Of a stretch of DNA of 46,565 bases, positions 1 through 46,565 are shown in pieces. The position numbers were made by a program, and so were the translations under genes. This DNA comes from Candidatus Thorarchaeota archaeon (GTDB lineage Archaea > Asgardarchaeota > Thorarchaeia > Thorarchaeales > Thorarchaeaceae), in the NCBI GenBank assembly GCA_019057475.1, contig DXJO01000054.1:1-46565 (forward strand). The letters are read 5' to 3'. Each line of letters opens with the position of its first letter. The stretch's first letter is position 1. The notes below the pieces were generated by a model. The model saw only the letters and a list, made by a program, of their open reading frames with translations. It had not been told where the DNA came from and ran no database searches.

Positions 1-70
1 CAACCACAAGTATCAGGAGTGTTGAGAGAACCAGTTTTCGTCCACACAGCAAATCGTGCATGTTTCTCAT
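1..70 (-). CDS. 5' end of a secreted or membrane protein running off the left edge (partial)
   Basis: ATG at 70 reads MRNMHDLLCGRKLVLSTLLILVV to the window edge: basic residues followed by a hydrophobic stretch, typical of a signal peptide. Confidence 0.5.
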   Translation of the reverse strand, partial: MRNMHDLLCGRKLVLSTLLILVV

Positions 71-180
71 GCATGTTACACCAGAAAATCATTAAGTCTT
101 CTGGTGAGAGGAGCCCTGTCAGATAATACACCTCCCAGCGCACTCCAAGAAGTTGAGCCGTTCCATGTCGAGTAGGACCA

Positions 181-630
181 CTCGGATCAGCAATTCCTTA
201 CGCCGCTACATGTGACAGCCACCTTGGCCAAGTCGGAATCGACGTAGGCAGTCAGGATGTGGATGTTGTCATGCAGTGGATGGTGAGAATGTCCCATCGC
301 AGGGAATAGGCAAGGGTCGCAAAAGAGGTCTTCAAAAAGACAAGGAACACAAGGATGTACGGTGATATCGACATCGAGAAGGACATGCACTTCATTGCCA
401 CTGCGGAGAGCGATGAGTCGGATGAGGAGTACTTGCGGCTCTTTGCTCACAAGGAGGATGCCGACCTATGGGTCATGTTGTCCAAGCTTGACGGAGAGAC
501 CCCGCCCCTCAGACTGGTTTCCTTTCGCAGCATGACCGACCCCCCAGCATGGGGGAAAGTTTCAATCTCAAAGAGGAATGGGTCCCGTGACTCGCCGACC
601 TTTGTCCACATGGCCTTGTCGCGACGATAA
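181..630 (+). pseudogene. Probable degraded gene fragment of unknown function
   Basis: The frame of ORF 355..630 extends upstream (…DVGSQDVDVVMQWMVRMSHRRE*ARVAKEVFKK…) through a single TAG at 307-309. Its 3' part overlaps ORF 447..893 on the opposite strand. Confidence 0.3.
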
Positions 631-893
631 TATCTGTAGTCTGTGCCATTGTGTCGGACCTCTATCATTGAGGTGGGAGGAAGAGAGTCAAGGTCTGTGA
701 CCTCCAACGTTCCGCCTGCGCCAGTCTGCTTAGGTTGAGAAAGGAAGACCGGAAAGACTTCGTCATTGATGGGTACGAGCAGTGCCACATGCGGACGTTT
801 TACACAGTCCCACTGTTTCGGAACCGGCGGCGTCCTGCATGAGAATACTCCGTATGATAAGCTTAGAGCATGGAAGATGCCTACATCAATCAC
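447..893 (-). CDS. Hypothetical protein (148 aa)
   Basis: GTG start preceded by AAGGAGA at about 904-910 on the minus strand. No recognisable motif. Confidence 0.45.
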   Translation of the reverse strand: MIDVGIFHALSLSYGVFSCRTPPVPKQWDCVKRPHVALLVPINDEVFPVFLSQPKQTGAGGTLEVTDLDSLPPTSMIEVRHNGTDYRYYRRDKAMWTKVGESRDPFLFEIETFPHAGGSVMLRKETSLRGGVSPSSLDNMTHRSASSL

Positions 894-1950
894 GTGACTA
901 TGGTCTCCTTTAGGTTCCTAGCGTGACACAACAGGAGGAAGTGCTGCGTATTGTGATATATTAGTGCTGAGTAGCATATAATCATGCGCAAGAAGAAGGG
1001 TGCCACCTTTGCTCAATGGTCCACGTCCTAGATGCCCTCTAGAGGCCCGAGGACGCCCCTTTCTCTGACTTCTTTTCATGGTCTCTTGCGATTATGTCCT
1101 GACTGGATGAGAAACTGAAATGATGACTATGGAATAATACTGCATCTTAACAGATGGCCATAGGCAATATGAGTGGCTAGGGGTGCAAGAAAGGAAATCA
1201 GGCTTCTCTTCTAATTCGTTGTCCTTACCTTGTGTGTGAGCTTGGCTAGACACTCCAGAAGATGGAGTCTGCAGTAGTATACAAACCCCAACCAACTCCT
1301 CGTACGATAAGAACTGAAACGATGATGAAGCCGATTGCACCTTCCGACTGGGATGCTGAAACTGGTTGGACGACGCCAATGCAAATGCCCCCCTTCTGTG
1401 CTAGATTGTGAGCACAGCCCCCAGCGGATACGAGGGTCTTAATTGACAATCACTTCAGACCAACTGGCAGTAGATCCGCCACGACCTATGCGTGCCCCAT
1501 CCAGCCACAACCAAGAGGATATGCGTGACAATCATTTATAGGCTGCCACTGTGCACAAGGCCCGGGTGGTACGGCGTCTGACAGGGCCCTATTTTTCGTA
1601 TATGCCCTCAACTACGAAACTCCCCCCTCCTACCACGAACCTCTGTTGGACCCTGCCACCCACCTTTGCCTTTGTCATCACTTCAGCCACTTGCGACAAC
1701 GCTCTCCGGGTCTGTTTCTGAGAGCAACAATGTTCTGAGTCAATGAAGGGTAGAGTGGGGACCTAAAGGTGGCAATTCTGGATGGGTGATATTCAACCAG
1801 TTGGGACTCACTCTCAAGGCCGAATAACTCCAAGAAAGCATTGTATCCCTTCATCCTCCTGACACAGTGGCAGGCTCCCCTTGTTTCAGTATCTGGCAAC
1901 CCTGCGACATTCGATAATCATCAAGATGATGTGTCATTCACAGCTTCCGG

Positions 1951-2144
1951 TCAAGCTCTTGGGAACCAGACTCGAAAGCCAGCACCTTCACTTGAATCCC
2001 CTAGTCATCGGTCGAGTACCTCCACACCCCCTCCGTATATCTCAACTATCTGAGCAACCGATGCAGCCCGACACCCCCAAACCGACTGCTCTTGTCGAAT
2101 AGGTCAGCCTTTTTTTCATCCGTGAATCCCAGCCCGTTGGAATA
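1951..2144 (-). pseudogene. C-terminal HATPase_c fragment of a sensor histidine kinase, frameshifted with an internal stop
   Basis: Manual translation: YSNGLGFTDEKKADLFDKSSRFGGVGLH, then a 1-nt deletion near 2059-2060, then VAQIVEIYGGGVEVLDR*LGDSSEGAGFRVWFPRA*. G1-, F- and G2-box equivalents are recognisable. Internal TGA at 2005-2007. Confidence 0.75.
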
Positions 2145-2225
2145 ACACACATGAGTACGCGGCCAATCGTTACAGGTGTATCTATGGAGTCATATCCTAG
2201 CGTTGGATCTTGGAGAAGGTCGCTT

Positions 2226-2471
2226 CTATGATTGCGAGTGGGATGCGGATTTGATGATGTAGTAGAACCCTAAACCAAAGAGGACGAAGATCACGACGCC
2301 ACCGAAAAACACAGCGGGAATCATGAGGAACTCCTCAAATGGTGTATAGGTGAAGGGAGGAGCACTACTCCACCCAGCAACCACATAGGCAAGATATGCT
2401 AGAAGACCCCCGCCGGTTCCTAGGTAAACCAGACCCATCCGTAACCAAGCTCTATGCAAATCTTGACTCAA
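2226..2471 (-). CDS. Small membrane protein with 2 TM helices
   Basis: Two hydrophobic segments (LVYLGTGGGLLAYLAYVVAG and FLMIPAVFFGGVVIFVLFGLGFYYII) and a short polar tail. Confidence 0.65.
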   Translation of the reverse strand: MSQDLHRAWLRMGLVYLGTGGGLLAYLAYVVAGWSSAPPFTYTPFEEFLMIPAVFFGGVVIFVLFGLGFYYIIKSASHSQS

Positions 2472-2690
2472 ATTTAAGTCCTCGATTGATGGCTAACGGG
2501 AATATGCGTAACTACACATTAAAGGTTTACGTGACAGGCACCAAGAATCTGGAAGGGTACAAGACCAAAACTACGCGATCTGGCTAGAATGCACGATTCT
2601 CCCAATGCAGGTTCCTGACGACCTTAGGTTTCTGGTCCAACAGTTCTTGGAGATTAGAGAATTGAACTAACGGTTGGGCATTGCCACTCC

Positions 2691-3054
2691 TTACTTCTGC
2701 TCAAGGATGTCTTCTAGCAGACGGACATTCTGCCATTCCCTGCTGGCAATCCTCTTAGCGAACAGGTTGACCATCGCTCCCTCTGGGTACTTGACAGGAG
2801 TTGCAAACCTATCCCCGTTCTTGAAGGTCACGTGCATCTGCCACAACGAGCAGGACACTGACTGCATCCCGACTCCAACCAGTCACATCAACCGTGCCCG
2901 ACCTGACCGTTTCTCTCACTAGTGCCTCGAACTGGCCCATGTGTTGACCCCCCACAACTCGACCTAGTTCCTCCATGACCCTGAACCTCTTCTCCAAGTC
3001 TGCTTCCTTCGCCAGTCGGAACAGGTCATCAGCCTTACGGGTAATCCCTCTCAC
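2691..3054 (-). pseudogene. Hypothetical protein, probably frameshifted (or two overlapping small ORFs)
   Basis: ORF 2809..3054 is continued in a second frame from about 2880 by LVGVGMQSVSCSLWQMHVTFKNGDRFATPVKYPEGAMVNLFAKRIASREWQNVRLLEDILEQK*, with TAA at 2691-2693. Confidence 0.4.
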
Positions 3055-3244
3055 CTATGAGTGTGTGGCCATGCTTGGTAAGAAAGCACTTGCTTGTCTA
3101 GCACGAGGGGCCTATGGGTGTGTGTGCAGAGCGGGGTGTGCCTGCGTAGATGTAGCGGGGTCGTTCTCGGTGGTTGTAGCAGGATATTGAAATCAGCTAG
3201 GAGCTTAGAATGGCCCATGAGCACCCATGTTCAGGTGACGACGC

Positions 3245-3580
3245 ATGGTAGGACAGTGCAAGGAGATTGGGGGGGTCGAGTTCCACCCCATCAAATCTGA
3301 GTGGGCAGAGAAAGAGTTCATAGGGGCTCTGGATGTCATAGACATTCCAGGTCACACCGTCGCATGGGTGTACAGTCGAGTCTTGCTTATCCGTAACAAG
3401 GAGTGGTACTGCGCCAAGTTCACCAGCCAGCACAAGGCAGAGAGCGCGTTCCGCAAGGTGGTTCGCGAGGGGCGCAAGCTCGTGGGCCGACTTATCGAGT
3501 CCCGTTTCACAGTGTGTGTGCTATCGTCGCAAGCGATAAGTACTCTCACTCCTTCAAACAGTTCGGTGTGTGGGCAATGA
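3245..3580 (+). CDS. Hypothetical protein (start uncertain)
   Basis: Protein-like composition. Its TGA overlaps the ATG of the next gene (ATGA at 3577-3580), suggesting translational coupling. Confidence 0.5.
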   Translation: MVGQCKEIGGVEFHPIKSEWAEKEFIGALDVIDIPGHTVAWVYSRVLLIRNKEWYCAKFTSQHKAESAFRKVVREGRKLVGRLIESRFTVCVLSSQAISTLTPSNSSVCGQ

Positions 3581-4644
3581 AGATGTCGGAGAATCCGTTA
3601 GAGATTGCTGCCGCATTGGCTTCCTCACAACAACCATGGCTCATCCTGGAACAAATCAAGCAAGATCCGAATCTCTCCGAGAGCCATGAGATTCAATCAG
3701 CCATAATGGACATAATCAGAAAGGACACGGACCTGAAATGGCCAATGCTTAAGGTCGTCTGCGCCATTCCAGCCATGGTCACAGACGGGAGGATTCACAA
3801 GGCTGTGAAAGAGCTAGGAGGCCTAGCAATCGATTTCTTTGTTGAGGCGGTTGTACTGAATGCTTCCAAAGATTCCTTGAATGTGCTAGCCGACGACAAG
3901 TCATTTGCAGATATGATTGAATCCTGCTATTCTACCATCACTGTTCTGGGACTGATACTGGATGTGCCTGAACTCAGAGCAAGCAAGACCATTCGAAATG
4001 CTGCTATGAAGAACAAGAAGGGTCTGTACCAAAGCATAGACAATGAACTGCAACAGGGTGGACTCTCCTACGAACTCAAAATCATGCAACAGTATCCGGA
4101 GATTCTAGTAAGCGACGATTTCATAGACATTATTGTGGAGGTCATTAGAAATCCATCTGTTTTTGGTGTTCTTGACGAAATACTTGACATCCCTCAGCTT
4201 AGAGAGAACACTAGAATCTGGGACTCGGCTCTTGATGCTCTGACGGAAAAAGAGATGTTTTTCTGGTGGATATCAGACTATTTCGGGGTAGATTGGCATT
4301 TGCTGGCCAAGAGGCGTCGTGCTTCAAGCATCAAGGGCGTTGAGGGGTCTGTGGACCAACTCATCCAAGAGAGGGGCTGGAAATTCACACGCGCGGCATT
4401 GATACGAGAATATGCTCATTATGAATATCTCTTCGAACAAGACGATGTCACGGTAGAAGAGATGGAGGAAGCACAGCACACCTTCTTTGAGATTTTCAAC
4501 ATGGGGGAATTCGTCAAATACAACATCTCTATGGATAAGATACTCTTTGGGATTGAAAACGCTGACAGTTTGGAGATAGCTGCGAAGAAAGCGAAGGAGC
4601 GAGCATCACAGCTATTGACCAGCAAGAGAGAATCGAAAGATTAG
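3577..4644 (+). CDS. Alpha-helical repeat protein of unknown function (about 355 aa)
   Basis: Start moved from 3403 to the ATG at 3577 (ATGA overlap). Recurring units spaced about 35-40 aa apart: IKQDPNLSESHEI, VCAIPAMVTDGRI, ILDVPELRASKTI, MQQYPEILVSDDF, ILDIPQLRENTRI. Confidence 0.75.
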   Translation: MKMSENPLEIAAALASSQQPWLILEQIKQDPNLSESHEIQSAIMDIIRKDTDLKWPMLKVVCAIPAMVTDGRIHKAVKELGGLAIDFFVEAVVLNASKDSLNVLADDKSFADMIESCYSTITVLGLILDVPELRASKTIRNAAMKNKKGLYQSIDNELQQGGLSYELKIMQQYPEILVSDDFIDIIVEVIRNPSVFGVLDEILDIPQLRENTRIWDSALDALTEKEMFFWWISDYFGVDWHLLAKRRRASSIKGVEGSVDQLIQERGWKFTRAALIREYAHYEYLFEQDDVTVEEMEEAQHTFFEIFNMGEFVKYNISMDKILFGIENADSLEIAAKKAKERASQLLTSKRESKD

Positions 4645-4692
4645 CAACATTATTCTCCATTGTACCAGTATTCTTCACATTGCCGGAGTGGT

Positions 4693-4797
4693 TGCCACTT
4701 TGCTCCGGAACAGCTTACGATTTCCCTAAAGGAGCTTGAGGATAACCTCAAGAAGATCCCCGGAGTTTCAAGGGTAACGCTCAGGAAGGTCGAGTAG
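4693..4797 (+). pseudogene. Possible C-terminal remnant of an ACT-like domain protein
   Basis: Reads CHFAPEQLTISLKELEDNLKKIPGVSRVTLRKVE*, resembling the helix-PG-V-strand end of ACT domains. No clear start. Confidence 0.3.
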
Positions 4798-4878
4798 ACT
4801 CTTCGCCTTTGCAGGCCGCACAACTCACTCATGGGTTAGGGAAAAGCTATTCACCCAAATGGCACATTCGATATGAAA

Positions 4879-4921
4879 CGACTTCGCGTAAGGCGGAGTC
4901 GCATTTTCTCTTTCTTGTTTT
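4879..4921 (+). terminator. Hairpin plus T-tract terminator
   Basis: CGACTTCGC-GTAAG-GCGGAGTCG stem-loop followed by TTTTCTCTTTCTTGTTTT, between convergent genes. Confidence 0.55.
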
Positions 4922-4949
4922 CTACCGGGACAGAAGAGCCTAGCTCGTT

Positions 4950-5759
4950 TTACCATTCACTTCTCGGAAGGACCGAAACTCTCTCTCGGAAATGCTTCTG
5001 ATTGTCGGGCATATATGACGACAGGAAGACCTCAACAATCTGGTCTAGGTTTCGGTGTACATCGTATCTCTCGAAGTAAGACAGGACATTCTTGATGTCA
5101 CGCCTAATAAGAGATGAAATCTGCCTCATGTCTGACCACTTGGTAACCTTGTTGGCTTGAGGCACATCTATGATCCAGGAACGCTCTTTCCACCAGAGGA
5201 TGTTGTAGTGACTGAGGTCTCCGTGAACGTAATGCGCATCCCGATACATGACCAAATAGTCATCAAGAATCTGGTCCAAGACGACCTCTGGATTCTCAAG
5301 CTCTGCGTCCCTCAGCTGGGGAGCGGCCTCGTGCCCATCGCCAATGAATCGCATTGTGACATAATTGCCGACCCTGCCGATTGGTGTGGGACAAGGCACT
5401 CCCGCTTTGAAGCAAGCAAGAAGAACATCATACTCCTTAGCAGCTAGCGCTTCCATCGCACCCGGAGCAAAGAACCCTTTCTTCTTGCTCGTATGAGTGG
5501 AGTGCCAGAAGCGATAGGCCTTCAGGATGATTGGATGACTCTTCCAGGATGCAAGGAATATCGACGCTTCTTTTCCAGCTTTCAACTGATAATGCAATTC
5601 AGTTGCTAGTCCAAACTGTACTGCATCCTCGCGTACTTCATGAAGTGTGAGTTCCTTGATCGCTACCGATCGTCCTCTTCTGGCGCCTCGCTGAAGGTCC
5701 CGTTTGCGAGAAAGGGCACTACCCTTATTCGGGTTGTACTTCTCCACAACTGACGGCAC
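4950..5759 (-). CDS. RIO-like atypical Ser/Thr protein kinase
   Basis: GKEA P-loop, ILKAYR, GVPCPTP, MRFIG…APQL, catalytic VHGDLSHYNIL and IIDVPQ. GGAGGT SD upstream of the GTG start. Confidence 0.9.
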   Translation of the reverse strand: MPSVVEKYNPNKGSALSRKRDLQRGARRGRSVAIKELTLHEVREDAVQFGLATELHYQLKAGKEASIFLASWKSHPIILKAYRFWHSTHTSKKKGFFAPGAMEALAAKEYDVLLACFKAGVPCPTPIGRVGNYVTMRFIGDGHEAAPQLRDAELENPEVVLDQILDDYLVMYRDAHYVHGDLSHYNILWWKERSWIIDVPQANKVTKWSDMRQISSLIRRDIKNVLSYFERYDVHRNLDQIVEVFLSSYMPDNQKHFRERVSVLPRSEW

Positions 5760-5948
5760 CTAGATTACCTCCATCGCGAAACTGTAGCGCTTCAACGAAA
5801 CCTTCTTGCTGCGCTCTTTCTTTAGACGGAGAGTCGTCTCTTTGTTGGTTCCAGATTCATTGTCGTTATCGCAAAGGGCGCAAGCGCTCTTCGAACTTGA
5901 CTCTGATTCAGGGAGGTCTTGATTCTGTGTTTGCAACTTCTCTTGCAC
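5760..5948 (-). CDS. Small hypothetical protein with CxxC, abutting the RIO kinase
   Basis: 62-aa ORF whose stop directly precedes the kinase GTG and whose last codons carry the kinase SD. Contains CALC. Confidence 0.45.
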   Translation of the reverse strand: MQEKLQTQNQDLPESESSSKSACALCDNDNESGTNKETTLRLKKERSKKVSLKRYSFAMEVI

Positions 5949-6094
5949 TCTCGTTGACTAAGTTAGCGCGCCTTGCATTCGTGGCACAATAGATTCAGAA
6001 AAGCAGACAACCCAACACACGAGCACTGGACCTCAATGTAAGTCCAATCACGACGCGCGCAATGACTGAAATTGCACACAGAAATAGAAGGGTT

Positions 6095-6157
6095 CTAGAA
6101 AACCCTATCAGCACTGGTGCAGGCGTCTACTGTAAAATTCACCATGATAACAATCAT
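6095..6157 (-). CDS. Putative 20-aa leader peptide (uORF) MIVIMVNFTVDACTSADRVF
   Basis: Strong SD GGAGGTG (6168-6174) 10 nt before the ATG at 6157. TAG at 6095-6097 lies in a hairpin loop. TTATAT TATA-like box at 6210-6215. Confidence 0.55.
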   Translation of the reverse strand: MIVIMVNFTVDACTSADRVF

Positions 6158-6245
6158 TGACTTTCTGCACCTCCATGCTTTCGATTATCCACCTCGCCCC
6201 CTCGTTTGCATATAACATTTGCTTTTCCAGTAGGTTCGGAAATGG

Positions 6246-7658
6246 TCATGTAACGTCAGTCATGGCTTCATCCGTTTCGTGCGGCGCGACTTTGACAAAG
6301 TGAGTTTCGTCAACATACGCCCACAAGATGAAGACGGCAATAGCTCCCAGCCCAGCGGCCAGCCAGAATGGAACCACGAAACCGGGAATTGTGAAAGGGC
6401 CGATTTCAAATACCACCAAGGAGAAGATGGCATACAGAACTCCGCCAACCAGAGGACCAACCGTAGCTCCAGCATTGAAGAATGCCTGGATGGTGCCAAA
6501 TAACTTGCCTCGCAGGCGCCAAGGCACAACATCGGCTTGGATCGCTCTCAGCGCAGGCTGCGATATAGACATTGCAGCTGTCTGAGTGACCCAAGTAGCA
6601 CCTACTTGTGCGACGTTTGTAGTAAGCGGGATAACTGCAAGACTTGCTCGGGCTCCTAGTGCCCCATATACTGCTAGCCCTTTGCGACCATGTTTATCGG
6701 CATAGCGCCCTGCGGGGATTGAAAAGAGCATTCCAATTGCACCAGCTCCTGAGATGATGAAACCGATGAGGCCAATATCACTTGTGATTTTGCTCATGAG
6801 GAACAACTGAAAGACTGGTTGACCAAGACCCATAGCAAGACCATTGGCGAGCGTCATTATGTACAAGGCCCGCATCATTCTGTTGGTCTTCGGGGACATT
6901 TCGAATTCCATCTCTGGCGATGACGAAACCGATTCCGTTCGTGTGGTCTGAGTCACTAACTGCGTTTCCTCCAGCTTGCCCGGCGCGGTTTCTTTTAGCA
7001 GGACAGCTGTGAAAATAGCCGCAGGCAAGACAATTAGAGCGGCGATAAAGTAGGGAACACGGAAAACATCAGGAACTGGCAGCAGAAGGATGTCTCTGCT
7101 GAAGTTGTAGAGCAGTCCACCAAGGCCTGGGCCCACAATGAACCCGATATTCGATACCATCATATAGAGGCCAAGTCCCTCAGCTCGACGCTTCGGCCCA
7201 ACGATATCCATCAGAGCAGCTTCGGCCACGGGCCAGACCATAGCGGAAACCACACCCTGCATTGCACGGATAAGCAACAAATGGATCCAGCTTTGGGCGA
7301 ATCCGAAAAGAACAAGTAAAAGTGTGTAGCCAAGCAGGCCAACTATCATAAGTGGCTTGCGACCGCGCGTGTCAGAAACGCTGCCCCAGTAGCGAGCTAG
7401 AAGCGTACGTGTTCCCATGAATGTTGCCATCATTACACCAAGGATGATTGCGAATTCGGCCACGACATTCTCAGGCACGATGTAACCAGGTCCTGGCGGC
7501 TGGGCAAGGCCTCCTTCAAGGGCAATGAGGTAGAAGGACATTGATGGAGCTACAATGCCGAAGCCAAGCATTATCAGCATTGCGTCGATTGCGATGATCA
7601 TCACGCGAGGATTTGTGTAGAGCTTCCGCGTTTCTTGCAGGGCTGGCTCTGCTTCCAT
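6246..7658 (-). CDS. MFS transporter (DHA1/TetA-like)
   Basis: About 12 TM segments, motif A twice (GSVSDTRGRK and GRYADKHGRK), and GFIVGPGLGG. Confidence 0.92.
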   Translation of the reverse strand: MEAEPALQETRKLYTNPRVMIIAIDAMLIMLGFGIVAPSMSFYLIALEGGLAQPPGPGYIVPENVVAEFAIILGVMMATFMGTRTLLARYWGSVSDTRGRKPLMIVGLLGYTLLLVLFGFAQSWIHLLLIRAMQGVVSAMVWPVAEAALMDIVGPKRRAEGLGLYMMVSNIGFIVGPGLGGLLYNFSRDILLLPVPDVFRVPYFIAALIVLPAAIFTAVLLKETAPGKLEETQLVTQTTRTESVSSSPEMEFEMSPKTNRMMRALYIMTLANGLAMGLGQPVFQLFLMSKITSDIGLIGFIISGAGAIGMLFSIPAGRYADKHGRKGLAVYGALGARASLAVIPLTTNVAQVGATWVTQTAAMSISQPALRAIQADVVPWRLRGKLFGTIQAFFNAGATVGPLVGGVLYAIFSLVVFEIGPFTIPGFVVPFWLAAGLGAIAVFILWAYVDETHFVKVAPHETDEAMTDVT

Positions 7659-7847
7659 CTATTCCATTCTCCATCCGTATTACGCAAATCAACATCGGCC
7701 CCACATATAGTTGCAGATGCGAACACGTCGTACAGACGGAAGCATTTATCTCTGAAACATCGCGCGGTTCCACGACCTCTGCTTAACGATTCCCCGCGTT
7801 GAAAATGAGGGGAGTTACGAATTGAAAGATAAGAAAAGGAATCACCC

Positions 7848-9554
7848 ATGGCTAATCCTGCAAACCCGTTAATTGTTCAGTCAGACAAATCAGTGCTACT
7901 CGAGGTGGATAATCCTCGTTACGAAGATGCACGTGATTCCCTAGCTCGATTCGCGGAGCTCGTGAAGAGTCCAGAGTACGTGCACACGTATCGAGTCACG
8001 CCTTTGAGCCTGTGGAACGCTGCCGCAATGGGGATGAGCCCGAATGAGGTGATTGCGGCTCTTGAGGAATTTGCAAAGTACCCGATTCCTGGTAACATCA
8101 CACGTGAGATTATCGATTACATGAGCAGGTACGGCATGATCTCATTATACAAGGAGGGGCCTGACCTACTACTCATATGCGAAGACGAAGACCTCGCGGA
8201 AGAAATCTGGCGTAGTAAGAAGGTTAGGGAGTATCTGATTGACAGGGTCGATTCAACGACCATGCGTGTCTACCCCACAAGAAGAGGGTTTGTCAAGACT
8301 GCGCTGATCGAGATAGGTCACCCTGTGGAGGACGTTGCAGGATACGTAGAAGGAGAAGCGTTGCACTTCGAGTTGAGAGAAACCTCACTTGGCAGCAAGC
8401 CATTCCATCTCAGGGGATATCAGAAAGACGCGGTTGCCATCTTCCATGCAGGTGGAGGAGTCAGAGGCGGTTCTGGTGTCGTTGTGCTCCCTTGTGGAGC
8501 TGGAAAGACAATGGTCGGTATGGGAGCCATGGAGAATCTTCAGACATCCACTCTGATTCTGTGTCCCAATGTCGTGGCAGTTCGCCAGTGGATAACAGAG
8601 CTCCTTGACAAGACAACTCTAACGCCAGAGCAGGTTGGAGAATACACTGGAGATGAGAAATTGATTCGTCCAGTCACTGTTGCCACTTATCAGATTCTGA
8701 CCTGGCGCAAGTCAAGAGATGATAAGTTCAAGCATTTCAAGATATTCGAAGCAAGAAACTGGGGATTGATAATCTACGACGAAGTCCATCTTCTCCCGGC
8801 TCCTGTATTTAGAGCGACAGCAGCCATCCAAGCCACTAGGAGACTAGGTCTCACGGCCACCCTCGTGAGAGAGGATGGACGGGAAGAAGACGTTTTCAGT
8901 TTGATAGGGCCCAAAAGATTCGACATGCCTTGGAAACAGCTGGAGGACCAAGGATGGATTGCGACGGCAATCTGCTATGAAATCAGGCTTGAACTTCCAG
9001 ACGATATGAGACGGAAGTACGCTCTGGCTGAAGACAGGAAGAAATACAGAATAGCAGCGGAAAATCCAAGGAAGCTCGAACTCGTCAAGAAGCTAGTGAA
9101 GTATCATAAGAATGACAATGTCTTGGTCATCGGGATGTATCTTTATCAGCTCAATATTATCGCAGAAGAGATAGATGCACCATTAATAACAGGTAAGACA
9201 CCCAATGCTGAACGGCAGAGACTGTACAATCTATTTCGCACTGGTGAGTTGAAGATTCTTGTGGTTTCCAAAGTTGCCAACTTCGCCCTTGACCTTCCTG
9301 ACGCCAACGTGGCAATTCAGGTATCAGGAACGTTTGGTTCGCGTCAAGAGGAGGCTCAGAGGCTAGGGCGAATACTCAGACCTAAGAGTGATGGTAGCTT
9401 CGCGCGATTCTACTCCGTGGTGACCAGAGATACTCGGGACATGGACTTCGCCGCAAAACGCCAGTTATTCCTAACTGAACAGGGCTACCAATATGTTATC
9501 GCAGCAGTCGAAGAGAACGTTTGGGAAGAACCACCCGAAACGTTCTTCAACTAA
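7848..9554 (+). CDS. xpb: XPB/Rad25/Ssl2-family DNA helicase-translocase, long form with N-terminal Helicase_C_3 domain
   Basis: N-terminal PLIVQSD…SPEYVHTYRVTPLSLWNAA, Q-motif LRGYQ, LPCGAGKT, DEVH, LGLTATLVRED (RED motif), and GSRQEEAQRLGRILRPK. Confidence 0.95.
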   Translation: MANPANPLIVQSDKSVLLEVDNPRYEDARDSLARFAELVKSPEYVHTYRVTPLSLWNAAAMGMSPNEVIAALEEFAKYPIPGNITREIIDYMSRYGMISLYKEGPDLLLICEDEDLAEEIWRSKKVREYLIDRVDSTTMRVYPTRRGFVKTALIEIGHPVEDVAGYVEGEALHFELRETSLGSKPFHLRGYQKDAVAIFHAGGGVRGGSGVVVLPCGAGKTMVGMGAMENLQTSTLILCPNVVAVRQWITELLDKTTLTPEQVGEYTGDEKLIRPVTVATYQILTWRKSRDDKFKHFKIFEARNWGLIIYDEVHLLPAPVFRATAAIQATRRLGLTATLVREDGREEDVFSLIGPKRFDMPWKQLEDQGWIATAICYEIRLELPDDMRRKYALAEDRKKYRIAAENPRKLELVKKLVKYHKNDNVLVIGMYLYQLNIIAEEIDAPLITGKTPNAERQRLYNLFRTGELKILVVSKVANFALDLPDANVAIQVSGTFGSRQEEAQRLGRILRPKSDGSFARFYSVVTRDTRDMDFAAKRQLFLTEQGYQYVIAAVEENVWEEPPETFFN

Positions 9555-18359: not shown

Positions 18360-19364
18360 TTATTCAACCGCTATTCCCAAACTGGACAGCGTTTCTCTGG
18401 CTGCTTCGCTGTCACCTCTTATCCGAAGCGATTCCAAGAGGATTAATCCAACCGCATTCTCAGTCACAAGCTTAACATCCTTCACACCCAGCTCATTGAT
18501 GCGAGAGGGAACCGGGTTACGAACATAGTACCCTCCTTTATCGTCCCCAACATACTTCCTGAAATGACGGTCTCCAGAAAACCACCACCATATCACTTCT
18601 GGAGAGGTGTCTGACAGATAAAGCCTGAAGAGCATCTTCGTAATTGCTCCCAAATCGTCAGACCAAGATTCGATGTACGAGTCTTTCTCGTGACCGCTGA
18701 TTCGTGCTATAACACGAGGGTTTCGGTAAACATGTAATCCGGTGAATTCTGCGGCGTCCACTACCACGCGGATGTGCGAAATGCCTGGAACCTTAGATTG
18801 TTTCCGGGCCAACCATGCTGCCTCCCTGACCAGTGGCATCGTAAAATCATCAGATGCCAAGTTCGCTGAGCCCAGATACATTGCAGCGAATGAAGTAAGA
18901 TAGATCAGTGTCAGCAAGGCAGCCTCAAGCAGTGCTGCGTATTGAGCTAGCCAAGGGGTTTCGTACTGTGTCCATAGGGGCAACCCAAACATGGCGAGTA
19001 TGAAGAGTACGGGGATGAAGAAAAACCAGAAATTACCAGAAGCCGCTAGCCGAGTGTAAGCCCGATTGTGCTTCTGCGCAAAGGACTTGCATTCTTCAAG
19101 CTTAAGTTGAATTGGTTCGAACTTCCACTCAGGTCGATTGTATTCGACAGCCTGTTTGCCCTTCCAACCCACAAATGCGCCCATCAATGTAGCCAACACG
19201 GGTATGCCTAGGAACCACAACAGAATCGCCATGAAGTCCATCGGCTCGCGTCCAACATATGTTGAACCAGCCCAGTATCCGCCGAACAGGCTGAGCGCAG
19301 TCCCTACAATTAGCACGGCCATGACCACGTTGAGTGAGCGGTAACGAACTGGTGATTCCGTCAT
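18360..19364 (-). CDS. 4-TM membrane protein with soluble C-terminal domain (paralog 1 of the triad)
   Basis: MTESPVRYRSL start, GGAGG SD, same architecture as its neighbours. Confidence 0.85.
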   Translation of the reverse strand: MTESPVRYRSLNVVMAVLIVGTALSLFGGYWAGSTYVGREPMDFMAILLWFLGIPVLATLMGAFVGWKGKQAVEYNRPEWKFEPIQLKLEECKSFAQKHNRAYTRLAASGNFWFFFIPVLFILAMFGLPLWTQYETPWLAQYAALLEAALLTLIYLTSFAAMYLGSANLASDDFTMPLVREAAWLARKQSKVPGISHIRVVVDAAEFTGLHVYRNPRVIARISGHEKDSYIESWSDDLGAITKMLFRLYLSDTSPEVIWWWFSGDRHFRKYVGDDKGGYYVRNPVPSRINELGVKDVKLVTENAVGLILLESLRIRGDSEAARETLSSLGIAVE

Positions 19365-19428
19365 AGCGAGGCAGCCCTCCTCTGATTCGCATCATGCTTG
19401 CTCTTTAAGCGTATCGTCGAGAGTGTGC

Positions 19429-20160
19429 TTATCGTCGAGTGTGTGCCACGCTACTCATGTAGATAACACTCTCTTCGACGCCATCTAGGTCAAGCAGGTT
19501 GTTGAGCTCATCATCGTACAGGGCTCCAATCTGGCAGCTTCCAAGCCCAAGGCCCTCCGCGGCAAGGGCTAGGTTCTGCGCGATATGACCTGCATCAAGA
19601 AACACGTATCTGTACGCGCGTTGGAGATACTTCCACTTCGATCGTTGAAAGACTGCGGCCCAGATGAACACAACTGCAGCATTCTCTGCTATCTGTTGGT
19701 CAAGAGCCCCAGCGCGTACTGCTTTGACCATATCGCCCGCCTTAAGCAATTCGAGCTCATGCGTTTCAATCGAATAATGGTATAATCCAGGTTCAATACC
19801 CACAACTCTATTGATGAAGAGGTAGGTCTCAATTGGATACAGCGCTCCTGCAGATGGTGCAGTACGAAGGGCACTTCCGCTAACCTTAGCCGAGATTCCT
19901 TGAGATGCCCATAGCATCTGTGAGAGTTCTTTCTGAATGATTGGCTGTACATTGTATGCACGCTTACTCCGCCTTTTACTAAGAACTTCCCAAAGGCCAG
20001 GTCCGTTCTCAATGTCAGGTGAAGGCAGTGGAATTCGGTGAGCATTAGGGTACTCCTTGTACACAGGAGGTTTCGTTGACCAATCGAGGCTATGTTTCGG
20101 AAGCTTTCCGCGCTCGTATTTTGTGCCTACGTAAAACTCATCACCGATGTCTGGGGTCAT
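19429..20160 (-). CDS. SagB/ThcOx-family FMN-dependent nitroreductase-like dehydrogenase
   Basis: RRSKRAY, RTAPSAGALYPIE, GLYHY, KYLQRAYRY…DAGHIAQN. Start moved to the ATG at 20160, which has a GGTGA SD. Confidence 0.92.
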   Translation of the reverse strand: MTPDIGDEFYVGTKYERGKLPKHSLDWSTKPPVYKEYPNAHRIPLPSPDIENGPGLWEVLSKRRSKRAYNVQPIIQKELSQMLWASQGISAKVSGSALRTAPSAGALYPIETYLFINRVVGIEPGLYHYSIETHELELLKAGDMVKAVRAGALDQQIAENAAVVFIWAAVFQRSKWKYLQRAYRYVFLDAGHIAQNLALAAEGLGLGSCQIGALYDDELNNLLDLDGVEESVIYMSSVAHTRR

Positions 20161-20319
20161 TCTATCACCACTTAGGCTACCTCGGTACGTCCTGTCAATA
20201 AAAAGGGCATTGTCGAAATCAGGCATTTCTGTATCTGAGGGATAAAACTTTATCTTGGAATTCAGTACGACCCCCCTGTCAGGCAGACAGATTCCACTGA
20301 CACATCTGAAATAGAGTTC

Positions 20320-21720
20320 ATGGAGCTTGATACGATGCCCGAAACCGAAGATAAACACGGAGACGTTGAGAAGTCCACTGTTGAGTATCTGAAGAGGAAA
20401 GCTGAGAAACCAGGCAGAGATGCAATGATTCTGCATCCATTCTATCGGGGCAAGGTTGCCACAGCCTCGAAGGTCCCAGTGCGCACCTTTGACGATTTTG
20501 CAATCTGGTATACGCCGGGTGTAGCCAAGGCATGTCTGGCCATCAAGGAGAATCCTGAGCAAGCCTACGAGATGCTGAATAAAGGAAACATGGTTGCTGT
20601 TGTGACTGACGGGACAAGAGTCCTCGGACTCGGCGACATAGGTCCCTTGGCAGCGGGTCCCGTGATGGAAGGGAAGGCAATCCTGTTCAAGTATTTGGGA
20701 GGCGTTGATGCTTGGCCAATATGTCTTGACACCAAAGACCCTGACAAAATTATCGAAACGGTGAAGCTAATTCAACCGTCGTTCGGTGGAATCAACCTGG
20801 AGGATATCTCCAAGCCAAAGTGCTACGACGTCCTTGAAATCCTCAGAAATGACCCTGATGTGAACATTCCCGTTTGGCACGACGATGCACAGGGCACTGG
20901 AACAGTCGTCCTTGCAGGTGTAATGGGAGGACTTCGTGTTGTGAAGAAGCACATGGAGAACATCACTGTAGCCATGCTTGGTGTGGGTGCTGCTAACACG
21001 CGCACGGCCTACCTTCTTATTGCAGCCGGAGTCGACCCGAAGAACATCGTGATGGTAGACAGCAAGGGAGCAATCTACGCCGACCGTGACGATATCGTAG
21101 AGCAGAAAGACTATGACAGGTTCAAGTACGACCTTGCACAGAAGACCAATCCGGAACGGATGACTGGCAATCTTGGCGAAGTCATTGAGGGAATGGACGT
21201 TCTCATCGCTGCCGCGAAACCAGTGCCAGGCACGATAAAGAAGGAATGGGTGTCAAAGATGGCTGCAGACTCTATCGTATACGCTTGCGCAAACCCACTT
21301 CCGGAGATTTGGCCATGGGACGCAAGAGATGCTGGAGCACGGATTATTGGTACTGGAAGATCAGACTTCGACAACCAGATCAACAACTCCCTTGGATTCC
21401 CAGCCATATTCCGTGGCACTCTTGATGTAAGAGCAACGACTATCACTGATGAGATGTGCATTGCAGCCGCTCAAGCACTTGCAGATATCGGAGCAAAGGG
21501 AGCGTCAGACAAGAAGGTCATCCCTACAATGGACCATTGGGAGCTCTACCCGCTCGAGGCTACTGCAGTGGGCATGAAAGCCATAGAACAGGGAATCGCT
21601 GGGAAGGAGTGGGAAGAAAAGGAGCTCTACAAACATGCAGAACACATCATTAGGGTCGCCCGTGCTTGCACAGACAACCTCTACGAGAAGGGATGCATTC
21701 CTAAGGCTCCACCAACGTAG
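20320..21720 (+). CDS. mae: NAD(P)-dependent malic enzyme
   Basis: YTPGVA, VTDGTRVLGLGDIG, PVMEGKA, INLEDI, WHDDAQGTG, GVGAA, ANPLPEI, TGRSD, NQINNSLGFPAIFRG. Confidence 0.95.
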   Translation: MELDTMPETEDKHGDVEKSTVEYLKRKAEKPGRDAMILHPFYRGKVATASKVPVRTFDDFAIWYTPGVAKACLAIKENPEQAYEMLNKGNMVAVVTDGTRVLGLGDIGPLAAGPVMEGKAILFKYLGGVDAWPICLDTKDPDKIIETVKLIQPSFGGINLEDISKPKCYDVLEILRNDPDVNIPVWHDDAQGTGTVVLAGVMGGLRVVKKHMENITVAMLGVGAANTRTAYLLIAAGVDPKNIVMVDSKGAIYADRDDIVEQKDYDRFKYDLAQKTNPERMTGNLGEVIEGMDVLIAAAKPVPGTIKKEWVSKMAADSIVYACANPLPEIWPWDARDAGARIIGTGRSDFDNQINNSLGFPAIFRGTLDVRATTITDEMCIAAAQALADIGAKGASDKKVIPTMDHWELYPLEATAVGMKAIEQGIAGKEWEEKELYKHAEHIIRVARACTDNLYEKGCIPKAPPT

Positions 21721-21738
21721 ATAGTCAAGGAACACATA

Positions 21739-21775
21739 TGCGGCTGGCGCTCCCGCCGCGCATTCTTATTTTGTT
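21739..21775 (+). terminator. GC-rich hairpin plus T-rich tract after malic enzyme
   Basis: GCGGC…GCCGC stem followed by TTCTTATTTTGTT. Confidence 0.45.
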
Positions 21776-21812
21776 ATGCCTGTTTCTGAAAGAACACGAG
21801 TGCTGGCGCAGT

Positions 21813-23792
21813 CTAGCGAATTCTACGCCGGAAGTAGAACGACCCCAATAGAAAGGGTATGGCGACTATGAGCACCATGACGATAATTGCGTTAATTCGG
21901 GGATTGTGATCAGGACCATCTGGGCTGAGGTCTACGTCATAGTCGGGAGTAAGGGGATCTAGACCTTCAAAGAGCTCCAGTTGATCTCGAAGACCATCGC
22001 CATCAGAATCTTCATTCAAAGGGTCCATTCCCAGAGCAATCTCCTCAACATCCAACACCCCGTCTGAGTCACCATCCTCAGAGAATGGATCTGAGCTATT
22101 CTGATACTCTTCTAAATTCGTGAGGGTGTCGCCATCTGGATCCGATGAAGAATCATTTGTGAGAGGGTCCGTCTTGAACTCAACTTCCCAGCCATCTGGA
22201 ATTTGGTCCGAATCGGTGTCGTTATTCAATGGATGAGTGCCAAGCCCGATTTCTTCGAAATTGCTTAGGCCATCCGAATCCGCGTCTTCCTCCCTGTCAT
22301 TACGCAGAGGGTCAAGACCGAATTGAACTTCGAGCCCATCCCGCATACCATCGTTGTCCGTGTCTGGCACAAAGATGTCTGTTTCGGCCTCTACCTCGTC
22401 CTCATCGCTGAGACGATCTCCGTCCCAATCAAGAGGAGGAACAGGTTCTGGCCAGGAGTATTGCTCAGAATCGATAACGCCATTGCCATCAATATCGGAC
22501 GAGTAGTCTACGTAGAGCTCCACATCTGAGGTTGTGTTTTCAAGATTGGTTACGATTACTTCGAGCGGGCCGATGGGAGCTGGTTCGTTACACTCAATCG
22601 TGAAGTTCTCTTCTGTGATGACGGTAGTCGGAAGCAAGTCTGTCGCGCCATGTCGTACTCTAACAGTGATGTTGCCGTAGTCAGGGGTTGTGCCATAGAC
22701 TGTGAGAGTCTGAGGAACGGTCATCACCGCCCTGAGGGGCGCAGAATCGAAACCGCCTAGCATAGGCTGCAGCTTCTGCGTTGTCCGCTGACCGTTGCCC
22801 TTGCTTCCCAAGTACACAGCAACGGACGCCGCGGCTTGAGCAAGATACCTAGCTTGCGTCAGATTATAGGCAAAACTGGATATCCTGTCTGGAGGAGGAA
22901 ATTCGGGGTCTGGTTGGTGGCCACTCTTCACGTTTACAGCAGGGAATCCATGATCCCAGAAGGCCCAGTGGTCAGTCTGAGTCAGCCACTGTTGCCGAAT
23001 AGTAACGATGTCCAGGCCAGACCGTTTCATAAAGGCATCCAGTAATTCTGCGAGGTATTTTGTTTTGAAGTAGTTACTCGCCATGTCGTGTTCAATTGCG
23101 ATTCGCTCCCCCTCTGGCTGAAGTGGATCATAGAAGAGAACCTCATCGAAGTTGTAGAATGCGATGACTTCTACTTGCTCGTTATCGAGTATTTGGGCCA
23201 CCTCTTTGGAGCCGTACATGGCACGAATTGTCCTCTCGGAATCCACGAACTCCATATTGGCCTGAAAGAAGCAATAGTAAACATCAATCGGCAGTCGGAA
23301 CTGTGACAGAATGGAAGCGATTGCCACGACGACCGCACACCCGGCACCGTTCTGCTCGACACCTCTGGGGGAGGTCTCTGAGCTATCCAGATGCGCGCCG
23401 AAAACGATGGAACGGTTATCAACGCCGTATCCGGGCTGACATCCCACCACTGAGTCATGCGCTCCCCAGTAGTCTGCAGAGATTGACATCGACGCCAATC
23501 GTTCAATGATGTTATCACCGGCGGCGTAATACCCCTCAGATGGCCCGAAACGATTGCCAGTGCCAGTGATTTGGCTTAGGGGTGTAAGGAAGTGGGTTAT
23601 TTCACCCATGTCAAATGCGATGTCCCACCAGTTCAAAGCGTTGTATGGGTCAGGAACAATCTCGAAGGGCTGCTCAGGCTGCTCAGGTCCCTCAGGCTCA
23701 ACTGGGGGCGGAAGCAATTGCATGACAGCAACAGCTGCCATAGAGATGACTGCAAGAATCACAACAATGGCAGCCAGCTTGCGTCGTTCCAT
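21813..23792 (-). CDS. Membrane-anchored M28-peptidase-fold protein with thrombospondin type-3-like Ca-binding repeats
   Basis: Start moved to MERRKLAAIVV (signal or anchor helix). GAHLDS, NFDE and TDHWAF motifs, about 8-9 DxDxDG-type repeats, C-terminal TM and RRRIR tail. Confidence 0.85.
   Translation of the reverse strand: MERRKLAAIVVILAVISMAAVAVMQLLPPPVEPEGPEQPEQPFEIVPDPYNALNWWDIAFDMGEITHFLTPLSQITGTGNRFGPSEGYYAAGDNIIERLASMSISADYWGAHDSVVGCQPGYGVDNRSIVFGAHLDSSETSPRGVEQNGAGCAVVVAIASILSQFRLPIDVYYCFFQANMEFVDSERTIRAMYGSKEVAQILDNEQVEVIAFYNFDEVLFYDPLQPEGERIAIEHDMASNYFKTKYLAELLDAFMKRSGLDIVTIRQQWLTQTDHWAFWDHGFPAVNVKSGHQPDPEFPPPDRISSFAYNLTQARYLAQAAASVAVYLGSKGNGQRTTQKLQPMLGGFDSAPLRAVMTVPQTLTVYGTTPDYGNITVRVRHGATDLLPTTVITEENFTIECNEPAPIGPLEVIVTNLENTTSDVELYVDYSSDIDGNGVIDSEQYSWPEPVPPLDWDGDRLSDEDEVEAETDIFVPDTDNDGMRDGLEVQFGLDPLRNDREEDADSDGLSNFEEIGLGTHPLNNDTDSDQIPDGWEVEFKTDPLTNDSSSDPDGDTLTNLEEYQNSSDPFSEDGDSDGVLDVEEIALGMDPLNEDSDGDGLRDQLELFEGLDPLTPDYDVDLSPDGPDHNPRINAIIVMVLIVAIPFLLGSFYFRRRIR
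21910..22500 (-). repeat. Coding TSP3-like DxDxDG acidic repeats
   Basis: DWDGDRLSD, DTDNDGMRD, DADSDGLSN, DTDSDQIPD, DPDGDTLTN, DGDSDGVLD, DSDGDGLRD. Confidence 0.85.
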
Positions 23793-23961
23793 AAGCAATC
23801 GATTCCTAAATTGTCCGTTTCGACTAGACAATTGCGCCCTAGCTTGCCATAAATATGCGCCGAAAGGAGCATTTCTAGTCCTGACCAATGCTGTTGGTTG
23901 TGTGCGCACCTATCGGCAAGCATATTTAGACCAATGAAACCGCAAGCACTAATCTGTTGCA

Positions 23962-25089
23962 GTGATGGAGTCATGTAGATTGTCGTACGATCGTTGCGTT
24001 AGGTGCGGGTCTTGTATAATACTCTGTCCAGTCTTCGACGCGATTGGAGAAGAGCAGTACTCGCCAAGAGGTAGGACTTACCTTCTACAGGTCATGGACC
24101 TGATTGAGGAAGATAAGGAACTGGGCAAGGAGTTCCGAAGGCTTCTGTTTCAGTGCACGTTTTGCGGAAGATGCTCAGAGATCTGCGCGTCTGATGTAGA
24201 CCTTCTCAAGGTGTGGCACGAGCAGCGAGGCAAGGCAGTAAGTGAGGCACCTGAGGAATTTGGGTATCTAGATGCACTTGGGAAGTCCTTGGCGAATATG
24301 ATGAATATCTATGGACTCGATCCTGAAGATAGAGCGGAATTCTGGCTTGACGAGCTTGAAGATGAAATCCCGGGTATCGCAGACAGGGTCTATGAGGAAG
24401 GAAAGACAGCCGACACCATGGTGTTCCTCGGTTGTCTGATGTCTTTCAGAGCCAGTCAGATGGATGTCTTGCGCTCGTTGTTCCTCACTCTAGAGAAGCT
24501 CGACGTGGACTACCTCGTGATGGGTGCTGAGGAGTTTTGCTGTGGTCACCCACTTCACCTGATGGGCGACGATGACGGTGCAACCAAGCTTAGAGAACAC
24601 AACAAGGGAGTAATGGAGAGCGCAAAGGCAAAGCGCGTGATCACTTGTTGCCCCGGATGCCTGATTCAGATATCAACAAACCACAACCTGAAGGAAGACA
24701 TTGAAGTCCTACATCATACTCAGCTGTTCGACCGGTTGCTGGAAACCATCCCCAAATACAAACAGGAAGAGGAATTCTCATATCATGACCCATGTGAACT
24801 CCACAGAATCTGCAATGTGAAGACTGAACCACGGTCCTTGCTGAATAAAATGGGCGTGGAATTTGAGGAGATGGACTTGAGTTGTTGTGGGGGTGGAGGG
24901 CTGTTGAGAATGACAGACCCAGACCTCAGTGACGAAATAATCCAGATACGCGCTCAAAAGGAGAAGCTTGGTGACAGGTTAGTATTGACCTGCTGTCCCT
25001 CGTGCCGCGAACAGTTTCTAGGAGCTAATCTCCGTACTAGAGACATTGTAGAGATTCTTGCGGACGCCCTTGAAGGAGGAGAAAAATAG
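23962..25089 (+). CDS. GlcF/GlpC/HdrD-like Fe-S protein with two [4Fe-4S] motifs and two CCG domains
   Basis: CVRCGSCIILCP, SPRGR, CTFCGRCSEIC, EFCCG, TCCPGC, YHDPC, SCCGGGG, TCCPSC. Confidence 0.92.
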   Translation: MMESCRLSYDRCVRCGSCIILCPVFDAIGEEQYSPRGRTYLLQVMDLIEEDKELGKEFRRLLFQCTFCGRCSEICASDVDLLKVWHEQRGKAVSEAPEEFGYLDALGKSLANMMNIYGLDPEDRAEFWLDELEDEIPGIADRVYEEGKTADTMVFLGCLMSFRASQMDVLRSLFLTLEKLDVDYLVMGAEEFCCGHPLHLMGDDDGATKLREHNKGVMESAKAKRVITCCPGCLIQISTNHNLKEDIEVLHHTQLFDRLLETIPKYKQEEEFSYHDPCELHRICNVKTEPRSLLNKMGVEFEEMDLSCCGGGGLLRMTDPDLSDEIIQIRAQKEKLGDRLVLTCCPSCREQFLGANLRTRDIVEILADALEGGEK

Positions 25090-25090
25090 A

Positions 25091-26431
25091 ATGAAGCTCA
25101 GAGACATAGCCATTGGCGCAAATGCATCAATCTACCTGCGCATGGATTTCAAGAAGATCAAGGGTGTGTTCTATCCCCGGACGGAGCAGGAAATCATAGA
25201 CGCAATAGCAACGGCACACGATGGTGGATACAGCGTGACCCCGAAGGGTGGAGGCTCAGGTCTCTCAGGGGCATGCACTGGTGGCAACAGAGAACGAGTT
25301 ATGATCAGCACCCTCCGGATGAGGGAAGTACTCACAGTCTCCAAGGACCAAGGCTATGCAGATGTTCAGCCCGGCGCCACGCCCGACGAGATTAATGCCC
25401 TTATTGAGCCAATAAGAATGAAATTCTGGGTAGCACCCAGCAGTAGGGACATTGCTTCAGCAGCTGGAATCCTCAGCACGGATGGCGGTGGGAACGATAC
25501 TTGGGTCAATGGCACCATGAGGGATAACACAATCAGAGCGAAGATGGTCCTGTATGATGGAAGACGCCTGACTGTGGATTGGAATGGTGTCACTTCAGAT
25601 GATTCAGAACTTGAGGCAGAACTCAATAAGAAAGGTATGACTATCAGCGATGTCGCAAGTGCTCACGGCACGCTTGGATTCATCACCGAGCTTCGAGTGA
25701 AGATTAAGCCATTTCCCAGCGAGAAACTCGTGGGAGGACTGGCGAAGTTCGAGGACTGCAATGCAATGGGTCGGGCATTGAGTGAGCTTATCAAGAGGAA
25801 AAGCCCGATAAGGTATGGCGAAACCGTCGCGGCAGCTCACGAGGACATAAGAGAAGGCCTCGACCTGCCACTCCTAACTCTGGAATTCCCCGAGGACTTT
25901 GCATCAGAATTGAAGGACATATTGGACTATTCTGATCTGGATTCCGAAGGGCTTGCCAAAATGAAGGATGTCAGAATTAAGCTGCCAAAGAGGAATCCAA
26001 ATGAAGGGTTGCAGATTGCCCTGTTTGAGGGATTTGGATACCACGGCGATAACCTATTGAAAATGCAAGATGCCATCGATGAGATTAACAGCCTCTTGAT
26101 AGGACATGGTCTCGCACTATTCGCTAGGTATGGCCATGCACCAAGCAAGTGGTATCTCGGCGACAACAGTCCAGCGTACGGTGTCATACTCCACTCTCGT
26201 GAGATAAAGCCAGAGGACAAGACCAGCCGCGAAATGTTCGATACGATAACCGATATCGTCGCGAAATGCAATGAGCTAGGCATAACGCCGAAGCCCGAGC
26301 ATAAGTGGCCGTTTAGTGATGAGGAGAAGAAGACCCGCATCAAAGAGCTTCGGGAGGTTATGGGAACTGGGTTCAATGATTTCATCCTCGACCCCAATGG
26401 AGCCTATGACACACTGAGCTCTCTGGTCTAA
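25091..26431 (+). CDS. FAD-binding (PCMH-type) oxidoreductase, GlcD/D-lactate dehydrogenase-like
   Basis: PKGGGSGLSG, VQPG, HGTLGFIT and C-terminal PEHK. ATG at 25091 directly follows the Fe-S gene. Confidence 0.85.
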   Translation: MKLRDIAIGANASIYLRMDFKKIKGVFYPRTEQEIIDAIATAHDGGYSVTPKGGGSGLSGACTGGNRERVMISTLRMREVLTVSKDQGYADVQPGATPDEINALIEPIRMKFWVAPSSRDIASAAGILSTDGGGNDTWVNGTMRDNTIRAKMVLYDGRRLTVDWNGVTSDDSELEAELNKKGMTISDVASAHGTLGFITELRVKIKPFPSEKLVGGLAKFEDCNAMGRALSELIKRKSPIRYGETVAAAHEDIREGLDLPLLTLEFPEDFASELKDILDYSDLDSEGLAKMKDVRIKLPKRNPNEGLQIALFEGFGYHGDNLLKMQDAIDEINSLLIGHGLALFARYGHAPSKWYLGDNSPAYGVILHSREIKPEDKTSREMFDTITDIVAKCNELGITPKPEHKWPFSDEEKKTRIKELREVMGTGFNDFILDPNGAYDTLSSLV

Positions 26432-26506
26432 AGCGATTCGAAGGTGAAAAATAGTTTCGGTCATCTCCGAGGGGTGCTTTTAAGGGTTCTTCGAAATCAA
26501 GCTTTG

Positions 26507-27652
26507 ATGAGAATGGTCAGACCTCAACGAATCAGCCCAAAGGGCCTCTTTGACCCCTACTTTATTCCTGATCGCTTGCTCCATCGGGAACGCGAGATGC
26601 GGATGATTGACAGCGTTTATCGCGACAGTTACGAAGATGACTACGGTATCAACTGCCTTGTTCATGGGATAACAGGAGTGGGAATGACTGTCTTCTCAAG
26701 GTATTTTCTCACCAAGATTATCCCGGAGCAGTTTGACTCGTACACAATCTACGTGGACGCCAAGCACAAGGAGGTCCTTGAGATTGTTTCAGAGCTCAAC
26801 GATAAGATTCACAGGTTGTCAAACAAGCCCATCACCGTAGCTTTTGACTTGGATAGACTCTGGATGCAGTTCAAACGTACTGCGGCTACATCCTCGAGAA
26901 GAGGAGTTTTCGTCATAGATAACATAGATGAGAATAACGAGGAGGTCTACACCAAGGTTGCCATGCTATCCAAGGAGATCAAGGCAAGTACGATTGGCAT
27001 TCTAAACAGCCATGATTACAGAATGCTCACGAAGGCACCGGCGACACAGATGGCGTACGACTTTGAGGTGCCCTTGGATACCTATACCCAATCACAGCTT
27101 TATGACATAGTGAGGTTGCGTGTGGAAGACACGTTTCCTTTGGGGCTCACCGACGAGATTATCAGGTACATAGCCGACTTGGTCTGTGAGTTTCAGGCAT
27201 CGACGCCCAGGACATCGATTGAGGCACTCAAAGCACTCTGGCCGCTGGCTCAGAGAGGACAGGAGATAACCTCAGATATTGTCAGATCTGCAACATCCAG
27301 AATCACGACGCTCGGTCGGGATAACGACTACATGGACCTGATAGACACAATAAGCATGAACGATTTCATGACCCTGCTTGTGCTTGAGGCATTGAGCGAG
27401 CATCTAATGCGCTACAAGACTGAAACGTACATTGATAGACAGACACTCAACGAGCTTGTCTTAATCAAGTGCGAAGAGCTAGGAGTCAAGCATTCAGTAG
27501 ACGACATTGACAAGAGCCTGCAGACACTCATCTTCCAGAGCGTTGTCTTTGAATCAGGTTACACTCGAGACCTGCTTTATCTGTTGGTGCCACCCGAAAT
27601 ACTCTATGACACTGCATTGAATCTAAGACGTGAGCTGGCTAGCAGAAAATAG
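26507..27652 (+). CDS. Divergent Cdc6/Orc1 paralog with degenerate ATPase motifs
   Basis: FDPYFIPDRLLHREREM, Walker A GITGVGMT, Walker B VIDNID, PLDTYTQSQLYDIVRLR and a C-terminal winged helix. Confidence 0.85.
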   Translation: MRMVRPQRISPKGLFDPYFIPDRLLHREREMRMIDSVYRDSYEDDYGINCLVHGITGVGMTVFSRYFLTKIIPEQFDSYTIYVDAKHKEVLEIVSELNDKIHRLSNKPITVAFDLDRLWMQFKRTAATSSRRGVFVIDNIDENNEEVYTKVAMLSKEIKASTIGILNSHDYRMLTKAPATQMAYDFEVPLDTYTQSQLYDIVRLRVEDTFPLGLTDEIIRYIADLVCEFQASTPRTSIEALKALWPLAQRGQEITSDIVRSATSRITTLGRDNDYMDLIDTISMNDFMTLLVLEALSEHLMRYKTETYIDRQTLNELVLIKCEELGVKHSVDDIDKSLQTLIFQSVVFESGYTRDLLYLLVPPEILYDTALNLRRELASRK

Positions 27653-27722
27653 CCTACTTTGGCGTAGGTTTGAAGGAAGTAGTCAAGTGTGGGTCGGAAG
27701 CTCTGCCCGCACAAGCACGTCT

Positions 27723-28166
27723 TTATTCGCCCTTTAGTGCCTTCTTTTCCTTGACCTCTATCTTGGCCCAGGCTTCGAGTCCGTCAGCACCCTGCAGTGC
27801 GCCGACCTCTACATCCCAATTGTTGGCTTCAATGAGAGCAATCCAGCCTTTTCCGTATGGATCATCATTGAGCAGCCCAGGATTGGCCTTAAGGTCTTCA
27901 TTCGTTTCAATAATCGTGCCCGTTACAGGGCTCTTGACTGCCCCGGTCCACTTGCCGCTTTCTAGAGTACCAACGCTGCGGCCAGCCTTGACCTCCTTGC
28001 CTGGAGGTCTCAGGCGAATGAATTTGACCTTTCCTGCAGCATAAGAGCCGAGGGAAGTCATTCCAAGACGTACCTTTCCATTCTCCTTCTTAATCCAGAG
28101 TTGGTCGGTTCCACCTCCAAGGTAGAAAAGATCTTCTGGAAAATCAAAGCCATCGACTGTAACCAT
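27723..28166 (-). CDS. gcvH: Glycine cleavage H / lipoate-binding protein
   Basis: PEDLFY, VRLGMT, lipoyl-Lys motif TLESGKW, SPVTG, NDDPYGKGWI. GGTGA SD. Confidence 0.88.
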   Translation of the reverse strand: MVTVDGFDFPEDLFYLGGGTDQLWIKKENGKVRLGMTSLGSYAAGKVKFIRLRPPGKEVKAGRSVGTLESGKWTGAVKSPVTGTIIETNEDLKANPGLLNDDPYGKGWIALIEANNWDVEVGALQGADGLEAWAKIEVKEKKALKGE

Positions 28167-28185
28167 GTCTTAGTCACCAAGCTGA

Positions 28186-28225
28186 TGTCGGTCCGGTCCT
28201 CACTTAAGAGAATTTCGGACCGACA
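28186..28225. promoter_or_regulatory. Perfect 10-bp inverted repeat flanking the gcvH TATA-like box
   Basis: TGTCGGTCCG-N20-CGGACCGACA. The spacer holds GAAA…CTTAAG on the minus strand. Confidence 0.6.
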
Positions 28226-28248
28226 CCGTCTAGGTCCTTTGCTTGGAA

Positions 28249-28452
28249 CTAATCCTCCGAAGACTCGCCATTGATTACTTTTCGGAGCTGCTCGGCATCA
28301 TCGACTTCAACTTCGACGTACACAGGGCCGGAGTACTTGCAGTCGTCACAGTAGTAAGTATCCGGTACGAGCCAGCCGCTGACTGCGCTCTTGGCCGTGT
28401 GAATTCGCTGACTACCACACCTAGGGCATACTCGTATCTTCTTGCTCGTCAT
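28249..28452 (-). CDS. Small Zn-ribbon protein (67 aa)
   Basis: MTSKKIRVCPRCGS…YYCDDCKYSGP has two CxxC knuckles. Start moved to the ATG at 28452. Confidence 0.8.
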   Translation of the reverse strand: MTSKKIRVCPRCGSQRIHTAKSAVSGWLVPDTYYCDDCKYSGPVYVEVEVDDAEQLRKVINGESSED

Positions 28453-28584
28453 GACGTTTCTCCCGGCGGAACAGGTCGGGATGAGCAACGGCGTTCCGAC
28501 TATTAAATCACCTGCCGGAAGTAGGAGATGGCGCGATTTAATTCGGGGGGTCATTATTACTATTGGTACTGACATATCTCTGAG

Positions 28585-29355
28585 ATGAAAGGGACAGAAT
28601 CTAGTTTCAGATTGGGATTCTCCACTGCAGACCAAGTCAAACGCAGCGTCATACCCACAGGAATTGTTGCCCTTGACAAATTACTAGGAGGGGGATTAGA
28701 AACCAGCCTGATGTATCTGTTCTATGGAGACCGCTGCCTCAATGACGACCTACTTCGGATTGCTGTTCAAATGCAACTTCCTGCGGAACGCAAGGGAATG
28801 AATAGCCCGACCATAATCATTGACAGTGCCAACATAATCAAGATAGACAAGCTCACTGACTATTCCTTTGAGTTTGAACTTGAGCCCGAGGAAGTCATGG
28901 AACGAATCTACATCTCGCGCGCATTCAATTCGAGTCAGACGTACGCTCTCGTGATGGAGCAACTGCCATCGTTTTTTGAGCGAGTGCCCGCGCGGTTGTT
29001 GATTATTGCAGGCCTGCCGGACCTGTACATCTCCGAGAGGATGATGACTGGAGAGGGCCTCCAACAGCTCACCCACATGGCGACCAAGTTGATGACTCTC
29101 ACATTGAATAGGGAAATAGTCACTCTGGTTTCTGCACCGTCATCTCAGAAGAACCGCGAACTACCAGCAGGGGGAAAGGCCCTCTCAAGCTGCGCGCAGG
29201 TACACATTCACGTCTCCGAGTCAGAGTCCCACATCAAGTATACCCTGGCAAAGCATCCACAGTATCCTATCAGGCGAACCTCACGAGTCAAGCCTTCGGA
29301 CTTCGGAACGACATTGCCGCTCTCACACTTCCTAGATGGATCTGACGGAGAATAG
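28585..29355 (+). CDS. RadA/Rad51-paralog-like protein lacking an intact Walker A and the N-terminal HhH domain
   Basis: IPTGIVALDKLLGGGLET, IAVQMQLP, IYISRAFNSSQ, GGKALS. The P-loop position reads YGDRCLND. Confidence 0.8.
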   Translation: MKGTESSFRLGFSTADQVKRSVIPTGIVALDKLLGGGLETSLMYLFYGDRCLNDDLLRIAVQMQLPAERKGMNSPTIIIDSANIIKIDKLTDYSFEFELEPEEVMERIYISRAFNSSQTYALVMEQLPSFFERVPARLLIIAGLPDLYISERMMTGEGLQQLTHMATKLMTLTLNREIVTLVSAPSSQKNRELPAGGKALSSCAQVHIHVSESESHIKYTLAKHPQYPIRRTSRVKPSDFGTTLPLSHFLDGSDGE

Positions 29356-29388
29356 AAGTGAGAGGGAATTCGGAGCCTTCTACTCTTC
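29347..29388. terminator. Hairpin between convergent genes (possible bidirectional terminator)
   Basis: GAATAGAAG…CTTCTACTC imperfect inverted repeat spanning the stop codons of the RadA-like gene and the relic. Confidence 0.4.
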
Positions 29389-29448
29389 ACCCAATCCAAA
29401 GCTCTTGAGAAGCTCATCAACGAAACCTCACGGTAGCTCCCTTGCCTG
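29380..29448 (-). pseudogene. 3'-terminal relic of a third giant-membrane-protein paralog
   Basis: Translates QARELP*GFVDELLKSFGLGEE*, against QAKSLPRDLVEELVKSLGGEEE* in the intact paralog. Confidence 0.75.
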
Positions 29449-29468
29449 GAAAAGGAACAGTGAAGCCC

Positions 29469-32400
29469 CTATTCCTCTTGGCCGCCGAGGCTCCTAATCA
29501 GATCCTCAACAAGGTCTCGTGGAAGGCTTTTGGCCTGCTCTAGTATGGTGTCAATCTCGTGGGGCGGTACGCCACGTTGCTCGAGGTCCTTCTTCAGTTC
29601 CTTGATCTCATAGTCGCTGAGTCGTTCAGATGATGGGGCGGCTTCCACTTTGGCTTCTCGCTTAATGGTGGTGACAACATCCTCAGCTTCCGCATCCTCA
29701 GGTGGTAGTATCACGGTTTCGGACGGCAATACCGTGGGCTCGGCACTTGGCGCCTTGAGCACTTCCACTCCACGAATTTTGTGCTGGGCCTCCTCTGCCA
29801 CCAGTTCTTTAACCTCGTCGACGGACTTGCCCTCACGCCGCGCCACTCGAATCGCCTCCTGATGGATGACCTCCTTGATGAAGGCTGCCTGCTCACTGTC
29901 TAGCATCTTTGAGATATCTGCCTTGAAATCATCAAGCTCCTGTGTGTTCAAGTGTGTGAGTATTGAGAGCTGAACCAGCAGTTCTCCAAGCTCTGGAATA
30001 TCTACTATAATCGCGACTTCAGGCATCTGTGATGCTTGTCGAGTCATTTCCAATTCGATGAATGTATCATTGAAGAGTTCTGCAACAAGTTCCTGTCGAC
30101 TCCGGACATCCTTCACAGGTTTGGGCATCTTGCCTTTCCGTAGTGCCTTGATTTGACCGTTTATCTTGCGAAGCTGCTTTGGCATCTTCAAAACCTTGAC
30201 ATACAGAATAACGCCCATGATCAGTACGGCGGCAAAAGGCAACACATAGGTTACAGTCGTTGCCACCAGTAGATCGTTGTCATTTGGATTGACTTCATAT
30301 GATATAGCGATTGTAACCCGCGACTCGTAGTTCTCCTTGAACATCGTGATAATGAAGAACCCACCAGTTTCGTCAATCTCCTTGCCAAAGATGGTAACAA
30401 CATAGCGACCGTCTATAGTGGGATGTGACTTAATGTCAATGGAGATGGCTGCTGTGTCATTTCGGTTGTAGTCCCAGGAGGCCCCCATGACACCTGACGA
30501 GCCGTGTGTTTCCCAAGCATCAGTGAAGAGAAGGTCGAAGGTCACATAACCCTGGTTCACAACCTGAATCGCTCGGATATCGTCAACCATTTCGAGTTGA
30601 GTGGGAATATCGACGATCCTTATCCGAATAATGATGCTTGATTCCGTTCGGTTGCCATAGGATAAGGTGATGGCAAAGATGTATGGATCATCACTCACAT
30701 CGTACATACTTGTATCGAAGCTGAATGTGTAGTTGCCTTCAAGGAGGGCCACGAGCGAGATGTTACGGGGTTCCAGAAACTTCGCGTGAGTGAATTTCGC
30801 GTTCTCAATAGTGGCACCACTGATACCACCAACATACGGTGTGTCGTTTGTTGTGACTCCTGCCGTGCTGTAGAAAAGAGTAATTCCGATAGTGTCAGAC
30901 CAGGGCACTTGGAGGTTTATTGTGCTGCCTTCAATCTGGTTGACTGAAGGTGCAAAGATGTCAATCTCGGTTTCGATGGCGGTAATCCTCAGATTGAAGG
31001 TCCCGGATCGGGGTGCGAAATTATCCTTGTCAAAGGAGATTGTTATTGGATAATACTCTCTGCTTGGGGTCATTAGTGTGGTGTTGATGAATATGCTGTA
31101 GTCTCCGTTGCCGACATATTTGGCCATATCTGTTCCGCCAGCCCACGAATAGGTGGCCGCCATGTCGATTCCGTAGCTCTCATTGTCCACACCAGTGTCG
31201 TGGTACAAATCCCATAGAGTAAAGTTGAACCAGCCGCTCCACCCCCATATCTTGTCAACGGTAAGCGGGTTGTCGAGACTAGTGGGAATATCAAGTATTC
31301 TTAGGAGTGTCGTGTTGCTTGATCTTTGATACTCTAGGTTTCTCGGTGTAGCAGTGATTGTGAAACTGTGGACAGTTGCATCATACTTGGTTGTGTTGAA
31401 GTAGAAGTAGAAGTGTCCGAGGAGTGGGAATGATGAGTTCTCTTCGAAAGTCCCTTCCTCAGTCCCGAGCCGCCAGGTGACCGTGGAGTTCCACTGGTGG
31501 TAATCGTCAGTGCCATTTAAGTCGGGTGCAATCACGTACACGCCGACCTTAATGATCTGTGACCAGTTGAAGAACGTATCCACGTAGGATTCAGAACGTT
31601 CGTCGAATATGACTTGAGTTTCCGTGGCTATGATGGCAATAGTGAACGAGATAGACCCAGCCTGGTGATTCTGTTTCAGCGCTGTGACCGTTACAATATA
31701 CGACTCTGCGGCTTCAGTTAAGTCAGTGTCCAATGTGTACTGGTAGATGCCTCCACCCAAATCAGTGAGGGTCGCATTCTCGGGGTTTACGAATGACCAA
31801 AAGGCGTAGACTGTGGCACCTTCCACCGGAATGCCATTCACGGAATCTATGATTGAAACGTTCAGATTGGCCGCTTCCCCTCTCGGGAGAGAGAAAACGA
31901 AGATGCCACCGATTGGAGTCACAGCCATCGGAACAGGCAAAATACTGAGAGTGACCTGGGTCGATACTGTGATGTAGTTCGGCTTCTGAGCAGTTATGAA
32001 CACAACTACTGTTGTCGCATTGACATACGAGGTATCAAGAGTGACTGTGTAGTATCCGTCGGTGCCAGTCGGTAACAAATTCCCGGGCGAGCCTGCCCAA
32101 GTGTAGCTCACCACTGCGTCTGTGAGGGGCAAATTGCGAAGCGTGTCATTATAGAAAATCTCCACTGTTGTACTGTTGCCCCAGTAGAGCTCGATTGCAG
32201 CTTCCGTGGGTACAATGTCAGTAGTTATTGCCTTGAGGATAAGATCCAAACTGAGGGGGGTGACGTCGTAGTTAAGCACTGCGGCTTCTATGAGGAGCTG
32301 CTCAACACCGTAGTTGAGAACTAGTGTGCTAAGATCAATCCTGTAGCTTCCATTCAACAGATCTGTAATGCCGAAGCTGTCAGGCCATGTAATGTTTAAT

Positions 32401-35400
32401 GCTGCACCAGGTAGTGAAGCATCCCCGGCGTCGATATCCACCAAGGTCACCATCACAACGGCCGAGTCGCCTGCATAGATTGCTGGAGGGACGGTTGCGT
32501 CAAGGAGTCCGTATCTGTTCCTTAACTGGAATGATACTTGGATCTGCAGGGACTGGTAGGGATAGAAATCTATCTCGATTATGAGAGTTTTAATCCCCTT
32601 CTCACCCGCATCATGAGTATCCATTGTGACGTTGTACACGCCTGCGCCTACAGATTCCCAGACCCAAATCGATGGAATCGACCCGTTCTTGTATCTGACG
32701 GAGATGTTTGCTCCAGCACCGTTGATTGGAGATGCATGGTCGAGATCAATAAACGTGATGACAATCGAAACATTATCGTTGTATGGTACCGTCGCAGGTG
32801 TCGGCGGAGCATTGGTGAGTGAAATCTGGATAAGTCGGACTCCGCCAATCATCTTCAAGCCAGTGATATCCTGATAGTAAGGAGACTGAGAAGGATTCCA
32901 AGTAACGTCCAGAATGAAATTGAAGGCACTTATTCCTCCTTGGAATTCGGTATCAAGTACTGCCGTATCAACGAGGATTGTGTAGTTCCCAGCATCAGCA
33001 CCAGTTCCAGCAAATACCCAATAATCTACATCCTTGATGAGTCCTGGCACCTCCACACAGTCAAACTGAATTTCCGCATTTCCTATCCCTACGCCTGTTG
33101 CCTCATCCACAAAGTCAAAGCTAAGAGTCATGTTATCATTCATGGGTGTGACAAGTACTTGCCCCAGACTGACAGAACCTATCCGATTTGCGGTGGTCAC
33201 CTTGATGGAAGTCTGGTCGTCGGAGTAGTACGGGGGTAATGAGTCGTTCCAATCTACGAACACCGTAACGTTATGATCATCAACCAAGCCGGAGCTCAGG
33301 AATGTGGAGTTTATGCTTATCACATAGAGGTTCCCACCCTGATCAATGAATGAGTACAAACTGGGCGCCAAGACCTGCGTATCGTTATAGATGACGATAT
33401 CGGCCTTGGTAATTGCAACTCTCCATTCTGTACCCACATCAATAAATGAGAACGTGAATGTCACGTTGTCTAGAAACCTCGTCTGCGAAGGAGGCACCTC
33501 TATCTCTACATTCGTTTCCCTGCGAACAACCCTTAGACTAAGACTCATTGTGGCGTTGTTGTGGTATGGCGTACCCAACGTCCAGTTGGCTTTCACCACG
33601 ATCTGCGTAATGGCAATTCCATCAAGGGCTGTTGTTTCAACTGTGATTAGATACGAGCCGGAGCCCACCTCGGAAACTTGGTAATCAACCCCAAACGTTA
33701 GGGGAGAACCGCCCTTGTACACAGTGAGATTACCATTCTCAATGCCATTCAAAGAATCTAGATCCTCATAGAAGAGTGTGAAACTTATGCTCTCATTATA
33801 CGGTGTAGACTGAGGAAGCTCACCTGTAACGTAGATAGTGGATGCTCTGTGGCGTAGCTCAAATGGAATGAAGACTTGGTTAGGTCTATAGAATGGCTTT
33901 TCATCAGCGTAGCTCATGTTTATCCAGAGCACGTAATTTCTGTTGACCTCAAGCACTGGGTAACTTTGCAGCGTAAGGAGATAGTACCCCTGAGAAGGTA
34001 TCCACTCACACGAGAAGATCCAGTCCGTTCCATTGAGTATGTCGAGAGACGCGTAACCACTGCCATTGCCTATGTTGGCGAATGTAATCAGGTCCTGGTA
34101 GTACACTATCACCTCAAATGAGAGGTTGTACGCAACTCGATAAACAGGCACAGAAGAGAGAATGGTTGCTCGTGGTCTAACATCGAAAGACCGTGTAGCA
34201 GTTACATTTGGCATGTAGAAGCGGGTAGTTGTAAGAGTCACATTCAAACTGTAAAGGCCTGGATTCTCATAGTGGGTAGTATTGAAATCAATCTCGTATT
34301 CGCCACCACCAAGCTCCGTGATTGTATAGTAGATGGCGGGGATTGATGTGAAGCCGTCGTAGAGCGCAACGTCTGCGCCAGTTACGCCCGTGGCGGCAGC
34401 CCCCGTGACATCGGTCCAAATGACTGAGAATGTGACATTGTCGCGGTACTGAGTGGGAGCCAGTGAGTACTCCAAGACTGTCTGCCTTTGGATTACAGTG
34501 ATGAATATCACACGCCCAGTTCTGTTTGCATAAAAGGGTACTCCCACCCAAGTTACATCCAATGTGAAAGACTTCTGTCCGAGAGGAGCATCGAATTGGC
34601 TTGTATTGAAGGATACTGTGAATATCCGGTATAGTGGATCATAAGTCATAGACATATTCGCAAGGTTCAGACTCACTATCATGGAGGAGCTGTTTTCGAT
34701 TGGCTCATTTCCTCCGCCCGTCACGTCATCGAAGGTGAAGGATAATGTCGCATTCTCACCATAGGATGTCGGAGTTGGCGGTATGATTGACACAAGCGTG
34801 TTTCTTGCCAGAACTCCAACGGAGATGACGTCGGAGCGGTTGGTGTAGAACGGAGTCACGCCCTCAGTCCAGTTGATGAAAACGTTCATGTAGAAGCGGT
34901 CAATCTTTCCGAAGATTGTGTTGTTAAACCCAATGGAGTAGTTCCCAGGTTGACCCGACTGATCTATCTCTTTGATGTCCACTTCAGACAGGTCGACAGA
35001 CACACCTTGGAAGCTGACGTAGATATGCACATCCCCGGTGGAGTTGTCGATGCCAATACCGGCCAAATCGCTGTAGAAGAACGTGTAGTTCATGACCTCG
35101 GAGTATGGCGTTGGCTCGGATGCGAGCATGAGAGTGAGCCTGGAGTCCACACCAACTATGTTGACTGTGGCAGTGAGCCACTTAGATTGATACTTATCAC
35201 CAATGCCAGTCCAGCTGAATGTCACATTGAGGGTCTGCAGGCCCAAGCCGAGTTGATTCGCATTGATTTGTACGATATAGTATCCTTTGCCTTGCGGACC
35301 ATCTTCTAGACTTGAGATAACCAGACCTGATGTGTTCTCAACCGTGTGGGTAATACTGCTCTTGGGGTCAATCCCCACGTTGTTGTCTAGGTCACCATAA

Positions 35401-38400
35401 TAGACAGAGATGTTAATGACTCCGTTGTAGCTGGTGGGCGCCACTGCACTGACGAGTCTGAAATCGGTGTTGTGACGCCGAATAGTCACAGTGATGTTGA
35501 AGATACCAAGCTGATAGTTCTCGCCCTTCGAGAAGTTGAAGGTGACAATGCGATTTTGCTCCAATGTATCAGTATCAGTAGTGTTGAAGATAATCCTATA
35601 CCTCTGTTCCCCCTGGATCCACTTAACGGTTGGCAGGTGCGGCCAGTTGAGGAGTTCGACTGTCGCGTCTGCGATTGGTACATCGTTATCCGTATCCCAG
35701 TACGTGACATAGAAGACGGGGTCATTTCCAACAGGAATGCCCAGTGCGCCCACAGTGGGGAGGGCATAGGCGTATGCATACCTAACTGTTAGAGTGAAGG
35801 TCAGAGTCTTGCTCTCATACTGGGGAGCAGAAGCTGTCAGATTGAACTCGTAATTACCCTTTGCTCGACCGCTGAGATCAAGCGTCACTTCGTACATACC
35901 GTTGCCAAGGTTGGTGATATCATAGATTGGGATTCCAGTAGAGGTGATTGTGGCAGTTGTGATGCCCTGCAATCGATCCACGTCAGTGTAGTTCAGAGAG
36001 ATAATCACGTCCGTTTCGTATGGCGTTGTCACCTGTGGATAACTCGGTGATGAGAGGTAACTCCGCGCAGCACGATAGATGAATGATATGACAAGCGTGT
36101 CCAGTGTATGGTTCGCGCTGTTCGGATCAACTGTGACCGTTATCGTGTAGTCATCATCTGTCAGATGAGAATGGTCGATTGTGAGGCGATATCGTCCATT
36201 GCCAAGGGCGGCGATTGCTATCGGGAATGTGTATGTGGCATTCCTTGCAGAGAACTCACCCACTGCGAGTCCGAGGATGGGATTGCCATCATTTGAGTTT
36301 CCTGGTTCGCTCACATTCACTCGAAGGATAATTACGAAGTCGTCACCTGATGGGAATATCAGGTCTGTGGGCTCATGATGCAGGTAAGTTGCAAGACTAC
36401 GGATGGTGACATCGAAATCGTAAAGGGCAGGCGCTGCATAGTCTGACCCGGACATCACAACCGTAATGGTGACTGCAGTGGTTCCTACATCCCAATTGTC
36501 CGTGGTCAGTATCACGTCGTAGCTAGTAGCAGAGTCAGGCTGCTCCCCATAGGCAGATGAGAATGTGAATGAGGCAACATCGGTAATATCCACAAGGGTT
36601 CCGGTATCAAGATCAGTCAGAACAACTGTTAACGGTGTGTCGTTGCCATAGGGGCGGGTCAAGACACCCGTCACGCTGACTGACGTATAGTGCTCTCGGA
36701 TGTCAATGTTGAACGTGTATTGTGCTGGCGCATAATAGTCAGAGCTCGCCAAGGTGATAGACAGGTTTACCGCATAGGAGCCAATACTCCATGAACTTGT
36801 ACTCAGAGTCACGTCATAGTCCAAAGGCGAATTATCTGTCTGAGTGCCCTCACTGGATGTGAATATGAAAGATGCAACGTCACTGACTGTGACTTGTTCA
36901 CCAGTGTCTAGATCAATGAAGTTAACGGTCACTTGAGTGTCTTCACCAAATGGAACAATGAGATCTCCCGACACGGATGCTGTCGTGTAATGTGGTCTCA
37001 ACGTGAAGATGATGTCGACACTTGCCATCTGAACGTAATCGCTGGGTTTTGATGCGTTGAAAGTGTACAAATGGTTGCCCCTGTTCAGAGCCGCAGTTGG
37101 GATTGAAATGTTGTATTCTCCACCGCCTTCCCAGACAACGGTCACCGGAGATCCATCATCAAGCGTTATTGTAGCGCCTGTTATCGGAGAACCGGTGTAG
37201 ATGTTCGTGTAGACTAGAGTGGCAGTGAAATCGAATCCAACTGGAGTTGAGGATACTGAGTGGTAGGTGAGGACAGTAGGATGATACAAATCGAGATCGA
37301 AGAATGTGGAGGAATCGGCATAGTAGGGATGAGAGGATTGGATGTTGATTCGCCACCTCGTTGCCGTGCTCAAATCTGTAGTATTCACTTCCTTACCGTA
37401 TCGACCTCCTCCGAGATCATCTAACTGGAGTTGCGTAGGAACACCTGATACCGTCCAGTTCATAGTGATGGTAGCGCCTGTTACCCCGCCAGAGGTTTCA
37501 TCATCGGTAAGGTTGACTGCAATGAACAGCCCTTCTCCAATAACCCTGGTTGATACACCATCGCCGATAGCATCTCCAGGAGAATCAAAAGTAAGGCTTG
37601 AACCATGTTGAACGGTGAATTCGCGCTCGTATATGCCGACTCGGTAGTTGACCGAGCTTCCAGAGTCGTTGTAGAGAGCTCGTGCAGTCCAAAGTCCAGC
37701 GGCCGCAGATGAGTCCATGACCTTCTTGAAGGTATGGTCGGGCGAGGGCCTCTCAGACTCACTGCCGACATTGTAGAACGTACTGCTGAATCGTTGGTTT
37801 GAATATGCAGTAGGAATCCACCCGAGCTGATTCGTCCTGTCAACATTGGATATGCGTACTTCGTCGATGCTGCCATCAAACCAACCGCCATACATGGCCA
37901 TGGCGCCCAGCCAAGGCAACTGACTATCCGTTTCTCCACCACCGATTCCCCAGTGTGCAGAGTATGTAAGATTCGAATAGACTGCAGCACCTGTCGTAGT
38001 GATATTCATATCAGGTTGCCCGTTTATGTAGATTTGATTATTGGAGGGGTTGCTTGCATCCATAGTGCAAACGAAGTAGTACCATTGCCCCGCGGTCCAG
38101 CTGGTCGTCTGAGTCCATATGTACTTGGTATTATCGTTATTCTCGACCTTGAACACAAAAGAACCAGGTGCAACGGGATCTCTCGTGTAGTCGCTACCCA
38201 CAAGAACAATGTGCATATCATCATCAGGCGAGAAGAACTTCGCCATTATCACCTGCGATGTTGCTGAAGAGGCACCGAAATTATTGTCTAGCCTGAACCA
38301 TCCCGAGATTGTGACATCACCGGTCGGATCAAGACCTTTATCCAATGTGACATTGATCATGTCGTCGGTGCCATCAAACCTTTGACCGTAGGAAAAGAGG

Positions 38401-39581
38401 GTGTTGACTTCATCATTGCCATCCTGGTTTCCATCGTAGTCACCCGAAGTTGAGTCATAGTGGGTTCCAGTTGTAGCTTCATCTGTTACAGTTTCATTAA
38501 GATGCCAGACAGCCAAGTAATCTTGAGTCCAAACCGCTTCCGTGTCTGTTATGGAATTAACGAGTGAGTTGCCGTAGTACATTGTGATGACAGTATCAAC
38601 TGAGGCGGATAGGTTCGTCTTGACCCACGCTGTGAGTCGCGCTCGTCCAAGAACTATGTCATAGTCCTGGTCAAACCGCTCAATCTCATGGGAAAGAATG
38701 TTGCTGCCAGATACGAAGATGATGTCTGCCCCGTCGCTCTGACAGCCCGTGTACAGGTCGTAGTCAAGGATGTCGATTAGAACGGGATAGTCAGTGAGGT
38801 CTCCGGACACCCTCGTGTGTTGAACAGTTATGTTCTTGCGATATCTGAATGACCGCAGCAAGTGAGAAGAAGCCCCCGAGGTGGAGTTTGTTGCGGTGTC
38901 CCAGGTGGAGTCGGTTGGATCAATAAGCTCGAATCTTGTCACCGCACCCGTAACCCAAGAGCTTGTAGTCTGAACCTTTAGCTCGTCGTCAACATCGAGT
39001 GTGGCTGAAGAGGACAGAGCTCCGTCACTTGGTCCCAATTGCAGGTCACGTAGATGATTCTCACCCATGAATTCGAATTTCCAAAGCCCATAGGAGTCAA
39101 TTGCGCTCGACTCTACTGTGATGAGCCCCCCTACATACCACCAGTCATCAGGGATAGTTTGGATTACATTCAAGGGGTTCGTCAACGAAACTGGAGTCCA
39201 TTCGTCAAGGGGATAGTCAACAGTGAAGCTCAGGGTTTCAACCTCAGGAGGAGGTGATACCAAGACATATGCAGTCCATGACACTGTGCTACCGTTTGTG
39301 ACTGTGAAGGAGGATCCCGAGGTCATGTCTTCAGAGTAAGTCGTTGTTGAGTCGGTCCAGGATGAACTATTCGTGAAAGTGCCTGAGAAGGCGACATCTA
39401 ATGCAGCTCCATTCCCTGCGTATGTAGCCCCGTTGTCTGCGACAACACCCCAAACTAATGCAGACTCGGATGGTCCCAGAGTGGAAGCCATCGTGCCATC
39501 TCCAATTGGATTCGCTAGAAGTATTAAGAACATGCTAGCCATTAGTACCGTGATTGTGCCGCATTTCATCATCTGTATCAC
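29469..39581 (-). CDS. Giant (3370 aa) type-I membrane surface glycoprotein: signal peptide, DUF2341 + LamG-like domain, many Ig-like repeats, TM helix, ~240-aa cytoplasmic tail
   Basis: N-terminal hydrophobic signal. FRYRKNITV…DYPVLI…HEIERFD…ITMYYGN (DUF2341). AVWHLNE…TISGWF…GQWYYFV…FDGSIDEVRIS (LamG-like). Repeated beta-rich ~100-aa units with many NxS/T sequons. TM at about 30190-30260. Confidence 0.92.
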   Translation of the reverse strand: MIQMMKCGTITVLMASMFLILLANPIGDGTMASTLGPSESALVWGVVADNGATYAGNGAALDVAFSGTFTNSSSWTDSTTTYSEDMTSGSSFTVTNGSTVSWTAYVLVSPPPEVETLSFTVDYPLDEWTPVSLTNPLNVIQTIPDDWWYVGGLITVESSAIDSYGLWKFEFMGENHLRDLQLGPSDGALSSSATLDVDDELKVQTTSSWVTGAVTRFELIDPTDSTWDTATNSTSGASSHLLRSFRYRKNITVQHTRVSGDLTDYPVLIDILDYDLYTGCQSDGADIIFVSGSNILSHEIERFDQDYDIVLGRARLTAWVKTNLSASVDTVITMYYGNSLVNSITDTEAVWTQDYLAVWHLNETVTDEATTGTHYDSTSGDYDGNQDGNDEVNTLFSYGQRFDGTDDMINVTLDKGLDPTGDVTISGWFRLDNNFGASSATSQVIMAKFFSPDDDMHIVLVGSDYTRDPVAPGSFVFKVENNDNTKYIWTQTTSWTAGQWYYFVCTMDASNPSNNQIYINGQPDMNITTTGAAVYSNLTYSAHWGIGGGETDSQLPWLGAMAMYGGWFDGSIDEVRISNVDRTNQLGWIPTAYSNQRFSSTFYNVGSESERPSPDHTFKKVMDSSAAAGLWTARALYNDSGSSVNYRVGIYEREFTVQHGSSLTFDSPGDAIGDGVSTRVIGEGLFIAVNLTDDETSGGVTGATITMNWTVSGVPTQLQLDDLGGGRYGKEVNTTDLSTATRWRINIQSSHPYYADSSTFFDLDLYHPTVLTYHSVSSTPVGFDFTATLVYTNIYTGSPITGATITLDDGSPVTVVWEGGGEYNISIPTAALNRGNHLYTFNASKPSDYVQMASVDIIFTLRPHYTTASVSGDLIVPFGEDTQVTVNFIDLDTGEQVTVSDVASFIFTSSEGTQTDNSPLDYDVTLSTSSWSIGSYAVNLSITLASSDYYAPAQYTFNIDIREHYTSVSVTGVLTRPYGNDTPLTVVLTDLDTGTLVDITDVASFTFSSAYGEQPDSATSYDVILTTDNWDVGTTAVTITVVMSGSDYAAPALYDFDVTIRSLATYLHHEPTDLIFPSGDDFVIILRVNVSEPGNSNDGNPILGLAVGEFSARNATYTFPIAIAALGNGRYRLTIDHSHLTDDDYTITVTVDPNSANHTLDTLVISFIYRAARSYLSSPSYPQVTTPYETDVIISLNYTDVDRLQGITTATITSTGIPIYDITNLGNGMYEVTLDLSGRAKGNYEFNLTASAPQYESKTLTFTLTVRYAYAYALPTVGALGIPVGNDPVFYVTYWDTDNDVPIADATVELLNWPHLPTVKWIQGEQRYRIIFNTTDTDTLEQNRIVTFNFSKGENYQLGIFNITVTIRRHNTDFRLVSAVAPTSYNGVINISVYYGDLDNNVGIDPKSSITHTVENTSGLVISSLEDGPQGKGYYIVQINANQLGLGLQTLNVTFSWTGIGDKYQSKWLTATVNIVGVDSRLTLMLASEPTPYSEVMNYTFFYSDLAGIGIDNSTGDVHIYVSFQGVSVDLSEVDIKEIDQSGQPGNYSIGFNNTIFGKIDRFYMNVFINWTEGVTPFYTNRSDVISVGVLARNTLVSIIPPTPTSYGENATLSFTFDDVTGGGNEPIENSSSMIVSLNLANMSMTYDPLYRIFTVSFNTSQFDAPLGQKSFTLDVTWVGVPFYANRTGRVIFITVIQRQTVLEYSLAPTQYRDNVTFSVIWTDVTGAAATGVTGADVALYDGFTSIPAIYYTITELGGGEYEIDFNTTHYENPGLYSLNVTLTTTRFYMPNVTATRSFDVRPRATILSSVPVYRVAYNLSFEVIVYYQDLITFANIGNGSGYASLDILNGTDWIFSCEWIPSQGYYLLTLQSYPVLEVNRNYVLWINMSYADEKPFYRPNQVFIPFELRHRASTIYVTGELPQSTPYNESISFTLFYEDLDSLNGIENGNLTVYKGGSPLTFGVDYQVSEVGSGSYLITVETTALDGIAITQIVVKANWTLGTPYHNNATMSLSLRVVRRETNVEIEVPPSQTRFLDNVTFTFSFIDVGTEWRVAITKADIVIYNDTQVLAPSLYSFIDQGGNLYVISINSTFLSSGLVDDHNVTVFVDWNDSLPPYYSDDQTSIKVTTANRIGSVSLGQVLVTPMNDNMTLSFDFVDEATGVGIGNAEIQFDCVEVPGLIKDVDYWVFAGTGADAGNYTILVDTAVLDTEFQGGISAFNFILDVTWNPSQSPYYQDITGLKMIGGVRLIQISLTNAPPTPATVPYNDNVSIVITFIDLDHASPINGAGANISVRYKNGSIPSIWVWESVGAGVYNVTMDTHDAGEKGIKTLIIEIDFYPYQSLQIQVSFQLRNRYGLLDATVPPAIYAGDSAVVMVTLVDIDAGDASLPGAALNITWPDSFGITDLLNGSYRIDLSTLVLNYGVEQLLIEAAVLNYDVTPLSLDLILKAITTDIVPTEAAIELYWGNSTTVEIFYNDTLRNLPLTDAVVSYTWAGSPGNLLPTGTDGYYTVTLDTSYVNATTVVVFITAQKPNYITVSTQVTLSILPVPMAVTPIGGIFVFSLPRGEAANLNVSIIDSVNGIPVEGATVYAFWSFVNPENATLTDLGGGIYQYTLDTDLTEAAESYIVTVTALKQNHQAGSISFTIAIIATETQVIFDERSESYVDTFFNWSQIIKVGVYVIAPDLNGTDDYHQWNSTVTWRLGTEEGTFEENSSFPLLGHFYFYFNTTKYDATVHSFTITATPRNLEYQRSSNTTLLRILDIPTSLDNPLTVDKIWGWSGWFNFTLWDLYHDTGVDNESYGIDMAATYSWAGGTDMAKYVGNGDYSIFINTTLMTPSREYYPITISFDKDNFAPRSGTFNLRITAIETEIDIFAPSVNQIEGSTINLQVPWSDTIGITLFYSTAGVTTNDTPYVGGISGATIENAKFTHAKFLEPRNISLVALLEGNYTFSFDTSMYDVSDDPYIFAITLSYGNRTESSIIIRIRIVDIPTQLEMVDDIRAIQVVNQGYVTFDLLFTDAWETHGSSGVMGASWDYNRNDTAAISIDIKSHPTIDGRYVVTIFGKEIDETGGFFIITMFKENYESRVTIAISYEVNPNDNDLLVATTVTYVLPFAAVLIMGVILYVKVLKMPKQLRKINGQIKALRKGKMPKPVKDVRSRQELVAELFNDTFIELEMTRQASQMPEVAIIVDIPELGELLVQLSILTHLNTQELDDFKADISKMLDSEQAAFIKEVIHQEAIRVARREGKSVDEVKELVAEEAQHKIRGVEVLKAPSAEPTVLPSETVILPPEDAEAEDVVTTIKREAKVEAAPSSERLSDYEIKELKKDLEQRGVPPHEIDTILEQAKSLPRDLVEDLIRSLGGQEE

Positions 39582-39615
39582 TTCGAAACTCTTCTGACGA
39601 ATTGCATCCTCTACG

Positions 39616-39641
39616 TGGTCCCACCTACATGCGTGGGACCA
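39616..39641. promoter_or_regulatory. Perfect 9-bp inverted repeat between the TATA-like box and the start of the 3370-aa gene
   Basis: TGGTCCCAC-N8-GTGGGACCA. ATTAATT TATA-like box at about 39651-39657 on the minus strand. Confidence 0.5.
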
Positions 39642-39781
39642 TCTCTAGACAATTAATGTCTTGAACAAAAATCACATAATAATCATTGCTAGGCGGACAC
39701 GTTCGCATAAGGCATATTGATGCCGATTTTTTGGAGAAACAGGCCTATTATTGGAGGGAAGGAGAAGGAGCGGTGATGCCC

Positions 39782-42700
39782 CTATTCCTCCTCGCCGCCG
39801 AGACTCTTAACCAACTCCTCCACAAGGTCTCGTGGGAGGCTCTTGGCCTGCTCCAATATGGTGTCAATTTCGTGTGGAGGCACCCCACGTTGCTCAAGAT
39901 GCTTTCTCAGTTCCTTGATCTCGTAGTCACTGAGCCGGTCGGATGAAGGGGGCATCCCTTCGGCCTCTGGGATAAAGGCTTCCTCCGCCTCTTGAGTTAT
40001 GGCAGCAATCACATCCTCGGTCTTCTCATCCTCGGGCGTCAGTATCACAGGCTCGTCTAGTGCGATTCCTAGGTCGATTCCTGGCACGTCGACAGCCTCT
40101 TCGCCGGCGAGTCTTTTCTTGGCTTCTTCAGCGATCTCTTCTACGACCTCTTCAGGGGTCTTGTTCTCTCTGCGGGCCACTCGAATTGATTCCTGATGAA
40201 TCACTTCTTTCACGAACGCCGCTTGCTCACTCATGCGCATTTTTGAAACATCATCCTTGAACTCATCGAGTTCCGTAGGAGTCAGCCTGGTCAGTATTGA
40301 GAGTTGAATCATGAGCTCGCCCATCTCAGGAATATCGACTTCAACAGATTCGGCAGGCATCTGATAAGCGGTCCGTGTGAGCTCAAGCTCCTGGAAAGTG
40401 TTGTTGAAGAGGTCTGCAATCATCTCCTGTCTGGATTTCACCTCATCGATTGGCTTGGGTATCTTGCCCTTGCTAAGGCTCTTGACCTGACTGTTGATTT
40501 GCCTGAGTCGCTTTGGCACACTCCAAATCTTAACGTAGGCAATAGCTAACAGGACTATGATGAATAGGGATGGCGTGCCAAACATGAATACTGTGTTTAG
40601 CGTTCGGGCCGTTTCTGTGGGGTTAACAGTTACTCTCAACGGTGCATCAAGCTCGCCGTCATCCACGTTGGGCAAGCTCAGGGTAATATCAACGCTAGAC
40701 ACTCCTATATCCTCGCCGAAGAGGATGGAGGCACCACGATACTCGATTACGTAATAGCCGGGCCGTGTCGGGTCTTCGTAAGTGTCAAGGATTTCCAGCA
40801 GTTCGAGAACCGTAGTTTCATCAATCGTGAAGTTGGCTCCGGTGACAAGGGTTCCCTCCGCATGTCCAGGCCATTCATCTATGAATTTCACGACCATCTG
40901 GCCGGCTTGACCGTACTCCAATGACGTATCGACACTGACTATCTCAATTCTAGTCGGGAGAGGTATTATGGTAATCCTAATCTCCTGCAATGCTGTGGTT
41001 CGATTCGCAAGTGCCAGCCTGAGTATCAGCGTGTAGTGGTCGTCCTTTGGCCCAGGTTGACTACCAACAAAGAGCAGCGATATGTCTGTGGTATCAAATA
41101 GATATCTATAGTAACCTCCGCCCAACTCTTCAATTGTGAATAGTTTGGCAATAGGAATCGATGGCCCAGATATGACGTTGAGTGTTAGGTTCGCATTCTC
41201 CAGTCCTCCGACATATCCTTCCGAGGAATCAGTATCGTTGTAGAACAGGGCTATGCCGAGCGTTTCTCCGTATGGGACCACGTACTGTGTCGTGACAAGT
41301 GGGTCTATGTAGATGTCAGGTATACTGAGTACAAGCTCCGTTGGAATGTACAGGACATTTATCCTGACTGAGGAGGGGCCCTCTTGGTAGTTCTCCTTTG
41401 TGAAGATGATGTTCAGTATATAGGATGCTCCAGGATTAAGTGCCCGTGTATCAAATGGTACCAGGTAGGTTCCATTGCCCAGATCCATTGCATTGTCGCG
41501 GTAGGGTCCCACGGTATACGCGCCTGTCGCAGCGGGTATCAGGCCGAATGTTCCATTGAAATGAAATGTAATGTTGCCATTCCAACCCCACACCAAATCA
41601 AGCTCTGATGCTTCGCGTTCTACTGTTGTGGCGATTCGCTTGATGTTTAGAGTTATCTGCGTGGCCGACGAAGCATAGTCAGATGCATTCACCCACGGAC
41701 GAGCTCTGAAGCTTATAGGCCATATACCGAATCCGATGTCGGTCGTATTGAACACTACGAAGTATGTACCGTTGCCCATATTCGTGAAATTTCCATTTGT
41801 TCCAAGCTCAGAAATAAGCCACGAAACTGTTGCGTTGTAGAATAGCGTGTTGCCAATGTCGGGCAGAACCAAGTTCACTCTAAACTCCACAACCTCCGTG
41901 AAGTCTCTTGACATATCCTCTGTGGTGTCCCCGGTAAGCAGTAACTGAGTCTTAGATTGCTCCAACATAATCTTGAATGAGTGTGCTGCAGGTTCATAAT
42001 TCAATAACACTGCGGCAAGTCTAACATCGTAGCTGCCAACTTCAAGCAATGTGGCGTTTCCAGCAGGAATGGTAGTAGTGTAATAGCCAAGTGTGCCGTT
42101 GTACGAAAGGTAGAAGAACTGGCCTTCCAGCTCTGCCCATACCTCTGTTGTTACGTATAGATTTGATATCGGCGCGGAGTTGACAACATCCTCCAGATAC
42201 ATAATGAGATCTACAGCATCGCCTCGGTCGAGGCTTATCACGGCCGCCGAGGGGTTGATGCCAATCATCGCGGAAGGTAAGGATCGCACGATTATTGTCA
42301 CGTAGATGATAGCCGTTTCGAAACGGGTTTTCTGGGCTTCTATTATGAGGATTTTCGTGCCTATATCGTCCAGCGCTGTGTTAATTGATACAACATATGT
42401 GCCTGTTGAGCCCACCTCGGTGAAGGACCCTTGGTCAACCCCTGGCCAATCCCAGGTCACGGTGGCACCAGGTGTCAGGTTGCCCATGAAGAAATTGCGA
42501 TAGTCAACGGAGATGTTTGCCAATTCTGTCCACAAGACTGAGACTTGATCCTCAAAGAGAATAAGTTCGGTTTCAATCTCACGGACTGAGGCAGTCAGCA
42601 CGATTGTAGTCATGTTGGCATAGAATGGTTGCGTTGAGGGGTTCCACGAAACATCGAGATCAAAGCGATATCTATCGATATTAAACAGAGCCAAGGAGTC

Positions 42701-45700
42701 AACGTGGATTGTATACTTGCCAAGGTCACTGCCTAATCCCTCAACTATCCAGAAATCAACATCTCGTGTGAGTGAAACGGTTTGACCATCAAAGCCAATG
42801 AGAGCGCCAACTACGAGAGCCCCTGAATCAGCGTCCGATAGAGTGAAAGAGAAGGTGATGTTCTCGCCAAGCCTAGCGTCTTGAACTACGTCAATAGAAT
42901 AAGCAATGAGTCGCGTAATGGTTTTGACCTTCACTATTGTTGTATCGTCGAAGTAGAAGGGCGGCGTGGCGTCGTTCCAATCAACCTTCACCGTCAGATT
43001 GTAGTTGCTCACCAAATTGGGACTAAGAATCGTGGAGTTAACTGAAACGAAGAATGCGCTACCCACCTGATTCATTATGAAATCCGTGTCTAAGAGGAGG
43101 ACGCCATCAGCCCACAGCTCAATGTTAGAAGCAGTGATGGACGTTATTGCTGTGCCCCGGAGAAGGTCTGTGTAGGCAAATGCGAACGTGACATTGTCCA
43201 GGTATTGCGTGAATAGCGAAGGCACAGTTATCTCGACATTGGTCTCTCTCTTTGTGACCCGGATGCTGACTGTCATATCTGCGGCTTCATGATAAGGCCA
43301 GCCCCCTATCCAAGTAGCAAAGACGTCAACTTCAGTGATGCCGAGACCATCGAGTGCTGTCGTGTTAACAGAGATTGTGTAGTACCCACTGCCATCGTTA
43401 GTGATTAGATAGTCAGTTCCCTCCACCAGTGGCGTAACGCCTTTCTGCAAGCTGATGTCATCGATGCCGATCACAATGCCGACGGAGCTGGCTACATCGC
43501 GATAGAACACCTGGAACACTGCATAGTCGAGATACGGGGTTGAATCGGGGGGCTCTTCGAGGTCGAGCGAGGATGTTCGCTGTCTAAGCTCGAAGGTGAC
43601 GTATGTGTCATCCGGCCCGTAGAATGGACTCAGGTCCGCGTATCTCATCCTCAGCCAGAACGTGTATTCTGTGTTGATGACAAGCTCAGGATGGTTGTAA
43701 GTTTCAACAATGAATTCGTAGTTCTGGAATGCAGGCTTCCACTCGATGCTGTAGAACCAGCTGGAATCGTTGAGTAGTTCAAGAGTCACGTGGCTGGACC
43801 CGTTGCCGATTGCTTCCAGAGTGAGCAAGTCTTGGAAGTTTAGTACGAACTGAAGCGATAAGTTGTAAGGCTGCTTGTCAGTTGGTTCGGATGAAAGCAG
43901 CGTGACTCGATATCTGACATTGAATGAACGTTCCGTTGATATATCAAGAATATAAGATTCGGGAACCGTCAGTCGTGCTTCCAAATCAAATATTCCCGGA
44001 GTGGTGTAGTATGTCGTGTTGAACTCGACACTGTACTCACCATCCTGAATCCAAGTCCAGGTATAGTACATGCCAGGAATAGGTGTGCCTTCATCGTACA
44101 GGGTCACTGTCGCGCCCGTGATTCCTGTTATGAGTGCTGTAGTGACATCAGTCCAGTTGAGCAGGAATGTAACATTGTTCATGTAGGGTGTATGTGCAGG
44201 GGACTGGTAGTCAAGGACTGTTAGTCTGGCAATGACTGTAACGGTTATCGTGTGTCCTGTCCGATTGGTATAGAATGGCGCACCCGCCCATTTGACGTCT
44301 AGAGTAAAGGGCTTCTGACCGAGTGAGACTCCGAACTGACTTGTATCAAATGACACTGTAAATAGTCTGGTGGTTGAGTTGTAGTTGAGAGCGTGCTCTG
44401 CAAGACTGATAGAGATTGATAGTGCGAGGTCATCCTCAATTGACACGCTGCTGCTGCCCGTAACGTCGTCATAGGAGAACGAGAAAGTTGCGTTCTCGCC
44501 ATAGGATGTTGGAGTTGGTGGGACTATTGACACAAGCGTATCTCTAGTCAGGACTCTAACAGAGATGACATCCGTACGATTAGCATAGAACGGTGCAACA
44601 CCCTTTGACCAGTTGATGTAGACATTCATGTAAATGAGACCAGTATGCCCGAACACAGTCGTGTTGAACTCAATCGAGTAGTTGCCCGGTTGTGTGGCCG
44701 AGTAGTCCGTTATCGTGATCTGTGACGGGTCCACTGACTCACCCTGGAAACTCACGTAGATATGGACGTGGTTAGTGAGGTTGTCTATCCCCAGACCACC
44801 AGTGACATCACTGTAGAAGAAGATATAGCTCATATTGCCGAGATACGGCGTAGGTTCGGATGCGACTAGCAGAGTAAGGCTCGACTCCACCCCGATGATG
44901 TTCACCGTGGCAACGAGGGTCCTGTTCTGGTATGTGTAGACAGGCGCAGTCCAGTTGACATAGACGGTGAATGTCTGCATGCCCTGTGGGAACTGTGAAG
45001 CGGAAATCCGCAAGATGTAGAAGCCCGACCCCAGGGCTGTATCGTTGTAGGGGGTAAATGCAACATCGTTCGTTGCATTCTTCACACGGAACTCAGCGTA
45101 ATGGGACATGATGCCCTCAGGGTTATCTAGGTCACCGTAGTACACCGAGATGTTGATTACTCCGATGTAGCTAGTTGGTTCCACAGCACTGACAAGTCTG
45201 AAGTCAGTGTTATGCATCCTTATTGTGATAGAGATCGTGAAGGTTCCATTCTGGTAGTTGCCCTTGTAGAAGGTTATGTTCACGACATAGTTCTGTCGAA
45301 GGGCGTCTGTGTCCAGAGTTGGGAGCGTTACTTGATAGCGCTGTTCTCCGCCGATATAGACGACAGTCAGGGCATGATCCCAGTCGGAAACCCAGTTGGC
45401 ACCTTCGACCGGCACATCATGATCAATGTCCCAGTATTCCACGTAGAATTGGGGGTCATTCCCAACAGGGATATCCAATACTCCAACAGTGGGAATAGCA
45501 TAGGTGTAGGCGACTCGTATCAACACCGTGAAGGTCAGGTACTTGAGTTCATATCCACCCTTATTTGCTGTAAGATTGAACTCGTGTGGTCCTTCAGATA
45601 GACCAGTGACATCTATCCAGAGTGTGTAGGTGCCATCGCCAACATCAACAACAGTGTAGATGTTTATACTCTCATTTCCGATTGTCGCACCATCTATGCC

Positions 45701-46565
45701 CAGATCTCTATCAACATCTGTGTAGTTCAGTGTGATCTGAACATCGGTCTCGAAAGGCGTTGTCACTTGAGGATAGTTTGGTGACGACAGGAAGCTCCTA
45801 GCAGGCCTGAAGGTGAACGATATCACAAGCACTGCACTTGCATGACTCTGATTGTTCGGGTCAACGTGGACGGTGATTGTGTAGTCCCCACCTCCGAAGT
45901 TGGACCAAGCTATCGTGAGCTTGTACATTCCGACTGATTGGTCTGTAGTGTCAATGGAGATGCTATACGGATCAACTGAAAACTCATCTTGTGTCAGGCT
46001 TTTGACTGGAAATCCATAGCTTGTGCCAGGTTCACTCACATTTACTCGAAGGACAATCACGAAGTCGTCACCTGACGGGAATATCAGGTCTGTGGGTTCA
46101 TGGTAAAGGTTGGTCCACAGACTTCGAGTAATCACTTGAAAGTTGTGCATTGCTAATTCGTAGTACTTGTTTGACTCAATACAGGTGGCTGTCAAGTTGA
46201 TGCTGGTCGTGCCTACGCTCCAGCTTTTAGTGTCTAAGATTAGGCTATACGTCCCGAAGTCCTGTACAGGATAACCGGATGGAGTAAAAGCCAGATTCGA
46301 TACATTGCCAATGGGGACTTGTGAATCAGTGTCTAGATCCCAGAACACCACAGTGAGTGGCGTATCGTTGCCGTAAGGCACCAAGAGGTTCGCCGATATG
46401 GTCACAGAAGTGAAGTGTGCGCGGATCGTGATGCTGAAGGAGTTGGAGGCGGAGTCGTAGTACTTGTTGGTGTCGACACAGGTGACTGTCAGATCAACAG
46501 TGACAACTGCCACATCCCAAGTACTAGTCGCCAGCGTGGGATTGTAGATTGTGAAGGTCTGCGTG
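39782..46565 (-). CDS. Giant type-I membrane surface glycoprotein, paralog of 29469..39581 (5'-truncated by the window edge, >2260 aa)
   Basis: The frame stays open from 46513 to the edge (TQTFTIYNPTLATSTWDV). Collinear with the paralog: HEPTDLIFPSGDDFV, HNTDFRLVSAV, TM at about 40520-40595, and tail RLSDYEIKEL…QRGVPPHEIDTILEQAKSLPRDLVE. Confidence 0.93.
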   Translation of the reverse strand, partial: TQTFTIYNPTLATSTWDVAVVTVDLTVTCVDTNKYYDSASNSFSITIRAHFTSVTISANLLVPYGNDTPLTVVFWDLDTDSQVPIGNVSNLAFTPSGYPVQDFGTYSLILDTKSWSVGTTSINLTATCIESNKYYELAMHNFQVITRSLWTNLYHEPTDLIFPSGDDFVIVLRVNVSEPGTSYGFPVKSLTQDEFSVDPYSISIDTTDQSVGMYKLTIAWSNFGGGDYTITVHVDPNNQSHASAVLVISFTFRPARSFLSSPNYPQVTTPFETDVQITLNYTDVDRDLGIDGATIGNESINIYTVVDVGDGTYTLWIDVTGLSEGPHEFNLTANKGGYELKYLTFTVLIRVAYTYAIPTVGVLDIPVGNDPQFYVEYWDIDHDVPVEGANWVSDWDHALTVVYIGGEQRYQVTLPTLDTDALRQNYVVNITFYKGNYQNGTFTISITIRMHNTDFRLVSAVEPTSYIGVINISVYYGDLDNPEGIMSHYAEFRVKNATNDVAFTPYNDTALGSGFYILRISASQFPQGMQTFTVYVNWTAPVYTYQNRTLVATVNIIGVESSLTLLVASEPTPYLGNMSYIFFYSDVTGGLGIDNLTNHVHIYVSFQGESVDPSQITITDYSATQPGNYSIEFNTTVFGHTGLIYMNVYINWSKGVAPFYANRTDVISVRVLTRDTLVSIVPPTPTSYGENATFSFSYDDVTGSSSVSIEDDLALSISISLAEHALNYNSTTRLFTVSFDTSQFGVSLGQKPFTLDVKWAGAPFYTNRTGHTITVTVIARLTVLDYQSPAHTPYMNNVTFLLNWTDVTTALITGITGATVTLYDEGTPIPGMYYTWTWIQDGEYSVEFNTTYYTTPGIFDLEARLTVPESYILDISTERSFNVRYRVTLLSSEPTDKQPYNLSLQFVLNFQDLLTLEAIGNGSSHVTLELLNDSSWFYSIEWKPAFQNYEFIVETYNHPELVINTEYTFWLRMRYADLSPFYGPDDTYVTFELRQRTSSLDLEEPPDSTPYLDYAVFQVFYRDVASSVGIVIGIDDISLQKGVTPLVEGTDYLITNDGSGYYTISVNTTALDGLGITEVDVFATWIGGWPYHEAADMTVSIRVTKRETNVEITVPSLFTQYLDNVTFAFAYTDLLRGTAITSITASNIELWADGVLLLDTDFIMNQVGSAFFVSVNSTILSPNLVSNYNLTVKVDWNDATPPFYFDDTTIVKVKTITRLIAYSIDVVQDARLGENITFSFTLSDADSGALVVGALIGFDGQTVSLTRDVDFWIVEGLGSDLGKYTIHVDSLALFNIDRYRFDLDVSWNPSTQPFYANMTTIVLTASVREIETELILFEDQVSVLWTELANISVDYRNFFMGNLTPGATVTWDWPGVDQGSFTEVGSTGTYVVSINTALDDIGTKILIIEAQKTRFETAIIYVTIIVRSLPSAMIGINPSAAVISLDRGDAVDLIMYLEDVVNSAPISNLYVTTEVWAELEGQFFYLSYNGTLGYYTTTIPAGNATLLEVGSYDVRLAAVLLNYEPAAHSFKIMLEQSKTQLLLTGDTTEDMSRDFTEVVEFRVNLVLPDIGNTLFYNATVSWLISELGTNGNFTNMGNGTYFVVFNTTDIGFGIWPISFRARPWVNASDYASSATQITLNIKRIATTVEREASELDLVWGWNGNITFHFNGTFGLIPAATGAYTVGPYRDNAMDLGNGTYLVPFDTRALNPGASYILNIIFTKENYQEGPSSVRINVLYIPTELVLSIPDIYIDPLVTTQYVVPYGETLGIALFYNDTDSSEGYVGGLENANLTLNVISGPSIPIAKLFTIEELGGGYYRYLFDTTDISLLFVGSQPGPKDDHYTLILRLALANRTTALQEIRITIIPLPTRIEIVSVDTSLEYGQAGQMVVKFIDEWPGHAEGTLVTGANFTIDETTVLELLEILDTYEDPTRPGYYVIEYRGASILFGEDIGVSSVDITLSLPNVDDGELDAPLRVTVNPTETARTLNTVFMFGTPSLFIIVLLAIAYVKIWSVPKRLRQINSQVKSLSKGKIPKPIDEVKSRQEMIADLFNNTFQELELTRTAYQMPAESVEVDIPEMGELMIQLSILTRLTPTELDEFKDDVSKMRMSEQAAFVKEVIHQESIRVARRENKTPEEVVEEIAEEAKKRLAGEEAVDVPGIDLGIALDEPVILTPEDEKTEDVIAAITQEAEEAFIPEAEGMPPSSDRLSDYEIKELRKHLEQRGVPPHEIDTILEQAKSLPRDLVEELVKSLGGEEE

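What the first reader, a model, noticed from the sequence alone, without database searches (positions are those of the whole stretch)
26507..27652. ATPase-degenerate Cdc6/Orc1 paralog resembling a structural ORC-like subunit
Seen: the ORF is intact and full-length (AAA+ plus winged helix), but the Walker A Lys is Met (GITGVGMT), Walker B DE is DN (VIDNID), and the usual SR arginine-finger segment before the P-x-x-Y motif is replaced (APATQMAYDFE). There is no sizeable adjacent intergenic space for an origin, and the gene lies 75 nt after a metabolic pair. Established: eukaryotic ORC contains catalytically inactive Orc1/Cdc6 paralogs. Inference: a pseudo-ATPase acting in a heteromeric initiator complex, as an inhibitor, or as a DNA-binding regulator.
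Basis: partly seen in the sequence, partly recalled or inferred. Interest (0 to 1): 0.7.

Follow-up and report, generated by a model that had tools for sequence, protein, structure and literature searches.

The report
Dead Orc1/Cdc6 paralogue of Thorarchaeota
This Asgard archaeon keeps, under strong selection, a copy of the replication initiator Orc1/Cdc6 that has lost its ATP-handling and DNA-contact residues. Its promoter shares a conserved control box with a second Orc gene and a TFB gene, and the box resembles the DNA-damage-response element of Sulfolobus, so the protein is probably a non-enzymatic part of a stress circuit and not an origin binder.

Summary
The ORF at 26507-27652 is a full-length Orc1/Cdc6-fold protein with Walker A GITGVGMT, Walker B VIDNID and no arginine finger.

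This is not decay:
- None of 113 Thorarchaeota relatives (44-96% identity) has the Walker A Lys or the Walker B Glu.
- dN/dS is 0.03-0.065, and all three domains are constrained.
- The winged helix has also lost the basic DNA-contact residues (RR helix, GRxGR wing).

The protein belongs to an Asgard-wide divergent clade that splits from canonical Orc1/Cdc6 with SH-aLRT 100. It shows no special affinity to eukaryotic ORC2-5.

There is no origin-like space next to the gene. Instead, a 20-nt box (AATAsTTTCGGnCAyCTC) sits just upstream of the TATA box in every orthologue promoter examined. The same box is conserved upstream of the class-II Orc1/Cdc6 paralogue and of a divergent TFB gene across 16 genera. 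It matches AATAnTTTCGG plus CTC of the S. islandicus Orc1-2 damage-response element.

Best reading: a pseudo-ATPase effector or modulator in an Orc1-2-type regulon that acts through protein contacts. The regulon link is inferred from sequence only. Partners and induction are untested.

The scan had flagged the same family in other genomes.

The parts
26449..26468 (+). Conserved 20-nt operator box (AAATAGTTTCGGTCATCTCC), with the ANTTTC core at 26453-26458. It resembles the Sulfolobus damage-response element (DDRE).
   Evidence: Conserved in all 17 Thorarchaeota orthologue promoters, while the flanking upstream sequence is unalignable. The same box lies upstream of the class-II Orc gene (23 genomes) and of a TFB-like gene (23 of 24 genomes). 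It gives the two top PWM hits in the genome plus a third at the TFB-like gene. The S. islandicus consensus AATAGTTTCRGWDTACTCWS is quoted in PMC6061795.
26478..26483 (+). TATA-like element (TTTTAA; TTTATATA in most orthologues), about 26 nt before the ATG, which implies a leaderless or near-leaderless mRNA.
26507..27652 (+). CDS of the 381-aa Orc1/Cdc6-fold pseudo-ATPase (P0001).
26666..26689 (+). Degenerate Walker A / P-loop GITGVGMT (Lys to Met, codon 26684-26686).
   Evidence: Across 113 relatives the Lys position reads M, R, N, S or A and never K, while the rest of the P-loop is invariant.
26912..26929 (+). Degenerate Walker B VIDNID (catalytic Glu to Asn, codon 26921-26923).
   Evidence: All relatives read DN or DG. 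The Glu is present in only 1 of 41 non-Thor clade members.
27032..27067 (+). Segment replacing the arginine-finger box (KAPATQMAYDFE; no Arg).
27197..27229 (+). Altered sensor-2 region (ASTPRTSIEAL in place of HGDARRALDLL).
27365..27649 (+). Winged-helix domain (residues 287-381) that lacks the basic DNA contacts. Its net charge is about -4 against +3 in canonical Orc1/Cdc6.
   Evidence: dN/dS of this domain is 0.03.
23962..26431 (+). Upstream neighbours: a CCG/4Fe-4S protein and an FAD_binding_4 protein (GlcF/GlcD-like). Synteny is conserved only within the family.
27723..28166 (-). Convergent downstream neighbour, glycine-cleavage H protein.

Best explanation
The gene encodes a non-catalytic Orc1/Cdc6 derivative. 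It keeps the AAA+/lid/winged-helix fold but can no longer hydrolyse ATP, probably cannot bind it normally, and has lost the canonical DNA-contact residues. It therefore most likely works through protein-protein contacts.

It is one of three genes in Thorarchaeota that carry the same operator just upstream of their promoters. The other two are the class-II Orc1/Cdc6 paralogue (Orc1-2-like) and a divergent TFB. The operator closely resembles the element through which Sulfolobus Orc1-2 switches on its DNA-damage regulon, which includes orc1-2 itself and tfb3.

The inferred mechanism is as follows. The Orc1-2-like regulator binds the box and co-induces the dead paralogue. The dead paralogue then acts as an effector or modulator, most plausibly in one of two ways: as a decoy that ties up Orc1-1 or MCM to hold back initiation, or as a feedback partner of Orc1-2.

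Shown here: motif loss, purifying selection, fold, clade membership and the shared conserved box. Inferred: who binds the box, inducibility and the protein partner.
For: - Motif loss is fixed in all 113 relatives. Omega is 0.03-0.065 overall and in each domain.
- The confident Orc1/Cdc6 fold is closest to 1fnn_A, TM 0.74.
- The WH RR helix and GRxGR wing are replaced and the domain is acidic.
- The divergent clade is separated from canonical Orc1/Cdc6 by SH-aLRT 100 under LG+C20.
- The 20-nt box is conserved in 17/17 orthologue promoters, at the class-II Orc gene in 23 genomes of 16 genera, and at the TFB-like gene in 23/24 genomes. At the TFB-like gene, 21 of the 23 non-own loci score at least 20 bits (as does the own locus, 23.9 bits), while control loci score at most 17.9.
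- Only three sites in the 3.34-Mb genome reach 20 bits.
- The box shares AATAnTTTCGG and CTC, at the same offset and a similar distance from the ATG, with the S. islandicus DDRE. Orc1-2 footprints that element, and it is needed for induction of tfb3, ups and ced (PMC6061795; PMC12490963).
- The best genome-wide match to the Sulfolobus consensus (1 mismatch; none at 1 mismatch or fewer in Markov controls) lies upstream of the DNA-repair gene nre.
Against: - There are no expression, binding or interaction data.
- Scored with the Sulfolobus consensus alone, the box of this gene has 4 mismatches, which is background frequency. The case rests on conservation and on sharing among three promoters.
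- Orthology of the C54 paralogue to Sulfolobus Orc1-2 rests only on similarity (1fnn 195 bits, 1w5s 105 bits, NF001623 over its cut-off), not on a tree that includes Sulfolobus.
- The nre box is kept in only two genera.
- Outside Thorarchaeota the box is patchy.
- The invariant P-loop glycines, Thr61, Asp138 and sensor-1 Asn, and Lys-to-Arg in some orthologues, leave room for residual nucleotide binding.
Confidence: 0.55

Rival explanations
1. Structural subunit of a heteromeric, ORC-like origin complex. It would assemble with Orc1-1 and/or Orc1-2 at origins as a permanent non-catalytic subunit, like eukaryotic Orc2/Orc3.
For: The fold is retained and strongly constrained. The genome has exactly two canonical paralogues that could be partners. 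The N-terminal LFDPYxxP...R..E motif shared with Orc1/Cdc6 is conserved.
Against: There is no sequence or structural affinity to Orc2-5 beyond that to Orc1/Cdc6. The gene is not next to an origin-like region, and the gaps in other genomes hold inserted genes. The WH DNA contacts are lost. The promoter is wired like the Orc1-2-like and TFB genes, and the box is not found at orc1-1 (best PWM score 2.6).
Confidence: 0.15
2. A DNA-binding transcription regulator in its own right, which binds the conserved box (autoregulation) through a remodelled WH/ISM surface.
For: Sulfolobus Orc1-2 shows that Orc1/Cdc6 proteins can be transcription factors (PMC6061795). The box is conserved upstream of this gene in all orthologues.
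Against: The two arginine pairs that Orc1-2 needs for DNA binding (PMC12490963; PMC9738581) have no counterparts. The WH is acidic and the ISM loop reads FDLD. The class-II paralogue, which keeps a basic wing, is the more obvious binder.
Confidence: 0.1
3. Adaptor in a Roadblock/small-GTPase signalling module, unrelated to replication or damage.
For: In four other Asgard families the clade member is divergently adjacent to orthologous Roadblock/LC7 genes, and in a fifth to an Arf-like GTPase. The AAA+/WH architecture is shared with STAND NTPases, which appear among the lower Foldseek hits.
Against: None of the 13 Roadblock genes of this genome lies on the window's contig. The best Thor match to those Roadblock genes is unlinked. 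Thor synteny is with metabolic genes only.
Confidence: 0.1
4. A decaying or neutrally evolving pseudogene, or an assembly or sequencing error.
For: Several catalytic motifs are altered at once.
Against: The ORF is intact in 113 relatives from many samples. dN/dS is 0.03-0.065 with dS 0.24-0.40. It is 75% identical across genera where its neighbours are 57-65%. The promoter is conserved.
Confidence: 0.01

Closest known systems
Archaeal Orc1/Cdc6 initiators (TIGR02928; PDB 1fnn P. aerophilum Cdc6, 2qby_A S. solfataricus Orc1-1, 2v1u A. pernix ORC1)
   Same: Same three-domain fold (AAA+ base with ISM, lid, C-terminal winged helix). Conserved N-terminal motif, P-loop glycines and sensor-1 Asn. These are the best sequence and structure matches.
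   Different: Scores 72 bits against a family cut-off of 181. Lacks the Walker A Lys, Walker B Glu, arginine finger, GDAR sensor 2, the 3-4 residue insertion after Walker B, the RR recognition helix and the GRxGR wing. Not next to an origin.
Sulfolobales Orc1-2 and its DDRE regulon (PMC6061795, PMC9738581, PMC12490963)
   Same: The promoter carries a box sharing AATAnTTTCGG...CTC with the 20-bp DDRE consensus, at a comparable distance from the ATG. As in Sulfolobus, the box is also upstream of an Orc1/Cdc6 paralogue that is not the Orc1-1 type and of a TFB paralogue.
   Different: This protein would be a target of the regulon, not the regulator, and no dead Orc is described in the Sulfolobus regulon. 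The ups and ced systems were not looked for here. The 3' half of the box differs (CAyCTC against DTACTC). Binding and induction are untested.
Eukaryotic non-catalytic ORC subunits (Orc2, Orc3; ATP-binding but non-hydrolysing Orc4, Orc5)
   Same: Orc1/Cdc6-derived AAA+/WH proteins with degenerate ATPase sites kept for structural roles. Within the Asgard clade there is a comparable gradient: Walker A is kept but the Glu is lost in most lineages, and both are lost in Thorarchaeota.
   Different: No specific sequence or fold affinity. The clade profile scores Orc5 at 33 bits and Orc4 at 20 bits, with no Orc2 or Orc3 hit, against 90-92 bits for archaeal Orc1/Cdc6. Foldseek ranks Orc4 below Orc1. 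Complex formation is unknown.

Membership tests
Archaeal Orc1/Cdc6 replication initiators | AAA+ base + lid + C-terminal winged-helix fold | tested here: met
   AF2 model pLDDT 92.6. Foldseek top hits are 2qby_A, 1fnn_A (TM 0.74), 1w5t and 2v1u.
Archaeal Orc1/Cdc6 replication initiators | Scores above the curated family threshold (TIGR02928, 181.3 bits) | tested here: not met
   72.3 bits. The two canonical paralogues of the genome score 418 and 293 bits.
Archaeal Orc1/Cdc6 replication initiators | Functional ATPase site: Walker A GK[ST], Walker B DE, arginine finger, sensor-2 GDAR | tested here: not met
   GITGVGMT, VIDNID, no Arg in KAPATQMAYDFE, and STPR in place of GDAR. The same holds in all 113 relatives.
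Archaeal Orc1/Cdc6 replication initiators | Basic DNA-contact residues in the WH (RR in the recognition helix, GRxGR wing) | tested here: not met
   Replaced by V-DDID and ESGYTRD. WH net charge is about -4 against +3.
Archaeal Orc1/Cdc6 replication initiators | Gene adjacent to an origin (AT-rich intergenic region with ORB repeats) | tested here: not met
   75-nt and 70-nt flanking gaps. Larger gaps in other genomes hold inserted genes.
Eukaryotic ORC2-5-type subunits | Closer in sequence or structure to Orc2-5 than to Orc1/Cdc6 | tested here: not met
   A tree with eukaryotic sequences could not be built, because no eukaryotic sequences were available by reference.
Eukaryotic ORC2-5-type subunits | Stable subunit of a hetero-oligomeric origin complex | not testable with these tools
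   No multimer prediction or interaction data available.
Orc1-2/DDRE regulon (as a target gene) | DDRE (ANTTTC within an AATAGTTTCRG... context) in the promoter, within about 100 nt of the ATG | tested here: met
   AGTTTC lies 54 to 49 nt upstream of the ATG. 16 of 20 positions match the consensus.
Orc1-2/DDRE regulon (as a target gene) | Element conserved in orthologues and shared with other regulon genes (orc1-2, a tfb paralogue) | tested here: met
   17/17, 23/23 and 23/24 promoters. Only 3 sites reach 20 bits in the genome.
Orc1-2/DDRE regulon (as a target gene) | Orc1-2 binding to the element and induction by DNA damage | not testable with these tools
   Needs EMSA or footprinting and expression data.
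Asgard divergent Orc1/Cdc6-like clade (defined here) | Falls inside the clade split from canonical Orc1/Cdc6, and shares the loss of Walker B Glu, of the post-Walker-B insertion and of the basic wing, plus the x-P-x motif in place of GDAR | tested here: met
   FastTree SH 100 and IQ-TREE LG+C20 SH-aLRT 100. Motif table.

The most novel reading that the evidence does not exclude
Asgard archaea share with Thermoproteota an ancient damage or stress circuit driven by Orc1-2 and the DDRE. In this circuit an Orc1/Cdc6-derived pseudo-ATPase family, found across several Asgard lineages, is the effector that restrains replication initiation by sequestering Orc1-1 or MCM. That would be an archaeal forerunner of checkpoint control of origin licensing, and an independent example of how non-catalytic ORC-type subunits arise.
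Probability: 0.2. Interest if true: 0.85.

Novelty: new variant of a known kind. Interest (0 to 1): 0.65.

Why it matters
Eukaryotic ORC is built from Orc1/Cdc6 paralogues, several of which are catalytically dead, and how such subunits arise is an open question. This report documents a strongly constrained dead Orc1/Cdc6 in the archaeal lineage closest to eukaryotes. It also shows a gradient of degeneration across Asgard families.

Independently, the conserved operator shared by this gene, the class-II Orc paralogue and a TFB paralogue suggests that the Orc1-2 damage-response logic, so far studied experimentally in Sulfolobales in the papers read here, extends to Asgard archaea.

Both ideas can be tested directly with recombinant proteins, using ATP binding, EMSA on three short promoter boxes and pull-downs. 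I found no description of this family, or of an Asgard DDRE, in the searchable literature.

Tried and rejected
- **Origin next to the gene: rejected.** The flanks are 75 and 70 nt. The 0.5-2 kb gaps seen in five other Thor loci contain extra ORFs, not a conserved intergenic region.
- **Conserved operon partners: rejected.** The metabolic neighbours are syntenic only within the family. Eleven loci from other Asgard families share none of them.
- **A broad regulon for the full 20-nt box: not found.** Only three sites stand above background in this genome: 24 hits at 13 bits or more against about 29 expected. The nre box is confined to two genera.
- **The box at orc1-1: absent**.
- **Defence-system role: no meaningful PADLOC hit**.
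- **Mobile-element origin: unlikely.** G+C is the same as in the surroundings and the chromosomal synteny is conserved.
- **Could not be done:** A tree with eukaryotic ORC1-5 was not possible because no eukaryotic sequences were available by reference. PMC4724246 (the MCM recruitment motif paper) is not held, so that motif could not be checked.
- **Rooting of the divergent clade was not attempted.** With three groups and no outgroup, the tree cannot show whether the clade derives from Orc1-1 or Orc1-2. The only hint is that its best equivalog-level match, NF001623, is the model that the class-II paralogue passes.

Full report
**1. Observation**

The ORF at 26507-27652 (+) gives 381 residues without a stop. 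HMMER alignment to S. solfataricus Orc1-1 and A. pernix ORC1 places them on GLTGTGKT, VLDEID and the DPRVKSSL arginine-finger box. It also places STPR on the GDAR of sensor 2.

The protein is a distant family member. It scores 72 bits against TIGR02928 (cut-off 181) and only sub-threshold on the Pfam AAA_22 and AAA_16 models. An AlphaFold2 model built on 94 sequences is confident (pLDDT 92.6, pTM 0.87) and shows the AAA+ base with a helical ISM insert, a lid and a C-terminal winged helix. Foldseek ranks archaeal Orc1/Cdc6 first (1fnn_A, TM 0.74), then eukaryotic Orc1, Orc4 and Cdc6.

**2. Organism and paralogues**

Named homologues are nearly all Candidatus Thorarchaeota. The window is contig 36 of a 3.34-Mb assembly that is 96% complete. 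The assembly also encodes two canonical paralogues with intact GKT, DE and GDAR motifs:
- One is on C18. It scores 343 bits to Sso Orc1-1 and passes the equivalog NF001625.
- The other is on C54. It scores 195 bits to 1fnn and 105 bits to A. pernix ORC2, and passes NF001623.

I call the second one class II or Orc1-2-like. Its orthology to Sulfolobus Orc1-2 was not tested with a tree.

**3. Not decay**

- Among 113 relatives (44-96% identity), none has the Walker A Lys (it reads M, R, N, S or A) and none has Walker B DE (it reads DN or DG).
- The P-loop is otherwise invariant. The former Lys position is the one variable site in it.
- Nei-Gojobori dN/dS against three close orthologues is 0.03-0.065 with dS 0.24-0.40. 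By domain it is 0.064 (AAA+), 0.024 (lid) and 0.030 (WH).
- Across genera the protein is 75% identical, while its neighbours are 57-65% identical.

**4. DNA contacts are lost too**

Canonical Orc1/Cdc6 proteins in the alignment carry LTxRR at the start of the recognition helix and GRxGRT[KR] in the wing. Here, and throughout the divergent clade, these read V-DDID and ESGYTRD. The net charge of the WH is about -4 against +3. In S. islandicus Orc1-2 the corresponding arginine pairs are required for DNA binding (PMC12490963; PMC9738581). Canonical origin or operator binding by this protein is therefore unlikely.

**5. A wider family**

An exhaustive HMMER search found, beyond the Thor clade, more than 40 cluster representatives at 20-31% identity. 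Those with names come almost all from other Asgard lineages: Lokiarchaeota, Helarchaeales, Asgardarchaeia, Ranarchaeia and Promethearchaeota. One cluster representative is labelled Candidatus Bathyarchaeota.

They form one side of a long branch against canonical Orc1/Cdc6, with FastTree SH 100 and IQ-TREE LG+C20 SH-aLRT 100. Shared derived traits are:
- no catalytic Glu (kept in 1 of 41);
- no insertion after Walker B;
- no arginine finger;
- an x-P-x motif in place of GDAR;
- no basic wing.

Walker A Lys is kept in 39 of 41 non-Thor members and lost in the Thor lineage.

A profile search of 301 Asgard genomes was bimodal. Strong matches occurred in about 64 of 77 genomes of the window's family and in eight other families. 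Sixteen families gave only cross-hits to canonical paralogues. The clade profile scores archaeal Orc1/Cdc6 at 90-92 bits, human Cdc6 at 54, Orc1 at 43, Orc5 at 33 and Orc4 at 20, with no Orc2 or Orc3 hit. I see no evidence of orthology to ORC2-5.

**6. Surroundings**

Within the family the gene order is conserved:
- malic enzyme;
- CCG/Fe-S protein;
- FAD-binding protein;
- this gene;
- GcvH (opposite strand);
- Zn-ribbon protein;
- RadA-like protein;
- a giant protein.

Where the upstream gap is larger in other genomes, it holds inserted genes. Eleven loci from other Asgard families share none of these neighbours. The neighbours therefore say nothing about function, and there is no origin here.

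**7. The promoter**

I aligned 110 nt upstream of 17 orthologues. The sequence is unalignable except for two elements:
- a block (A/G)AATA(C/G)TTTCGG-N-CAT(C/G)TC, which is 26449-26468 in the window;
- a TATA box 8-9 nt further on, about 26 nt before the ATG.

The same box lies upstream of the class-II Orc gene in the window's genome and in 23 genomes of 16 genera. A PWM built from these two promoter sets was scanned over the whole genome. The two training sites score 27-28 bits. One further site scores 23.8 bits and everything else is at background.

That third site is in the intergenic region before a divergent TFIIB homologue with an N-terminal Zn ribbon (NF001658 E 5e-15; PF00382 23.1 bits). 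This gene lies 4.4 kb from the class-II Orc gene and is followed by a T2SSE-type ATPase.

As an independent test, I fetched the TFB-like gene from 24 genomes. In 23 of them the best PWM site in the 4-kb locus lies on the sense strand 110-190 nt upstream of the gene. 21 of the 23 non-own loci reach 20 bits, while control loci score at most 17.9.

**8. Link to Sulfolobus**

Sun et al. (PMC6061795) derived the 20-bp consensus AATAGTTTCRGWDTACTCWS from NQO-induced promoters of S. islandicus. The element lies 23-55 bp before the ATG, is footprinted by Orc1-2 and is required for induction of tfb3, upsA, upsE and cedA1. The orc1-2 promoter carries it too (PMC12490963).

The Thor box shares AATAnTTTCGG and CTC at the same offset. 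The window's box matches 16 of 20 positions.

I also scanned the genome with the Sulfolobus consensus, which was not trained on Thor sequences:
- The best site (1 mismatch; none at 1 mismatch or fewer in Markov controls) lies 95 nt before an Nre DNA-repair gene.
- The second best (2 mismatches) is the TFB-like promoter.
- The boxes of this gene and of the class-II Orc gene have 4 mismatches, which for that consensus is background frequency.

The nre box is kept in only two genera. Outside Thorarchaeota, box-like elements precede clade members in four of ten loci, and precede the class-II Orc gene in one of five genomes. The link is therefore strong within the family and patchy beyond it.

**9. 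Interpretation**

I consider these points shown:
- a fixed, selected pseudo-ATPase with the Orc1/Cdc6 fold;
- loss of the canonical DNA contacts;
- membership of an Asgard-wide divergent clade;
- a conserved operator shared with the class-II Orc gene and a TFB paralogue.

I infer the rest. The class-II Orc binds the operator as Orc1-2 does in Sulfolobus, so the three genes are co-induced under damage or stress. The dead paralogue then acts through protein contacts, either as a decoy for Orc1-1 or MCM that holds back initiation, or as a feedback partner of the regulator. I put about 0.55 on this overall reading and no more than about 0.3 on any one partner. The rivals are listed with their tests.

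**10. Prior knowledge**

The Asgard replisome survey (PMC12680538) reports unresolved Cdc6-1 and Cdc6-2 expansions but no degenerate paralogue. The other searches found nothing on this family or on an Asgard DDRE.

The scan itself had flagged the same family in at least eight other genomes, and one follow-up reached a similar reading. What this report adds to that note is:
- the Asgard-wide clade;
- the per-domain selection analysis;
- the operator shared by three genes across 16 genera;
- the comparison with the 20-bp consensus;
- the limits of the regulon.

Noticed in passing
window 28585-29355 (+): A 256-aa RadA/Rad51-like protein (PF08423 E 4e-16; RadA equivalog 69 bits against a cut-off of 259) whose Walker A position reads LFYGDRCLND, with no GKT. 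This is a second apparently dead ATPase from a DNA-metabolism family, 1 kb from the dead Orc, and it is syntenic with it across the family (55-60% identity). No box is present in its promoter.
   Followed up: partly
G000 C54:35466-38513 (L060/L061): A DDRE-like box (23.8 bits; 2 mismatches to the Sulfolobus consensus) lies upstream of a divergent TFIIB homologue, which is followed by a T2SSE/VirB11-type ATPase with an N-terminal Cys-rich motif. The cluster lies 4-6 kb from the class-II Orc gene in most Thor genomes. It recalls the induction of tfb3 and upsE in Sulfolobus.
   Followed up: partly
G000 C19:39139 (-), gene 37785-39044 (L085): The best genome-wide match (1 mismatch) to the S. islandicus DDRE consensus lies 95 nt upstream of an Nre (PF04894/PF04895) DNA-repair gene. 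It is conserved only in two genera (5 of 23 loci).
   Followed up: yes
L028:4912-5589, L029:7203-7787, L030:7295-7990, L033:7411-8913; L031:5232-5897: In four other Asgard families the divergent Orc-like gene is divergently adjacent to mutually orthologous Roadblock/LC7 genes (33-42% identity). In a fifth family it is adjacent to an Arf-like small GTPase. Box-like elements lie in some of these shared intergenic regions. This is far more frequent than chance adjacency would give, but the sample is small and the test was not planned in advance.
   Followed up: partly
window 29469-39581 (-) and 39782-46513+ (-): Two giant ORFs (3370 aa, and more than 2243 aa running off the window). The only Pfam hit is one Laminin_G_3 domain. 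Relatives at 33-60% identity occupy the same position in other Thor genomes.
   Followed up: no
window 10882-12006 (-) and 12168-13880 (+): A divergently arranged pair: an RFC-like AAA+ protein (RFC lid and Rep_fac_C domains, all below or near threshold) and a 570-aa protein with Helicase_C_3. The pair is also syntenic in a genome of another family of the same order (L025).
   Followed up: no
L001 (G000 C18:10888-15003): The Orc1-1 gene lies between a 458-aa ORF that by eye looks like a calcineurin-type phosphoesterase or PolD small subunit (not tested) and a 404-aa ORF that by eye looks like a TnpB/IS200-605-type protein (not tested).
   Followed up: no
window 27670-28044 (+): A 124-aa ORF with no family match that overlaps the GcvH gene on the opposite strand. 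Its 'conservation' in relatives is explained by that overlap, so it is probably not a gene.
   Followed up: partly
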